A stretch of DNA of 64,000 nucleotides from Bdellovibrionales bacterium (GTDB lineage: Bacteria; Bdellovibrionota; Bdellovibrionia; Bdellovibrionales; UBA1609). The notes under the pieces were generated by a model, which was not told the DNA's origin, searched no databases, and saw only the letters and a list, made by a program, of their open reading frames with translations. Every line of letters begins with the position of its first letter. The first letter of the stretch is position 1. The translations under genes were made by a program, and so were the position numbers. The stretch lies in NCBI GenBank assembly GCA_028819545.1, contig JAPPLG010000016.1, forward strand, positions 5,160 to 69,159, given 5' to 3'. Shown in pieces: positions 1 through 64,000 of the stretch.

Positions 1-229
1 TTCCTCCAGGAGAATTGATATAAAGATGAATATCTTTTGAGGGGTTGTCCATCTCCAAAAAAAACATTTGTGCAATAATGCTATTTGCTAACTCATCTGT
101 GACAGGATGCCCCAACATAATAATGCGGTCCTTAAGAAGACGCGAATAAATATCGTAGCTTCTCTCCCCCTGTGGCGTATGCTCAATAACAATAGGAACC
201 AAGGCGCTTTTTTTATATTCATTTTTCAT
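1..229 (-). CDS. clpP: ClpP protease proteolytic subunit, N-terminal 76 codons (gene continues beyond window start)
   Basis: Own minus-strand translation from ATG 229-227: [76 protein letters not shown]. This is a canonical ClpP N-terminus. Not in the ORF track because it is truncated. Confidence 0.9.
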
Positions 230-352
230 ACTTATCCGCTCCAGTACAAAGGTCCATTTACGTAAATAAAGTATTTCTCCTAGCTTTTTCGGGATATTTT
301 GTCCAGGCCTAAAATTTAATTGACTGTCTCATATCAAATCACCTCTAAATCC

Positions 353-381
353 TTGACAAAACCATACAATCTATTAAAAAT
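353..381 (+). promoter_or_regulatory. Possible sigma70-type promoter for pepA (TTGACA, ~16-17 nt spacer, TAAAAAT)
   Basis: TTGACA at 353-358 followed by an A/T-rich -10-like hexamer around 375-381, about 40 nt upstream of GTG 421. Motif reading only. Confidence 0.3.
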
Positions 382-420
382 TTGGCCCTTCAACCCTAAC
401 CTAACATAGGAGTCTAAACC

Positions 421-1884
421 GTGAGAGTTGTCTACCACAATATAAAAGATAAGAAAAAAAATTACGATGCTTTTGTTTTATTTGTTCCAAAAAATAACGC
501 AGAAAAATTTCTTAAATCTCAACCACAAATTATTAAACAAGTTTTAAAAGAAAAACTGTTTAAAGGTGAAAAAAATGAAGTGTTATTTTTACCCTATCAT
601 CCTGTGCATCACGGAAAACACTTAATCTTAGCAGGGCTGGAAGACTCTAAAAACCACCAGGCTTACAGACAAGCCAGCGGACGGGTTTATAAAATTTTGA
701 ATCAAAACAAATTAAAATCAGCGGCAGTGGATTTATCTTCCGTCTCACAATCCCCGGAAGTGATTCGGGCTGTCACTGAAGGGTTTTTACTGTCTCACTA
801 TAAATATGATTCGCTGAAACAAAAACAAGAAAAAACCTCACAAGTTTCAGAAATATTGCTATTAACGACTTCCAAAGCAAACACTGTTTTACAAGAAGCT
901 ACTGTCTTAGCGGAAGCCACTAATTTTGCCCGTTATTTGGGAGATACTCCAAGCAATTTAATGACCCCCTCCATTTTAACCGACGAAATTCGAAAACAAG
1001 CCCGAGGAACAACTCTCCAAGTCAGCACTTGGAATAAAGAAAAAATTAAAAAAGAAAAAATGGGAGGCCTTTTAGGCGTATCTTTAGGCAGTTCTCAAGA
1101 ACCTCGTTTTATCGCTATGGAATATAAAGGCGCTAAACCCTCTGCAAAACCAATTTGCTTTGTAGGAAAAGGAGTCACTTTTGATTCCGGGGGGATCAGC
1201 ATTAAACCTTCTCCAGGAATGGATGAGATGAAATTTGACATGTGCGGATCAGCCGCTGTTGCCGGAGTTATGCTGGCTATTTCCCGTATGAAATTAAAAA
1301 TCAATGTTATTGCATTTATTTCAGCAACAGAAAACATGCCTGGTGCTTCTGCAAATAAACCTGGAGATGTTCTTACAGCCAGAAATGGAAAAACAATGGA
1401 AGTCTTAAATACAGATGCGGAAGGACGTCTTATTTTAGCGGATGCTTTATCTTACGCCAGTGAGAAAAAACCAGAAGTCATATACGACGCCGCTACATTA
1501 ACAGGAGCTATGGTGATGGCTCTTGGAAATTCTCATACAGGTTTTTTTACAAGAAACAGCTCGCTTAGAAAAAGAATAGAAGAGTCTGCTAAAAAATCAG
1601 GAGAAAGTGTGTGGGCTATGCCTTTGGTTGACGACCATGTGGAAGACATTAAAAGCAATGTTGCTGATGTGGCTAACATCTCTTCTTTTAGAGGAGCAGG
1701 AAGTGCAACAGCGGCGGCTTTCTTGGAACACTTTGTAGATAAAAATATTCCGTGGGCGCATTTTGATATTGCAGGAACAGCTTGGAGTGTTTCCAATAGA
1801 CTGAGCTACTGCCGGCCAAAAGGAGCCTCCGGTGTAATGGTCCGCACTTTTTATGAATTGGCTTGCAGTCATCTTAAAAAATAA
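421..1884 (+). CDS. pepA: Leucyl aminopeptidase, M17 family
   Basis: 487 aa with the M17 signature NTDAEGRLILADAL, plus VGKGVTFDSGG and MKFDMCGSAAV metal/active-site blocks. GTG start. Confidence 0.93.
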   Translation: MRVVYHNIKDKKKNYDAFVLFVPKNNAEKFLKSQPQIIKQVLKEKLFKGEKNEVLFLPYHPVHHGKHLILAGLEDSKNHQAYRQASGRVYKILNQNKLKSAAVDLSSVSQSPEVIRAVTEGFLLSHYKYDSLKQKQEKTSQVSEILLLTTSKANTVLQEATVLAEATNFARYLGDTPSNLMTPSILTDEIRKQARGTTLQVSTWNKEKIKKEKMGGLLGVSLGSSQEPRFIAMEYKGAKPSAKPICFVGKGVTFDSGGISIKPSPGMDEMKFDMCGSAAVAGVMLAISRMKLKINVIAFISATENMPGASANKPGDVLTARNGKTMEVLNTDAEGRLILADALSYASEKKPEVIYDAATLTGAMVMALGNSHTGFFTRNSSLRKRIEESAKKSGESVWAMPLVDDHVEDIKSNVADVANISSFRGAGSATAAAFLEHFVDKNIPWAHFDIAGTAWSVSNRLSYCRPKGASGVMVRTFYELACSHLKK

Positions 1885-1949
1885 ACTGGACCTGTACATC
1901 CTCTAAAAAACTTGAAATTTTCATCAGCTTTTTTATATACTTAAAGAGT

Positions 1950-2627
1950 ATGTTTGTTTTTAATAGAAAGATTTACAAACCTCTTTTGGTTATTTTCGGA
2001 TTTGTTCTTTTTTCCATAGCCTCTTATGTTATTGGATACCAAGTGGGCTTTAAATCATGGGGCAAACAAATTTCAATCTCACTGGATCCTGCTCTTTCTG
2101 TCAGAGGACTGGCTTCCACTGAATCCGCCGCCCGAAGCATAGCCACTGTTTCCAATGAAGAATATACCAACCCCCAAAACTTATTTGATAAAGCTCAAAT
2201 TCTTGAAAACACCCAATCAGATAGTATTCTCTTTGTCATCGGAAACCTTCTCCATACAGATGAACAGGGTAATACATCTTTTGTGTGTAAAAATTTCTCT
2301 CAAGTACAGCTTTGGTTTGAAGCTTTAGGCTTGGCCATTAAAGGTGAAAAGGTAATTATGACAATCAATACAGATTGTACAGAAAATAAAGACCATCAAT
2401 ATATTGGTCCTTTCAGCATCCCCGCAAAAAAAATCTTAGAATCATCCATTGTTGAAAGCACATTTAGTGAGAATAATAGCGAAATTCAATTTGAGAATGT
2501 GTCTCTATCCTGGCCTAAATCGTGGGTGCTGATCAAAGCTGATTTCAAAAAAGCTGGAACATCTGACTTTTCTGTAGTTACTGAAACACCGGAAACTGAA
2601 GACGATATTTTTGTTATTGAACTTTAG
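1950..2627 (+). CDS. Hypothetical membrane-anchored protein
   Basis: 225 aa with an N-terminal TM/signal anchor (LLVIFGFVLFSIASYVIGY). Its last ~60 nt are the sequence repeated at 3894 and 4976. Confidence 0.6.
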   Translation: MFVFNRKIYKPLLVIFGFVLFSIASYVIGYQVGFKSWGKQISISLDPALSVRGLASTESAARSIATVSNEEYTNPQNLFDKAQILENTQSDSILFVIGNLLHTDEQGNTSFVCKNFSQVQLWFEALGLAIKGEKVIMTINTDCTENKDHQYIGPFSIPAKKILESSIVESTFSENNSEIQFENVSLSWPKSWVLIKADFKKAGTSDFSVVTETPETEDDIFVIEL

Positions 2628-2632
2628 TTGCT
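2568..2632 (+). repeat. Junction repeat copy 1 (native 3' end of the 1950-2627 gene)
   Basis: TTTTCTGTAGTTACTGAAACACCGGAAACTGAAGACGATATTTTTGTTATTGAACTTTA recurs at 3894-3958 and, as a shorter copy, at 4976-5015. Confidence 0.9.
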
Positions 2633-2875
2633 TTTGCTGTCTGAAGAATTTGTAAAATATACTTCAGCAATTACTTCTTTTCCAGTTTTGAGCTTTTCAT
2701 TCTTTGAAATAAACTTTCTGGGCACCACTATTTGTGATTTTGATTCTAATGACAACAAAGTGACGTTTTTACCGTCGTACTTCATCACAACGCCCTTGAT
2801 TTTAACCGGTTCTACTACAGCCGCCCAGCTGAATTGCAGTATCATACAGAACAAAACATAAATAAATATTTTCAT
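2624..2875 (-). CDS. Small secreted hypothetical protein
   Basis: 83 aa with signal peptide MKIFIYVLFCMILQFSWA. Sits immediately upstream-adjacent to the 294-aa gene on the same strand. Confidence 0.5.
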   Translation of the reverse strand: MKIFIYVLFCMILQFSWAAVVEPVKIKGVVMKYDGKNVTLLSLESKSQIVVPRKFISKNEKLKTGKEVIAEVYFTNSSDSKSN

Positions 2876-3893
2876 ATTACCTCACTCCTTTCGATGATTT
2901 GAATAATTGAATCTCAGAACGAGGAGTATCATCAGTCCATGGCAGTGTTTGAATAGGGGATTCTGACGAAGGCTTATGAATGTTTACAGATACTTGCTGA
3001 CTATTGATACAGTCATCCGCATTAGGACACCGATTGGAATCTACAGGATCGCAGTAAACTGGTATGGTTTGATTTGGAAAACTGCCTACACGACATTTTA
3101 CTTCACCTATGCAAACCGCTGGAAGCTGACACAAACCATTGCTCTGTGCAAATACAACAGGTGAAGGAGTAGAGCCAATGTATTCGCAATATGAAACACT
3201 AGGATTTGTTGCAGAAACAGTTTTCCTGCGGATAGAAGTTGAAAAATCTTCTTGTACTGCACCAGCAGGAATAGGCCACTCTAACTCCCTGAAACTACTA
3301 CGCTCTATCTCCGGTGAAACAGCATTATAAGTAAAAATCAACTCATCCAGAGACGGTTCTTCCTCTGGACTGTCAGACCAACTTTGAGCGAGTTTTTTTA
3401 ATCCCTCTGCCCCTTTTATTTGAGCAAGATGGTTTTTATAATCGTCATTATCAGGATATTTTTCAGCATTATCCATTATTGATGCTACTTCTATAATTAT
3501 CTGTTCACGTTTATAAGCTCCCTGTGAATAATCTGCTCGCGGCCTTTCCCATTTTAGGCTGGAAGGAGAAAAGCCTGAGCTTTCCACCTCATCATAAACT
3601 TCTCGCATTGTTTTGTCCGGCATATATTTTTGAGCAAATAAAAGAAATCCTCTATCACTTTTGTAAATCCCGTTCGTCAAGATCGCTTGAATTTCCTGTG
3701 GTATGAAAGCGTTTGCCGTAAACATCATGAAAGCAAGTAGAAATAAAAACAAAAAATTCATAGAAACTCCTTTTCAAATTATCAAAGAGAAAATCCCAAG
3801 ATTTTATGATAAAACGAAACACAATTTGTGTTTATAAGAATCTATAAAAACTGTACCAATGTACTGTGAAAGATCCATGATGGTCAAAACAGT
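2633..3893. mobile_element. Accessory cassette A-I (two secreted-protein genes) bounded by junction repeat copies 1 and 2
   Basis: Lies exactly between repeat copies 2568-2632 and 3894-3958. No recombinase gene inside. Confidence 0.55.
2877..3761 (-). CDS. Secreted hypothetical protein with a Cys-rich C-terminal half
   Basis: 294 aa with signal peptide MNFLFLFLLAFMMFTANA and multiple Cys in the last 100 aa. Confidence 0.6.
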   Translation of the reverse strand: MNFLFLFLLAFMMFTANAFIPQEIQAILTNGIYKSDRGFLLFAQKYMPDKTMREVYDEVESSGFSPSSLKWERPRADYSQGAYKREQIIIEVASIMDNAEKYPDNDDYKNHLAQIKGAEGLKKLAQSWSDSPEEEPSLDELIFTYNAVSPEIERSSFRELEWPIPAGAVQEDFSTSIRRKTVSATNPSVSYCEYIGSTPSPVVFAQSNGLCQLPAVCIGEVKCRVGSFPNQTIPVYCDPVDSNRCPNADDCINSQQVSVNIHKPSSESPIQTLPWTDDTPRSEIQLFKSSKGVR

Positions 3894-4068
3894 TTTTCTG
3901 TAGTCACTGAAACACCAGAAACTGAAGACGATATTTTTGTTATTGAACTTTAAGTAGTTGCTAACGAGGCTGTTTCAACATGAGTAAGAAATCCCATAGT
4001 GACTTTGCCATAGACACTGCAGATTTTTTAGCTCGTTCTTTTTCTTCAGAAGAAAATTTTTCTAAACA
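3894..4068. repeat. Junction repeat copy 2: decayed fragment of the 1950-2627 3' end fused to a decayed 3' fragment of the CADD-like gene
   Basis: 3894-3958 matches 2568-2632. 3952-4068 matches 5016-5135 with about 12 differences in ~160 nt by manual alignment, including a 1-nt deletion. It is non-coding remnant sequence. Confidence 0.85.
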
Positions 4069-4124
4069 CTAGAAAGTGTTTCTTCAACAATCTGTTTTAC
4101 ATAAGATAAAATTAGAAATTATTG

Positions 4125-4499
4125 CTATAATACTTTGGATTGAAAATTTCTCATCATACAAATTGAAGGATCGATAGAAAAACAGAAAACACTTTGTTTT
4201 TCATCTAAAAGATAATTGATTGAAAAAGAACCACTCCCAATAATATCCATTCCGATAATAGCCATATATTCTCCTGTATCAAAACAACCAACTTTGTATT
4301 TAAGCAGGGTGATGTCATTTGATAGTTTTATGTCGATATAGTGGATAGGGCATGCAACTTCACTTCCATTTGCCATTCTAACTGTCTTGGCACTATCAAC
4401 ATTTCTTAGTTCCAGATTGGCAATAGTTTTTTTATGTACAACAGTAAATGTGGCTCCAGTATCCCATAACACCTTACCTCTCTTTTTTTTTATTTTCAT
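4125..4499 (-). CDS. Retropepsin-like (clan AA) aspartic protease, possibly frameshifted at an A9 tract with an upstream ORF from 4581
   Basis: LWDTGATFTVV (catalytic DTGA) and IIGMDIIG motifs. A 35-codon ORF (4581-4474) overlaps its start and would fuse by a 1-nt shift in the A9 run at 4483-4491. Confidence 0.7.
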   Translation of the reverse strand: MKIKKKRGKVLWDTGATFTVVHKKTIANLELRNVDSAKTVRMANGSEVACPIHYIDIKLSNDITLLKYKVGCFDTGEYMAIIGMDIIGSGSFSINYLLDEKQSVFCFSIDPSICMMRNFQSKVL

Positions 4500-4607
4500 T
4501 TAGTGGATTTAACAGAGAAATTTCTGTTTCAATTTGAGTAAAAAAAGAATTTTGATGAATAGAAATAAGTTTATGTGCCATATATATTCACTTATTATTT
4601 TAATATT

Positions 4608-4856
4608 TTAAGAATTGACGTTGATTCTAGATATATATTCAATTTTATTAGTTATTTCTTGGACAAGAAAACTTCCTGGAATAAGATTATTGTCCCTTAT
4701 ATATTGTCTTGCTAGATCTTCTGTATCAAAAATATCAATAACCTTTTCATTTTGCACAACAGCAAATTTTCCTTCATTTTTTTGAATCAAAGAAGGTAGC
4801 TTAGTTTTAAAAAACTCATAATTCTTAAGCCAAGACTCTTTAGATGGACACATCAT
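4608..4856 (-). CDS. Small soluble hypothetical protein, partner of the retropepsin-like gene
   Basis: 82 aa, co-oriented and directly upstream of the protease ORF. The GKFAVVQNEKVI...SFLVQEI pattern is reminiscent of small partner proteins seen next to such proteases. That resemblance is from memory and unverified. Confidence 0.55.
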   Translation of the reverse strand: MMCPSKESWLKNYEFFKTKLPSLIQKNEGKFAVVQNEKVIDIFDTEDLARQYIRDNNLIPGSFLVQEITNKIEYISRINVNS

Positions 4857-4975
4857 AGATAAGCTTACATATAATTTTTCAACTTATCAACTGTCAAATG
4901 AATAACTCTTACAAGCCATTTCAATACTTACAGAAAGTCTAGAAAAAGATATATTTGTTTTGCTGTAATTTATAA

Positions 4976-5135
4976 AAACACCGGAAACTGAAGACGATAT
5001 TTTTGTTATTGAACTTTAAGCAGTTGCTAACGAGGCTGTTTCAACATGAGTAAGAAAATCCCATAGAGACTTTGCCATAGACACCGCAGACTTTTTAGCC
5101 CGCTCTTTTTCTTCAGAAGAAAACTTCTCCAACAA
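4976..5135. repeat. Junction repeat copy 3 (short 1950-2627 3' fragment followed by the intact 3' end of the CADD-like gene)
   Basis: AAACACCGGAAACTGAAGACGATATTTTTGTTATTGAACTTTAAGCAGTTGCTAACGAGG... The overlapping stops (CTTTAAG) reconstruct an uninterrupted convergent junction. Confidence 0.9.
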
Positions 5136-5681
5136 AACTTCTATAGCCTGACGATGATAAATATCTGCAGATTTATGCTCTTCAAAGAAAGACAAAGTCT
5201 TTTTATCTGTAATGTGATAATGACTTTTCAAACCTGTCATCTTTGTCTCAGCCACTTCAGGCACTTGGTATTCATAGCTGTAAAGTGCAGACAGCCCTTC
5301 AGGATAAGAAGAGCGGCAGTGAGAGAAAAAAGTATCAATCACTTTTTTTATATTGGGACAAAGAACAGCTTGTTGAACTTCTTCTTTTGTTAAACCCAAA
5401 CCCTCTGCAAAAGACATCCACAATTCCGGATGAGGAGTGCCTCTTTGCCCTTCTTCATCATTTAAATTTTCCAGTAAAATTTTTCTGTCCTGAGCATTTT
5501 CACAAAGAGAGTGCAAAGCACTGATATATCTCGGGAAAGCAGACACATGATGATAGTATTGACTGGCATAGTACTTCAATTGACCTTTGGAAACTTCCCC
5601 TTTTTCCCATTTTTGGTAAAAAGTATGTTTCAGTAGGTGATAAGGAGCTAATGCTGATTTTAACTCTTGAACAAAACTCAT
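5016..5681 (-). CDS. CADD/PqqC/TenA-type heme-oxygenase-like (iron-containing redox enzyme family) protein
   Basis: 221 aa. HLLKHTFYQKWEKGEVSKGQLKYYASQYYHHVSAFPRYISAL and LNDEEG...HPELWMSFAEGLG match my memory of the CADD-like family. Confidence 0.8.
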   Translation of the reverse strand: MSFVQELKSALAPYHLLKHTFYQKWEKGEVSKGQLKYYASQYYHHVSAFPRYISALHSLCENAQDRKILLENLNDEEGQRGTPHPELWMSFAEGLGLTKEEVQQAVLCPNIKKVIDTFFSHCRSSYPEGLSALYSYEYQVPEVAETKMTGLKSHYHITDKKTLSFFEEHKSADIYHRQAIEVLLEKFSSEEKERAKKSAVSMAKSLWDFLTHVETASLATA

Positions 5682-5703
5682 GTCTTTCTCCGCAATTAAA
5701 AAA

Positions 5704-5961
5704 TTATTTTTTCGATTTTTTGGCCATACTGTATTTTTTCATAAATTTTTCAGCTCGACCTTCTGTATCCACTAGACGTTGCTGTCCTGTATAGAAAGGG
5801 TGGGACTGGCTGGACACATCAAAAGTAAACAGAGGGTAAGTTTTACCTTTAATTTCTGTTGTTTCTTTTGTGGCCGCTGTGGACAAAGTCACTATTTCAA
5901 ATCCACAAGAAATATCTCTGAATACCACTTCTCTAAGCTTAGGGTGAATGTCTTTTTTCAT
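5704..5961 (-). CDS. rpmE: Ribosomal protein L31, type B
   Basis: MKKDIHPKLREVVFRD...HPFYTG. It lacks the CxxC zinc motif, so type B. The probable start is the MKKDIHPK Met rather than the ORF-track start at 5976. Confidence 0.9.
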   Translation of the reverse strand: MKKDIHPKLREVVFRDISCGFEIVTLSTAATKETTEIKGKTYPLFTFDVSSQSHPFYTGQQRLVDTEGRAEKFMKKYSMAKKSKK

Positions 5962-6010
5962 ATTTATTCTCTCCACTTAACCTTTCAGAATGGACTTGAT
6001 ATTTTATATC

Positions 6011-6277
6011 TTAACTAAAATCAAGGATTTTTTTCAGCAAAGACTCTCTTAGCTCCTCAGAGTCATTAGGGCCTGTATAAAGCACAAGATTTCTCATCTC
6101 TTTTACATGTTGTTGATAATTATCAGGCAATTCTTCACCCAGACGATTAATATACACAACCAGCCTTCGTCTAAAATCACCTCTATCGACCTCCTGAAGG
6201 TGAGTCACTTTATCTTTAAATTCTCTAATGAGACTATCCATAAGCAAAAATGTATACAAAGACCAGGATTCATGCAA
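6011..6277 (-). CDS. Hypothetical protein
   Basis: 88-aa ORF in an otherwise empty gap. No recognisable motif. Confidence 0.4.
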   Translation of the reverse strand: MHESWSLYTFLLMDSLIREFKDKVTHLQEVDRGDFRRRLVVYINRLGEELPDNYQQHVKEMRNLVLYTGPNDSEELRESLLKKILDFS

Positions 6278-6327
6278 TGATAAAATACAGAGTTGCCATA
6301 CAAACTAGTGTATCCAAGGTTTAAATA

Positions 6328-6786
6328 ATGAAATTTTTGTTTTTCTTTCTATCAGTTTTTCTGACTCACTGTAATTTATTTACTCCCCAACCTATAACCT
6401 CCAAAACTTCAGAAAACGGATCTGACGAAGAATTAATCAAGCTCAGCATCTGCCATGATGTAGATACGTTTTCTTCATGCACTAGCCCCTCCGCTTCCAC
6501 ACCTAAAGATCTTCTGGCATGCAAAAGGGAGTTTTCAAAAATACTAAGGGACACATTGGATGAAATAGATAACTCTCAAACAAATTTTTCTCTTACTCCT
6601 GAAGAAGAAAGAAATTTTAATTCCGCATTAAAAAGGCAAGAAGACTGCATCAGTGAACCCTCAGCAAAAGTAGATTCAGTTGGTAGTGATGATGAATTGC
6701 AGGAAGTACATGAAGACATATTATCTTGTGTAGAGGGTTTTACATCATCTGTACAAGACATCATGAAATGCGATCTGGAAACTTAA
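6328..6786 (+). CDS. Putative lipoprotein/secreted Cys-containing acidic protein
   Basis: 152 aa. N-terminal MKFLFFFLSVFLTHC has a lipobox-like LTHC. Confidence 0.5.
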   Translation: MKFLFFFLSVFLTHCNLFTPQPITSKTSENGSDEELIKLSICHDVDTFSSCTSPSASTPKDLLACKREFSKILRDTLDEIDNSQTNFSLTPEEERNFNSALKRQEDCISEPSAKVDSVGSDDELQEVHEDILSCVEGFTSSVQDIMKCDLET

Positions 6787-6792
6787 CGTTCT

Positions 6793-7152
<360 letters not shown>

Positions 7153-7225
7153 TTAAAATAATAAGTCATGCCTTTAAAAATAACTTTAAAGACCATAGTT
7201 TACACAGCTCATACAAAAATCATAA

Positions 7226-7248
7226 TTACATTAAGCTGTAGTCAGGGC
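7226..7248. repeat. Copy of the last 23 nt of the ETF-QO gene (direct repeat of 8478-8500)
   Basis: TTACATTAAGCTGTAGTCAGGGC vs TTACATGAGGCTGTAGTCAGGGC, 21/23 identical. The two copies bracket the ATPase gene. Confidence 0.65.
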
Positions 7249-7259
7249 TGAAAATTCTA

Positions 7260-8441
7260 TTATTTGAGAATTCTGCGGTACTTTTCTATTGTTTTTACAT
7301 AAGGTTCAACCCAAACATGTTCTCCAATTTTTCTACTTCTTTTTTCATAGAGAGAACAGATAATCACCGGAGTTTTTGGAAATTCTCTTTGAAAAGCTTT
7401 AATAGAATGTTTGTTTTTTATTTGCTTTCCAGATTTACATTCAATAGCCATAATCGGCTTTTTTCCAGAATGAATAAGAAAATCTATTTCCCACTTGTCT
7501 TTACGCCAGCACGAAATTTGATGTGCATACTCCATATAATCACGAACTCTAATAAGCTCATTGGCGACCCATGTCTCAAATAAAAAACCCAATTCCTCTG
7601 TTGCAGGTTTATCCGTCAACCTATTCTGAAGCGCCCTTACAATACCACAGTCAAAAAAATAAAATTTAGGACGAGCTTTTTTTCTCTCACTTCGATCAAA
7701 CGGCCAAATAAAACGACCCATCAAAGTATCCTCCAGAATAGAATAGTGCTCCTTCACTGTATTCATATGAACAGAGCATTCTCTGGAAATATTAGAAAAC
7801 TCAATCATTTGTCCATTACACTGAGCCGCTACATCTAAAAAACGGTAGAATGAACTTAAATTTCTAACCAAAGATTCTGCTTTTATCTCTTCTTTAATAT
7901 AGGTAGTGACATAACTTTTTAACTGCCTCACAACACGTTTATTTTGTTTTTGAGCTACCAAAGAAGAAATCAAAGGCAAAGATCCAAAAAGAAGAACATT
8001 ATGAATATTAAAATCTTTTCCTAACTCTTTTATAGTCAATGGATGCAGTTTTAAATCTAAAGCTCTACCGCCAAGTAAGTTAGACTTTCCTCTTTTTAAT
8101 TTCCGAGCACTTGAACCAGAAAGAAAAAATTGAAGATTTTTTTGGTCTATTCCCATTTGAACATAATCCAAAATAGATGGTACTTTTTGAATTTCATCAA
8201 TAATCACTTGAGAACCTGTTTTTAAAGCAGATATTTCTTCCCAAAACATCTGAGGGTGAGTTATGAAATCCTTCTCTAATTGAGGATCTAATAAATCATA
8301 AAACACAGCGCTTTTGCATTGACTCAGAAGATGTGTTTTACCTGTCATGCGAGGACCAAAAAGAAAACAAGAAGATGAGTAATCCTTCATATTCAGCTCT
8401 CTTTTATATATTATATTGTTATTTACGCTCATAAATAACAA
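7260..8441 (-). CDS. COG1373-type AAA ATPase with a C-terminal PD-(D/E)xK-like (DUF4143-type) module; true start may be 8432 or 8390
   Basis: Walker A GPRMTGKTHLL, Walker B VIIDEIQK, LSGSSARKLKRGKSNLLGGRA, and C-terminal WEIDFLI...AIECKSGK (D...ExK). Paralogous to 22471-23610 and 42862-44013. Confidence 0.85.
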   Translation of the reverse strand: MLFMSVNNNIIYKRELNMKDYSSSCFLFGPRMTGKTHLLSQCKSAVFYDLLDPQLEKDFITHPQMFWEEISALKTGSQVIIDEIQKVPSILDYVQMGIDQKNLQFFLSGSSARKLKRGKSNLLGGRALDLKLHPLTIKELGKDFNIHNVLLFGSLPLISSLVAQKQNKRVVRQLKSYVTTYIKEEIKAESLVRNLSSFYRFLDVAAQCNGQMIEFSNISRECSVHMNTVKEHYSILEDTLMGRFIWPFDRSERKKARPKFYFFDCGIVRALQNRLTDKPATEELGFLFETWVANELIRVRDYMEYAHQISCWRKDKWEIDFLIHSGKKPIMAIECKSGKQIKNKHSIKAFQREFPKTPVIICSLYEKRSRKIGEHVWVEPYVKTIEKYRRILK

Positions 8442-8452
8442 TATAATATATA
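8405..8452. promoter_or_regulatory. Perfect 21-bp-arm palindrome (6-nt spacer) at the 5' end of ATPase gene B
   Basis: TATATATTATATTGTTATTTA-cgctca-TAAATAACAATATAATATATA. It lies upstream of the likely start at 8390. Confidence 0.6.
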
Positions 8453-8477
8453 AATACTAGAATTGTAAAGCTCTTTT

Positions 8478-10079
8478 TTACATGAGGCTGTAGTCAGGGC
8501 CGGAGCCTCCCTCTCTTGGATTCCACCAGGGGCCTAAAACATCTGTAGCTTTGCAGTCCACACAGTTGGGTGCATTCACAATAAATTTTCCATTCTTTCT
8601 TTCATACACTCCAGCCGGACAAAAATTAATATAAAAATCCTGAACAGCTTCCGGAAGATCTTTGGAAACTTCCAAGTGAGAAGGAATATCATCTCTTGTT
8701 TTATTTCCGGAAAGATAAACAGCATCTGCTTTTGAATCAGAAGAAGTTTGATCTTTATTCAACAATCTTTTTTTCTGATGATCCGAAAGAAGTTTCTTCG
8801 GATTTAAATTTCCAGGAAAATAACCACCGCTGAGTATCATCAAACCCGCTTTGATAAATCCTATAATCTTTGCTTCCACCTGCAAAGTTCTTAAAACATT
8901 TCTCACCTTATACAAATCTTTACCAATAACAGATTTCTTCTTAATCACATCTTCAAAAGAAGCTGTTATGTTCCCCTGTTTTTTCTGAACTAAAAACTCA
9001 GCAGATGAAATCCCTGATAACATCGCATAATGAATACCTTTTAAAGAAGGGACGTTTACCAGCCCTGCCGCATCCCCCAATATAAAAACTCCTTCATCAT
9101 AAAGGCGGTCCGGAATACTATAAAAACCTCCTTCGGGAATCACCTTAGCCCCCCACTCCAAGCACTCTCCCCCTTCTAATATTTTTTTAAAAAGAGGATG
9201 CTCTTTCATCTCCTGAAATTTTTTATTTAAATTCCACTTGTTGGATGGATGATCCATCCCCGCCACCAAGCCAATGGAAATATTATTATTGGATAAAGGA
9301 TAGAGAAAGCTTCCTCCAAAACCTTCCAAAGGATACCCCACAGTATGGATGACATTTTTTGGAAGTTCTTTGACTTTCCATATCTCTTTTACCCCTAAAG
9401 CATATTGATCCGGATAATGAGAAGAAATATTTTTCCATTTCAACCAGGCTTGTGAAAGATTTCCCCTTACTCCATCTGCTAAAAAAATATTTTCAGCTAA
9501 AATATTCACAGGCTCCTGATACTGAGAAGTTTTTTCTCCATTTCTATCCAAACCGGAAGGTGTTGTTTGAATACCGATCACCTGACCTTTTTCTACAATC
9601 AGTTTATGAGCCGGAGTGCCCGGAAAAACATCCACACCCAACTCTTCTGCTTTTTTTCCAAGCCAGCGAACAACCTCACATAAAGAGGCTGTAAAGAAAC
9701 CCTTATTTCGCATCGTAGGAGGGGCAGGTATTCTGTATTGATTTTTTTTCGTCAGAAAATACATCTTTTCACTTTTCACAGATTGGCAAAAAGGCCAATC
9801 CTTGGATGTCATCTGAGGAAATAATTTTTTAAAAGCAACAGGATTGATAATAGAGCCGGAAAGGGAATGTCCTCCCAAACGTCCTGCTTTCTCTATCACC
9901 CCAATTTGCAAATCCGGAAGCAGTTGTTTTAAACGTATAGCTCCGGCTAAAGAAGCAGGGCCTGCGCCCACAAACAAAGCAGAAAAATTAAGAACTTCCC
10001 CTGAAGGACGTCCTTCAACAATTCTCTGATCCAAAGAATATTTTAATTGATAATCCTTTGGTATAAAACCTGAACCCAT
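8478..10079 (-). CDS. Electron-transfer flavoprotein:ubiquinone oxidoreductase (ETF-QO)
   Basis: 533 aa with an N-terminal FAD fold VGAGPASLAGAI and a C-terminal 4Fe-4S region FCPAGVYE...NAPNCVDCKATD. Confidence 0.9.
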   Translation of the reverse strand: MGSGFIPKDYQLKYSLDQRIVEGRPSGEVLNFSALFVGAGPASLAGAIRLKQLLPDLQIGVIEKAGRLGGHSLSGSIINPVAFKKLFPQMTSKDWPFCQSVKSEKMYFLTKKNQYRIPAPPTMRNKGFFTASLCEVVRWLGKKAEELGVDVFPGTPAHKLIVEKGQVIGIQTTPSGLDRNGEKTSQYQEPVNILAENIFLADGVRGNLSQAWLKWKNISSHYPDQYALGVKEIWKVKELPKNVIHTVGYPLEGFGGSFLYPLSNNNISIGLVAGMDHPSNKWNLNKKFQEMKEHPLFKKILEGGECLEWGAKVIPEGGFYSIPDRLYDEGVFILGDAAGLVNVPSLKGIHYAMLSGISSAEFLVQKKQGNITASFEDVIKKKSVIGKDLYKVRNVLRTLQVEAKIIGFIKAGLMILSGGYFPGNLNPKKLLSDHQKKRLLNKDQTSSDSKADAVYLSGNKTRDDIPSHLEVSKDLPEAVQDFYINFCPAGVYERKNGKFIVNAPNCVDCKATDVLGPWWNPREGGSGPDYSLM

Positions 10080-10144
10080 TAAGTCAACTCCTATAAAAAA
10101 TCAAATAGAAAAGCTAGTGGTTCCTTAATTACGGGTCAAGAACC

Positions 10145-10160
10145 GATTATCATTTGATTC
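10145..10160. promoter_or_regulatory. Putative Fur box upstream of feoAB
   Basis: GATTATCATTTGATTC resembles the GATAATCATTATC part of the Fur consensus. Located ~125 nt upstream of feoA. Confidence 0.35.
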
Positions 10161-10284
10161 TTGTTTACATAAATTTTTTGAATTTAATAGTATGGCGCAA
10201 AGCTTCCATGCTAACTTGGTTTAAGTCTATCCATGGTGTCCTAAAAATATTCCAAAATAGACAAAAACATAAACCGAGGGGAAT

Positions 10285-10515
10285 ATGAATTATTGCCTTA
10301 TTGATTTTCCAGTTTTAGCTCAAGGTAAAGTTGCAAACCTTGCAGGCGAGCAATCCATTTGTCAGAAGTTTTATGAAATGGGAATTCGAAAAGGCGCTCA
10401 CATTCAAAATTTAGGCCGTCTGCCCTTTAGTCAAAATGTTCATGTTATTGTAGGAAATGAAAGCCTGGTATTGAGGGAAGAAGAAGCGCGTCTGCTTGAA
10501 GTCTGTTCTTTTTAA
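10285..10515 (+). CDS. feoA: Ferrous iron transport protein A
   Basis: 76-aa small protein immediately preceding feoB, with FeoA-like size and position. Confidence 0.75.
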   Translation: MNYCLIDFPVLAQGKVANLAGEQSICQKFYEMGIRKGAHIQNLGRLPFSQNVHVIVGNESLVLREEEARLLEVCSF

Positions 10516-10517
10516 AA

Positions 10518-12368
10518 ATGTCCTCTGATTCAAACACTAATAAAAAACATATTATTCTCATTGGCCCTCCAAATAGCGGAAAAACCACTTTATTTAACTG
10601 GCTGACAGGCTACAAAGCCCGTGTCGTCAATTACCCCGGGTCCACTGTAGATTACCTGACAGGCGATCCTTTAGATAAATACAATCTGCCTTATAAAATT
10701 ATAGATACTCCTGGAGTCTATAGCATCTTTCCAAAAAACCCCAGTGAACATATTACTCAAAAAATCCTAACAGAAACCCCTGTTCATACTGTACTTGTTT
10801 CTATTGATATTTCACGACTTCATAGACAACTGCCCTTGGTCTTTCAATTAAAAGCCATGGGTCTCCCTGTAGCTGTTGCACTCACGATGACCGACTTAGT
10901 GGATCAAAAATATGATATTTCAAAACTCTCAAAAACACTAGGAGGTATCCCTGTGTTTTCAGTCCAAGGCAAACTGGGCCAAGGTGTCACAGAGCTGGCT
11001 CAGGGAATTTCAAAGCTCTCTCACAAACCAGGCACACGCATGAGTGTGGAAGATATATCTAAATTACAGTCAAAGTTTTTTGAACAAACAGACGAAATTA
11101 TAGAAAAACTTCTGCCTAAAGAAATTAAAGGCATTGAATTTACAAAAAAAGCAGACCGTATTTTACTCCACCCTATCTTTGGGACTGTCAGTTTTATCTC
11201 TATTATGATGATTTTATTCTCATCTATATTTTGGCTTGCGGCACCCCTTATGGACTTAGTGGATATGGGGTTTTCTGTTATAGCTGAAAAAACATTACAA
11301 CTTGGCGACTCTCTTTTTATTGATTTTTTATCAAATGGAGTAATTACAAGTTTTGCCGCCGTCTCTGTTTTTATTCCACAAATTTTCATTCTTTTTGCCG
11401 GTATTAGTATCTTAGAAGACAGCGGATACCTGGCACGGGCTGTTTCTTTAATGGATACTTTCTTTTCTAAAATTGGCTTAAGCGGACGCTCCTTTATTCC
11501 ATTTTTATCAGGATATGCCTGTGCTATCCCTGCTTGTTTATCTGCCAGAAACCTCACATCCCGAACTGAAAGGTGGATTGTAATTGCAGTCATTCCACTA
11601 TTAACGTGCTCAGCCAGACTGCCTGTTTATTCCCTGTTGCTCAGTTTATTTTTCTATGACGACTCCCCTTGGAAAGCCGGGTTATGGATGACCATTATTT
11701 ATTGCGGCTCTATGGTGCTTGCCTCTATAGGAGCTTATATTTTAAGTCTTGTGATTCGATCCAACTCTTCTAATCCTTTTGTCATGGAACTTCCTATCTA
11801 CAGAAGACCCCTGCTGTTCGGAGTGGTTTTAGCCGCCTGGAGAAGAAGCTTTTCTTATATTAAAGGTGCAGGGCCTTTAATTTTTATTTTTGCTTTACTA
11901 ATGTGGGGTGCTTTGAATTTTCCCAGAAATGCAGACTGGAGTCCTTCCGAACAAATGGAAAATAGTTATGCCGGACAATTCGGAAAAGCTATTGAACCTG
12001 CCTTTGAACAAATGGGAACAGATTGGAGAGTAGGTATTGGTTTAATTTCCGCTTTTGTCGCTCGTGAAGTTTTTGTCTCCACTTTAGCAACTTTATTTCA
12101 AATTACAGGTGACGCAGAAGAATCAAGTCTCCAGCATTCCCTACTAAAGAAGATGCGCTTAGCCCAAAATAAAAGAGGCGATCCTGTTTTCACTCCCCTC
12201 AGCCTTGGAGTGCTTATTTTATTTTTTATGATTTCACTTCAATGCCTGTCCACTACAGCTGTCGTACAAAGAGAAACAAACTCAACACTGTTTGCAGTCA
12301 CTCAGCTGTTTCTTCTGAATTTTCTTGCTTATTTTATCAGTGTGGGCATCTATCAAATTTTATCTTGA
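10518..12368 (+). CDS. feoB: Ferrous iron transporter B
   Basis: 616 aa with an N-terminal G domain (GPPNSGKTTLFNWLTG, DTPG) followed by a polytopic membrane domain. Confidence 0.93.
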   Translation: MSSDSNTNKKHIILIGPPNSGKTTLFNWLTGYKARVVNYPGSTVDYLTGDPLDKYNLPYKIIDTPGVYSIFPKNPSEHITQKILTETPVHTVLVSIDISRLHRQLPLVFQLKAMGLPVAVALTMTDLVDQKYDISKLSKTLGGIPVFSVQGKLGQGVTELAQGISKLSHKPGTRMSVEDISKLQSKFFEQTDEIIEKLLPKEIKGIEFTKKADRILLHPIFGTVSFISIMMILFSSIFWLAAPLMDLVDMGFSVIAEKTLQLGDSLFIDFLSNGVITSFAAVSVFIPQIFILFAGISILEDSGYLARAVSLMDTFFSKIGLSGRSFIPFLSGYACAIPACLSARNLTSRTERWIVIAVIPLLTCSARLPVYSLLLSLFFYDDSPWKAGLWMTIIYCGSMVLASIGAYILSLVIRSNSSNPFVMELPIYRRPLLFGVVLAAWRRSFSYIKGAGPLIFIFALLMWGALNFPRNADWSPSEQMENSYAGQFGKAIEPAFEQMGTDWRVGIGLISAFVAREVFVSTLATLFQITGDAEESSLQHSLLKKMRLAQNKRGDPVFTPLSLGVLILFFMISLQCLSTTAVVQRETNSTLFAVTQLFLLNFLAYFISVGIYQILS

Positions 12369-12414
12369 GATTTGCCAAAAGGGGCTCTAATATACAATAC
12401 AGGAAGCATAACTA

Positions 12415-13446
12415 TTGAAATACCAAGAAATTTTAAAAACAGCTAAAGACGAACTCTCCCAGGCCCCAGATACGAATGCTTTGTATCAAGTTCGGGTGCG
12501 CTATTTAGGAAAAAACGGGACAATCACTTCTTTGATGAAAGAACTTAAAAACCTCTCCCCTGAAAAGCGGCCGGCATTCGGCCAACAAATCAATGAATTA
12601 AAAAACGCTATTGAAGAACATTATCAAAACCGTAAAAAAACTTTAAAAAAGTCAGAAATATCCCATGAAGTTTCAAAAGATTTTTTAGATTTAAGTCTTC
12701 CAGGCCCCACACCTAAAGGAGGGGCTTTTCATCCTATTGAGCAAATTATTCAAAAGACATCCTCTATTTTTACTCATCTGGGTTATAAAAAAGTGTCCGG
12801 CCCTTTAATTGAAACAGATTGGTATAATTTTTCTGCTTTAAATATTCCTCCGGACCATCCCTCTCGAGACAACCAGGACACTTTTTATCTGGACTCTGAA
12901 CATTTGTTAAGAACTCACACCAGCCCTGTACAAATCCGAAGTTTGGAAAGACTCAAGCCCCCTTTGGCTATTATTGCTCCCGGCGCTGTTTTCAGAAGAG
13001 ATGAAATTGATTCTTCTCACTCCCCTCACTTTCATCAAATGGAAGGTTTGTTTATCGACCGAAAAGTTTCTATGAGCCACCTGAAAGGCACACTATCTTA
13101 TTTTTTAAAGGAACTTCAAGGCTCTTCTGCAAAGATTAGATTTCGCCCAAGCTTTTTCCCATTCACAGAGCCTTCCGCAGAATATGACAGCTCTTGTTTT
13201 ATTTGCAAAGGAAAAGGATGCTCTCTTTGTAAAGGCACAGGGTGGATTGAAATTGGAGGTTGTGGTTTGGTTCATCCCCAAGTTTTAAAAGCCAGTGAAG
13301 TTAATCCTGAAAAATGGCAGGGGTTTGCTTTTGGAATGGGCATGGACCGACTGGCCTTATTGGAATACGGCATTCCTGATATTCGCTTGTTTTATGAAAA
13401 TAGAATGAGCTTTCTGGAGCAATTTGAAAATGCTTTATTCTTTTAA
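12415..13446 (+). CDS. pheS: Phenylalanine-tRNA ligase alpha subunit
   Basis: 343 aa with class II motifs (DTFY, FRRDEIDSSHSPHFHQMEG, FRPSFFPFTEPSAE, GMGMDRLA). TTG start. Confidence 0.95.
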   Translation: MKYQEILKTAKDELSQAPDTNALYQVRVRYLGKNGTITSLMKELKNLSPEKRPAFGQQINELKNAIEEHYQNRKKTLKKSEISHEVSKDFLDLSLPGPTPKGGAFHPIEQIIQKTSSIFTHLGYKKVSGPLIETDWYNFSALNIPPDHPSRDNQDTFYLDSEHLLRTHTSPVQIRSLERLKPPLAIIAPGAVFRRDEIDSSHSPHFHQMEGLFIDRKVSMSHLKGTLSYFLKELQGSSAKIRFRPSFFPFTEPSAEYDSSCFICKGKGCSLCKGTGWIEIGGCGLVHPQVLKASEVNPEKWQGFAFGMGMDRLALLEYGIPDIRLFYENRMSFLEQFENALFF

Positions 13447-15895
13447 TTGGTTAAATGAATTTATTTCCCTTTCAGACCTTCAACCGCAGGACTTAGCTCA
13501 ACTGCTGAATGAAAGAGGCTTGGAAGTGGAAGCTTTATCCTCTGAGAAATTAGATCATGTGGTTATCGGTCAGATCACCAAAATTTACCCTCATCCTAAT
13601 GCTGATAAACTTCAAATATGCCATGTAAAAAAAGATAAAGACCAGGCTCCCCTATCTATAGTATGTGGAGCAAAAAATCCAAAAACTGGAGACAAAGTGG
13701 TTCTCTGTTTGGAAGGGGCGGTTCTTCCTGGAAATTTTAAAATTCAGGAAAGAAAAATTCGAGGAGAACTCAGTCAGGGAATACTTGCTTCCAAAAAAGA
13801 ACTTGGAATCTCTTCTGAAGACGACGGGGGTATTTTCATTTTACCCACATCTGCTCCCATTGGAAGCAGACTGGATGAATACTTAAAAACAAATGACACT
13901 ATTTTAGACGTATTTATTCCTCCCAACCGGGTGGATTTAATGAGCCACATTGGACTGGCACGGGAGCTTTCAAGCTTATTGGACAAACCTTTTCGCTTCC
14001 CTTTTGAACCTTATCATCATAAATCAAACACTTCCAACTTAGGAATTCCCAAAGGGCAAATGAAATATTCCAAAAGCCCTAAACTTCCTTTTGTTCCTTA
14101 CAAAAATTCTTTTAATGTCAAAGTATATGAAACTGATATTTGCCCCTATTACAGCGGACAAATGATGAAAGACGTACAAATCGGCCCCTCCCCCTACTGG
14201 CTTAAAAAAAGATTGGAATTGTTGGGTGTCAATTCTGTGAACAACATTGTTGATATCACCACCTGGATTTTACTGGAATGGGGCCAGCCTCTTCATGCCT
14301 TCGACTTGGACACTTTAGAAGGAGGCATCCACGTCAAAAAAGCAAAGTCCAAAGATCAAATGCTGGCTTTAAATGAAGATCAACTGACATTTCGAGGCGA
14401 TGAATTAGTCATTCGCGATGATAAAAAAAATCTGGCTTTAGCAGGTGTCATTGGCGGAAAAAGCAGTGCTATTTCTGATAAAACAAAAAATATTTTTATT
14501 GAATCCGCTGTATTTGCTCCTTATGACGTTCGACGTACTGCCAGGAGACTTGGCTTAAATACAGCATCCTCCTTTCAGTTTTCAAGAGGTGTCTTTCCCC
14601 ACACATCAATGCTGGCTCTACAAAGAGCCTGCTCACTGATCCAACAAGTTGCAGGAGGCTCTTTACAGGGAAGTCCTTACGAAGAAGGATCTTTTTCATT
14701 TGCACAAAAATCCATTACTATCAACCAAGAACAACTCAATGAACGTCTAGGGTATGAAGTTCCTCTGAATGAATTTACCGATTGGATGAAAAAAATGAAC
14801 TCCAAAGTGACAAAAAGATTTAGCAACATAAAAGTCACTCCTCCTTATTACAGAAAAGATGTAAATATTAAAGAAGATCTTATTGAAGAGTGGGCCAGGC
14901 TGAAGGGTTATGATTTTGTGCCGAAAGAGCTTCCGGTCTTTGCTCCTCAAAAATCTTTAAACAATAAGGAATTGAACTTTCTTGAGCGGATCAAACATAC
15001 TGTTAAAGAGCAAGGATATTATCAGGCTATTAATTATAGTTTTGTAGATCATACACTGCATAGTGAATTTTTAGGTGAAAAACCTGTTGCAGATATACCT
15101 CTTGGCCCTCCTATTTTTCTCACTAACCCCATCACTCAGGATTTGAACAGTCTTCGCCAGAGTTTGCTCCCCGGGCTTTTTCAAAATTTACTTTTTAATA
15201 TGCGGCATGGAGAAGATTTCGGACGGCTTTTCGAACAAGGGATCAGTTTTTTTAAAACAGGAAATAGGTTTGAAGAAAAACAGTATTTATCTTTTATGGT
15301 GTGGGGGCAAAAAAAAGACATATGGAATTCCAATCCACGTCCAACTCTTTTTGATTTGAAAAGCTCTATAGACAATTTATTAACATTGATTCAGGCTCCT
15401 GATTGGACTTGGACGGATTTTGAAGGTTCATTTCCATTTTTACATACAAAAAGACGCCTTTTACTAAAAATACAGGGGCAAACAGTGGGTTTTATTGGAG
15501 CTATCAACCCTATGTTGTCAGATCAAAATAAAATTCGAGGTGATATCTCGATGGGGGAGCTAAATCTATCTTTACTCTTGAATATTCCAAAAACAGAGTT
15601 CAAGTTCCAAAAACCTTCCCTCTTACCTTCTGTAAAAAGAGATATCTCCCTTCTCATCCCTAATGAGCAAAATGTAGAAGAAATTTTAAATTTTATGAAA
15701 AGTCATGCTCCTGCAGAATTCCGTCAAATCTCTCTTGTTGATTATTATGAAGGGGTTCAGAAGGGATTTCGATCTGTTTCTTTCCGTTTTATCATTCAAG
15801 GTTCTGATAAAACCCTCTCTGAAAAGCAAATCAGCTCCCTTCAACAGCCTATGGTAAAGGCTCTGTTAAAAAAATATCCTGTTCAGATTCGATAA
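13424..15895 (+). CDS. pheT: Phenylalanine-tRNA ligase beta subunit
   Basis: 823 aa with an N-terminal FNWLNEF and tRNA-binding domain (HPNADKL), plus B3/4, B5 and C-terminal FDX-ACB-like regions. Overlaps the pheS stop. Confidence 0.95.
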   Translation: MKMLYSFNWLNEFISLSDLQPQDLAQLLNERGLEVEALSSEKLDHVVIGQITKIYPHPNADKLQICHVKKDKDQAPLSIVCGAKNPKTGDKVVLCLEGAVLPGNFKIQERKIRGELSQGILASKKELGISSEDDGGIFILPTSAPIGSRLDEYLKTNDTILDVFIPPNRVDLMSHIGLARELSSLLDKPFRFPFEPYHHKSNTSNLGIPKGQMKYSKSPKLPFVPYKNSFNVKVYETDICPYYSGQMMKDVQIGPSPYWLKKRLELLGVNSVNNIVDITTWILLEWGQPLHAFDLDTLEGGIHVKKAKSKDQMLALNEDQLTFRGDELVIRDDKKNLALAGVIGGKSSAISDKTKNIFIESAVFAPYDVRRTARRLGLNTASSFQFSRGVFPHTSMLALQRACSLIQQVAGGSLQGSPYEEGSFSFAQKSITINQEQLNERLGYEVPLNEFTDWMKKMNSKVTKRFSNIKVTPPYYRKDVNIKEDLIEEWARLKGYDFVPKELPVFAPQKSLNNKELNFLERIKHTVKEQGYYQAINYSFVDHTLHSEFLGEKPVADIPLGPPIFLTNPITQDLNSLRQSLLPGLFQNLLFNMRHGEDFGRLFEQGISFFKTGNRFEEKQYLSFMVWGQKKDIWNSNPRPTLFDLKSSIDNLLTLIQAPDWTWTDFEGSFPFLHTKRRLLLKIQGQTVGFIGAINPMLSDQNKIRGDISMGELNLSLLLNIPKTEFKFQKPSLLPSVKRDISLLIPNEQNVEEILNFMKSHAPAEFRQISLVDYYEGVQKGFRSVSFRFIIQGSDKTLSEKQISSLQQPMVKALLKKYPVQIR

Positions 15896-15896
15896 A
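15833..15896 (+). repeat. Native pheT terminus: 64-bp sequence repeated perfectly at 23638-23701
   Basis: AGCTCCCTTCAACAGCCTATGGTAAAGGCTCTGTTAAAAAAATATCCTGTTCAGATTCGATAAA is identical at both positions. A diverged third copy lies at 22007-22053. Confidence 0.95.
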
Positions 15897-15960
15897 CCAC
15901 AAGCCATTCTTGTACGTAAAAGTTATTCTGAACTTGTTTCAGAATCCAGTGCATAGGAAA

Positions 15961-16065
15961 TACTTTGTATAAGCGGCTCAAAGCTCAAACATGCGTTTGC
16001 CACAGAACAACTTTCAGTCGTTCTGTGATCAAATCCGAACTCATTTGAGCCGCTTATACAAAGTA
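15961..16065. repeat. IR-flanked hairpin-core element, copy 1 (core in reverse orientation)
   Basis: 22-bp perfect IRs TACTTTGTATAAGCGGCTCAAA / TTTGAGCCGCTTATACAAAGTA flank a 61-nt core at 15983-16043. Confidence 0.9.
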
Positions 16066-16272
16066 TGTCCCTGCAAAGACAGGAGGCCAGCTTATATGCT
16101 ATGTAAAGGCTTGTTCTGTAAATTCCACCTAATATTACTCTATACATATAAAAGTTCTGTTAAAAACAAAGTAATTGAAAAATTTACACTTTTCTAAACA
16201 TCCTCTGTCAGTTTTATGAAGATTATGGTATAAAAACAAATCCATAACGTTGCTAAAGAGGATGTATTTTAC

Positions 16273-19200
16273 ATGAATACCCTGATTAAAAGTGTGTATT
16301 TAAAAAGCTGTACCCATTTTTTGTTTGTTTTCTTTTTTACACTTCCATCTCAATCTTTAGAGGAAACTTTCAATCTTTCACGCCCCTTCACAGTAACACA
16401 ATCTAGTTATCGACCAAATACTTTAGAAGAAAGCTTATATTACATGGAACTTTATGAGTTTCTTTCTAAAAATAAACATGCATTATCACTTTTAGAGTCT
16501 GCTCGAAAAGGCGGTGTACACTACAATTCTGCTCAATCAGAATTCAACAGATATTTATCAAACCCAGTATCTAATTTGAGAGAAGGTTTTGATTTGATAA
16601 ACAGAAATACTCATTTGAAGGCCAAAGCTCAGATAGGGGCTAAAATTTCAAATGCAGATATTGGATTATCCGCTGAAGTAGATTTAAAACGCCTTGGAAA
16701 TGACATATTAAATAGCTTGAGTAGTAAAGAATACAATCAAAAAGTTACAGACACTGCCCAGTTTTATACAAGAGAGATTTATGCGTGCTTAGAAAATAAT
16801 AATCAATGCTCTATAAATGCTCAAGTTCATCAAATACAAGCCTTGAAAGCCATACGATTCCATTTTCACGATTTTCCACAAGACAAAGATCAAGAAGGAA
16901 ATCGTTTAAACTTTGAAGAAAAATCCCAATATGCTTCTCCAGCACAAATAGAAATGGCAACTACTCTTTTTAATACTCATCAGCTACGAAGTATCTCAAC
17001 ACAAAATGAACAGAACACAGAAGAAATAATAAACGCCGTGAATACAAATACAGAGAGTGCTCAACAAATATCTCAGAAAGAAAAAGAGGAAATAATAACA
17101 GCAATAAATAAACATACAAAAAATATACAAGAGTCAGCTCTTATAGAAATGGAAAGGCTAGAACATCTAAGAAGAGAAAATATGAGACAAAACGATCCAG
17201 ATTATATGAATAGAGACCCAATTGTTCTGGCTACAAATAATAGTATTCAATCATGGGAAAAAGAAAAAGAACAAATCGCATCAGAGCTAGAGCAAGGCTC
17301 CATCACACAGGAAGAATACAGTAAAGAAATAGAAAACATTGATCGTACAATAAAAGAAAAACAGATAGATATTCAAGTTTATGAATTTAAAAAACACATA
17401 CAAAACGGAATAGCATGGGCGAATGCTGTAGAAGCAACTGGAAGAGTATTAGGAGCTCCAGAAGAGATCATCCAATTAAGCCGTGCAGGCTCAGCCAGCA
17501 TGCAAACAATCGGTGCTATAGGATCTATGTTTATAGCAGGATCCATAGACCCCACAGGGCTGACTTTAGCCCTTAATGGTGTTTCAATGCTTATCACAGC
17601 AATTTCAAATAATCCTAACTCAGAACAAATAATGATAGAACTGCTTGATGGCTTAAGAAAAAGACAAATACAAATTCTAAATAAACTTAATGAGATAGAC
17701 TTTAAAGTTGAAGAAATTCAACTCAAAGTGAATCATATTATTGAAATACTCCAAATGAATCATAATCAAATAACAGAAAAATTAGATCGAATTACAGATG
17801 ATCTGCAAAGAATTGAAAGTGAAATGATACTTGCAATAACAGAAGCAAAGTCCACTACAATGAAAGAGTCCCAAAAAAGAGGAGCTTTTTTTACTGATGA
17901 CGGCAGGGTGGTATTGGATGTATTAGAAAATTGGGAAAGACCTCATTTGAATGAAGTTATATCTCAATGTAAACACTATAAAGATCAATACGATAAAACT
18001 GGAAATATTAGATTTTACGACGACTATAATTGGTGTATTGATAAAGCTAGAAACCAACTCTTCATGATACAAGAAAGTTTGTCTGATATGTATCAAAAAT
18101 CCAGACACCGTTTTGGATCAGACACTTATATTGTGGAACAAAGTATTAATAAACTGAGCATTGAACAAGTTATTGATGAATGGAATAAATTAGTAGAAGA
18201 CCGAATTGGGATTTTCTCATCTATACACCCTTGGTTGAATCAACAATATTCAAAATATATGGCAAGCGACAGAAGATTCGGAGGCTTGTGGGCGGAAAGC
18301 CAGCCTCAGTGGGATGAATACAGACAGTTTTTAAACCGCATAAGAGAGGTGAATATTAAACATCCCTTATTTTATGATGAAGTTTTATCAGTATATGCAC
18401 CTTTAACAGAAAAACTTCCACTCCCCAAAAATCTCAGTTTTATCACAGAATCTAACATCACAGACTATAAAGATGCTCACCTGACTGAAATGTGCCAAAA
18501 TCTGAAACATATTGAAGATTTGTCTCAATACAATAGAGACCACCTCCAAAGAGCATGGCTGGTTTACCTTTATCTATCTGATCAATTGAAAAGGCAATTA
18601 AATAATCTAATGGAGAAACATATTGATCAATTAATAGAAAGACACGAAGAGCAAAGTAATAGCTTTGTTAACACTCCCGCCCTAAAAGAGCCAGACTGTA
18701 ACTGCAGTAGTAATTATGCACAAACAGAAGCAAAATTTTTCCAATATATATCCAGCCAAAAACAAACAGATATTTTTAGATACATTCAAAATCAAGGATA
18801 CAATATACATGATTTTATGAATATAAATCCTGAAGAAACTGCTCGAAAAGCCAGCAGGCGCCCTCATATAACCAACCCCTATCTTCTTCAAGAAGGATTT
18901 TTCAAAACTGTTCAAACTGGATGTGGAATGACAAGTAAAGGCCAGAGAAAAGACGTGGCCGATTTAAATCAACCCAAACAAGCAGAATTATTTGAAAAAA
19001 CACTGGAAGAAGTGCGAAGAGGATCACAAGGTGGCTGCTGGTTTATTGATCAATACGGTCTTTTTGGACAAACAGGCCAAAAAATACAATTAAGTCAACA
19101 GACAGGGCCTTATGAGTTTGAAGGTAGAGCTTTGGAAACAATGTGCCCCATTTTCGTTGTGAAGAAAACAGAAGGAACTATGAAAGATGAAGTGCAAAAG

Positions 19201-20349
19201 AGAGCTATCTGTTTAGAAACAAAAATACACAAGCTTGAAACCATATCAACACTGGATAATCTAGTTTTTGAAAATCTGTATGATTGGCCTGAAAGCCTCC
19301 CCATTGGAAAAGATTTAAAATTTATTGAAGAATCCCGTAATAAAATTTTTCATAATGAAAAACAAATTGATATTAATGAGCCTGCAATTTACGTATTCTT
19401 TAGGCAAAAAACTATGAAAGAAAACCCTGTTTATCATACAAAGCACAGCAGTTCTTTTATAAACTATAATTCAGCTAATAACACAACACCCAAAGAAGGA
19501 GGCCTTTTTACACTAAGTCATTATAAAATAGCTTATGGCTATTCCCGACAGCAAAGTGAAATAGTAGATTCTCCGCACTATAGAACTCCTGATTCTCCAG
19601 AGTACATTGGTAATATGACTTTGCAGAATCGAAATGGCAATACCATTTCATTTGGAAAATATAATGGTATTATTGAAGATAATACATATCAACAGGTGGA
19701 AACAGCTACTCAAAATAATTACCCAATCAGAATAGACACTCAATGGATTCGAGGAAATTTCGATAAACAAAATTATTGGACCATTAAAGATAATCTAGAT
19801 TATGAAAATACGGACAGCCATGGAATATGCCTTAAAAAAGCTTGTTTGGAGTATGAAGAAATAAAAGAGGCAGATAGAGAAGCCTGGATTCAAACAGCCG
19901 CTCAACACATAAGACAACTACAAGGTTTTTTAAACACTGATATTAAGAGATGGATCAACAAAGCCAATCTTGAAAATGATGACAATACTCCAAAACTGCA
20001 TATGTTGCTGCCAAAAAGTGCACTGGTTTTAGATACAATGGCTAGAGCTGGATACGGACAGTCTTTAGAAACACAGCCCGATTTATTAAATATAGTTGAA
20101 GAAATAAAATCATTAAAAGAAAAAATAAACACTCAAAATACAGAACAAATATTAAAAATTATTCAAAGTTTAAGAGATTTAAACGCTAATCAAGGTATTC
20201 CCTCTCTGCCTATTCAACCGATAGTACAAGAGGTGCCTGTCGGACTGGGAGACACCAAAAGCCGACATCAGGCCTTAAATATTATATTGAACAGAAATTA
20301 TCTCAGCCCAAGAGAATGTCGCTATTTAAAAAGAAGAGAACAACAATGA
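16273..20349 (+). CDS. Giant secreted coiled-coil protein of unknown function
   Basis: 1358 aa with an N-terminal signal-like segment and long charged heptad-like regions. A ~45-aa Gly/Ala-rich hydrophobic segment is encoded around 17479-17612. Confidence 0.75.
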   Translation: MNTLIKSVYLKSCTHFLFVFFFTLPSQSLEETFNLSRPFTVTQSSYRPNTLEESLYYMELYEFLSKNKHALSLLESARKGGVHYNSAQSEFNRYLSNPVSNLREGFDLINRNTHLKAKAQIGAKISNADIGLSAEVDLKRLGNDILNSLSSKEYNQKVTDTAQFYTREIYACLENNNQCSINAQVHQIQALKAIRFHFHDFPQDKDQEGNRLNFEEKSQYASPAQIEMATTLFNTHQLRSISTQNEQNTEEIINAVNTNTESAQQISQKEKEEIITAINKHTKNIQESALIEMERLEHLRRENMRQNDPDYMNRDPIVLATNNSIQSWEKEKEQIASELEQGSITQEEYSKEIENIDRTIKEKQIDIQVYEFKKHIQNGIAWANAVEATGRVLGAPEEIIQLSRAGSASMQTIGAIGSMFIAGSIDPTGLTLALNGVSMLITAISNNPNSEQIMIELLDGLRKRQIQILNKLNEIDFKVEEIQLKVNHIIEILQMNHNQITEKLDRITDDLQRIESEMILAITEAKSTTMKESQKRGAFFTDDGRVVLDVLENWERPHLNEVISQCKHYKDQYDKTGNIRFYDDYNWCIDKARNQLFMIQESLSDMYQKSRHRFGSDTYIVEQSINKLSIEQVIDEWNKLVEDRIGIFSSIHPWLNQQYSKYMASDRRFGGLWAESQPQWDEYRQFLNRIREVNIKHPLFYDEVLSVYAPLTEKLPLPKNLSFITESNITDYKDAHLTEMCQNLKHIEDLSQYNRDHLQRAWLVYLYLSDQLKRQLNNLMEKHIDQLIERHEEQSNSFVNTPALKEPDCNCSSNYAQTEAKFFQYISSQKQTDIFRYIQNQGYNIHDFMNINPEETARKASRRPHITNPYLLQEGFFKTVQTGCGMTSKGQRKDVADLNQPKQAELFEKTLEEVRRGSQGGCWFIDQYGLFGQTGQKIQLSQQTGPYEFEGRALETMCPIFVVKKTEGTMKDEVQKRAICLETKIHKLETISTLDNLVFENLYDWPESLPIGKDLKFIEESRNKIFHNEKQIDINEPAIYVFFRQKTMKENPVYHTKHSSSFINYNSANNTTPKEGGLFTLSHYKIAYGYSRQQSEIVDSPHYRTPDSPEYIGNMTLQNRNGNTISFGKYNGIIEDNTYQQVETATQNNYPIRIDTQWIRGNFDKQNYWTIKDNLDYENTDSHGICLKKACLEYEEIKEADREAWIQTAAQHIRQLQGFLNTDIKRWINKANLENDDNTPKLHMLLPKSALVLDTMARAGYGQSLETQPDLLNIVEEIKSLKEKINTQNTEQILKIIQSLRDLNANQGIPSLPIQPIVQEVPVGLGDTKSRHQALNIILNRNYLSPRECRYLKRREQQ

Positions 20350-21980
20350 AAATTTTAATTTACTTCATAATCACTTTAGGTCTTATAAACTGCAGTCAAG
20401 GGCTTGCTACCGATGAACCTTCGAAAACTCCCGCTCTTTCCGAACAACTTGAAGAAACCACAGAAGAGCCAATAAACTCACTTAAAACACAAGTGTTTAC
20501 TTTTGACCAAATCAAAGCTATGACTCCCTCTGAAATAACAATCCGAATAGGCAAAGATAAATCTATTCCTCATTTTAAAGATTTTGAAAACTGGCCATTA
20601 TACGAGTTAAACACACAACAGTTGGGAAGACTATTTTATCAAATTATTCTACACGGATATCTTGGTAATGTCACACCTGAACAAATTCACTCTATAAGAC
20701 CAGAATCAATAAACAGAATAGACTATATTATAAGATGCCTCTCCCCTGAGCAAACAAAAGCTATGACTCCAAAACAAATTTCGAGAGTTTGGACATTTGA
20801 TTTTACTCCAGAACAAGTTGCACAGCTTAATGCCAGTCAAATAAACTCTTTATCCAGCAATGATCTCACTGCTGAAAAAGTACATGTCATCTCTCCTGAA
20901 ACTATCACAGAAATAGGTCACTATAGCATACCTTTTGATCGATTAACACGCGCTCAAGTGGAAGCCGTCACCCCTGAACAAATCTCTTATGTAGATGAAT
21001 ATGGACTTCCTGGGGATGGAATTTCAAAGTTTACAGTCGAACAAATCCCATGGCTGACTCCTGAACAAATTTCAGCTCATCCTATCGAAGTCATTCAATT
21101 TCTAAAACCAGAACAATTAGCGGCCATGTCTCACGAACAATTACAAGCTATCTCTATAGAAAAATCTTACGAGTTCAAAGACCGCCACTTGAGAGCTTTA
21201 TCCTTTAGCCAGCTTTTACTATTTGAGGAAAATCATAAGATCGATACAATTATAGGCTTTTCAGCTAACGGAAGACAGTTTTTCCAACAAACAAACCCTA
21301 AAGATTATCCACAGTATGAATACTATATGCAGTTTATTTTTCCAAATGACTTTAAACATGTCTCTTATACACAGGCTTTAAGTTTTTCTCACAATTTACT
21401 GGCAGTGTTAAGCCCTGAGAGAATCAAGTGGATGCCTTATTATGCCAAAGTACTAACCCCTCAGTTGATTCAAAAAGATGCTACTGAGCCAGATAAGTGG
21501 TTGATCACAAAAGAGCAGTTTCAAGCTATTCCTGTAGAGCAGATACCAGATTTGAGTTTAGAATTTCTTGAAGCCATGACTAATGAGCAAGTTTATTGGT
21601 TTACTTTTGAGCAGCTCGCTCACCTGAATAGAGATCAATTAAAAAGACTTTTTACTTCTGGATTTAGTGAACGCCCGCCTATGCACGTCCCAAAAGTATT
21701 TAGCATTATACATATTGCTGAACAAACAGAAGAGGGAGATGAGTGGCTAAGAGGCCCTATGAAGGAAGTGATTATGGAACATATGGAAATAGAATGTGCA
21801 CAATTTTATGGTTGCAGAGAGAGATGGATGAAATTTCCTGATCTTCCACAAAGCATGAAAGATAGTTACTTTTCCCCTCCTCCTCAGCCTGAAGAACCTA
21901 TCTTAACTTATTTGCCACATCTAATCGACTGTCAGCAACTTAGCAATCTTATAACCAATAGTAAAAATAGATCAAAATGA
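20346..21980 (+). CDS. Lipoprotein with degenerate ~10-aa TPEQI-type repeats
   Basis: Probable start is MKILIYFIITLGLINC (lipobox) at 20346, overlapping the upstream stop as ATGA. Many copies of [LF]TPEQ[IV]xx[LIM]. Confidence 0.7.
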   Translation: MKILIYFIITLGLINCSQGLATDEPSKTPALSEQLEETTEEPINSLKTQVFTFDQIKAMTPSEITIRIGKDKSIPHFKDFENWPLYELNTQQLGRLFYQIILHGYLGNVTPEQIHSIRPESINRIDYIIRCLSPEQTKAMTPKQISRVWTFDFTPEQVAQLNASQINSLSSNDLTAEKVHVISPETITEIGHYSIPFDRLTRAQVEAVTPEQISYVDEYGLPGDGISKFTVEQIPWLTPEQISAHPIEVIQFLKPEQLAAMSHEQLQAISIEKSYEFKDRHLRALSFSQLLLFEENHKIDTIIGFSANGRQFFQQTNPKDYPQYEYYMQFIFPNDFKHVSYTQALSFSHNLLAVLSPERIKWMPYYAKVLTPQLIQKDATEPDKWLITKEQFQAIPVEQIPDLSLEFLEAMTNEQVYWFTFEQLAHLNRDQLKRLFTSGFSERPPMHVPKVFSIIHIAEQTEEGDEWLRGPMKEVIMEHMEIECAQFYGCRERWMKFPDLPQSMKDSYFSPPPQPEEPILTYLPHLIDCQQLSNLITNSKNRSK

Positions 21981-22006
21981 AAATTTTAATTTACTTCATA
22001 ATTGAT

Positions 22007-22117
22007 GCTGGTGAAAGCTCTGTTAAACAAATATCCTGTTCAGATTCGATAAACCACAAGCCATTCTTGTACGTAAAGGTTATTCTGAACTTGTTTCAGA
22101 ATCCAGTGCATAGGAAA
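22007..22117 (+). repeat. Diverged internal copy of the pheT terminus plus downstream left-end module
   Basis: 22007-22053 aligns to 15850-15896 with several substitutions. 22054 onward is near-identical to 15897 onward. Confidence 0.85.
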
Positions 22118-22224
22118 TACTTTGTATAAGCGGCTCAAATGAGTTCGGATTTGATCACAGAACGACTGAAAGTTGTTCTGTGGGCAAAACGCATTTTTGA
22201 GCTTTGAGCCGCTTATACAAAGTA
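22118..22224. repeat. IR-flanked hairpin-core element, copy 2 (core in forward orientation, inverted relative to copy 1)
   Basis: Same 22-bp IRs as copy 1. The core at 22140-22202 equals the reverse complement of 15983-16043, differing only by two 1-nt indels and one substitution (61 vs 63 nt). Confidence 0.9.
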
Positions 22225-22403
22225 TTTCCCTGCTTCAACACTTCCTTCGGTTGACACTTCATCACTTCGCTCCGAACTTGATCCGGAATCCAGTCGTACT
22301 TGCAGACATTCGATCAGCAGTTTCGGTTGACACCTACACTGCCTCGCCCCCTGCAAAAGCAGGGGTCCAGCTTACATGTAAAGGCTTACTCCATAGACTC
22401 CAC

Positions 22404-22429
22404 TTAACATTACTCATGAGTAATGTTAA
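22404..22429. promoter_or_regulatory. Perfect 13+13 bp palindrome upstream of ATPase gene C
   Basis: TTAACATTACTCA|TGAGTAATGTTAA, 42 nt upstream of ATG 22471. TTGACA at 22436-22441 follows. Confidence 0.55.
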
Positions 22430-22470
22430 CTATACTTGACATTACTCATATCTCATATTACTCTCTTTTC

Positions 22471-23610
22471 ATGGTTGAAAAGCGTTATTTATTTTCCCAC
22501 ATTCAAAAAGATTTAAAATCCAAAATGGTTTTTATCGGCGGAGCCAGACAAGTCGGTAAAACCACCTTGGCCCTTAAATATTTAAAACCTTCTGACCCCA
22601 AACATCCAGCTTATCTTAATTGGGATATTTCTTCTCATCAGGAGAATATTATCAAAAATCAAATTCCACTGAAATTTAAAACAATCGTTTTTGATGAAAT
22701 ACATAAATACGTAAAATGGAGAAATTTTATGAAGGGCCTCTATGATGAACACCATAGAACTCATTCTTTTTTAGTGACAGGGTCTGCCCGCTTGGATTTT
22801 TTTTCAAAAGGAGGTGACTCCCTTTTGGGAAGATACCACTATTACCGCTTGCATCCGTTTTCCTTATTCGAAATCAATAAAAATCCAACTCGAAAAGATT
22901 TAGAGCAACTGCTCACATTCGGAGGGTTTCCAGAGCCTTTTTCAAAACAATCCAAAACATTTTCAAAAAGATGGTTTCGAGAAAGAAGAAAAAGGGTGAT
23001 CCAAGAAGATATTAGAGATTTGCAAAAAATTAAAGAAATTTCCTATATCGATCTTCTGATAGAAGCTCTTCCAAGCCGAGTTGCTTCTCCTTTATCAATT
23101 CGCTCTATAAAAGAAGATCTACAGGTCAGCCACCAATCTATCGAAAACTGGATACAAATATTGGAAAACCTTTACATGATCTTCAGAATACCCCCTTACG
23201 GCTCCCCTCAAATCCGAGCTGTAAAAAAAGAACAAAAACTGTACTTTTTTGATTGGTCGCACATCTTGGATGAAAATATTAAATTTGAAAACTTAGTAGC
23301 CAGTCACCTGCTCAAATACTGCCATTACCACGAAGATATTAATGGAGATGATATGGAATTGAGGTTTTTAAGAGATACAGACAAACGAGAAGTAGATTTT
23401 GTGGTTTTAAAAAACAAAAAACCACTATTTGCCGTCGAATGCAAAGCAGGAGAAAGAGCTCTATCCCCCCATCTCAAGTATTTTAAAGAAAGAACCCCTA
23501 TTCCTTTATGGTTTCAAGTGCATAGAGGAAAAAAAGACTATGGAGACGAAAAAACAACAGGAAGAGTTTTACCATTCACCACATTTTCTAAAGATCACCT
23601 CAAGTTATAA
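22471..23610 (+). CDS. COG1373-type AAA ATPase with a C-terminal PD-(D/E)xK-like (DUF4143-type) module
   Basis: Walker A GGARQVGKTTL, Walker B VFDEIHK, and C-terminal REVDFVV...AVECKAGE. The start MVEKRYL at 22471 is preferred over the ORF-track start at 22423, which lies inside the palindrome. Confidence 0.85.
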   Translation: MVEKRYLFSHIQKDLKSKMVFIGGARQVGKTTLALKYLKPSDPKHPAYLNWDISSHQENIIKNQIPLKFKTIVFDEIHKYVKWRNFMKGLYDEHHRTHSFLVTGSARLDFFSKGGDSLLGRYHYYRLHPFSLFEINKNPTRKDLEQLLTFGGFPEPFSKQSKTFSKRWFRERRKRVIQEDIRDLQKIKEISYIDLLIEALPSRVASPLSIRSIKEDLQVSHQSIENWIQILENLYMIFRIPPYGSPQIRAVKKEQKLYFFDWSHILDENIKFENLVASHLLKYCHYHEDINGDDMELRFLRDTDKREVDFVVLKNKKPLFAVECKAGERALSPHLKYFKERTPIPLWFQVHRGKKDYGDEKTTGRVLPFTTFSKDHLKL

Positions 23611-23637
23611 CACATACCAAGCTCCAATAGAGCCAAA

Positions 23638-23701
23638 AGCTCCCTTCAACAGCCTATGGTAAAGGCTCTGTTAAAAAAATATCCTGTTCAGATTCGATAA
23701 A
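23638..23701 (+). repeat. Perfect 64-bp copy of the pheT 3' end, right boundary of the composite insertion
   Basis: Identical to 15833-15896. It is followed by unrelated sequence leading into the ihfA-like gene. Confidence 0.95.
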
Positions 23702-23745
23702 AAAGAGTTGTCTTTTGATCCAGTTGGCTTTAAATACAAAAAATC

Positions 23746-24048
23746 ATGTCAAATAAAGAGATGAAACATACAGATACATACACCAAAAATGATATCATAA
23801 ATGCAGTCTATAATGAGATCGGCTATTCCAAAAAATACTCTACAGAACTAGTGGAATTTTGTTTTGATATTATTAAAGAGAAATTGAGAACCAATCATAA
23901 TGTAAAAATTTCTAATTTCGGACATTTCATACTGAGAGATAAAAAAGCCAGAGTAGGAAGAAACCCCACAACAGGACTTAACTTAACTATTCCTTCAAAA
24001 AGAGTAGTGACTTTTCGCCCTAGTGTATTTTTAAAAAGAAAGGTTTAG
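23746..24048 (+). CDS. ihfA: Integration host factor alpha / HU family DNA-binding protein
   Basis: 100 aa with GRNPTTG...RVVTFRPS arm motifs. pheS-pheT-ihfA is a conserved operon arrangement in many Proteobacteria. Confidence 0.85.
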   Translation: MSNKEMKHTDTYTKNDIINAVYNEIGYSKKYSTELVEFCFDIIKEKLRTNHNVKISNFGHFILRDKKARVGRNPTTGLNLTIPSKRVVTFRPSVFLKRKV

Positions 24049-24053
24049 TTTTT

Positions 24054-24455
24054 ATGCTAGATAAAGAACTCACTGATCAATGGATGGAAGAACAATTAGA
24101 TAAAATCCCCTCAAAGCTCTCATTCAGAATTGGTGAAGTGGCAAAGATTTTATCTATCAAGCCCTATATTCTTCGCTACTGGGAGTCTGAATTTGACCAG
24201 TTACGCCCCGGTAAAATGGACAACAAACAAAGGCTTTATTTCCATAAAGACATTGAAACGCTTTTATTGATAAAAAAGCTTCTTTATAAAGACGGCTACT
24301 CTATTCGCGGCGCCAAACAAGCCCTAAAATCACTCAGCAAAGAATTTAAAACAGTCAAAAAAGAACATTACTCTAAAGACCGCGTCTATCGGGAAATCTC
24401 AGGCCTTTTAGATCAAGTCTCCAAATTTAAAACAATTGTTAAAAACGCAAAATAA
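24054..24455 (+). CDS. MerR family transcriptional regulator
   Basis: 133 aa with an N-terminal HTH FRIGEVAKILSIKPYILRYWESEF. Confidence 0.8.
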   Translation: MLDKELTDQWMEEQLDKIPSKLSFRIGEVAKILSIKPYILRYWESEFDQLRPGKMDNKQRLYFHKDIETLLLIKKLLYKDGYSIRGAKQALKSLSKEFKTVKKEHYSKDRVYREISGLLDQVSKFKTIVKNAK

Positions 24456-27014
24456 CTATTTGTAAGCCTCATCCCAGTTGCTTCCTGAACCTATATTGAC
24501 TTTGAGTGGAATATCCAAAGAAAGCTCTTCAACACCCTCCCCTTCCATAATTTCCTGAATAGATGTTTTTTCATACTCCACACCCTCTTTGGGGCATTCA
24601 AATAAAAGCTCATCATGAACTTGAATCAAAAGACGAGACCATACACTGGCATTCAAATGAACCATGGCCAGTTTGACCAAGTCACTTGCTGTTCCCTGGA
24701 TGGAGGCATTAACCGCCGCTCTTTCACCAAATTTCTTTAGTCTGACATTTTTTGAAAAAAGCTCCGGAATCATTCTTCTTCGCCCAAAAAGTGTTTCCAC
24801 ATAACCTGTTTTTCTAGCCTGAGCCAAATGGCTTTCAATATAATCCCGAACTTTGGAAAATTTCTTAAAATACTGATCTACAAGCTCTCCACCTCGAAAA
24901 CGGGACACCCCCAAAGTTTCCGACAAACCAAAAGCAGTCTGACCATATGTGATTCCAAAATTCACAGCCTTGGCAATTCTTCTTTGCTCTGCACTGACTT
25001 CATCCAAAGGGACATTAAACAGCTCTTTAGCTGTACTTTTATGAATATCCTCTCCTTTTAGGAAAGCTTCCTTAAGACCCGGATCTTTTGAAAATAAAGC
25101 CAGAATTCTTAATTCAATTTGAGAATAATCTGCACTAATTAAAACATGATCTTTTTTCGAAACAAAAACTTTTCGAATTTGTCTTCCTCTGGAGGTACGA
25201 ATAGGAATATTTTGCAAATTGGGATGAGCACTGGAGAGTCTTCCTGTGGCAGTGATCGTCTGTTTAAATTGAGTATGCACTCTTTTTGTTTTTTTATCGA
25301 TAGCCTCCAGCAATCCTTCCACATAAGTGGTTTTCAATTTAAAAAGCTCTCTATAATCCAAGATCAATTGAGCAATAGGATGATGATGGGTTAAAGCCTG
25401 AAGTACATCACTATCTGTGGAAAACCCGGTCTTGGTTTTTCTGCCCTTGGCTAAACCCATTTCATCAAAAAGCACGTAAGCCAATTGCTGAGGGCTTGCA
25501 ATATTAAAAGGGTGCCCGGATTGAGCAAAAATCTGATTTTCAAGCTCTAATAAATCGCATTCCAAATTTGTTTTTTCCAAAAGCAGTTGTTTATGGTTGA
25601 TTAAAACACCCCTTCTCTCCATCTTATAAAGCACAGAGACCAAAGGCATTTCTATATTTTGAAACACAAAATCCAGTTTCATCTCTTCTATTTTTTGTTC
25701 ATAGTGTTTTCTAAGATCTACAAGAAGAGGAATAATATTTTCTTCGTTCAACTCTTCTTCTCCGCAGACTTGACGAACTAGAGAAATTAAATCTGTAGAA
25801 GGTTTATTTTCCACCAAATAACCGGCCACCATTAAATCCCAGCTGGCAATAGGGCTTTTAACCTCCATTTCTTTCCATATGGATTTTAAATCGTAACCCC
25901 ACCATTTGACTTTTTTATGTGACAACAGCTCTCCTACCAGATTCAAAGATTTTGTTTGCACCTGCACCCATGCTTTTTTTAAAAACAGATGCACCTGACT
26001 GTCTAAAACAGCCACCCCTACTTCTTCATAAGGTTTTAAAGATTCTTGTAATTCATTTAAGGACCAGGAGTATTTCCTCAACCCTTTTATTTTTTGAGGA
26101 AGTTTTTCTTTTGAAACTGAAGAAACTTTTTTCTTTTTTGAATCTTCTGCATCAGCAAACATTTTTCTTCGAATAGATCGGAATTCCAAATTATCCAAAA
26201 GCTCAAGCATTTCCTGTTTTTGCAAAGGCTGTCTTTCAAAATCCTTAAATCCAGAAACAAGTTTTAAATCTGTTATAATGCGAGCTAATTTTTGAGAAAG
26301 AAAAGCTTCTTTTTTGGAATCTTTTAGTTTTTGAGCAAGTTTTTCAGGCACCTTATCAATATTGGAATAAATATCATCCATAGTTTTATATTCTAAAAGC
26401 AGTTTTTGTGCTCCTTTTTGTCCAATTCCCCGAACCCCTGGTATGTTGTCACTGGAGTCCCCGACAATTGCTAAATAATCCACAATTTGATTTGGTTTGA
26501 CCCCCCATTTTTTTTGCACACCCTCATTATCATAATAAATGTCTTTCATAGGGTCATAAAGTTTAATCTGATTATCCACCAACTGAGCAAAATCTTTATC
26601 AGAGCTGATGACAACCACTTGAGCTTTTTTATTTTTAGACCAACAAGCTAAACTCCCAATCAAGTCGTCTGCTTCATATCCTTTGAGATCCATTTTCTGG
26701 ATACCCATTAAATCGGTCACTTTGTGAATGTAAGGCACCTGTTCTTCTAAATCTTCAGGCATTTCCTCCCGGTTCGCTTTGTACTCTTTGTAATATTTCA
26801 CACGATGAGTGGGCTCTTTTCGATCAAAGCAATACACCAAATATTGAGGTTTAAATTGTTCTAAAATCTTTAAAGTGGTTGTGAGGTAGCCATAAATGGC
26901 GCTGGTTTGTATTTTTGTTTTTTGAGACTGCATAAACGGAATAGCATAATAAGCTCTAAAAAATATAGAGCTTGCATCCACCAAATACACTGTTTTGTTT
27001 TCTATCTTATTCAT
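24456..27014 (-). CDS. polA: DNA polymerase I
   Basis: 5' nuclease domain (VYLVDASSIFFRAYYA), central exo-like domain, and Pol A motifs (ISADYSQIELRILA, RRIAKAVNFGITYG, QVHDELLFE). The probable start is MNKIENK at 27014, overlapping the ftsB-like stop. Confidence 0.95.
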   Translation of the reverse strand: MNKIENKTVYLVDASSIFFRAYYAIPFMQSQKTKIQTSAIYGYLTTTLKILEQFKPQYLVYCFDRKEPTHRVKYYKEYKANREEMPEDLEEQVPYIHKVTDLMGIQKMDLKGYEADDLIGSLACWSKNKKAQVVVISSDKDFAQLVDNQIKLYDPMKDIYYDNEGVQKKWGVKPNQIVDYLAIVGDSSDNIPGVRGIGQKGAQKLLLEYKTMDDIYSNIDKVPEKLAQKLKDSKKEAFLSQKLARIITDLKLVSGFKDFERQPLQKQEMLELLDNLEFRSIRRKMFADAEDSKKKKVSSVSKEKLPQKIKGLRKYSWSLNELQESLKPYEEVGVAVLDSQVHLFLKKAWVQVQTKSLNLVGELLSHKKVKWWGYDLKSIWKEMEVKSPIASWDLMVAGYLVENKPSTDLISLVRQVCGEEELNEENIIPLLVDLRKHYEQKIEEMKLDFVFQNIEMPLVSVLYKMERRGVLINHKQLLLEKTNLECDLLELENQIFAQSGHPFNIASPQQLAYVLFDEMGLAKGRKTKTGFSTDSDVLQALTHHHPIAQLILDYRELFKLKTTYVEGLLEAIDKKTKRVHTQFKQTITATGRLSSAHPNLQNIPIRTSRGRQIRKVFVSKKDHVLISADYSQIELRILALFSKDPGLKEAFLKGEDIHKSTAKELFNVPLDEVSAEQRRIAKAVNFGITYGQTAFGLSETLGVSRFRGGELVDQYFKKFSKVRDYIESHLAQARKTGYVETLFGRRRMIPELFSKNVRLKKFGERAAVNASIQGTASDLVKLAMVHLNASVWSRLLIQVHDELLFECPKEGVEYEKTSIQEIMEGEGVEELSLDIPLKVNIGSGSNWDEAYK

Positions 27015-27306
27015 CTTCGGGAAAAATAAATATAAGATCACCTTGGCTGGCCAAGTCAAATCTATTTCTGACTTCTTTTTCCAAGTGCTTGGGATCGGAG
27101 AGTTTTTCCATCTTTTCTATCAATATTTGATTCTTTGTCTGAATTTCCAAAGTCTGCTGATCAAGAGTTTTTTGTTGTAAATAGAGTTTTCGAATTTGAA
27201 ATAAAGTACCGTCAAAAACAATATTAAATAAAATCAATACAAGACAAAACCCCATAATGAGTTTAGGTTGTTTAAGCCATTGATCGATATACTGAAAAAC
27301 CTTCAC
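27007..27306 (-). CDS. FtsB/DivIC-like septum formation initiator
   Basis: 99 aa with one TM segment then a coiled coil, and C-terminal DPKHLEKEVRNRFDLASQGDLIF, typical of the family. Confidence 0.6.
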   Translation of the reverse strand: MKVFQYIDQWLKQPKLIMGFCLVLILFNIVFDGTLFQIRKLYLQQKTLDQQTLEIQTKNQILIEKMEKLSDPKHLEKEVRNRFDLASQGDLIFIFPEDE

Positions 27307-27316
27307 AAAAACACTC

Positions 27317-28021
27317 CTAGCTGAAAGCTATAAAATACGGCAAAGCCAAACCAAAACAAAGGGCTATAAATAAGAAAAAAAGTAAAGCATGAACCCAGCC
27401 CATAGTATAAGTCCAATTCTTAGTTTCTATTTTGGGTGGTTTTTTCGCCATTGTTAAAATTATGGACTCAAAATATTTAAACATCTTTACTGCTATGGCG
27501 TCATCCGGACGTGCTTTCATCAACTGGCTATAGCAATAAGAGCCAAAGGCAATATTGTTTTCACTAATACAATCAGAGGCAAACTCTTCATGTTTTTGAG
27601 TGGAGTCATAGTCAGTTAAAAGCTCTTCGAAAGTCTTTCTTAAAAAGAAAGAAGAAGGGGGCGCATTTTTCCTCCATTTGGCATTGTAAAAAGATTCTCC
27701 GCACTTTCCGCAATAAACACTTCCCTTTTTTGTGCTGGTGTAACAGTGTGGGCAGATTTTATGTTCATTGACCAATTTTTCTTTTTGGACAATAGGCTTT
27801 GTTTGAAAAACTTCAATTTTTTGATGTTGGTTAAAGCCCGCCCAAAAAATCTTATGGCAGGATAGACAGGAAAAAGAATAGTAATCTACAGGAAGTACAT
27901 CCTGTTTGCTGACTTTAAACACAGACCTACAAAATGGGCAGGATAAACTTTCCCACTCCAGATTCATTCTTTGTTGGCTTTCAAAACTCATTCGTTTATG
28001 CTTTATCACAATATGTTTCAT
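27317..28021 (-). CDS. Zinc-ribbon-containing membrane protein, hypothetical
   Basis: 234 aa with several CxxC pairs (CPFC, CLSC, CPHC, CGKC) and a C-terminal TM segment. Confidence 0.55.
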   Translation of the reverse strand: MKHIVIKHKRMSFESQQRMNLEWESLSCPFCRSVFKVSKQDVLPVDYYSFSCLSCHKIFWAGFNQHQKIEVFQTKPIVQKEKLVNEHKICPHCYTSTKKGSVYCGKCGESFYNAKWRKNAPPSSFFLRKTFEELLTDYDSTQKHEEFASDCISENNIAFGSYCYSQLMKARPDDAIAVKMFKYFESIILTMAKKPPKIETKNWTYTMGWVHALLFFLFIALCFGLALPYFIAFS

Positions 28022-29536
28022 AATGTGATGTATTTTTTCAAATTCTTTTCCCTGCCAATGCTCTCAGGAATTCTGGCCGCTACAAGCTATATTCCCTTTC
28101 CTCCCTGGGCTGTGCTTTTTTGCTTCATCCCCTTATGGCATTTTTGTTTAAAAAATACGCAGGAGATCAAAAAATTATTTATTGCAGGGTGGCTTACACA
28201 ATTCATTTGGACTCTGATTGGTTTTCACTGGGTGGCCTACACTATCCATATCTATGGAGGTTTTAACTGGTATATTTCAATAGCGGGGCTTTTGGCATTT
28301 TGTTCTTTTGCCCATATACATATTCCTCTAGCTCTTGTGGCGTGGTCTTATTTTATACGTTTGATTCCACCTGTTCAGTGGATGCGTCTTCTTGCTCTGG
28401 CTTCCTTAATTTCTCTCGCTCTTTCTCTTCCGATGCTTTTTCAATGGAACTTTGGATACACTTGGTTTTGGGCTAAATTTCCGATCTTTCATACAGCAGA
28501 GCTTTGGGGCTTTCAGTTTATATCGACTTTAACAATATTGCTTCAAGTTTGTTTTTATTCTTTAAGAAATAAAAAACTAATAGCCATTGGTTTAAGTTTT
28601 TTCTTTCTGCTCAATGTTTTTGGATTTGTTTTGGCAAAAAAACTGGGAGAGCCTGACTCCACAGCAAAGGTGCTTCTCGTACAACACAATATTGGAAGTA
28701 CAATGGAGCTTAGGGGGCTTCGTAGTGATATCTATCAAAAAGTTTCAAGCACACTAATAGATCTTACGACAAAAACCTTAGACAGCTCTGTAGATTTTAT
28801 TTTATGGCCTGAGGGGGCTTATCCATACTTAGTGTTAAAAGGCAAAAAATCCACTATAGATTTAAAAAAAACTGTACAAAATAAATTTCAAACAACTTTA
28901 ATTACAGGAGCTTCGACTCGTGTAGGAAGAGATATCACCAATTCCATTTTCTTTATTGATGCTAAGGGAAAGTTGAACCCCAGAAGATATGACAAAAATA
29001 TACTTCTGGCTTTTGGAGAATATATTCCCGGGGATCGTTGGTTCCCGCAATTGAGAAAGATTTTTTTAGGAAGCCACCAGGCTTTTAAGGCAGGAGAAGA
29101 GGGTCCCTCTGTCAGAGAAGTAAGAGGTATTCGTTTGGGTCTTCAAATTTGTTATGAGAGTTTGTCTGATTTATTTTCAAGAAGTTTATCTCAACAGAGT
29201 GCAGATATATTGATCAATCTGACAAATGACTCATGGTTTGGCTGGTGGTATGAGCCTTATCAGCATTTGTATATGACTTTTGCAAGGGGCATTGAACTGA
29301 GAAAGCCTATGGTGAGATCCACCACGACGGGCATTTCTTCGGCCATGGATGCTTATGGAAATATATTGGAGAAATCTCCTATCCGAGAGCCTTGGGCAAA
29401 AATTGTTGAGGTGCCTTACTCTTCAAAGCATCATCCCACTTTGTTTGAAGGCATTGGTTACTATATTAATGTGGTTGTTTTACTTCTTCTACTACTTACA
29501 CTTTTATCTTCCCGTTTCTTCCAAAAAAGAAAATAA
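27971..29536 (+). CDS. lnt: Apolipoprotein N-acyltransferase; true start probably 28013-28058
   Basis: N-terminal polytopic membrane part and a C-terminal CN-hydrolase domain with the LGLQICYES motif. The ORF-track start overlaps the divergent upstream gene. Confidence 0.88.
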   Translation: MLAFKTHSFMLYHNMFHNVMYFFKFFSLPMLSGILAATSYIPFPPWAVLFCFIPLWHFCLKNTQEIKKLFIAGWLTQFIWTLIGFHWVAYTIHIYGGFNWYISIAGLLAFCSFAHIHIPLALVAWSYFIRLIPPVQWMRLLALASLISLALSLPMLFQWNFGYTWFWAKFPIFHTAELWGFQFISTLTILLQVCFYSLRNKKLIAIGLSFFFLLNVFGFVLAKKLGEPDSTAKVLLVQHNIGSTMELRGLRSDIYQKVSSTLIDLTTKTLDSSVDFILWPEGAYPYLVLKGKKSTIDLKKTVQNKFQTTLITGASTRVGRDITNSIFFIDAKGKLNPRRYDKNILLAFGEYIPGDRWFPQLRKIFLGSHQAFKAGEEGPSVREVRGIRLGLQICYESLSDLFSRSLSQQSADILINLTNDSWFGWWYEPYQHLYMTFARGIELRKPMVRSTTTGISSAMDAYGNILEKSPIREPWAKIVEVPYSSKHHPTLFEGIGYYINVVVLLLLLLTLLSSRFFQKRK

Positions 29537-29780
29537 AACCAAAAGTGGTCTATCAATGCCCATTTTTGGTCACCTTTGATTATAAAAATATTAATCTTAA
29601 GAGTTTTAAATTTTTTAAACCTTCAAAAAGACTGATAAAAAATAAGACTCTTTAAGAAACTATGTGTTTTCAAAAAGCTGTCCATAAGTTTGCATGTCCT
29701 TTTTAGAGGAAATGAGCATATACATCTAAACATAAATCAACTTTGACATTTAACCATATATATGGCAGTATGGTAATAAG

Positions 29781-30074
29781 GTGTTAGAAATGTTGAAAAA
29801 AACTACAATATATCTTGAAGAAAGTGAGTTAAATAATTTAAAGGCTCTTTCCTTTTTGCAGAATAAATCTGTAGCAGAGTTAATTCGCCTTGGAGTAAAG
29901 AGAGTTTACAAGTCTGCTTCTCATGAAGAGAGGAAATTTTTGGAAACTCTAAATAAGATTAGGAAAAATGCGAAAACTAAGGGTTACTCCAATAAAAAGA
30001 TCATGAGTATGGCAATGACTGCACAAAAGGAAGTCCGAAGTGAACGTTACAAAAAGAAAACCCGCCGTTATTGA
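29781..30074 (+). CDS. Ribbon-helix-helix (CopG-like) antitoxin
   Basis: 97 aa. TTIYLEESELNNLKALSFLQNKSVAELIRLGVKRV has a beta-alpha-alpha pattern. The gene overlaps the PIN gene. Confidence 0.7.
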   Translation: MLEMLKKTTIYLEESELNNLKALSFLQNKSVAELIRLGVKRVYKSASHEERKFLETLNKIRKNAKTKGYSNKKIMSMAMTAQKEVRSERYKKKTRRY

Positions 30075-30477
30075 CACAAATATTATTGTCAGTGGCTTAT
30101 TAAGCAATATGGATGCTTACCCTTCCAAAATCATCAATGCTTGGTTATTAGGAGAAATTCAAGTAGCTTTCAGCGAAGAACTTAAGCAAGAGTTACATTG
30201 TGTGTTAAAAAAACCTTATATTCATAAATTGTTTCAAGGTCACAAATCTATAAGGCCTATCTTAGGGAGATTATATAATAAGTCCATAATGTTTAATCCA
30301 AAGACCATCAGTGAGGTAACTTTTCCAGATCCAACAGATCATTTTCTTTTAGAATTAGCTGTCACTGCTAAAGCTGTATTTATTGTAACTGGTGATAAAA
30401 AATTACTAGATATTAAGAAGGCAAGAGGGATTCAAATTCTTAGCCCTAAACAATTCTGTGCAAAATATAGGTTGTAA
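30040..30477 (+). CDS. PIN-domain toxin
   Basis: 145 aa with VIDTNIIVSGLL at the N-terminus, and later DPTDHFLLELA and FIVTGDKKLL acidic motifs. Confidence 0.8.
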   Translation: MNVTKRKPAVIDTNIIVSGLLSNMDAYPSKIINAWLLGEIQVAFSEELKQELHCVLKKPYIHKLFQGHKSIRPILGRLYNKSIMFNPKTISEVTFPDPTDHFLLELAVTAKAVFIVTGDKKLLDIKKARGIQILSPKQFCAKYRL

Positions 30478-30479
30478 TA

Positions 30480-30740
30480 CTACAAACATTGGGTGCTTAT
30501 AGTTTGGGTTTTGTTTTTTCTAAGTTCTTTTAGAACTTCCTGCAATAAAGCTTTTTGTTCTTCGTGATACCTCCTTTGGATAATAAGATCAAAAGTTTTT
30601 AAAACTTCCCTTTCACTTCGAGCAATCTTTATATTTTCTTTTTCTATATTTTGTTTTCTTACAGTTGATATTGTATAAGCTGTGCTGATTAACAACACCC
30701 CAATAGAAAAAGTGATTATAAGCCGATCTGTTTTATTCAC
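30480..30740 (-). CDS. Small single-TM coiled-coil protein (paralog of 35121-35378)
   Basis: 86 aa with a GTG start overlapping the upstream stop. Aligns along its whole length with the 85-aa protein at 35121-35378 (MNKxDR...IEKENI...CL). Confidence 0.55.
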   Translation of the reverse strand: MNKTDRLIITFSIGVLLISTAYTISTVRKQNIEKENIKIARSEREVLKTFDLIIQRRYHEEQKALLQEVLKELRKNKTQTISTQCL

Positions 30741-30915
30741 TTATTTCACCTTTTTCATCTAATTCCTTTTCTTCTTTTGTTAGAGCTTCTATTTTTTTAT
30801 CTATCATTCTTTCTGTGTCTTCATCTTTCCTTGTGATTGCTCTAAGACGTTCTTCCTGAAGAACTTCTAATTCTTTATTTATTTCAAACCTCCTTTGCTC
30901 ATTTTGATCTTTCAC
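30733..30915 (-). CDS. Small highly charged coiled-coil protein
   Basis: 60 aa with a GTG start preceded by a perfect AAGGAGGT Shine-Dalgarno sequence. Confidence 0.55.
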   Translation of the reverse strand: MKDQNEQRRFEINKELEVLQEERLRAITRKDEDTERMIDKKIEALTKEEKELDEKGEISE

Positions 30916-30964
30916 TTTTACCTCCTTTTAAAAAATTAGTTTTTCTTTTAACAACAAACTGAGT

Positions 30965-31141
30965 TCAAAGACTTACAGGACATAAAGAAGAACTAGATAC
31001 TGTAATACATCTTTCTCCTGTAACACATTTGTAACAACATATTTTATTCAAACCACTAGTTCTCTGATACAAGAAACTACAAAAAGCGTAAGTCCCTACT
31101 GTAAAGAAACTAACCATTAAAATAACAAATATTTTTTTCAT
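30965..31141 (-). CDS. Small secreted six-cysteine peptide (58 aa), below the ORF-track cutoff
   Basis: Own translation: MKKIFVILMVSFFTVGTYAFCSFLYQRTSGLNKICCYKCVTGERCITVSSSSLCPVSL. AAGGGGG Shine-Dalgarno 7 nt upstream, and a signal-peptide-like N-terminus. Confidence 0.5.
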   Translation of the reverse strand: MKKIFVILMVSFFTVGTYAFCSFLYQRTSGLNKICCYKCVTGERCITVSSSSLCPVSL

Positions 31142-31261
31142 GTTTTAACCCCCTTCTTGACAGAAAAGGCCGGGTTCTAAGAGCAAGGAACAAATTCTCC
31201 CTTATACTTCCGGCCTTGTTAAGCTGTGTGAAATTAACAAAGCACAGCCTAAGTTATTAAA

Positions 31262-31969
31262 TTAAGAACAAATTCCATTCGTATTAAAAATAGTAGCAGT
31301 ATCTCCTTCTCGATCTCCTACAACCCCATTGCTGTTTACGGTTGCACTATAATAATCAGCTCCTGCAACGTGTCCTCCAACTCCCATCCTATAAGATTCC
31401 ACATTAAGAATACATGCACTATCAGCTGTAGTACTGTTTTGTTTATGTTGACGACTAACTATATTAGTAGTAGGACAAGGAGTGTTTGTTCCTAATGCAC
31501 TGGCATCATCACCAAAACCTATAAAATTATCTTTCCCAGGTCCATATGTTGTTACAACACCATTATTTGTCCATGTACAACCAGTACCTAATGTACCTGC
31601 ACAAGTAGATGCTACTTGGAGTTCTGTAGTACCGACTAAAGCACAAGTTGCTCCTGTATGCTCACATTCTATAACTTGTCCATTTGCTTCTCCATATAAT
31701 TTACTAGATAAAAGCGATTCCATTCCAACACTTGAAATGGAAGCTTGTCTAGGTAAAGTTTCTCTTTCACAAAAAGAATCCAACTCAACTCCAAAAGCCA
31801 TCCATCCTTTATGAAGGCTAAGCATATCAGACTTATAAGCAGTCTTTTTTGCGGACTTCCTGTACTCATTGTAGGCAGGAATTGCTATCGCCGCCAAAGT
31901 TCCCATAATGGCCACAACGACCATCAATTCAACGAGTGAAAAACCTCGTTTTGATTTTAATTGGTTCAT
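31262..31969 (-). CDS. Type IV pilin-like protein (prepilin-type N-terminal cleavage/methylation domain)
   Basis: MNQLKSKRG|FSLVELMVVVAIMGTLAAIAIPAY is a class III signal. The C-terminal region is Cys-rich. AGGAGGG Shine-Dalgarno. No pilus assembly genes nearby. Confidence 0.8.
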   Translation of the reverse strand: MNQLKSKRGFSLVELMVVVAIMGTLAAIAIPAYNEYRKSAKKTAYKSDMLSLHKGWMAFGVELDSFCERETLPRQASISSVGMESLLSSKLYGEANGQVIECEHTGATCALVGTTELQVASTCAGTLGTGCTWTNNGVVTTYGPGKDNFIGFGDDASALGTNTPCPTTNIVSRQHKQNSTTADSACILNVESYRMGVGGHVAGADYYSATVNSNGVVGDREGDTATIFNTNGICS

Positions 31970-32006
31970 AAAAAACCCTCCTGTTATATTTAATTACTAC
32001 TTTTTA

Positions 32007-32017
32007 GTAGGTACCTA
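32007..32017. promoter_or_regulatory. GTAGGTACCTA motif upstream of the pilin gene (candidate XRE operator; related copy at 32563-32573)
   Basis: Contains the perfect palindrome TAGGTACCTA, 39-48 nt upstream of the pilin ATG. GTAAGTACCTA occurs 31-41 nt upstream of the XRE ATG. Confidence 0.35.
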
Positions 32018-32247
32018 TATATCGGTACTTTTTTATTTTTCATAAAAATTAAAAAATAGTCCACTGCTTTATTTAAAGAAGGGCGGAAAGTAGAGGATTA
32101 AATCTATAAAAAGGCTTAAAAATATAGTTTTTTTAGGAACTTATAGAAGTTACTCTTCAATTTATTGAAATAGAGTAAGACCTTAGTTGTGTTTCATTTA
32201 GAGACATGGTTCTATTTTTGAGTTTTCTGAATTGTCTTACTTTGGAT

Positions 32248-32532
32248 TTAATTTTTCAGACTTTTTAAACTGATCTTTTTGCTGAGCAAATTAATAGGTG
32301 TCACTTTTAAGGCCTTGGAAATAGCCGTTAACGTGCTGAAGTTTAAATTTTGAAGACATTTCTGCTCAATAGCCGCCACAGTGCTGATGGATAGTTTGGA
32401 TTTAAAGGCTAATTCCTGCTGTGTCATGCCTCTGTACTTTCTAACCATCTCCATATTTAAGGCAAAAGTATAAAGCAGATTTTTCAGCACCTCATCTTCT
32501 ATTTGAATGTCTAATTTTCTAGCTCTAGCCAT
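32248..32532 (-). CDS. XRE-family helix-turn-helix regulator
   Basis: 94 aa. RKYRGMTQQELAFKSKLSISTVAAIEQ is an HTH_3-type motif. Confidence 0.8.
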   Translation of the reverse strand: MARARKLDIQIEDEVLKNLLYTFALNMEMVRKYRGMTQQELAFKSKLSISTVAAIEQKCLQNLNFSTLTAISKALKVTPINLLSKKISLKSLKN

Positions 32533-32829
32533 ACAAATAAAATAAATGATTGTTCTTTATCTGTAAGTACCTACCTATTGATAGTTTATAACTCAAAATT
32601 AAAGAATTTTGCGATTTATCTGAGCCAAAAATTTAGATATGCACATGTGAAACAAGTCAGAATGATCTGGTCTCTTAGGATATGATTTTTTAAAGAAATA
32701 ATGACGAAGATCACCGCTAAAAAACACTTTGAGTGGTGATACCTTTTGGGATCTGCTTATTAGTCTGAAACAGCTTACATAAATGTAATTAAATATTTTG
32801 TAGTATATTGCATACAAAATAATTTATAG

Positions 32830-33699
32830 ATGTATTTAGATTGCTTAATATCCCAAGTATATCTCATAATGATAGTACCTGGAGAAATAGATATGGTAGG
32901 TATTACACCTCAAAATACACTCTATAAAACACAAATTCACATCTATAAAAGAAAGCTTATTGCTAGATACATCTTATTATTTGCATCTATCGCATTTGCT
33001 TTATATTTAATGTTAGATTGCCAATCTATACTGCCTCCTCAATTTCGTATAGTGCCTGAACTCTATAAAGGTATTACTTTCAATATCTCATCAGGCTATA
33101 CAGTCAGCTGGATATTCTACCTCATAGTCGTTTATCTACCCCAAAGAAGAAGAAAAGATAGAATTAAAAAAAATCTAGACATAAATTTCAGAATTTTCAA
33201 AAGAAGAGTTATTGAACAACTCCTTATGGCTTTGTACGGCCATTTTAAAGTAGAATTGTTGAATCAAAACAATCTTCTTGAACCCTCCGGCTTTAAAAGA
33301 TTTTTTGATCATAAAGTGGATAAAAATGCTCCTAAAAATAGTGATGAAAATGAGAAGCTTTCTGATGAAGAATGGCTGTCTGAATATGACAATAGATTAC
33401 ATGCCCTCTTGAATAAGATGAAACCTCAACAGCTGAAAGAAATAAAATTAGAGATTAAAGTATTTAATGCAAATTTATTATCAACCATTGAAAGTATCAA
33501 TATAGAAAATAAATTCGTTTTTGATAGATGTAAAAATTTACATGAATCTTTCTATCGTTTAGAAAAATCTGTACCAATCCACCCGGGCAGTGATTCGAAA
33601 GTCTTTATGGAGAGATTGTTAAATCTTTTTTCCCGCTGGCAGTATGTTGAAGGGCAAGTCAATGATGACCCCGTCAAACTGCTTATTCAGGAAATGTAA
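32830..33699 (+). CDS. Two-TM membrane protein with a helical C-terminal domain, hypothetical
   Basis: 289 aa with TM1 YILLFASIAFALYLML and TM2 VSWIFYLIVVYL followed by RRRKDR. The start may be the internal MVGITPQ (32893). Confidence 0.6.
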   Translation: MYLDCLISQVYLIMIVPGEIDMVGITPQNTLYKTQIHIYKRKLIARYILLFASIAFALYLMLDCQSILPPQFRIVPELYKGITFNISSGYTVSWIFYLIVVYLPQRRRKDRIKKNLDINFRIFKRRVIEQLLMALYGHFKVELLNQNNLLEPSGFKRFFDHKVDKNAPKNSDENEKLSDEEWLSEYDNRLHALLNKMKPQQLKEIKLEIKVFNANLLSTIESINIENKFVFDRCKNLHESFYRLEKSVPIHPGSDSKVFMERLLNLFSRWQYVEGQVNDDPVKLLIQEM

Positions 33700-33906
33700 A
33701 GAAAAACAGTTTAAAAAAATATAAAATGATTCCTTTTAAAACAAAGTCCTAAGTTAAAACATTAAAATGTGATTAAGAAGATATATTGGCGATAAAAAGC
33801 AAAAATTTTATTTTTACGTTTATTGAAAAATAAACTTTATTCTATCTAAAAACCCTATTTAAATCAAGTCTTTTTCCATGAAAATTATGAATACTACTTT
33901 TCGAAA

Positions 33907-33948
33907 ATATTAATAGGTTTTAAAGGCTTTGGTAAAACCTATTAATAT
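33907..33948. promoter_or_regulatory. Perfect 16-bp inverted repeat with a 10-nt spacer in the long AT-rich gap
   Basis: ATATTAATAGGTTTTA-aaggctttgg-TAAAACCTATTAATAT. It lies between the 2-TM gene and the MBL-like gene. Confidence 0.5.
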
Positions 33949-34198
33949 CATGATTTCATCTTGATAGCAATTATATATGTATTTTTATGCCTAATATTAT
34001 AAAATAATCCTTGCAAATTTGAAAATAGGACCATATAAGATGTTCCGCTAAAAAATATGGAGATGCTTCTTAACCTTTTTGTTCATCGTACTTTTCTGAT
34101 TACTTCAGATCCAAATCTATTTTTTGATTATTCTTCTAAAATAAAATTCCAAACTGGTTGGATCAGTTATTATGCAAACTCAAGGAGGTGTTAGCTGT

Positions 34199-34975
34199 AT
34201 GAGGATCACTGTTCATAGTGTAGGCGACGGTTTATGTATATCGTTAATTCATGATAACGGAACGACTATGCTTTGGGGTTGTGGACATAATGATCGTAAT
34301 AAACCATCAGATTTTCTATCTAAAATTGGGGTAAATACAATTGATGCACTTTTTATTACTAATTTTAACAAAAACCATATCAGTGACCTGCCTAATCTTT
34401 TTAGTAAATTTCATATACAAGCAATGTTTCAAAATGACAGTATTTCAGTAAGCCAGCTTCAAGCGTTAAAAATAAAACAGTCTGGAGAAATCTCTATTCC
34501 AACAAAGTGTATGCTTGATATGATGCGAACATATTCCAGAATGGAAGAGACTCCCCCCTCTTTATTGGAAGTAAACTATAAACTTTTTTATAATGAATAT
34601 TATTATGATTTTTATGACATAAATAATATTAGTCTTGTCACATTTCTAAAATGCAAAGGAAAGTGTTTTCTCATACCCGGAAACTTGGAAGTTTCCGGAT
34701 GGAGGCGTTTGTTAAAGAAAAGTCATTTTAAACTGGCACTACAAGACGTAAATGTATTTATAGCATCACACAATGGAAGAGGAATCGGCTACTATCCGGA
34801 AGTGTTCAATTTTTGCAACCCGGAAGTTATTGTCTGCTCAGATAGTCATATTCAGTGTGCCACTGAGGAAATGACTGGAATATACAAAAATCATGCGACA
34901 GGCATTCTATTCAATAATAAAAAAAGATATGTCTTATCAACACATAAAGATGGAACTATTTGTTGGTATTTATAG
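34199..34975 (+). CDS. ComEC/Rec2-type metallo-beta-lactamase-fold protein with a degenerate metal motif
   Basis: MRITVHSVGDGLCISL...; FITNFNKNHISDL sits where HxHxDH is expected; IASHNGR resembles the ComEC-type HHGS block. AAGGAGGT Shine-Dalgarno 9 nt before ATG 34199. Confidence 0.6.
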   Translation: MRITVHSVGDGLCISLIHDNGTTMLWGCGHNDRNKPSDFLSKIGVNTIDALFITNFNKNHISDLPNLFSKFHIQAMFQNDSISVSQLQALKIKQSGEISIPTKCMLDMMRTYSRMEETPPSLLEVNYKLFYNEYYYDFYDINNISLVTFLKCKGKCFLIPGNLEVSGWRRLLKKSHFKLALQDVNVFIASHNGRGIGYYPEVFNFCNPEVIVCSDSHIQCATEEMTGIYKNHATGILFNNKKRYVLSTHKDGTICWYL

Positions 34976-35120
34976 TCTATATAACAGATATAAAATCATT
35001 TTTTAACTATTCTTCATCACTAAAATGAAATATAGCATTCCCAAGCTTTGTTGTTGTACTGCCATTTGAGTGCACAATGGTATTACCTACTTTCATCATA
35101 TAACTACCGTCGGAATAGCT

Positions 35121-35378
35121 TTAAAGACATTTAGTTGCTTGTTGAATCCTATTTTCTTTAAGTTGATTGAGTATAGCATTTAAAGCGGCCATTTGCTGGT
35201 TATGATACTCACGCCATATTATTACGTTTTGTGTATCTGTCACCGTCTCCTCATGCTCGGACAATCTGATATTTTCTTTTTCAATACTTTGATACTTTAC
35301 TGTGGTAACCATATACATCATACTAATAAGAAAAACACCCACAGCCCCAATAAGAATACATCTATCTATTTTATTCAT
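35121..35378 (-). CDS. Small single-TM coiled-coil protein (paralog of 30480-30740)
   Basis: 85 aa, collinear with the 86-aa protein, including the C-terminal Cys-Leu. Confidence 0.55.
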   Translation of the reverse strand: MNKIDRCILIGAVGVFLISMMYMVTTVKYQSIEKENIRLSEHEETVTDTQNVIIWREYHNQQMAALNAILNQLKENRIQQATKCL

Positions 35379-35640
35379 TAAGATCCCTCTCTAAAAAAAT
35401 TTATAACAGGAAGGTTAAAATCATTTTAAGACCTACTGTATCATTATGAGTTTACTCACTGTTTCAGTCAAGATATTCCTATTTTTTTGCTTTGACTTCA
35501 TCTGATACACTCTTAGTTTTACAGAGTTTTTTAACCTGCTAAAAAAAGATCATCAAAAGAGTACGATATGACTGTCTCAAAATATCATACTGTTTTTATG
35601 TTCACAAAATTCATCATTTTAAGTAAAGTGCACAACATCT

Positions 35641-36348
35641 ATGAAAACATTTTTTAGCTTCCTTGTTTTTTTATCTATTTTTAACTGCGCAGGCCCTGAT
35701 TTTACCCCTAATTTTTCAAACGACCAATTTGTGGAACAAATACAAGGGGTTTATGAAAGCAATTACAAAAATACTGTTTTTGAAATATGGATTGAAAAGG
35801 CAAACCTGCCAGAAAGTGACATCCGCCATAGGAGCGGCTTAATCCAGGAAGCTTTATTTGTAATGGTTTTCGAAAAAAACAAGCGCACCGAAATCGAAAT
35901 GCTTTTAAGAAAATATCAAGATACTGATATGCTTGCACAAGACATATGCTCTTATGTGGAAAATTTGTCTTGGGGAACTCACGGCCTTTGGAGAGTTAAA
36001 AATATGGGTGGACTGGCGGGGCTGTCTGTCCCAGCAGATGCCACACAAAGCCCCACCATTCCCCTTGAAACTTTATTTTATATAGACTTTCCCACAAATG
36101 ATGAACATGGCTTTACATCTTTGGAGATAAATAACAGTGGTGAAGCTGTAAAAATTAGTTTTTTTGAAACAGGATTTATTAAAAAACCATGGAATTATTT
36201 TTTGACTTCTTCTATGCCAATACGAAAACAATCTAATAATACGCTGAACCTGCTCAGTCGATTTTATATTAACAGTGATCGAGCGAACCAAGAAATCCCT
36301 CCATCAACAAATCAATCAGACCGGCAGTCTTATTGTAACAAGTATTAA
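35641..36348 (+). CDS. Putative lipoprotein, hypothetical
   Basis: 235 aa. MKTFFSFLVFLSIFNCAG is a lipobox-like signal. Confidence 0.6.
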   Translation: MKTFFSFLVFLSIFNCAGPDFTPNFSNDQFVEQIQGVYESNYKNTVFEIWIEKANLPESDIRHRSGLIQEALFVMVFEKNKRTEIEMLLRKYQDTDMLAQDICSYVENLSWGTHGLWRVKNMGGLAGLSVPADATQSPTIPLETLFYIDFPTNDEHGFTSLEINNSGEAVKISFFETGFIKKPWNYFLTSSMPIRKQSNNTLNLLSRFYINSDRANQEIPPSTNQSDRQSYCNKY

Positions 36349-36362
36349 GTTCTTGTATTCAT

Positions 36363-37055
36363 ATGCTTTATTTTTTTAATAACAGCCAAAAGGATATCAC
36401 GATTTTAAGATGGATCATTTTTTTCTTCTGCCTACTGCATTTTTCGAGCTATGCCAGTGAATACGGGCATATATGGGGAGAAGAAGACAGAAGAGGCACA
36501 TGGCGCCCCAGCTCCTATGAGATAAACCATGAAGGTATGACGCCTATAAAATATCCAGAAAAATGTGAGTACAAATCCTGTATTACATTGTATGTGAGTT
36601 GTACGAACTCGAAAAGCAATAACTCAGATCAAAAGAAATTTAGAGCGAGTGTTTCAATAGAACGTCATCCAGAGCACCCTCAAGAAATGTTCCATGTTCT
36701 GCGTATTCCAAGTTATAGCACAAGTGCCTCTATCTGGCTTAACGGAAACAAATCCCAAGCTTCTTTAAACCGAAGCAGTTTAATATACAGTTTTATGTAT
36801 AATACATCTTATTTTTGGTCAGCATACTTTGATGCCGAACTATTCGATGCCATACCTGTGAATGAAGTAAAGCTCCAAATAGAAAGCGAAGGTCAGCTCT
36901 TAAAAGTGCAAGCTGTATTTGATTTATCCAAAGAACAGGAAGATTTGCAGTATATGAAATCTACGTGCCCTCATCCTGGAACAGCAGAAGAAGAGACCGT
37001 AAAAAAAGTCAGAAAAAAGCCTTTTTTTTCCACTAAAAATTTGATACAAAAATAA
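36363..37055 (+). CDS. Secreted/membrane-anchored hypothetical protein
   Basis: 230 aa with an N-terminal hydrophobic segment WIIFFFCLLHFSSYA. Confidence 0.55.
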   Translation: MLYFFNNSQKDITILRWIIFFFCLLHFSSYASEYGHIWGEEDRRGTWRPSSYEINHEGMTPIKYPEKCEYKSCITLYVSCTNSKSNNSDQKKFRASVSIERHPEHPQEMFHVLRIPSYSTSASIWLNGNKSQASLNRSSLIYSFMYNTSYFWSAYFDAELFDAIPVNEVKLQIESEGQLLKVQAVFDLSKEQEDLQYMKSTCPHPGTAEEETVKKVRKKPFFSTKNLIQK

Positions 37056-37086
37056 ACTCATACCCATTTCCATAAGGAGGATATTC

Positions 37087-37626
37087 ATGTTAGGTGTAGG
37101 CGACCAATTCCCTGAGTTTAAAGTTAAAGCAACTGTTTCTACTTCAAGAAATTTATCAGAAGCTTTTAAAGATATTGATCAAGATACTTATGCAGGAAAG
37201 TGGAAGGTTTATTTCTTCTATCCAAAAGATTTTACTTTTGTATGCCCTACAGAAATCAAAGGGTTCAATGATCTAAACTCTGAATTTGAAAAAAGAAATG
37301 CTCAAGTGATCGCCGCTTCCACAGACTCCGAGTTTGTACACCATGCCTGGCGCACCCATGACAAACTTATTAATGACTTATCCATCCCTATGCTTGCAGA
37401 TATAAAAAGAGAGCTTTCAGCCTCTTTGGGCATCTTAGATGCAGAAGAGGGAGTCGCTCAAAGGGCTACTTTTATTGTAGATCCTGACAACAAAATTCGA
37501 GCTGTATATGTCACAGATCTGAATGTCGGCCGTGACCCTAAAGAAGTGCTTAGAATTTTAACTGCGCTTCAAACAGACAAACTGTGCCCTTGTGCATGGG
37601 AAGAAGGCAAAGACACTTTAAGCTAA
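37087..37626 (+). CDS. ahpC: Peroxiredoxin, AhpC/Tsa (typical 2-Cys) family
   Basis: 179 aa with the peroxidatic motif DFTFVCPTEI and a C-terminal Cys pair CPC. Confidence 0.92.
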   Translation: MLGVGDQFPEFKVKATVSTSRNLSEAFKDIDQDTYAGKWKVYFFYPKDFTFVCPTEIKGFNDLNSEFEKRNAQVIAASTDSEFVHHAWRTHDKLINDLSIPMLADIKRELSASLGILDAEEGVAQRATFIVDPDNKIRAVYVTDLNVGRDPKEVLRILTALQTDKLCPCAWEEGKDTLS

Positions 37627-37803
37627 GTCTTTCCTCAAACAAGCTGTTCTTTCCAAGAAATACCCTATAAAACATAGGTTATTGTCTCTTGGTGCCTTAT
37701 TGCCCAACTTTCATACTGTTAAGAGTGTGTATTTTTTACCCAGGCCTATAAGCCTGAGACGTTTAAAGTAAAGTTTTAACTCTAAAAATCCGTTTTTATT
37801 AAT

Positions 37804-38493
37804 ATGAGATATTTAATTTTTTTACTTATTTTATTGGGTGGATGTGATGCTATCAATAATGCCCAATCTTTTCTTAATAGCAATGAGAATGACTTTTCCT
37901 CTTCTTCAGGGTGCTCCAGCGAATGCCAGCAGGATTGTCGTGAAGTTTTTCCAAGCCTTGGCGACTTTGAAGAGTGTACAAAACTCTCTGATACCGCTGT
38001 TCGGCTTATTGAAAGAGCTGTGAATAATATGGAGAGAGGTATCTGGGAGCCCATTACTGAAGAACAAATTTCCTATATTGTCAGCATTTCTTATGATCCC
38101 TGGATACGCTATGCTGAAGGAGGCTCTGAGTCTGCAGAAAATATGCTTATATGGCTTGCAGAAAACGATAGAATCCCCCACTACCTGGATAAAGACAGCG
38201 AAGTGCTTAAAACTGTTCTGGACTCTTTAAGCTCACTTTCTTTTAATGAGGGAGTGAAAGACGCTCTCAGCAAAGAAATCGAAGACGGCAGAACCTTTTT
38301 GGAAATGATTGCCTGGGAAAAAAATGACACTGCCTTTAGAAGAGTACATGAGGTTATCTTAGAAGTATGTGATAGGGATGATATCTGTATTCGACAAACT
38401 TATTGCCAAAATAATTCAGATATTGTTCCAGATACTGTAAACAAATTGGAACTCAATCTTGACTTTCAAGATTTTAATTTTTCCTGTTCTTAA
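37804..38493 (+). CDS. Lipoprotein with a conserved Cys motif (paralog of 44399-45460)
   Basis: 229 aa with lipobox LLGGC. Shares CxxxC..C...F...EC..L and W[LV]AEN[DE]RI blocks with the 353-aa acidic protein. Confidence 0.6.
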   Translation: MRYLIFLLILLGGCDAINNAQSFLNSNENDFSSSSGCSSECQQDCREVFPSLGDFEECTKLSDTAVRLIERAVNNMERGIWEPITEEQISYIVSISYDPWIRYAEGGSESAENMLIWLAENDRIPHYLDKDSEVLKTVLDSLSSLSFNEGVKDALSKEIEDGRTFLEMIAWEKNDTAFRRVHEVILEVCDRDDICIRQTYCQNNSDIVPDTVNKLELNLDFQDFNFSCS

Positions 38494-38655
38494 TTAATAG
38501 ACACATTTTGTTATTCTTCATATTTCACTATATTCCAATATGAATATCACTTAAAAATTATGTAAATTTTACATTTTGAAGTTTTTTGTTACACAATAAC
38601 TTCTTTTGTGATAAGGACATTATCTCTTATAAAAAACAACAACTTTGGAGAAATT

Positions 38656-40113
38656 ATGAAAGCCATTCTGATATCTTTCCTGCTTGTATTTTGCTCTTTA
38701 GCAGTTTCACAAGAACCTTTAACTTTAGAAGAAATTCCCCAAGCCATTACAGAATACAATAAAAGAGAATCAAGAAGCATTACTTCTCTCAAAGATTTAA
38801 ATGACATGTATCTGCTCATTGAAGGCGCTCTTTCCACTGATGAGTATATGAAAAGACATAATTTAACAAAAAGGAAGTTTATTAAAAAGGTTTTCTCACA
38901 AGTTGATCATTTAACTCCAGAAGCACTTGCTGTGGCCATTGTAGATTGGAATTCAAAACAAGCATTCTCTGAAAATAAAGAATCTGTCATTAATTCTATT
39001 TCGAGATTTAATACTTTTTATAATCGTATTTACGGGGCACTGTCTCTTGAAACTTACAGAGTTCTTTATGACCTTAAATTAAGTGAGTTTCTACACATAG
39101 TATTTGGAATTGGGAATAATGATGATGGTTTTGCGAGTTTGCAACAGCTTCCTCAGGCTATTGCTAGATATCACAGTAGCAAGGGAGCACGCTTTATAGC
39201 TTCTGCTCATATATATGACCATTACTACGGAGATATCCAAGGCGCCCTCTCTCGTGAAACTTATCAAGCGTTAAATAACATAAGAAAAACAGAGTTTGTA
39301 CAGTTTGTCTTTAGTAGAATTGAACATTTAACCCCGGAAGAACTTCCTCAGGCCATCAAAAATTATCATCGCAGGGTGCAGGCTGTTAGAATATCATCTT
39401 TAAACTCTTACAACCAGAACCGCAGTCGTATTCCGGGAGCTCTTAGTGTTGAAACCTATAAAACTCTTTATGGAGTGACAAGAGAACAGTTTAATAAAAT
39501 ATTAGAGAGCATAAACTATGTTAAAACCTTTACTACTGAAGAAATAAAAGAATATGAAAGAGAACAAGCACAAAAATCTAAATCTCGCACTCAACCCGAT
39601 AAAACAAACAATGGGAATATTCCTACATTGACATGGAAGCAAACTGTACAAGCTATTATTGAATACAATAAACCAGAGGCTCAAAATGGAAATGGACATA
39701 TATTTCATCCCATTGACTCATGGGCCTCTTATAGAAAACATCGTGAAGGAATTCCGGGAGCTGACTCTGTGGAAAACTTAGAGAGACAATACTTAGAAGA
39801 AAATAAAACTCTTTCCGGGTTTACACTCGCTCTTTTGGGGGAAGAAGAAAAAACTCTTACTCCTTTGGAACTTTCAAGAGCTATTGCGAAATACAATAGT
39901 GAAGTCCTTGCAACAGAACAAATTGATTACATAGAGGACTATGAAATCTTTTACTACAGGATTCCTCATGCTCCTACTATAGAAACCTTTAAAAAGTATG
40001 CTGAAGAGCTGTGGAAAGGGAACAATCAGTTTCAAGAAAAGTTTAGAACAGTAGATAGATATGTGGAACATGTTATTGTGAGCAATGTCTGTATGGAATC
40101 ATTTGGCAAATAA
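38656..40113 (+). CDS. Secreted protein built from six ~65-75-aa repeats
   Basis: Start MKAILISFLLVFCSLAVSQ (GGAG Shine-Dalgarno). Repeat signature LTPEELPQAIxxYN...IPGALSxETYxxLY...F. Confidence 0.65.
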   Translation: MKAILISFLLVFCSLAVSQEPLTLEEIPQAITEYNKRESRSITSLKDLNDMYLLIEGALSTDEYMKRHNLTKRKFIKKVFSQVDHLTPEALAVAIVDWNSKQAFSENKESVINSISRFNTFYNRIYGALSLETYRVLYDLKLSEFLHIVFGIGNNDDGFASLQQLPQAIARYHSSKGARFIASAHIYDHYYGDIQGALSRETYQALNNIRKTEFVQFVFSRIEHLTPEELPQAIKNYHRRVQAVRISSLNSYNQNRSRIPGALSVETYKTLYGVTREQFNKILESINYVKTFTTEEIKEYEREQAQKSKSRTQPDKTNNGNIPTLTWKQTVQAIIEYNKPEAQNGNGHIFHPIDSWASYRKHREGIPGADSVENLERQYLEENKTLSGFTLALLGEEEKTLTPLELSRAIAKYNSEVLATEQIDYIEDYEIFYYRIPHAPTIETFKKYAEELWKGNNQFQEKFRTVDRYVEHVIVSNVCMESFGK

Positions 40114-40115
40114 CT

Positions 40116-42218
40116 TTAAGTAAAAGATTTTTCTAAATGCAGTAAGAAAGCGTACTCAAGAGCCAGCAGTTTTAACTTTTTAAACCTTCCTGTTGTACCG
40201 CTATGGCCGGAATCCATATCCATATAAAGCAAAATCAAAGAATCGTTTTGTTGTAAATCCCTTAAACGAGTAACCCATTTTAAAGGCTCCCAGTACTGCA
40301 CTTGTGAATCGTGATACCCGGAAGTCACTAATATATGTGGAAATGAGTTTTGTTTAACATTATCGTAAGGGGAATAAGATTTTATATAATCATAATAGGC
40401 CTTATCTTCAGGGTTGCCCCATTCATCGTATTCTCCTGAGGTCAAGGGAATGGATGAGTCCTGCATGGTTGTCACCACATCCACAAAAGGCACATGAGCC
40501 ACCAGCCCTGTATAAAGATCAGGTCTGCTGTTGAGAACACTTCCTATAAGAAGCCCCCCTGCAGATCCTCCAACCGCATAGAGGCGCTTTCCATAGCCTT
40601 CTTTTAGTAAATACTCAGAACAGTCAATAAAATCATTAAAAGTATTTTTTTTATTTAAAAGCCTTCCCTGTTCATACCACCATTTACCGTTTTCAGCGCC
40701 GCCGCGAATATGAGCGATAGCAAAAACAAACCCCCGATCCACTAATGAAAACATATTTCTATAAAAGAAGGGCTCCATACTAATACCGTAAGATCCATAT
40801 CCATAAAGATAAAGAGGATTTGAGTGTTGTTTAAATTGATCTTTTTTATAAAGCAGACTCACAGGAATTTCTACTCCATCTCGAGCTGGAATAAAAAGTC
40901 TTTCCTGATGGTATTTGTCTGGATCAAAGGGGACAGCTAAATTCTTCTGATGGATAAATTTATTTTTCTTAGTTAATACATCGTAATCATAAATAGTTTC
41001 AGGAGTAATCAGAGACTCGTAACTAAAACGAAGCAAATCAGTTTTAAAATTAGCATTAGTGGAAAGCTCCACGACATGAGGTTCAGCAGGTACAGGAAGT
41101 TTTTTCAATTGATGTGTCTTTCGATCTAAAAGAAGCACTTGGGTAAGACTTTTCTCTCGCACTTCAAGAGCAATAAAATCTTCAAACACATGAAAATCTT
41201 CAATATAAATATCTTTATTATGAGGAAAAATATTGCTCCACTGGTCTTTATTGCTCAAGGAAGCCTGATCCAACCGATAATTTTTGCAGTCATTTGAATT
41301 TGTTAAAATATAAAAACAGTCTCTTCCATCCTCAACAAAGTATTTATGTTTTCTTTTTCTTTCTAAAAAGACCTCAAAATTATTTGCAGGTTTATCTGCA
41401 GGTATAAATCGGGACTCCGTTGTCATAGAACTTAAAGATTGAATAAAAATATATTTCTCAGACAAAGATTTGAATATATCTATGTAAAATGTTTCGTCTT
41501 TTTCTTCAAAAACTAATGTATGTTCTTGAGTTTTAAGATCGTATCGAAACACTTTATGAGGTCTCAAAGTTTGAGCGTCTTGTTTGACATAAAACAAAGT
41601 TCGATCGTCATTAGCCCATACCATGTCTCCTGCAGTATCAGGAATGTTATTGGGTAAAATTTGATTTTTTTCTAAATCCTTAAAACAAATTGTATAAAAC
41701 CTTCTTCCGACAGAATCTGCTGAAAATGCTATAAACCTATGAGAAAAAGAAAGTGAAATATTGGATAGAGAATAGTATTTATGTTCTTTTGCCAGCTCAT
41801 TAACGTCTAAAATAATTTCTTCGTTTTCAGTATTTATTTTTTTTCTACAATAGATTGAATACTCTTTTTTATCTTCATAGCGGCTCCAGTAAAGATAGTT
41901 TTTAAAAGGGTAAGGAGGTGTGGATTCTTTTCCAGGGATTTTTTTCTTTAGCTCTTCATAGATTTGATCTTGAAGTTCTTTTGCAGGCTTACTCTTATGT
42001 TCAAAGTATTCCTGTTCTGTTGCAATATGAGATAAGACAGCAGAGGAGTCTCTTTGATTCATCCAGTAATAAGGATCTCTCCTCTGATCTTTCAAGATCT
42101 TCTCAATTTTTTGAGCTTTTGGGGCTTTCATAAGGCTTCTTTCACTATAAAACTGTGTTATAGTCAAAATCCAAAATAAAGACAATGAGAAAAAGGGCAG
42201 TCCACTTTGAAAGATCAC
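40116..42218 (-). CDS. ptrB: S9A serine peptidase, oligopeptidase B-like (alternative start 42131)
   Basis: 700 aa with N-terminal RRDPYYWM and a catalytic GGSAGGLL nucleophile elbow, plus a C-terminal Asp/His region. Confidence 0.88.
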   Translation of the reverse strand: MIFQSGLPFFSLSLFWILTITQFYSERSLMKAPKAQKIEKILKDQRRDPYYWMNQRDSSAVLSHIATEQEYFEHKSKPAKELQDQIYEELKKKIPGKESTPPYPFKNYLYWSRYEDKKEYSIYCRKKINTENEEIILDVNELAKEHKYYSLSNISLSFSHRFIAFSADSVGRRFYTICFKDLEKNQILPNNIPDTAGDMVWANDDRTLFYVKQDAQTLRPHKVFRYDLKTQEHTLVFEEKDETFYIDIFKSLSEKYIFIQSLSSMTTESRFIPADKPANNFEVFLERKRKHKYFVEDGRDCFYILTNSNDCKNYRLDQASLSNKDQWSNIFPHNKDIYIEDFHVFEDFIALEVREKSLTQVLLLDRKTHQLKKLPVPAEPHVVELSTNANFKTDLLRFSYESLITPETIYDYDVLTKKNKFIHQKNLAVPFDPDKYHQERLFIPARDGVEIPVSLLYKKDQFKQHSNPLYLYGYGSYGISMEPFFYRNMFSLVDRGFVFAIAHIRGGAENGKWWYEQGRLLNKKNTFNDFIDCSEYLLKEGYGKRLYAVGGSAGGLLIGSVLNSRPDLYTGLVAHVPFVDVVTTMQDSSIPLTSGEYDEWGNPEDKAYYDYIKSYSPYDNVKQNSFPHILVTSGYHDSQVQYWEPLKWVTRLRDLQQNDSLILLYMDMDSGHSGTTGRFKKLKLLALEYAFLLHLEKSFT

Positions 42219-42854
42219 ACGTTAATTGTTGGGGATATTCACGGGTGTTTTGATGAACTGATGATGTTATTGGAGAAGGCGGACTACAACCCATCAAAAC
42301 ATGAGTTGATTTTCATTGGGGATCTTATCAATAAGGGGCCTTATTCTTTTAAAACCTTAAAATTTGCTTATGAGAATAAAATTCAATGTGTCATAGGAAA
42401 TCATGAATTAAAGTTTATCCACTTTATTGAAAAAGGTTTAGAGCTTCCTCCAAAGTTAAATCAGTTAAAATTGGAGATGGGTTCAGATTTGAAAAAATGG
42501 CTGGAGTACATGAAAAGCTGGCCGACTTTTATTGAAAAAGAAGATTTTCTAGTCGTACACGCAGGTTTGGTGCCGGAGAAGCATCCCAGCCAATCCCATA
42601 TCGTGCAGTTGGTGAACATTCGTCACTGGGAGAACGGAAAGATGTGTTCCCAAAATACAGGACGCCCTTGGCATGATTATTATAAAGCAGAAAAGTTAGT
42701 TATTTATGGACACTGGGCAAGACAGGGAGTTTTGAAAAAAAATAATTCCTTATGTTTGGATTCAGGCTGTGTGTATGGGAGACAGCTCACAGGTGTTTTT
42801 TTCCCAAGTCAAACTCTGGTTCAAGTTCCTTCACTTCAACCCAAAGTGTTTTAG
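42207..42854 (+). CDS. Metallophosphoesterase, ApaH/PrpE-type phosphatase
   Basis: 215 aa with GDIHGCFDEL, GDLINKGP and GNHE motifs. TTG start. Confidence 0.8.
   Translation: MKDHTLIVGDIHGCFDELMMLLEKADYNPSKHELIFIGDLINKGPYSFKTLKFAYENKIQCVIGNHELKFIHFIEKGLELPPKLNQLKLEMGSDLKKWLEYMKSWPTFIEKEDFLVVHAGLVPEKHPSQSHIVQLVNIRHWENGKMCSQNTGRPWHDYYKAEKLVIYGHWARQGVLKKNNSLCLDSGCVYGRQLTGVFFPSQTLVQVPSLQPKVF
42791..42853 (+). repeat. Native 3' end of the phosphatase gene, repeated at 44101-44164
   Basis: 51 nt are perfectly identical (CCCAAGTCAAACTCTGGTTCAAGTTCCTTCACTTCAACCCAAAGTGTTTTA), plus ~12 nt of imperfect match on the left. Confidence 0.92.
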
Positions 42855-44100
42855 TTGATTTTTAAATCAGTTTGTCTTTTTCCAAACATTTAAGAAAATT
42901 TTTAAGAGTATAAATTTCTAAAAATTCAGTCTTTAAATTTCTATCTCCTAAATAAATCCCTAAAGCTCTATCTATAATGTTTTCTTTCTTAACTTTTATG
43001 AGATGCTTTCCAAATTCCCTTTTCCAATGGGTTGAAGATTTCAATTCAATTCCTATTTTTTTTCCTCTTATTTCTATTATAAAGTCTATTTCTGAATTGT
43101 GATGCGTTTTCCAAAAACTAATCTTAGCCCCCCAATCTTTTATTTGATTCCAAGCTTTTAATTCGTGGAGAAGATAGGTTTCCAAAAGAAACCCCTTTTC
43201 TGGAGCCTGTAAAGGAACCCTTAACTGCCCCGATAAAGTTCGAACAACCCCTGTATCAAAAAAGAAAAATTTAGGTTGAATAACAGTTTTAACACGAGCT
43301 TTAGATTTCCATACAGGAAGCCATGAACCAATTAAAGTGTCCTCCAAGGCTTGAAAATATCCTTTTACAGTTGTCCTGGAAACACCTGAGTCCCTTCCTA
43401 AAGAGGCCATGTTAATAATTTGAGCATTACAAACAGAAGATATATCCAAAAAATTTGAAAAAGCACTAATATTTTTCACAACAGCTTCCTGCTGAATTTC
43501 TTCTCTAAGATACATTAACGAATACGCTTCTAAAAATTCTATTTTTTGTTTAACTGTTTTCAAATTCAAACATTCAGGCAAAGTTCCAAATCGAAGAATA
43601 TCTTCCCATTGATCACTCTGATGTTCTGAGTACACCAAAGGATAGAAAAACTTGTGACTCGCCCTTCCTCCAAGCAAGTTGGAAGAGGATCTTTTCAGTT
43701 TTCTAGCACTGGAGCCCGACAAGACAAATTGTTTTTTATTATTTCTTTCAGATAGAAAATGATGAACATCATCTAAAAGAAGCGGCAACTTTTGCACTTC
43801 ATCAATAACGATAATAGAGTTTTTAGGAAGAGCTAATACTTCATGCCGAAACAGCTCTGGATTTTTTTGAAACTTAAGATAGGTTGAAGGGTGAAGAAGA
43901 TCATAGAAAACAGCTTTTTTATAATGACTTTTAAGCCAAGTGGTTTTTCCTGTTCCTCTAGGCCCTAAAATAAAGAAAGATCTGTTAGAAGTATGAAAAT
44001 GCCTTTTATACATGAGGCGAGCTTAACATGAAAACAAAAATTTGTAAAGTCTGTTGTCATATTTCCCTTAAAAATAACAATCTACATTACATTTTTTTCA
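42854..44100 (-). mobile_element. Single-gene ATPase cassette D inserted at the stop codon of the phosphatase gene
   Basis: Bounded by 42791-42853 and 44101-44164. The only cargo is a COG1373-type ATPase gene, here convergent with the target gene. Confidence 0.6.
42862..44013 (-). CDS. COG1373-type AAA ATPase with a C-terminal PD-(D/E)xK-like (DUF4143-type) module
   Basis: Walker A GPRGTGKTTWL, Walker B VIDEVQK, LSGSSARKLKRSSSNLLGGRA, and C-terminal SEIDFII...GIELKSS. Confidence 0.85.
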   Translation of the reverse strand: MYKRHFHTSNRSFFILGPRGTGKTTWLKSHYKKAVFYDLLHPSTYLKFQKNPELFRHEVLALPKNSIIVIDEVQKLPLLLDDVHHFLSERNNKKQFVLSGSSARKLKRSSSNLLGGRASHKFFYPLVYSEHQSDQWEDILRFGTLPECLNLKTVKQKIEFLEAYSLMYLREEIQQEAVVKNISAFSNFLDISSVCNAQIINMASLGRDSGVSRTTVKGYFQALEDTLIGSWLPVWKSKARVKTVIQPKFFFFDTGVVRTLSGQLRVPLQAPEKGFLLETYLLHELKAWNQIKDWGAKISFWKTHHNSEIDFIIEIRGKKIGIELKSSTHWKREFGKHLIKVKKENIIDRALGIYLGDRNLKTEFLEIYTLKNFLKCLEKDKLI

Positions 44101-44164
44101 AGGATGTTTTTCTCCCAAGTCAAACTCTGGTTCAAGTTCCTTCACTTCAACCCAAAGTGTTTTA
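44101..44164 (+). repeat. Duplicate of the phosphatase gene 3' end (right boundary of cassette D)
   Basis: See 42791-42853. The stop is TAA here and TAG in the native copy. Confidence 0.92.
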
Positions 44165-44344
44165 AAATTAACTTGTTTCGTGACCCCTATTTTGACTAGA
44201 TACTTTCCTGAAGGGATATGGACTATTTTGCTTTTCACGCTCTCTCAATTCTCCAATTCTGTCAGCGAGCAAAGAGGTGAAACTCTAAACCTCTGAGCAA
44301 TGAACATTTACAATTCCAGCGAAGGCCGGAATCCAGATGCACAT

Positions 44345-44373
44345 AAAAAAAAGGGGAAGTGAAAACTTCCCCT
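44345..44373 (-). terminator. Rho-independent terminator of the 44399-45460 gene
   Basis: Minus strand: AGGGGAAG-ttttca-CTTCCCCT followed by T8, 26 nt after the stop codon. Confidence 0.75.
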
Positions 44374-44398
44374 GAACGATCAAGTGTATTTTAATTAC

Positions 44399-45460
44399 TC
44401 AATCGAATAAATCTTCAAGATCATCATCAGTGTTGTCCACAAGTACACTAGGACCACAATCATTGGCTTCAGCATTGTAATCATCCAAAACATCATCAAA
44501 AATCTTATCACTTTTTTCTAAATCATAAATACTGCAATAAGCGGCCAACATACACTGCTGAACATCTTCATCCGGCAGTTCATCATCTGTAGCTTCTTCA
44601 CAAAAACGAACTAAACTTTCATGAGCCAATTCAATTGCCGCTTCATTGTCTTCATCTTCAGCATAACTGATAAAAGAATCACCACTAAATTTTAGATCAT
44701 TATGTGATCCAATAAAACTACTGATAAATTCTAAAACTGAACCACTAAGCAATAAACTAGAACTGCCAAGCCTTACCCTGTCACTTTCCCACACTATACT
44801 AATATCGCCATTATTTGTTTCTGCATTAGTTAAATTAAATCTGGTCATACCACCATTTACGTCATCACTTAATCGTAAAAATAAATGATACAAAATATCG
44901 TAGTGTTCATCTACACGTTCAATAGCTCTGGCAATCCTTTCATTTTCAGCAACCCATTCCAAGGCTAACTTAGCTTCCATTCTGTTATAAGCAGCACGGT
45001 TATTATAGTCGTCGCCTCCCTGTGAACCAAGAATAATATCCACCCAACCGTCGACATCTATGTCTAAAAACTCCTCAAAATCATTCACATCTATATCTTC
45101 CAAGCTTCTTAGACTAATAGAAGAAGAATGAAGTTCGTCAAAAACATGCTCCAAGTCACTCACCTCATCAAAATCTAACTCGTAACACTCACTTCGAGCG
45201 CTGGAGTTACGAAACATATAGTCACAACTGTCTTGGCAAGAGTCTCTATCTTCACAAGGTCTGCGATCTCTACTACTGCCTCTTCTTCTGTCTGCAAAAG
45301 CCACATCATCATCGTCATCATCTCTGTCTAAACTAAATAAATCTGAACGACTTCTATCAGCAGGAGCAATACACGAAATCATAAAACCACTGTAGATGAT
45401 TAAAATTAAAAACATGCTTCCAAGCATGATATTTTCAAGACTGAAATACTGTTTGCTCAT
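44399..45460 (-). CDS. Highly acidic putative lipoprotein (paralog of 37804-38493)
   Basis: 353 aa with an N-terminal TM/lipobox-like ...GFMISC and D/E-rich sequence. Shares Cys-motif and WVAENERI blocks with the 229-aa protein. Confidence 0.6.
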   Translation of the reverse strand: MSKQYFSLENIMLGSMFLILIIYSGFMISCIAPADRSRSDLFSLDRDDDDDDVAFADRRRGSSRDRRPCEDRDSCQDSCDYMFRNSSARSECYELDFDEVSDLEHVFDELHSSSISLRSLEDIDVNDFEEFLDIDVDGWVDIILGSQGGDDYNNRAAYNRMEAKLALEWVAENERIARAIERVDEHYDILYHLFLRLSDDVNGGMTRFNLTNAETNNGDISIVWESDRVRLGSSSLLLSGSVLEFISSFIGSHNDLKFSGDSFISYAEDEDNEAAIELAHESLVRFCEEATDDELPDEDVQQCMLAAYCSIYDLEKSDKIFDDVLDDYNAEANDCGPSVLVDNTDDDLEDLFD

Positions 45461-46020
45461 TTTCTAACTCCTTTTAAAGCAGGGCTTTTGTCCCTCTCAT
45501 ACAGACTATCGTCTAATCCAGCTTTAGAACTTTAATTTTTCTGACAAAGAAGTATAAATTATTGATTTTACTGGATTTTTTAATTTTTATCAGAATGTAT
45601 GTTATATCATCTTCATTTTCTACAGTGAAAGAGTATGTATAAGCGACTTAAACGAATTCAACTACGAGGCAGCAAGATGCCAACCGAACATGGGTGCCAA
45701 CTGAAACTGCTGAGTTGTTTTTATATAAGGCCTTTGTAATAAAAGAAGTCGATCAATCTTTGCCGGAAGCTTTAGCTTTACAAAAACAGAATAACATAGG
45801 TATTGGTTTATACTGCCACAGTTGGTGTAATTGTTATATCATTCCTTCCCATTATCATTGCTACAGAATAAATAGAAAACTTTATCTGCAATAATTTTAT
45901 CTCAGACGCTTTGTACCGGATGACCCAAACTGGAACATAGTAATTACTGTTTTTTCTTCAAACAAATATAGAAACTGATATACGCTTGAGAGCGTTTAAA
46001 TAAATGTCGATAATCACAAT

Positions 46021-46932
46021 ATGTTCGACTTATTTTTTTCACCTTCAGGGCGTATCAATAGGAAAGTTTTTATATGGAGCTGGTTCTCTTTAACATTCAT
46101 CGAATTGGGGATTACTTATTTTGTTGAACATCCTATAGGCTCTTTCTTGGTCATGTTGCCTGGTATGTACTGCATGGCTGTTTTATCTATCAAAAGATTT
46201 CATGACCTGGATAAGTCAGGCTGGTTTTATCTAACCTTATGGATTCCTATAGTGGGTCTATATTTTTATGCTCTTTTAGTCTTTAAGAAAGGTATAGCAG
46301 GAAACAATACTTATGGCCCTGACCCTTTAGAAAAGCAGAAACAAGTAAATACGCCTGTAGAGCCTGTCGCAAATCCTGCAGTAAACCAATACTCAATAGG
46401 ACCTCAAAAAGATATTATTTCCATCTCAGCAAATAGCAATCCAGTTCACTCAGCTTCTTCACCAGGTCTTGAGAAAAACTTGATTGTACGAGTTGGAATT
46501 GTGTTGATTATAGCCGCTATTATTGGTTACATGACCAACTCTGATGTTGATAATACTGAACATTTACAACAAAAATTGTCGAAACAAACTCCTGAGTCTG
46601 ACCGCGGTTTATCCGGCTCAACTGCAGAAAATAGTGAACTGGAAGAAAATCTTTTGGACAACCCACCATCTTCTAAGTTTGTGTTTAAAGTATTGAGTAT
46701 TGATAACGATGAAGTGACTGTGCAGTTTGAAAGAAATATCCCAATGAATATTAAATTTTTTGGGGTTTCAAAAGACTTGGTTAGAAGAGCAGAGATTCTT
46801 TCAAGAGCAGATCAAAGACAGGCGGTCATTTTTCTAAACAGTGCTTCTTTGTTGGAGATAGGAAAAAGGTATTACGGATACTTGGTAAACCCTTCGGAAG
46901 AACCTACTCCTCCCTCTGAAGACTGGCTCTAA
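46021..46932 (+). CDS. DUF805-type membrane protein with a long C-terminal extension
   Basis: GRINRKVFIWSWF... and KRFHDLDKSGWFYL match my memory of DUF805. An additional TM segment and a ~130-aa C-terminal domain follow. Confidence 0.7.
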   Translation: MFDLFFSPSGRINRKVFIWSWFSLTFIELGITYFVEHPIGSFLVMLPGMYCMAVLSIKRFHDLDKSGWFYLTLWIPIVGLYFYALLVFKKGIAGNNTYGPDPLEKQKQVNTPVEPVANPAVNQYSIGPQKDIISISANSNPVHSASSPGLEKNLIVRVGIVLIIAAIIGYMTNSDVDNTEHLQQKLSKQTPESDRGLSGSTAENSELEENLLDNPPSSKFVFKVLSIDNDEVTVQFERNIPMNIKFFGVSKDLVRRAEILSRADQRQAVIFLNSASLLEIGKRYYGYLVNPSEEPTPPSEDWL

Positions 46933-47162
46933 TAGGACTGGATTCCGGCCGGATGCATGACTGATTCCTGTGTTCATGGTTAATAACTGTGCTTTTGGAT
47001 TTTTTGCAAGCATTCGCTCACACTTTGCATAGGCTCTCTTCACTCAGAAAATCGTCCAGATTTTCTGCCTTGTGCTGAATACTTTCGTATTCAACACAAG
47101 TCGTTCGTTCAATTCGAATCCTGCCCCGATAAAAAAGAGAGGATCTATGATCCTCATCCTTT

Positions 47163-47645
47163 TATTTTTACAATTTTTTGTCTGTGCCTCAAGCGAGTTC
47201 GGATTTGATCACAGAGCGGCTAAAAGCCCACTCTGTGGCAAAACGCATGTTTGAGCTTTGAACCACTTATACCAGTCCTTCCTTGTCATAACGTACAATA
47301 AACGAAAACCCTATAACGAAGAAAAGTTCAAACTTTTGCTTCTTTGTATTTTTATAATTTTTTGTCTGTGCCTCAAGCGAGTTCGGATTTGATCACAGAG
47401 TGGCTAACAGCCAGCTCTGTGGCAAAACGCATGTTTGAGCCTTGAATCACTTATACCAGTCCTTCCTTGTCATAACGTACAATAAACGAAAACCCTATAA
47501 CGAAGAAAAGTTCAAACTTTTGCTTCTTTGTATTTTTATAATTTTTTGTCTGTGCCTCAAGCGAGTTCGGATTTGATCACAGAGTGGCTAAAAGCCCACT
47601 CTGTGGCAAAACGCATATTTGAGCCTTGAGGCACTGACAAAAAAT
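47163..47645 (+). repeat. 184-bp tandem repeat (about 2.6 units), each unit containing the conserved hairpin core
   Basis: TGTGCCTCAAGCGAGTTCGG starts at 47183, 47367 and 47551, a period of 184. The last unit closes with the IR GAGCCTTGAGGCACTGACAAAAAAT and abuts the tRNA-Gln 3' end. Confidence 0.92.
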
Positions 47646-47717
47646 ATGGGGTGGCAGGATTCGAACCTGCGCATGACAGAATCAAAATCTGTTGGCTTAC
47701 CACTTGCCGACACCCCA
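47646..47717 (-). tRNA. tRNA-Gln (anticodon UUG), CCA not encoded
   Basis: Reverse complement: TGGGGTGTCGGCAAGTGGTAAGCCAACAGATTTTGATTCTGTCATGCGCAGGTTCGAATCCTGCCACCCCA. It folds as a cloverleaf, with anticodon loop TTTTGAT and T-loop TTCGAAT. Confidence 0.9.
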
Positions 47718-47722
47718 AGAAC

Positions 47723-49153
47723 TTATTTCTTAATAACTACAATTCTTTTTAAATTGTATCGGCCCGGTTGGTCAAACCGAAGAACATACAAAACATTTTC
47801 ACGGGCATCCCTCAGCCTGTTAAAAGTATCTTCCACTGTCTGTACATTCTCCCCATTTACGCTAAAAACAATATCTCCCACTTTTAAACCAGCCCGCTGT
47901 GCATGAGAAGGAGATATAACCTCCACAACAATAGGCCTATGAGCGTAAATTAAAGGTAATTTTAAGCGTCGTGACAAACTGGCATCTGTTTGAGCCAAAT
48001 GAAAGCCCAAATTATAAGGAGCTTTATTCATATTGCTCGGAACTTTTTCAACAGAACTTCTTTGTGCTTGAGAAGTATTATTCGGTCTTTCCGCAACAAC
48101 CACAGTAAAGCTTTGCATTTGATTTTTTCTAAAGAGTTGACCTTTAACCTTTTCATTTACAGGAGTGGCAGAAACAATCTTAACTAACTCCCTGCTAGAG
48201 GCAATAGGAGTGCCGTTAAATTCAGTAATAATGTCATAGGGTTTAATTCCAGCTGTCTCAGCAGGGCCTCCCTGCACCACATCTACAATTAAGACACCTC
48301 TATGGGTTTTCCCATTGTAATCAAACTCAATTTTATTGGGATCCATTCGCACACCTAAAAATCCCCTCTTAACATAGCCATTGTTTTTCAAACTTTTTAA
48401 AATCGATTTCACATTGTGAATAGGAATGGCAAAACCAATATTGTTTGCATAAGGATTGATAGCCGTATTTACTCCAACAACTTCACCTTGAGTGTTAACC
48501 AAAGGCCCCCCGGAATTTCCCGGGTTGATGCTGGCATCTGTTTGTAAAAAAGGCAGAAGATTAATATCATCTATCTGACGGTCAATAGCTGAAATAATCC
48601 CCTTGGTCATTGTATTGGCATGTCCAAACGGATTTCCAAAGGCCGCAACCCACTCACCAACTTGAAGTTTGTTGCTGTCTCCCAATTCCGCCGACGTAAA
48701 CTCTTTTCGGGTTCTACTGTCTTTAATATTTATTTTTAACAAAGCAATATCTGTCGGACGATCCCTGCCTATCACCTTAGCCTTATAAATAGTGGGGTCA
48801 TCTTTAATTTGAATATGAATACTGTCAGCTTGATCCACCACATGTGCATTAGTTACGACATGACCGCTGTTATCTATAATAAAACCAGAACCCAATGAAT
48901 GTGGAGTCGGTAAAGAAGGGGAAGGAACAGGAGCATTTGGAGCCAACAGCATATCAAATATATCCACTTGTCTCATACGTTGTTTTTTTGTGGTTGATAT
49001 ATTGACAATGGAAGGCTGTATCTTCTTTGAAATTTGAATAAACAAATCTGCCGGCAAAGGCTTCCCCGGTTCAATTTTTGGAATAACAACTTCTTCTGAA
49101 ATTGAAAAAATCGGCAGTAATAAAAAAAGTATTAAAAATATTTTCATCTTCAT
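47723..49153 (-). CDS. htrA: Periplasmic serine endoprotease HtrA/DegP/DegQ family
   Basis: 476 aa with a signal peptide, catalytic triad context (VTNAHVV, DIALLK, GNSGGPL) and two PDZ domains. Confidence 0.93.
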   Translation of the reverse strand: MKMKIFLILFLLLPIFSISEEVVIPKIEPGKPLPADLFIQISKKIQPSIVNISTTKKQRMRQVDIFDMLLAPNAPVPSPSLPTPHSLGSGFIIDNSGHVVTNAHVVDQADSIHIQIKDDPTIYKAKVIGRDRPTDIALLKINIKDSRTRKEFTSAELGDSNKLQVGEWVAAFGNPFGHANTMTKGIISAIDRQIDDINLLPFLQTDASINPGNSGGPLVNTQGEVVGVNTAINPYANNIGFAIPIHNVKSILKSLKNNGYVKRGFLGVRMDPNKIEFDYNGKTHRGVLIVDVVQGGPAETAGIKPYDIITEFNGTPIASSRELVKIVSATPVNEKVKGQLFRKNQMQSFTVVVAERPNNTSQAQRSSVEKVPSNMNKAPYNLGFHLAQTDASLSRRLKLPLIYAHRPIVVEVISPSHAQRAGLKVGDIVFSVNGENVQTVEDTFNRLRDARENVLYVLRFDQPGRYNLKRIVVIKK

Positions 49154-49169
49154 AAACTCCTTACATACA

Positions 49170-49454
49170 CTATTCTTTTACTTTAATAAAATTCATTTTT
49201 AAATCACTAATACAATGGTCCAATAATTGGGACTCATTTTCTGTGCGATTGTTTTTAGTTTTTTCTTTCAAAACTTCCAGCATATCTATATTGAACCCAG
49301 CCATCTTCAGGTCTTTTTTATCTTTCATCTTTGGTTCTAAACCCATATAGATCAAAGCGGAAGAGGATATAGAAAGGATTAAATTAGAAAGGGATGCCGT
49401 TTCCAAATGTTTTAAAAACTCTTTGTCGTTAACATTGGTGTCTGTTTTATTCAT
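49170..49454 (-). CDS. Small conserved protein, DUF1844-like
   Basis: 94 aa. The LILSISSSALIYMGLEP...FNIDMLEVLKEKTKNN pattern resembles DUF1844 from memory. Confidence 0.5.
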   Translation of the reverse strand: MNKTDTNVNDKEFLKHLETASLSNLILSISSSALIYMGLEPKMKDKKDLKMAGFNIDMLEVLKEKTKNNRTENESQLLDHCISDLKMNFIKVKE

Positions 49455-49483
49455 AAACTCACCTCTTGTATAAATTTATTGTT

Positions 49484-50308
49484 TTAAATAGGAAAGGCTC
49501 CCGTTAACTTCTCGATTCTCTTTTCTATATGAGGATGAATATTGAAGTAAAAAGAGTTTTTAGTCAAGGGGTTTATTAAAAACAAGGAGTTTAAAAACAC
49601 AGGAGGCCTCTGATCTGAAACATCCCAAAACGTATGCATTTTCCATAACCATTCCGAGTATTGTTTTTTAGATGCAAATAGAGAAGAAAGCTCTTCATCT
49701 ATTAAGTAATATTGCTGATAAACCCAATACTGAAATGGAAATAAAATACAAAAACATAAAAAAGTTGGTATGCTTTCAACAGCACGTTTTGCAAAAAGAA
49801 TTTTTTTAAATATAAACAAGAAAGGTTGAAAAGGAAGAAAAATTAAAAACAAGAAATAACTCATCCAGGTAAAATTCTGAACAAACCCACGATCAAACAG
49901 TAAAGACATCGCCTTAAGCTGTAAGGTCATCTCTTCTTTATTGAAGTGTTTTAGAAGCGAAGAGCTTAAGATCAGTTTTTTATTATTATAAAAATCGTAA
50001 CCTAGAACAAATGGTGTGGAATGAGAATGTACAGTCAATTCCACTTGAGGCAAACACTGCTCTCTTAAATTTTTCAAATGCCAGGGGTCATACCCTTTTA
50101 GGGTCGTGCCTTCAAAAAACCTCTTCACTTGAGAGGTAAACAGCCATACCAGGGAGGAGAGAATTATAATAGAGAGAACTATACTTTGAATCCATAAAGC
50201 AAGACCAAATAGAAATAAAAAAAGAGACAAGAGAATGCTAAATTGTAAAAGAGCCCAACACCATCCCTGATAATTCTTCCAAAAAATATTTTTTTCTGTT
50301 TGATTCAT
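49484..50308 (-). CDS. Polytopic membrane protein, hypothetical (M48-like C-terminus, no HExxH)
   Basis: 274 aa with several TM segments. The C-terminal NIHPHIEKRIEKL resembles the tail of M48 peptidases, but no metal motif is seen. Confidence 0.5.
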   Translation of the reverse strand: MNQTEKNIFWKNYQGWCWALLQFSILLSLFLFLFGLALWIQSIVLSIIILSSLVWLFTSQVKRFFEGTTLKGYDPWHLKNLREQCLPQVELTVHSHSTPFVLGYDFYNNKKLILSSSLLKHFNKEEMTLQLKAMSLLFDRGFVQNFTWMSYFLFLIFLPFQPFLFIFKKILFAKRAVESIPTFLCFCILFPFQYWVYQQYYLIDEELSSLFASKKQYSEWLWKMHTFWDVSDQRPPVFLNSLFLINPLTKNSFYFNIHPHIEKRIEKLTGAFPI

Positions 50309-50340
50309 AAAAGAATTCCATTATATTATTTGATTTACTT

Positions 50341-51315
50341 ATGTCTTCATTACAGTCATCAGAGTTTAATTTCAAGCGTCTTTCGTCCTGTATGGATGAG
50401 GTTCGCAAAGTTATTGTCGGGCAAAATGAAATGCTTGAGGCTTGCTTTATCGGCTTATTAACAGAAGGTCATATTTTAATTGAGGGTTTGCCGGGTTTGG
50501 CTAAAACCTTAACGATTTCATCTGTAGCACAATCTTTAGACCTAAAGTTTCAAAGAGTGCAGTTTACCCCTGACCTTCTGCCTACAGATATTATTGGAAC
50601 CATGATTTATCAATCAGCTTTACATGAATTTAAAGTACGAAAAGGGCCTGTATTCACCAATATTTTACTGGCTGATGAAGTCAATCGCGCCCCTGCCAAA
50701 GTACAAAGCGCCCTACTGGAAGCTATGGGTGAAAAGCAAGTCACCATTTCTGACACCAGCTATCCATTAGAAAAACCCTTTTTAGTTCTAGCCACACAAA
50801 ATCCATTGGAGCATGAAGGCACCTATCCTTTGCCGGAAGCACAAATGGATCGATTTTTATTTAAGATTTTAGTTCATTATCCTTCCAGAAAAGAAGAAGA
50901 AGAAATTTTTAAAAGAATGTCTGTTAAAGATATTTATAAAATCCAAGCGCAAATTGAAGCTAAGGAGATTTTAGAGTTTCAAAAGCAGTCAGAAAAAGTT
51001 TACCTGGATGATAAAGTTATGAATTATATGCTGGACCTGATTATGGCTACCAGAGATCCGGCTCTTTATGGTTTGCTGGAATTAAAAGAATGGGTGCAAG
51101 TGGGAGCTTCTCCTCGAGCTACTATTGGTTTTCCAAAAGCATGTCGGGCTAGAGCTTTCTTAAATGGCAAAGACTATGTGACTGCAGAAGATGTAAAGGC
51201 TATGGCCTATCCCATTTTGAGACATCGATTGATTTTAACTTATGAAGCTCAAGCTGAAAATATTTCTCCAGATGACGTGATTGAATTGATCTTAAAACGG
51301 ATTCGAGTGCCTTGA
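50341..51315 (+). CDS. MoxR-family AAA+ ATPase
   Basis: 324 aa with GLPGLAKT Walker A and LLADEVNRAPAKVQSALLEAM. Confidence 0.92.
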   Translation: MSSLQSSEFNFKRLSSCMDEVRKVIVGQNEMLEACFIGLLTEGHILIEGLPGLAKTLTISSVAQSLDLKFQRVQFTPDLLPTDIIGTMIYQSALHEFKVRKGPVFTNILLADEVNRAPAKVQSALLEAMGEKQVTISDTSYPLEKPFLVLATQNPLEHEGTYPLPEAQMDRFLFKILVHYPSRKEEEEIFKRMSVKDIYKIQAQIEAKEILEFQKQSEKVYLDDKVMNYMLDLIMATRDPALYGLLELKEWVQVGASPRATIGFPKACRARAFLNGKDYVTAEDVKAMAYPILRHRLILTYEAQAENISPDDVIELILKRIRVP

Positions 51316-52184
51316 ACTCAGAAATTTTAAAAACAGTTTTAAAACTTCGTTTTTTACTGGCTAAAAAATCTAAGAGATCTTTTATGGGAGCCTATCGAAG
51401 CGCTTTCAGAGGGTCCGGTCTGACTTTTTCTGATTTTAGAGAATATACAGACGGAGATGATGTGCGCTCCATCTCCTGGCCTCTCACAGCAAAGATGAGA
51501 AAACCTTATATTAAAATGTTTGAAGAAGATCGCGGAAGCACTTTTGTTTTAATGGTGGATGTCAGCGCCTCTTCTGCTTTTGGAACACAAAATCGCAATA
51601 AAAAAGAAGTTATTCATCAATTGGCATCTTTACTGGCTTTAGCAACAGAGCAAAACCACGACCAATTAAGCCTTCTTCTCTTTTCAGACCGTACAGAACA
51701 CTATGTCCCTCCCAAAAAAGGCAGAACCCATACCTTAAGAATTATTCGGGATATTTATAATTTTAAACCTAAATCCAGAAAAACAAACTTAACAGAACCT
51801 TTCAGACATCTGGAAAATGTACTAAAGAAAAGGTGCTATATATTTTTATTAAGTGATTTTATAATGGATAACTTTGAACAACCTATACGCCGATTGAGAC
51901 ATAAACATGATGTCACTGCTATTGTCATCCAAGACCCCTTAGAGCAGAACTTTCCAAAACTTGGATTGATGGACTTGGAGGATATGGAATCCGGCAGGCG
52001 GATAACTGTAGATTCCTCTTCATCGTATTTTCAGGAACAATATCATATAATGACAAAAGACCATAAAAAGAAAATAGAAAAACAGTTACAAAAATCGGGA
52101 GTGGATTATTTTTACATTCAAACAAATGAGGATATCTTCAAACCTTTTATTCAATTTATGCAGAAAAAAAACAAAGCCAACTAA
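51312..52184 (+). CDS. DUF58 (VWA-like) protein, MoxR partner
   Basis: 290 aa with FREYTDGDDVRSISWPLTAKMRKPYIKMFEEDR. Its start overlaps the moxR stop. Confidence 0.85.
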   Translation: MNSEILKTVLKLRFLLAKKSKRSFMGAYRSAFRGSGLTFSDFREYTDGDDVRSISWPLTAKMRKPYIKMFEEDRGSTFVLMVDVSASSAFGTQNRNKKEVIHQLASLLALATEQNHDQLSLLLFSDRTEHYVPPKKGRTHTLRIIRDIYNFKPKSRKTNLTEPFRHLENVLKKRCYIFLLSDFIMDNFEQPIRRLRHKHDVTAIVIQDPLEQNFPKLGLMDLEDMESGRRITVDSSSSYFQEQYHIMTKDHKKKIEKQLQKSGVDYFYIQTNEDIFKPFIQFMQKKNKAN

Positions 52185-52199
52185 AAGGATTGACAACAA

Positions 52200-53012
52200 A
52201 TGAAAGTCAATTGTCATTTTCAAGATTCTTCTTCCTTCACAGTAGGTGAAGTACGCCTTTTAAAATGTAGAGGGGACATCCCTCCTTTTTCATCCTCTGT
52301 AAAAACTGAATTTCAAGATAAATCGAAAAAATACGCCTTACATATATTGGAAACAGTATCCATTCAAGATCAAGACATCACTTTAAAAGTCACTGGGTAT
52401 CAAACTGGTCAATATAAAGATTCTATTTTGAAACTCACTGATGGACAGCACTCTGTGAACATAGAAGGACTTTCATGGCAGGTTCCTTCTGTACTGACAT
52501 CCGAAACCGGACCTCACCCTCCTTATGGCCCATGGAAAATTAAAGTTCCTCTTTGGTATGAGCTTTCTTGGGGGTTTTTATTTCTTGTAATTTTAATATT
52601 TGGAATTTTCAGATTTAAAAAACATCGGTTAAAAACCCTTATTCGACAAAGAGTGGCAGACCGTTTGGAAGAAAAAACTCCTGTTCAATATTTCATCCGT
52701 CAACTCAGCTCCCTTTTTAGCTTAGAAAAAAACTCTGAAACATTTTTAGTTCAATTGCAAAAAAGTTTTAGAGCTTTTTTAGAAAATCAATTTGAAATTC
52801 CCCTTGAAGAGCCTGTTCACAAAGTCCTAAAGCATAAATCTATCGACAAAAAAGCCAGGCAAATTATTTCTGAGCTGGAAACAGCTTTGAAAGTGCAGGA
52901 TTCTTATTCTGAACAAGATGGAGAACAACTTTTAAACATGGTTCGAAGCTGGATCTTTCAATTTAATAAAAAAACCAGCCCTATGGACAAGCCAAAAGAG
53001 GAGATTGATTGA
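52200..53012 (+). CDS. Single-TM hypothetical protein in the Bat operon (DUF4381-like position)
   Basis: 270 aa with a central TM segment LSWGFLFLVILIFGIF. It sits between DUF58 and batA, as in other Bat operons. Confidence 0.55.
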   Translation: MKVNCHFQDSSSFTVGEVRLLKCRGDIPPFSSSVKTEFQDKSKKYALHILETVSIQDQDITLKVTGYQTGQYKDSILKLTDGQHSVNIEGLSWQVPSVLTSETGPHPPYGPWKIKVPLWYELSWGFLFLVILIFGIFRFKKHRLKTLIRQRVADRLEEKTPVQYFIRQLSSLFSLEKNSETFLVQLQKSFRAFLENQFEIPLEEPVHKVLKHKSIDKKARQIISELETALKVQDSYSEQDGEQLLNMVRSWIFQFNKKTSPMDKPKEEID

Positions 53013-54011
53013 ATGGCCTGGGAAACACCAAATGCTTTTTTTATTTTTATTCCTCTGTTGTTATCCTTGATCTTCCTGATCTTTTTTGGATTCAAAAGAA
53101 AATTATCTCTTCAATGGAGTTCTTTAAAGGATTGGTCAGCTTTATCCAACTCTTTTCGTGTTCTGCTCAGCTGGACGCCTATGATTTTACAATATATAGC
53201 AATTTCATTAATCATTTTTTCTTTAGCACGCCCTCAAACTTTCAATACAGCTAAAGTTCGCTCTTTGGACGGCATTGATATTATGGTGGTCCTGGATATT
53301 TCCTTTAGCATGATGGTTGAAGACATGCACCCCGGAAACCGCCTATCTGCCGCTAAACAAGTTATTGGACAATTTATTGAGGGTTTGCATTCCGATCGAG
53401 TGGGACTCATTTTATTTTCAGGAGAGTCCTACACAAAAACCCCTCTCACTTTAGATTATGTTCTATTGCAAGAAGAACTGGAAAAAGTTGAAACTTCGGC
53501 AGATATTCAACAAGGCACCGCCATTGGAGTGGCTTTAGCAAACGCTGTCTCCAGACTCAGGCATTCTTCCTCCCGTGTTATTATTTTACTCACTGATGGA
53601 GAAAACAATGCAGGAAATATCAGCCCAAGCACAGCTATTTCTTTAGCCCAAAAATATGACATTAAAGTTTATTCTATTGGTATCGGTACAGAGCAAAAAG
53701 GCCGCATCCCTATTAAAGAAAGAGATATGCTTGGAAGGGAAAGAACTATTTACACCACTATCCACAGCAGAATTAATAAAAAACTTCTTTCAGAGATATC
53801 TGAAAAAACAAATGGAAAGTTTTATCTGGCAAAAAGTTTAAGGAATTTATCAGAAATATTTGAAGAAATCAGTCAAATTGAAAAAAGCCCCATCCCAATA
53901 CAAGAACACAAAACCAAACAAGAGCATTTTCAAGAGTACTTAAAACCTGCTTTATTTTTATACTTACTGTCTTTATTGCTGTCCTTAACTGTTTTTGGAA
54001 AGATCATATGA
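53013..54011 (+). CDS. batA: VWA-domain membrane protein BatA
   Basis: 332 aa with N-terminal TM segments and MIDAS VLDISFSM. LLTDGENN block. Confidence 0.85.
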   Translation: MAWETPNAFFIFIPLLLSLIFLIFFGFKRKLSLQWSSLKDWSALSNSFRVLLSWTPMILQYIAISLIIFSLARPQTFNTAKVRSLDGIDIMVVLDISFSMMVEDMHPGNRLSAAKQVIGQFIEGLHSDRVGLILFSGESYTKTPLTLDYVLLQEELEKVETSADIQQGTAIGVALANAVSRLRHSSSRVIILLTDGENNAGNISPSTAISLAQKYDIKVYSIGIGTEQKGRIPIKERDMLGRERTIYTTIHSRINKKLLSEISEKTNGKFYLAKSLRNLSEIFEEISQIEKSPIPIQEHKTKQEHFQEYLKPALFLYLLSLLLSLTVFGKII

Positions 54012-55015
54012 TTTTATTTTCTGACACATTTTATTTATTTTATTTAATCACTGCTGTCATTTTATCAGCTTTGTTCTTCATAATGTTTCAATTAAAAAAA
54101 AGAAAGCTTAATCAATTTTTTAATAAAAATTCTTTTTTTAATCTTATACCTGAGTTTTCTTTTTCAAAAAAATTGATTAAGTTTATGTGCGCTGTATTTG
54201 CTGTTATTTGTATGATTTTAGCTTTAGCACGCCCTCAACTCCCGGATGAAACTGTTTTAGAAAAAGTTGAAGGAGTGGAACTGATGATTCTAGCAGACGT
54301 GTCAAAGAGCATGTTGGTCGAGGATGTCAGCCCTAACCGTTTATCTTTGATGAAAGCTCAGCTCAGCCGTTTTATTCAATCTTCTCAAGGGAAACATCGA
54401 GTTGGATTGATTGCTTTTGCAGGCTCCTCTTTTTTAATTTCCCCTCTGACCTCGGATTTATCCTTGTTAGTAAATTATCTGCACTCTCTATCAATCGATA
54501 TGGTAAGTTCTCAAGGGACAGACTTTAAAACTGCCTTAGAACAAGCTCAAAAATCTTTCGAAGGAGGATCTACTCATCAGGGGGGAACTCGCGCCATCAT
54601 CATTGCATCAGACGGGGAAGACCATGAGGTTGGAGCATTAGAACTTGTCCGGTCTTTGAGTGAACAAGGCATTCGTTTTTTTACACTTGGTTTTGGCACC
54701 GAACAGGGAGGAAAAATCCCTTTAGAAAGAGAAGGAGGTTATCAAAAAGATGCTCAAGGACAAGAGATTCACTCCAAACTTAAAACCCGTACATTAAAAG
54801 AGTTTGCAAAAATTGGAAAAGGTGCTTTTTATCACATCTCTTCATCTTCAAATTTTTCTGAAAAATTACATCAAGATCTAAAAACTCTGGACCAACAAGT
54901 TTTTGAAGAACGAAATCAACAAACCCGCCAGGAGCTATTTCAATACTTTTTAGTACTGGCTTTAATTTTTTCATTTGCTCATCTCTTAATAGATGAAAAA
55001 AAGAAGGTCAGTTGA
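54008..55015 (+). CDS. batB: VWA-domain membrane protein BatB
   Basis: 335 aa with MIDAS LADVSKSM and IIASDGEDH. Its start overlaps the batA stop. Confidence 0.85.
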   Translation: MILFSDTFYLFYLITAVILSALFFIMFQLKKRKLNQFFNKNSFFNLIPEFSFSKKLIKFMCAVFAVICMILALARPQLPDETVLEKVEGVELMILADVSKSMLVEDVSPNRLSLMKAQLSRFIQSSQGKHRVGLIAFAGSSFLISPLTSDLSLLVNYLHSLSIDMVSSQGTDFKTALEQAQKSFEGGSTHQGGTRAIIIASDGEDHEVGALELVRSLSEQGIRFFTLGFGTEQGGKIPLEREGGYQKDAQGQEIHSKLKTRTLKEFAKIGKGAFYHISSSSNFSEKLHQDLKTLDQQVFEERNQQTRQELFQYFLVLALIFSFAHLLIDEKKKVS

Positions 55016-55698
55016 TGAACAAGTGGGAGTGGTGTTTATCTTTTTTATTGGCTTTTGCAGTTATCTTTTTAACTGGTCTTTACTTCCAACAATTTCAGCC
55101 TTATCAACTGGGGTTAAAATTTCTGAAAGATAAAAATTACTCATCCGCCAAAGAAGAATTTTTACATATATTAGGCAAAAATCCTTTTTTATTTCCTGCA
55201 CGATTGAATCTGGCTTTGGTTGAATCTCTTCAAAAAAACATCCCAAATGCTATGGGAGAATATCAAGTTGTTGCTGAAGACTCCCCGGATAAAGAAGAGC
55301 GTTTTCAAGCTCAGTTTAATACAGCTATACTGCAGTTTCTTTCAGGAAAAATCCCTGCTTCTTTAGACCATTATCAACAGGCTCTAGAAGAAACCCCTGA
55401 ATCTATGGAAGTAAAAGTCAATATTGAGTTGATGATGTTGGCCCATGAACAAGAACAAAAACAACAACAGCAGGAACAAGAGGAGCAGGAGCAAGAAAAA
55501 CAAAATAAAGATTCCAAAGATGGATCTGAACAAACAGTACAAGAAATGAAAGAAGAGCAGGGTGAAGAAAAAATGAAAGAAAAGATGAATGAAGATCAAA
55601 TTCAGTTTATATTCAAGGAATTGGAAGAACGTGAAAGGAAATTAAGATCCCGCCTGCAAGATCAAGAGGGAAAAAGAAGAAGAGGAAAATCATGGTAA
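55012..55698 (+). CDS. batC: TPR-like protein BatC with an E/Q/K-rich tail
   Basis: 228 aa with an N-terminal TM segment, TPR-like helices and low-complexity EQEQKQQQQEQEEQEQEKQ. Confidence 0.6.
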   Translation: MMNKWEWCLSFLLAFAVIFLTGLYFQQFQPYQLGLKFLKDKNYSSAKEEFLHILGKNPFLFPARLNLALVESLQKNIPNAMGEYQVVAEDSPDKEERFQAQFNTAILQFLSGKIPASLDHYQQALEETPESMEVKVNIELMMLAHEQEQKQQQQEQEEQEQEKQNKDSKDGSEQTVQEMKEEQGEEKMKEKMNEDQIQFIFKELEERERKLRSRLQDQEGKRRRGKSW

Positions 55699-57497
55699 TT
55701 GCTCACATTCACTTTAAAATTTTTATTTTATTGATTTGTGGATGGGCGTACACCTCCCATGCTGTTTCTGTGAAAGCAAATGTAAGCCAAGATATTGTAG
55801 GAGTGAGTCAGCCTTTTTATCTAAATATCACCATTTCCTCTGAAGAGGATGTCGATATTGAAACTCCTGTACTTCCGAATATGTCTCCTTTTATTGTTCA
55901 AGGAAGCAATCAATCCACCAGTATCGCATACTCTTTTTCAATGCCTGGAGGGCAAACCAAAACTGTTGAAAATAAAATCTCTTACACGCTTATGAGTGAT
56001 AAAAAAGGTGAGTGGACCATAGGCCCTATTTCAGTAAAAGTGGATGGAAAAATTTATAAAACCGAAGAATTAAAAGTGGAAATATCAAATCAAGCTCCAT
56101 CACCCTCTCCTCCCAGTTCTATTTTTAATCATCCGCTTCTTCCAAAAATCTTTCAGGATGAAGAAGCTTTTCCTTTTTCAATGCCCAAAATTCTTGGTGA
56201 AGATGAGTTTATTTTAAAACCAGATAGAAATAAGAGAATTGTGTATCTAGGACAAGGGGTGCCTGTTCAGTGGTTTTTGTATAAAAAAAGCCGTCATTCT
56301 TTTGCTGTAAATATTCAACCACACGAAAATATGCAGCCAGAACATTTTTGGACTGAAAAAGTCAATGACCCTTCTGTTGCTCAATTTACGGAAACAGAAA
56401 CGATCAATGACCATGAATATTTTCGAGCTTTAGCCGCTTCTTACATATTTTTTCCTTTAAAAGAAGGAGAGTTAAAGATTGATCCTCTTAAGCTCACTGT
56501 GACGACAACTTTTTCTGGTTTTTTTTCAAGAAAACGCCCGAATGTCCTTACAAGCCCTCCTATTTCTATAAAAGTTCTGCCTTTGCCTCAGCAAGGTCGA
56601 GGGGAATTCACAGGAGCTGTAGGACGTTTTTTTATATTTCCAAAAGTAGATCGAAAACAAATTTTAAAGGATGATATTTTGTCTTATAAAATCCTTTTTG
56701 AAGGAGATGGAAATATAAGAATGATTCAACTTCCCTCCTGGCCTGAAGATTCAGATTTTAAAGTTTATGATGTATTGGAATCCGGAGAATTTTCTTCTGA
56801 AAAAAGCTACAAAGAATATGAAGTGCTGCTCTCTGCTAAAAACTCAGGGTTGCTGAAAACACCCCGTCTCAATTGGACCACTTTTGACCCTGATTTAAAA
56901 AGTTATGTGAACCATGAATTAGAGCCTGTAGAAATAAGGGTGCAAGAAGAAGATTCTGTTCAAGGAGAAGAACAAAAGTTTTTTGATTCTACCACTTCCT
57001 CTAGATCTGAAAAAAAAGAAGACGTTTTATCTCCTCTTCCTGAGAATGTTTCTATTTATGAAAAGAATAAATATTTATTTTGGAGCTTTGTATACACTTT
57101 ATTAGCGTTAATGATCTTTTGGAGGCATAAAAGCTTTTTTATTAGAAAAAAGAAAGTAAGCTGGGCTTTTATTTTAAATCAAACATTCAATCAAGCTCAA
57201 AAATCTTTAACAGAAGGGCAGTATAGAAGAGTAGGAACTCTTTTATTAAACTTAATAGATCAAGTTTGGCTGAAAGTGACAGGCACAGGCGGAAGAGAAT
57301 TAGAAAAATTGCTTAAGAAATGTCCTCCCAGTTTAAGAAAAGATTTGGGAGAAGAGGTTACAAATTTAGTGAAAGAACTGGAAGACTTAAGTTTTGCAGA
57401 AAGACCTGAATCAAGCGACCCATGGATTCATGAAAAGGTTGAAGCATTGATGAAAAAAAGCAAAACAACAATTGAAAAAGTTCTGCGTTATTCATAA
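55692..57497 (+). CDS. batD: BatD-like (oxygen tolerance) protein
   Basis: 601 aa with a signal peptide, a large extracytoplasmic region, a TM segment near residue 470 and a cytoplasmic tail. Last gene of the Bat operon. Confidence 0.7.
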   Translation: MVIAHIHFKIFILLICGWAYTSHAVSVKANVSQDIVGVSQPFYLNITISSEEDVDIETPVLPNMSPFIVQGSNQSTSIAYSFSMPGGQTKTVENKISYTLMSDKKGEWTIGPISVKVDGKIYKTEELKVEISNQAPSPSPPSSIFNHPLLPKIFQDEEAFPFSMPKILGEDEFILKPDRNKRIVYLGQGVPVQWFLYKKSRHSFAVNIQPHENMQPEHFWTEKVNDPSVAQFTETETINDHEYFRALAASYIFFPLKEGELKIDPLKLTVTTTFSGFFSRKRPNVLTSPPISIKVLPLPQQGRGEFTGAVGRFFIFPKVDRKQILKDDILSYKILFEGDGNIRMIQLPSWPEDSDFKVYDVLESGEFSSEKSYKEYEVLLSAKNSGLLKTPRLNWTTFDPDLKSYVNHELEPVEIRVQEEDSVQGEEQKFFDSTTSSRSEKKEDVLSPLPENVSIYEKNKYLFWSFVYTLLALMIFWRHKSFFIRKKKVSWAFILNQTFNQAQKSLTEGQYRRVGTLLLNLIDQVWLKVTGTGGRELEKLLKKCPPSLRKDLGEEVTNLVKELEDLSFAERPESSDPWIHEKVEALMKKSKTTIEKVLRYS

Positions 57498-57513
57498 TTT
57501 GTTACATTTCATT

Positions 57514-59352
57514 TTATAAGGGCCACTGTGGATATTTGGCTTTATCGCCAAGCTCCTCTTCAATACGAAGAAGGCGGTTGTACTTAGCTGTTCTTTCTCC
57601 CCGACTCACTCCACCTGTTTTAATCTGGTGGCACTCAAAAGCTATAGATAAATCAGCAATCACAGAATCCTCAGTCTCACCGCTTCGATGAGAAAGTACC
57701 GTTCGATAACCCGATTGATGTGCAAGCTTCACCGCTTGATAAGCTTCTGTCACTGTTCCAATTTGATTAACTTTTACTAAAAGTGCATTTGCAGTTTTAT
57801 TCTCAATTCCCTTCTTCAACCTCTTAGAATTAGTCACAAATAAATCATCCCCAACAATCTGTACTTTCCCCCCTTGAAGCCTGCTCCACTTCTTCCAATC
57901 CTCCCACTCTTCTTCTTCCAAACCATCTTCAATACTCACCAAAGGATAATTTCTTAACCACTTGTCATAGATTTGAATTAAGTCATCCGCTTTAATCTTT
58001 TTCCCTTCCCATATATACAATCCATTTTGATAAATAGAACTGGCCGCAACATCCAAAGCCAAAGAAATTTCTTTGCCAGGTTTATAGCCTGCATTTTTAA
58101 TAGCTGAAACTAAAAGCTCCAAAGCCTCTTCATTGGATTTCAAAGAAGGAGCTACACCCCCTTCATCCCCAACGGAGGTGCTGTAATTTTTATTTTGCAA
58201 ATCTTTTTTTAACGTATGAAAAACCTCAGAGCTTGCTCTTAAAGCTTCGCGAAAAGAAGAAAAACCATGAGGCACCAGCATAAACTCCTGCACATCCAAA
58301 TTATTATTGGCATGGGAGCCTCCATTCAAAACATTAGTCAGTGGGATAGGAAGTTGATTTACCCCTTTTTTAAAAAAAGAATAAATATTTTTCTTTTGAA
58401 TTTGTGCCAAAAGTTTTAAACAAGCTAAAGAAACACCTAAAATAGCATTAGCACCTAGGCGGCTTTTATTTTCTGTTCCATCCAGATCAATCAATCTTTC
58501 ATCTATATCTTCTATGGATTCCAGATAAACACCACGAATTTTTTTAGAAATCTCAGACACATTCTCACAAGCTTTTAATAAACCTTTCCCGTGAAATCTT
58601 TTTTTGTCCTGATCCCGTAATTCCAAAGCTTCAAAGCGCCCTGTAGAAGCTCCTGATGGAACCATTGCCGAAGCAGAATGCCCGCTTGAACTCCAAACCT
58701 CTACTTCTAAAGCCGGAAAACCCCGACTATCCAAAAGCTCCCTTCCATGAATCTTTGTAATCCTTGGAGAATTTAAAACTAAACTTTTCATATCATTATT
58801 ACTCTCATTAAAAAAAGACATTTGACCGTAAGGAGTGTATTTAATGGAGATTTTATTATCTTTCCACTCCACCTCTGTCATCTCTTCCGATTTATAAGTA
58901 GGAAGCACTTCCAGCATAGAGCGTAGATACTCCACAATATAAGGATAATCTTCTGAAGAAAGCTCACACTCACAGGTAATTGAATTATATTTATATTGAA
59001 CATTATCAATATGCAGAGGGGATACAAACCACTGCAAAATATCTGATAACTTTTGATAGATATTAAAAACAGGTCCAAGTTTTAAAACATGATCCAACTC
59101 ACCCCAGGCCCCAAGCTCTAAAGCCGCATGACCTACAGCAGTTGTCAGTTCCTTATCTACAAAGTGACGGCCAAACTCGTCTGACAACTCCTCAAGAAAA
59201 TTTTCAACTAACTCTGCCTCCATCCAAACACTAGGGTCTTTAATGAAGTGCATTTCCATATTGCTTAATTCATAAAAGCGAGAAGTATCAAAATATCTTT
59301 GATCCAAAAATCGAAAAAAAGAATTTGTCACTCGTCCACTAACTTTCAACAT
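57514..59352 (-). CDS. eno: Enolase with a ~187-aa N-terminal extra domain
   Basis: Residues ~198-612 are a canonical enolase (ITKIHGRELLDSRGFPALEVEV, SHRSGETEDS). The in-frame N-terminal 187 aa have no stop, and a GAAGGT Shine-Dalgarno precedes ATG 59352. Confidence 0.9.
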   Translation of the reverse strand: MLKVSGRVTNSFFRFLDQRYFDTSRFYELSNMEMHFIKDPSVWMEAELVENFLEELSDEFGRHFVDKELTTAVGHAALELGAWGELDHVLKLGPVFNIYQKLSDILQWFVSPLHIDNVQYKYNSITCECELSSEDYPYIVEYLRSMLEVLPTYKSEEMTEVEWKDNKISIKYTPYGQMSFFNESNNDMKSLVLNSPRITKIHGRELLDSRGFPALEVEVWSSSGHSASAMVPSGASTGRFEALELRDQDKKRFHGKGLLKACENVSEISKKIRGVYLESIEDIDERLIDLDGTENKSRLGANAILGVSLACLKLLAQIQKKNIYSFFKKGVNQLPIPLTNVLNGGSHANNNLDVQEFMLVPHGFSSFREALRASSEVFHTLKKDLQNKNYSTSVGDEGGVAPSLKSNEEALELLVSAIKNAGYKPGKEISLALDVAASSIYQNGLYIWEGKKIKADDLIQIYDKWLRNYPLVSIEDGLEEEEWEDWKKWSRLQGGKVQIVGDDLFVTNSKRLKKGIENKTANALLVKVNQIGTVTEAYQAVKLAHQSGYRTVLSHRSGETEDSVIADLSIAFECHQIKTGGVSRGERTAKYNRLLRIEEELGDKAKYPQWPL

Positions 59353-59407
59353 TTTTTTACCTTCTTTTAAAAAAGAAGCAAAATACTTCTCTAAAACAAA
59401 GACTAAA

Positions 59408-59477
59408 GAAATGATTTATATAAGCTACTCAAAGCTCAGACACACAACTCGTTTGAGCCGCTTATATAAATCATTTC
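59408..59477. repeat. Miniature member of the IR-element family (26-bp IRs, 18-nt core)
   Basis: GAAATGATTTATATAAGCTACTCAAA-gctcagacacacaactcg-TTTGAGCCGCTTATATAAATCATTTC. The IR inner part is shared with the 15961 and 22118 elements. Confidence 0.8.
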
Positions 59478-59564
59478 AACTCAATCTTACACATTGTTAA
59501 ACATATGTCATAGGCCAAAACAACTTAAAATTCAGCAAAGTGATGAGGCGCCAGCCGATATCAC

Positions 59565-59620
59565 TGAGCAAAAAGCTCAGACACACAACTTACTTGATCC
59601 CCCACTTATATAAACCATTC
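59565..59620. repeat. Second, degenerate miniature family member
   Basis: Contains the same mini-core GCTCAGACACACAACT and a right arm CACTTATATAAACCATT. Confidence 0.55.
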
Positions 59621-59642
59621 TTCAAATCGCCCCTATACATCT

Positions 59643-60629
59643 TTAAACATCTGAAATAGTTAAAACACGAATGTTTTTTTCTGCACACACTTTTAAAGTC
59701 TTTTGAGGATGTTCTGTCCATAATAAAGCACAGCCTCCCCCTCCAGCTCCCATCATCTTAAAAGCCTTCACACCTGCTGAGGCAAACCAGGTTTTCTGCA
59801 TCTCTTCCATTTCTTTCGGAATATAGCCTTTGTGAAACTTCTTACGTAATACACACTCCCTATTAAATAACTCCGGCCATTTTTGAAAATTCTCTTCTCT
59901 GCAAGCTTTTGCCATATCCAAAGCGATATCACGACACTGCACCAAAAAGTCAGAGCCTTCCAGGTAAGACTGAATTCCCCTCCAATTGCTTCGCCCAGAA
60001 TGATGTGAAATCCCCGTATCAATCAACACCAAGTTTTCTTTCATACTCTTAAGTAACTCCAAAGTTGCAATACGAGGTTTCAAAGCTGACCAATAAATAA
60101 TATTGATGAACTTTTTTACTTTCAAAGATTCTGAAATACTTTGAAGAGGAATAATATAATCCTGAAAGCCGGCAAAAGTGCCCATAGCCTGTGCTTCCAA
60201 ATCACGACATAAATAAAGCAACTCATAAAAATCCAATTTATGTTTCAACCATTTGGAAAAACAATTTATCCACAACACAGCTAAACAAGAACTTGCTCCA
60301 AGCCCCCCTCCCTGCGGCGAATCGGAAGACCATTCCAACTGAAAACCGGAGGAAGGTTTAAAGTGCCGAACTATAGATTGAAGAAGGGCAAATTTTTCAT
60401 CTTTTACATCCAAAAAATCTTTTAATGAATTATATTCAAAAGACTGACCCCCTGTCTTTAGGACAATACGATTTGAATTTTTATTTACAACTAAACTGGA
60501 AGAGCATTTCAAACTTAAAGCCAACTGAATAGTGACGCTGTTTTCAACCATAAGATAAAAGGGCCAGATGTCCAGGGTACCCCCGGCCAAGTCCGCTCGC
60601 ATTTGAGCTGAATAACTATATTTACTCAT
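59643..60629 (-). CDS. GHMP-family sugar kinase (HddA/fucokinase-like)
   Basis: RADLAGGTLDIWP, GGLGASSCLAV (GHMP motif 2) and MGAGGGGCALLW (motif 3). The probable start is MSKYSY at 60629. Confidence 0.8.
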   Translation of the reverse strand: MSKYSYSAQMRADLAGGTLDIWPFYLMVENSVTIQLALSLKCSSSLVVNKNSNRIVLKTGGQSFEYNSLKDFLDVKDEKFALLQSIVRHFKPSSGFQLEWSSDSPQGGGLGASSCLAVLWINCFSKWLKHKLDFYELLYLCRDLEAQAMGTFAGFQDYIIPLQSISESLKVKKFINIIYWSALKPRIATLELLKSMKENLVLIDTGISHHSGRSNWRGIQSYLEGSDFLVQCRDIALDMAKACREENFQKWPELFNRECVLRKKFHKGYIPKEMEEMQKTWFASAGVKAFKMMGAGGGGCALLWTEHPQKTLKVCAEKNIRVLTISDV

Positions 60630-60720
60630 TCCAACCCCCACTTGTTAGATATACTAAAAACATAGATATTTACATAAAAAAATTGTTTTATTTATTTCAA
60701 ACAGTTATTCTCCTAAACCT

Positions 60721-62058
60721 ATGAAATGGCTGGATCAATTTTTTGAAATTACAAAAAACGGTAGCTCTTTCACTCAAGAAGCCAGAGCCGGACTCACTAC
60801 TTTTCTTGCTATGGCCTATATTATACAAGTCCACCCTGCTATCTTAAGTGAGACGGGTATGCCCTTTAGCAGTCTTGTAACCTCTACGGTACTTGTTTGC
60901 TTCTTCTCCTCTCTTGCTATGGCTCTTTATGCCAAAAACCCTCTTGTTATGGCTCCAGGACTTGGCATCAACAGCTTCTTTACATTTACCATGGTTTTAC
61001 AAATGGGTATTCCTGTTGAAAAAGCTCTCGGCGCCACTTTTTGGGCCGGAGTTATTTTTTCGATTTTATCAATCTTTAAAGTTAGAGAAAAAATTGTTAT
61101 GAGTGTCCCCAACCACTTGAAAAAATCTTTGGCTGGAGGAATAGGTCTTCTTATTGCTTATATTGGTTTTTTAGAGGGAAGTTTTATTACTTTATCTTCA
61201 GGAAGACTTCAACAAGCTCCCTGGAACTTAAATAATATTATTTTTATAGTTAGCTTGCTTATCGTTTCCATACTAATCATAAGAAAAATCAAGGGTGCTT
61301 TTCTCATTTCTATTTTAATCACTACTCTCATTTGTTATGTGGGTTCTATTTTTACAGGCGCAGAGCTCATCCAATACAAAGGAATATTCGCCCTGCCAGA
61401 CTTTTCTCTGATTGGAAAATTAGATCTTTTAGGTTCTCTTCATCTAAGTGTTTTGCCATCTATTTTCGCTTTAGCTTTTGTAGATTTATTTGAAAGCCTT
61501 GGAACTTATATGGCCTTGCTCAATCGCTTTGACTTAACAGAGCCCGTGCCTCAAGCATCAAACTCTGCTCACTCCACTCAACCCAGAAGATTGAAGGAAT
61601 CTCTAATTTGTGATGCCTTAGGGACTACCTTTGCAGGAATTGTAGGCTCCAGTTCCGCAACAGCTTACCTGGAGTCAGGAGCCGGCCTGCAAGAAGGAGG
61701 TCGTACAGGACTCACAGCCTTAATCACAGCCTTGCTCTTTCTACCCTTTATGTTCTTATCCCCCCTTTTATCTATGATTCCCCCTGTTGCTACAGCCTCT
61801 ATTTTAGTTATTGTTGGAGCTTTAATGCTGGACTCTATGATGGATATTTCTTGGAGAAAATTAGATGAAGCCATTCCATCTTTTTTAGTTTTATTTCTTA
61901 TCCCCTTCACTATTTCCATCACCAATGGCCTAATATGGGGGTTTTTAAGCCATACTTGCATTCAAATCTTTATGGGCAGAAAAATATCTATTGCTCTTTA
62001 TGTTATCAGTGGATGTTGTGTGTTGTCTTTAATCCTCAACCACTTCATACTAGTGTAA
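60721..62058 (+). CDS. NCS2-family purine (adenine/guanine/hypoxanthine) permease, AzgA-like
   Basis: 445 aa. The N-terminal FEITKNGSSFTQEARAGLTTFLAMAYIIQVHPAIL is typical of this family. The protein is polytopic. Confidence 0.88.
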   Translation: MKWLDQFFEITKNGSSFTQEARAGLTTFLAMAYIIQVHPAILSETGMPFSSLVTSTVLVCFFSSLAMALYAKNPLVMAPGLGINSFFTFTMVLQMGIPVEKALGATFWAGVIFSILSIFKVREKIVMSVPNHLKKSLAGGIGLLIAYIGFLEGSFITLSSGRLQQAPWNLNNIIFIVSLLIVSILIIRKIKGAFLISILITTLICYVGSIFTGAELIQYKGIFALPDFSLIGKLDLLGSLHLSVLPSIFALAFVDLFESLGTYMALLNRFDLTEPVPQASNSAHSTQPRRLKESLICDALGTTFAGIVGSSSATAYLESGAGLQEGGRTGLTALITALLFLPFMFLSPLLSMIPPVATASILVIVGALMLDSMMDISWRKLDEAIPSFLVLFLIPFTISITNGLIWGFLSHTCIQIFMGRKISIALYVISGCCVLSLILNHFILV

Positions 62059-62065
62059 TACATGG

Positions 62066-63832
62066 ATGATGAAAGAAATTAAAAAAATATTTATAAAGAA
62101 TTTCTCTTTAGACTCAAGATCTCTGGCCTTCTTTAGAGTGGGCATAGGTCTTACATTTTTAATAGACTACCTTTTTACACGTATACCTTATGCAGATTTA
62201 TTTTATTTTAGGGGCGGTTTAAGTTCTGCAAGATCCCACGCAAGCTCTCTGGCTTTTATCCACTCTGCAGACTGGTTTCAATTATTGCTTTTACTCTCAG
62301 CGATTATTTGTTTTTGTTTGCTTATTGTTGGCTATAAAACAAGATATACAGCTTTTATTGCATGGCTTTTACTGGTTTCTATTCACGCTAAAAATGAGAT
62401 GATTGTTAATGCTGGAGATATACTGGGCTATTTACTTTTATTTTGGGCCTTACCCCTTCCTTTAAACAAACATTTTTCTGTAGATTCTGCTTTAAAAGAA
62501 CAAAAATCCACTGAACATTTTTCTTTATTTTCCATATTCTTTATAGGACAAATCATATTAGTTTACTGGATTGCTTTTCTTCTAAAAAATCATCCGATCT
62601 GGCAGAATGGAGATGCTATTTATTACGCCATGATGCTGGATAATTTTAGAACCTACTGGGGAGATATTTTACTTCAGTATCCCTATGCGATGAAAGTTTT
62701 AACGTACATCACTTATTATTTTATTGAAGGGTCAGTCCCTTTACTTTTATTGTTTTTAGGGTTTATCCCTCAGATGAGAATATTTCTTATTTTCTCAATG
62801 CTTATGTTTCATATCTCCTTAAACATAACTATGCATCTTGGAATGTTTTCTTACTTTTGTATGTTTATGTGGTGTGCCCTTTTACCTTCTGAGTTTTGGA
62901 ATTATCTTAAAAAATATATTCCAAAAAAATCTTTGGATATTTATTTTGACGGCAAATGTTCTTTTTGTAAAAAATCCACATATTTACTTAAAACATTTTT
63001 AATTTTACCTCGCATAAAGTTAATGGAGGCTCAATCCAATCCCTCTGCTTTATCTGAAATGGAAAAAAGAAATTCATGGCTTGTTTGGAATCAGGACAAA
63101 GGCTGGCAAAGTCATTTTTCCGCCTTTGTAGAATTGATCTCCAGATCCCCTTTATTCTTCTACCTTGCTCCTGTGTTGCGATTAAAAATTATCTCTTCTT
63201 TGGGAAATAAAGCTTATGCTCTAGTGGCTAAAAATAGAAATAACTTAAATCTTTCTATTCCGGAAGATGCTCCCCTGTTTCAAAAACGAAAGTGGGTTTT
63301 TGCTCTTTGTATGTTTTACTCTTTTTGTTTTCTATATATCATTGCATGGAATATCCGCACTTTAAACTTCAAGCATTATGAAAAATATTTTCCAAGAAAA
63401 TATAACGATGCAGGACACTTCCTGCATATTTCACAGTATTGGAGTATGTTTGCCCCCTATCCGATGAAAAAAGGAGGCTACGTTATTCTATCAGCCACTA
63501 GAGAAGACGACACCAAGATAGATCTTTGGAAAAACGGAGAGCCCGTTATGATAACCCCTCAAGCCCCTCATAGATATGACAAAACCTTCCCTGTTTTTAG
63601 GTTTAGAAAAATGATTGAAAACATTATTCATAAAAAAAATCATCAGGGAATGAGAAAAGTTTACCTGAGATACTTGTGTCGAAAATGGAATAAAAAATTA
63701 AAAGAAAATCCGATACAAAGAATTGAACTCATTCACATGAGCACTGTCACTCCAGAACCAGGAAAACTAAGAGCCCCTGCAAAACAACAATCCGTTGCCA
63801 GTATGAAATGCCCCTCCCCTAAAGAGAAGTAA
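62066..63832 (+). CDS. HTTM (gamma-carboxylase-like) membrane domain fused to a DCC/DUF393-type thiol-disulfide oxidoreductase motif and a C-terminal domain
   Basis: 588 aa with N-terminal SRSLAFFRVGIGLTFLIDYL (HTTM-like) and a central IYFDGKCSFCKKS (DxxCxxC of DUF393). Confidence 0.72.
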   Translation: MMKEIKKIFIKNFSLDSRSLAFFRVGIGLTFLIDYLFTRIPYADLFYFRGGLSSARSHASSLAFIHSADWFQLLLLLSAIICFCLLIVGYKTRYTAFIAWLLLVSIHAKNEMIVNAGDILGYLLLFWALPLPLNKHFSVDSALKEQKSTEHFSLFSIFFIGQIILVYWIAFLLKNHPIWQNGDAIYYAMMLDNFRTYWGDILLQYPYAMKVLTYITYYFIEGSVPLLLLFLGFIPQMRIFLIFSMLMFHISLNITMHLGMFSYFCMFMWCALLPSEFWNYLKKYIPKKSLDIYFDGKCSFCKKSTYLLKTFLILPRIKLMEAQSNPSALSEMEKRNSWLVWNQDKGWQSHFSAFVELISRSPLFFYLAPVLRLKIISSLGNKAYALVAKNRNNLNLSIPEDAPLFQKRKWVFALCMFYSFCFLYIIAWNIRTLNFKHYEKYFPRKYNDAGHFLHISQYWSMFAPYPMKKGGYVILSATREDDTKIDLWKNGEPVMITPQAPHRYDKTFPVFRFRKMIENIIHKKNHQGMRKVYLRYLCRKWNKKLKENPIQRIELIHMSTVTPEPGKLRAPAKQQSVASMKCPSPKEK

Positions 63833-63881
63833 ATCTTCTTATTTTCAAATATACAATATTAGTATAATATATGAAAATATT

Positions 63882-64000
63882 ATGAGAAAAAAGGAAAACA
63901 AACCCAAAAACCCTTTGAACCTTCAAGAGGATATGTACTTCTCTAAAGTAGCTGACAAACGTTTATCTCAAAAACAAAAACGAATTCCACACAGCAAAGC
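63882..64000 (+). CDS. Start of an unidentified basic protein (runs off the window)
   Basis: ATG 63882: MRKKENKPKNPLNLQEDMYFSKVADKRLSQKQKRIPHSK... The frame stays open to the window end. Confidence 0.3.
   Translation, partial: MRKKENKPKNPLNLQEDMYFSKVADKRLSQKQKRIPHSK

Follow-up and report, generated by a model that had tools for sequence, protein, structure and literature searches.

The 64,000-nucleotide stretch of DNA analyzed here (the window, G+C content 35.8%), from a Bdellovibrionales metagenome-assembled genome, carries a tandem array next to a tRNA-Gln gene, and the hairpin-forming core of that array recurs at other loci of the same window. What kind of element does this core belong to? 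The original prediction took covariation in the stem as a sign of selection on a hairpin and proposed a structured small RNA, a recognition hairpin for a Y1/REP-type or other recombinase, or a replication or termination signal. We arrive at a different reading, namely that the core and its flanking inverted repeats together probably make up a small, non-coding, non-autonomous palindromic dispersed repeat, a MITE of the Correia type that is lineage-specific in uncultured Bdellovibrionales.

The description of the array itself, with a 184-bp period and units starting at 47183, 47367 and 47551 beside tRNA-Gln, agrees with Tandem Repeats Finder and ARAGORN. Tandem Repeats Finder reports 2.6 copies with 95% matches and a score of 879, and self-BLAST aligns 47163-47445 with 47347-47629 at 96%. 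The window contains the 21-nt left arm of the core, GAGTTCGGATTTGATCACAGA, at five places, against an expectation of 0 from shuffled sequences: at 47195, 47379 and 47563 within the array (plus strand), at 22141 (plus strand) and at 16021-16042 (minus strand). The last two occurrences bear out the prediction that the same core of about 60 nt lies at 22140-22202 and 15983-16043. Each array unit contains one copy of the element (Table 1). The third copy, B3, is complete and closed by its own 21-nt inverted repeat as had been proposed (ATTTTTTGTCTGTGCCTCAAG / CTTGAGGCACTGACAAAAAAT, 47541-47561 / 47625-47645, 95% complementary, enclosing the core); its RNA fold has an energy of -52.9 kcal/mol (z -9.0), and its last base adjoins tRNA-Gln. 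The element lies in the 3' trailer of the tRNA in antisense orientation. Copies B1 and B2 are built alike and join a B-type left repeat and the core to a non-cognate right arm, TTTGAACCACTTATACC, that resembles the A type found downstream of pheT. Because this right arm is non-cognate, units 1 and 2 do not close into a long hairpin, and B1 folds weakly (-29 kcal/mol) because its arms mismatch.

A scaffold gap of 100 N in the ENA version of the contig (ERZ23495468, scaffold_906, 71,176 bp) falls at window positions 47503-47536, that is, inside the array, which accounts for the gap seen in one public contig version. The window represents the gap-filled version, and in NCBI the contig has 66 bp fewer than in ENA. 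Units 1 and 2 are contiguous in both; the join between units 2 and 3 and the copy number of the array are uncertain, since the gap lies within the array and both depend on how it was filled. The gap and the hybrid make-up of units 1 and 2, together with the opposite core orientation at the pheT sites described below, were absent from the original prediction.

Table 1. Positions of the element copies and associated features in the 64,000-nt window
Feature	Position	Strand	Basis
Direct-repeat module: last 44 nt of pheT, 59-nt spacer and left inverted repeat	15852..15982	+	repeated at 22009-22139, 97%
Element copy A1	15956..16070	- (core)	covariance-model match, 111.6 bits, minus strand
Element copy A2	22113..22229	+ (core)	covariance-model match, 115.2 bits, plus strand
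Bidirectional intrinsic terminator	47139..47155	both strands	terminator scan
184-bp tandem array, one element copy per unit	47159..47629	+	Tandem Repeats Finder
Element copy B1 (unit 1)	47173..47280	+	covariance-model match, 104 bits
Element copy B2 (unit 2), built like B1	47357..47464	+	covariance-model match, 103.9 bits
Element copy B3 (unit 3), complete	47541..47645	+	covariance-model match, 123.9 bits
tRNA-Gln (UUG), without encoded CCA	47646..47717	-	ARAGORN; Rfam tRNA, 63.4 bits
Mini form, 70 bp: A-family 26-nt inverted repeat, 18-nt centre CGAGTTGTGTGTCTGAGC	59408..59477	-	covariance-model match, 36.6 bits
Partial mini copy: centre and degenerate arm	59572..59615	-	

Two further full copies lie downstream of pheT, a gene assigned by Pfam. 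Copy A1 starts 60 nt downstream of the pheT stop, and its 27-nt inverted repeat, GGAAATACTTTGTATAAGCGGCTCAAA, encloses the core at 15983-16043. Copy A2 has the same 27-nt inverted repeat (100% complementary) and the same left flank, with its core at 22140-22202 inverted relative to that of A1. The inverted repeats predicted at the two pheT sites are therefore present, but they measure 27 nt (96 to 100% complementary) rather than 22 bp. Past the right inverted repeat the direct repetition of the pheT modules resumes; the 61-63-nt segment that the inverted repeats enclose has exactly opposite orientations in the two modules, and the flanks are direct repeats.

A shorter form of the element lacks the core hairpin altogether. 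Its centre, CGAGTTGTGTGTCTGAGC, is identical in the related genome L044, where it lies at an unrelated locus, and this identity at unrelated loci in two genomes indicates that the repeat ends propagate and not the core hairpin. The A, C and mini types have a terminal GGAAATAC...CTCAAA in common. The element thus comes in two length classes, about 105-122 bp where the core hairpin is present and about 70 bp where it is missing, and the census of the 64-kb window gives three loci with full copies, one mini form and one partial mini form. All of these lie in intergenic gaps, and no open reading frame (ORF) lies inside the element. The terminal inverted repeats are 21-30 nt long and 93 to 100% complementary (A1, A2, B3, the copies in L035 and L046, and the mini forms), and the G+C content of the element is 40 to 44%, against 32% for intergenic DNA.

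The syntenic loci of relatives were retrieved by means of the flanking HtrA-like protease and of pheT. L035, whose HtrA-like protease is 89% identical, has a single copy at the same tRNA-Gln position and with the same left arm as the window, and its apical stem differs from both versions seen in the window. In L044 (88%) the neighbors are unchanged and the site is precisely empty: the terminator, which the array separates from tRNA-Gln in the window, directly abuts tRNA-Gln there with its T-run. The tRNA-Gln sites of L036 (86%) and of L041/L043 (89%) are also without the element, with differing neighbors. L046 (85%) has a copy with a third type of terminal repeat (C type, GTGAAATACTGTGAGCAAAAGGGTTCAAAT) situated 35 nt from tRNA-Gln on the far side of the terminator, and because of this different position, beyond the terminator, we take it to be a separate insertion. 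At pheT, the site is empty in L039, where an HU gene directly follows pheT; L037 has a DUF4143 cassette at the site and no element, and L045 has a truncated, decayed copy. A covariance model built from seven copies matched only those seven full copies and two mini copies in about 270 kb of DNA from the clade, and the full element is sampled there from only about four independent lineages.

These comparisons bear on the simplest account of the copies, which is that all of them descend from one ancestral hairpin by segmental and tandem duplication, with neither mobility nor function. The array and the pheT modules are indeed local duplications, and the tRNA-Gln copies of the window and L035 are orthologous. 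L035 also shows a second local duplication at the same place, in which half a core, the right repeat and the tRNA end recur at a distance of about 300 nt, with a GGATTCG microhomology at the junction. Nevertheless, the flanks of the pheT-type, tRNA-type, L046 and mini copies are unrelated and their terminal repeats differ, and there are two distinct insertion points near tRNA-Gln across the genomes as well as precisely empty sites in relatives. As judged from the sequences, segmental duplication is insufficient to explain the copy distribution, since the flanks differ, sites in relatives are filled or empty, and the types of inverted repeat differ; these observations already contradict duplication as the only process, and we consider it scarcely credible.

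The setting of the copies could also suggest that the hairpin is a recombination site, used for the insertion of cassettes at gene 3' ends or as an invertible switch of a neighboring gene. Both pheT copies stand directly after duplicated pheT 3' ends and head inserted gene blocks, a B copy stands at the 3' end of a tRNA, the core is inverted between the two pheT modules, and the breakpoint of the L035 duplication coincides with the foot of the core stem. However, L037 has the same DUF4143 cassette at its pheT 3' end without the element, the window's other cassettes with direct repeats on either side (7215-8500, 42794-44164 and 2568-5018) have no copy, no invertase or integrase gene was found nearby among the window ORFs scanned, and the invertible part contains no promoter-like site. 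We therefore regard such a role as very unlikely. The element was likewise considered as an attachment site for islands at pheT and tRNA 3' ends, and this was rejected because in L037 the cassette occupies this site with no element present, and further cassettes are likewise free of it. A literature search on DUF4143 returned nothing relevant.

Complete copies fold as one long hairpin of 105-122 nt (-53 to -70 kcal/mol with RNA parameters, z -9 to -13.6), and pairing is clearly maintained across copies, being kept in 93% of the cells of the seven-copy alignment. The apical stem varies on both arms at once, ACGACT/AGTTGT at pheT versus GTGGCT/AGCCCAC at tRNA-Gln, which confirms the earlier observation on the inner stem, and two more variants appear in L035 (GCGACC/GGTTGA) and L046 (GCGGCT/AGTCTGC). 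When the covariation was quantified on the wider alignment of seven copies, 15 of 41 pairs showed changes on both sides, compared with 6.7 +/- 1.7 in shuffles (0 of 500 reached the observed value) and 1 to 3 in slid controls. The covariation claimed in the original prediction is therefore real. The inference from it to selection on a hairpin does not hold for an element bounded by terminal inverted repeats. Of the 15 compensated pairs, 12 belong to the outer repeat, while the apical stem has two and the central stem one. Twin arms may co-vary as two copies of one protein-binding site, because the copies descend from different master elements, or because quasi-palindromes are corrected arm against arm. 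Compensatory change is thus expected in a palindromic repeat and is by itself no proof of an RNA gene, and we infer that the changes seen here reflect twin terminal repeats and different master copies and not RNA-gene selection.

Two features of the folded element are small but real puzzles. The internal loop sequences GAGTTCGGNTTTG and GCAAAACGCATNTTTGA are nearly invariant across the A, B and C types, whereas the terminal repeats of these types are only about 50 to 60% alike. On the core-sense strand, eight pair columns contain G·U pairs, versus one C·A column, and the RNA fold of this strand is 5-14 kcal/mol better than that of the opposite strand; with DNA energy parameters both strands fold almost equally. 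The excess of G·U pairs and the better fold of the sense strand hint at a strand-specific constraint. A proposed pairing between the conserved loop tracts (GAGTTCGG with TTTGAGC) showed no compensatory change in seven copies and is broken in L035 and L046.

Both puzzles would be accommodated if the core worked as a structured RNA read from the core-sense strand, whether as a small RNA or in cis, with the copies as paralogous genes or regulatory modules and the internal loops binding a protein or making tertiary contacts. Near-invariant loops between stems that vary yet remain paired, G·U pairs almost confined to the sense strand, a G+C content above that of intergenic DNA and strongly negative fold z-scores are all in keeping with such an RNA. 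Against it, promoter and terminator scans detected no promoter-like site and no intrinsic terminator belonging to the element; a G+C-rich hairpin followed by a T-run is found in none of the copies, and the only one detected lies outside them, at 47139-47155. At tRNA-Gln and at A1 the core runs antisense to the only transcripts expected there, but at A2 it is sense, although the pheT flanks of A1 and A2 are otherwise identical, and this mixed orientation is evidence against a strand-specific role in cis. Close relatives lack the element at the same sites, and the pairing of the conserved loops fails as described above. In Rfam 15, a check called for by the original prediction, no family reached its gathering threshold for the element and only the tRNA passed, and searching by E-value threshold also yielded no family; the best sub-threshold match was a generic microRNA-precursor hairpin (34.7 versus 62.6 bits). 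A functional RNA of either kind is therefore improbable in our assessment, and the stand-alone small RNA first proposed is not supported by these results. Nothing in the analysis pointed to a signal for replication or termination.

Two resemblances in the core were tried and rejected. The segment GAGCCGCTTATAC suggested domain V of a group II intron, a likeness rejected on the ground that its pairing partner is the distant left arm and not neighboring sequence, and the IHF consensus WATCAANNNNTTR was unmatched in the core by eye.

We also looked for an enzyme or a parent element. A Pfam scan covered 50 of the 75 window ORFs of at least 80 aa, and among these no transposase, integrase or invertase domain was detected, and specifically no Y1_Tnp, IS110 or integron integrase domain. 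Neither a full-length parent element with matching ends nor any further match to the repeat arms was found in the roughly 270 kb of clade DNA. No consistent target-site duplication was seen either, with TA/TA at best for the B type and mismatched flanks for the A, C and mini types, in a comparison that rests on only about six junction pairs, some of them old. An exact 20-mer search with GAGTTCGGATTTGATCACAG in genome and metagenome contigs returned 31 contigs that share an unrelated high-GC gene start, and a single chance match; this probe is too strict, because the copies in L035 and L046 each differ within it. Degenerate core patterns in viral contigs gave only chance matches and no covariance-model match, and BLAST found no match to the element in plasmids or phages. 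Literature searches on repeats in Bdellovibrio found no description of such an element for this Bdellovibrionales clade.

Some of these results could also be read in favor of a single-stranded DNA hairpin serving as the substrate of a strand-specific enzyme, be it a Y1/HUH transposase like those of REP/RAYT and IS200/IS605, an IS110-type recombinase or an attC-like recombination system. Recognition would then rest on the conserved loop nucleotides and the central stem, with the outer repeat doing no more than extruding the hairpin. The lack of a consistent target-site duplication, insertions right beside a terminator or other hairpins, conserved unpaired tracts flanking a stem whose tip varies freely, the excess of G·T/G·U on one strand and the presence of a Y1_Tnp gene in the relative L040 would all fit this account. 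The L040 gene (990-1418), however, has GC-rich hairpins of an unrelated kind, CCCCGTGCAAGCACGGGG, on its flanks, and within 22 kb of it there is no copy of the core; the mini form propagates although it has no central hairpin, DNA parameters give nearly equal folds for both strands, and the enzyme domains expected were not among the window ORFs scanned.

Comparison with the systems that use such substrates points the same way. Like REP/RAYT, the element is a hairpin-centered repeat with no clear target duplication and a hint of strand asymmetry, but it measures 105-122 nt as against 20-40 nt, has long perfect outer repeats, and shows neither a conserved GTAG-type tetranucleotide at its 5' foot nor a RAYT gene flanked by copies. 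The REP/Y1 hairpin named in the original prediction is thus not borne out, and the search that it proposed for a RAYT or IS200-type Y1 gene was negative among the Pfam-scanned window ORFs. Like an integron attC site (57-141 nt), the element is a folded imperfect palindrome near cassettes in which structure is kept above sequence and the tip varies. Unlike attC, its ends do not match RYYYAAC/GTTRRRY (here GCTCAAA/TTTGAGC), its internal sequences are conserved, no IntI integrase was found in the window ORFs scanned, and the cassette boundaries of the window are direct repeats of gene 3' ends and not these hairpins. We therefore think it unlikely that the hairpin acts as a single-stranded substrate.

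A related idea, which we also hold to be doubtful, is that the core itself is a working strand-specific folded module, in which a free-tipped stem lies between two invariant unpaired tracts, recognized by a recombinase or an RNA-binding protein of this clade. If it were correct, the element would represent a new hairpin-recognition system, mobile or regulatory, with swappable outer stems and not a plain MITE, and might be connected with the way in which cassettes come to be inserted at the 3' ends of genes here.

The Correia-type MITE remains the reading that best accommodates the copies. The element is small (105-122 bp, or 70 bp in the mini form, against an upper limit of about 500 bp for MITEs) and non-coding, it has terminal inverted repeats, and its copies sit at unrelated, non-homologous intergenic loci and are present or absent at the same site among related genomes; filled sites occur in L035 and L046, empty ones in L044, L036, L041, L039 and L037. 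Counting against it, no consistent target duplication was seen, no transposase was found in the scanned ORFs and no parent element in about 270 kb of clade DNA. A MITE bound by a transposase usually keeps its terminal repeats better than its interior, and the better conservation of the loops here is the reverse of this pattern.

On the Correia-type reading, the copies would have been moved, now or formerly, in trans by a putative enzyme encoded elsewhere in the genome. The array may have a local origin, in which homology of about 99 nt between two neighboring copies beside tRNA-Gln let unequal recombination, or slippage during replication, add units. Recombination between the perfect 27-bp repeats could flip the core, which would explain its opposite orientations at the two pheT modules. 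Copies that are transcribed, as might be the case for those following pheT, in the tRNA-Gln 3' trailer and in the DUF4143 leader, would form a very long and nearly perfect RNA hairpin, likely to be cut by RNase III or to slow the polymerase; we would see this as a by-product and not as a designed function. The work adds a well-delimited small mobile repeat family to a Bdellovibrionales clade known only from metagenomes, and the covariance model can be used for masking or for a census of the family.

Several families of palindromic repeats offer points of comparison. As in ERIC, RUP, BOX and BIME elements, imperfect palindromes of 100-130 bp occupy intergenic DNA that is often co-transcribed. 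The element shares their modular construction, in that A, B, C or hybrid arms may surround the core and arms of the A family enclose either a long or a short centre, and like them it clusters with other repeat families. It has no sequence similarity to any of them, and the REP units of BIMEs are much shorter and tied to RAYT genes, a link not seen here.

The closest likeness is to the Correia repeat-enclosed elements (CREE, or nemis) of Neisseria; the original prediction did not consider this category, although it is the most fitting one. CREE consist of a 26-bp inverted repeat and a conserved, directional core, fall into length classes of 153-157, 104-108 and 69-73 bp, encode no protein, and include solo repeats with partial core, tandem-duplication variants and variable repeat ends, their mobilizing mechanism being undetermined (PMC2649163). 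Inversion of the core between the repeats has been described, as has cleavage of transcribed repeats by RNase III (PMC10969869). Our element likewise has a terminal inverted repeat of about 26-27 bp around a directional core, length classes of about 105-122 and about 70 bp that arise through internal deletion, partial copies, local or tandem duplication variants, variable repeat ends and core inversion; it too is intergenic, differs in insertion between strains or relatives, encodes no protein and would form a long hairpin when transcribed. It differs from CREE in belonging to another host phylum, in the conservation of its internal loops above the terminal repeats, in that the target duplication reported for CREE is not evident and in that no outward promoter-like or IHF-like site was detected. 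Direct reading of every copy showed that the core ends CCGGTACGG / TCAGGACAA and the Correia repeat are absent, and given that there is no sequence relationship to CREE, the element described here is an analogue of the Correia elements and not a member of their family.

Direct repeats of 34 to 60 nt bound three AAA_14/DUF4143 ATPase genes of the window, and for the two at 22423–23610 and 42862–44013 the repeats are a copy of the neighbouring gene's 3′ end, stop codon included (pheT and a metallophosphatase gene). The last 64 nt of pheT are found again, 100% identical and 7.8 kb away, with inserted genes in between (23638–23701), and the 3′ end of another gene is present in three copies. Among related genomes, the cassette sites are empty in L039 and L036 and occupied by different genes in L035, L040 and L046. 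A Pfam search of 50 of the 75 window ORFs of at least 80 aa detected no integrase. The process of cassette insertion may be of greater interest than the hairpin element itself.

Features of the window and of related loci (L035, L037, L040, L044–L046)
Feature	Position	Remark
Cassette sites	7215-8500; 22009-23701; 42794-44164	each holds one AAA_14/DUF4143 ATPase gene
AAA_14/DUF4143 ATPase genes (n=3)	7260-8441; 22423-23610; 42862-44013	direct repeats on both sides
Other repeat-bounded regions	2568-5018; 15833-23701	
Gene 3′ end in three copies	2568-2626; 3894-3952; 4976-5018	
Perfect or near-perfect palindromes	8403-8454; 22404-22449	5′ ends of two DUF4143 genes
Conserved segment, ~150 nt	window 46997-47173 (+); L035 11612-11801; L044 11508-11702	between DUF805 gene and tRNA-Gln
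Enolase ORF	57514-59352 (-)	612 aa
Y1_Tnp gene	L040 990-1418	142 aa
Hairpins beside Y1_Tnp	L040 962-984; 1465-1487	
Further small repeats	window 22234-22350; L045 about 3880-3946; L037 12490-12710; L035 11950-12060; L046 10480-10700	

The first 27 nt (ATGAAAATTTTAATTTACTTCATAAT) of a gene encoding a 554-aa ALTTAQ-repeat protein are duplicated with 100% identity at its own 3′ end (20345–20371 and 21976–22002). The duplicate is followed directly by the middle one of the pheT 3′-end copies, and the duplicated gene start is the scar of a rearrangement. Of the palindromes at the DUF4143 genes, one has 23-nt arms (TTTATATATTATATTGTTATTTA) and the other, TAACATTACTCATGAGTAATGTTA, is kept in L037, a relative that also carries a DUF4143 cassette. 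Both may be operators.

In the ENA scaffold version of the contig (L001), the array beside tRNA-Gln holds a 100-N gap in place of positions 47503–47536, where the window has 34 nt identical to the preceding array unit; another public contig version is 66 bp shorter. Two short-read contigs of relatives (L034, L042) terminate inside or just past tRNA-Gln, and a third (L038) ends 77 nt past pheT, within a repeat. These ends are consistent with assemblies broken by repeats at both sites.

Three species share a conserved intergenic segment that lies between tRNA-Gln and the DUF805 gene. It contains a hairpin whose arms have changed in a compensatory way (GTGCTGAATAC/GTATTCAACAC versus GTATTGAATGC/GCATTCAATAC), a stretch similar to the T-arm and acceptor of a tRNA (ATTCGAATCCTGCC), and a bidirectional terminator. 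An Rfam search returned no match to it. The segment is a candidate gene for a small RNA, in convergent orientation to tRNA-Gln.

Elsewhere in the window, the enolase domains of the enolase ORF begin at residue 198, and the gene is called at the same length in a 96%-identical relative (L034); an N-terminal extension of about 190 aa is possible.

In the related genome L040, the hairpin CCCCCGTGCAAGCACGGGG occurs on either side of an IS200/RAYT-like Y1_Tnp gene; this hairpin is unrelated to the core of the hairpin element.

The intergenic regions that harbor the hairpin element are crowded by additional small repeat families. The window and L045 have in common a 116-nt insert that contains TTCGGTTGACAC as a doublet; the hairpins GGATTCCGG...CCGGAATCC and GATCCTGAC...GTCAGGATC are tandemly repeated in L037, and L046 carries the hairpin family CCCCGCTTTCGCGGGGG together with a 44-nt tandem repeat. 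The mosaic that these families jointly make is reminiscent of BIMEs.
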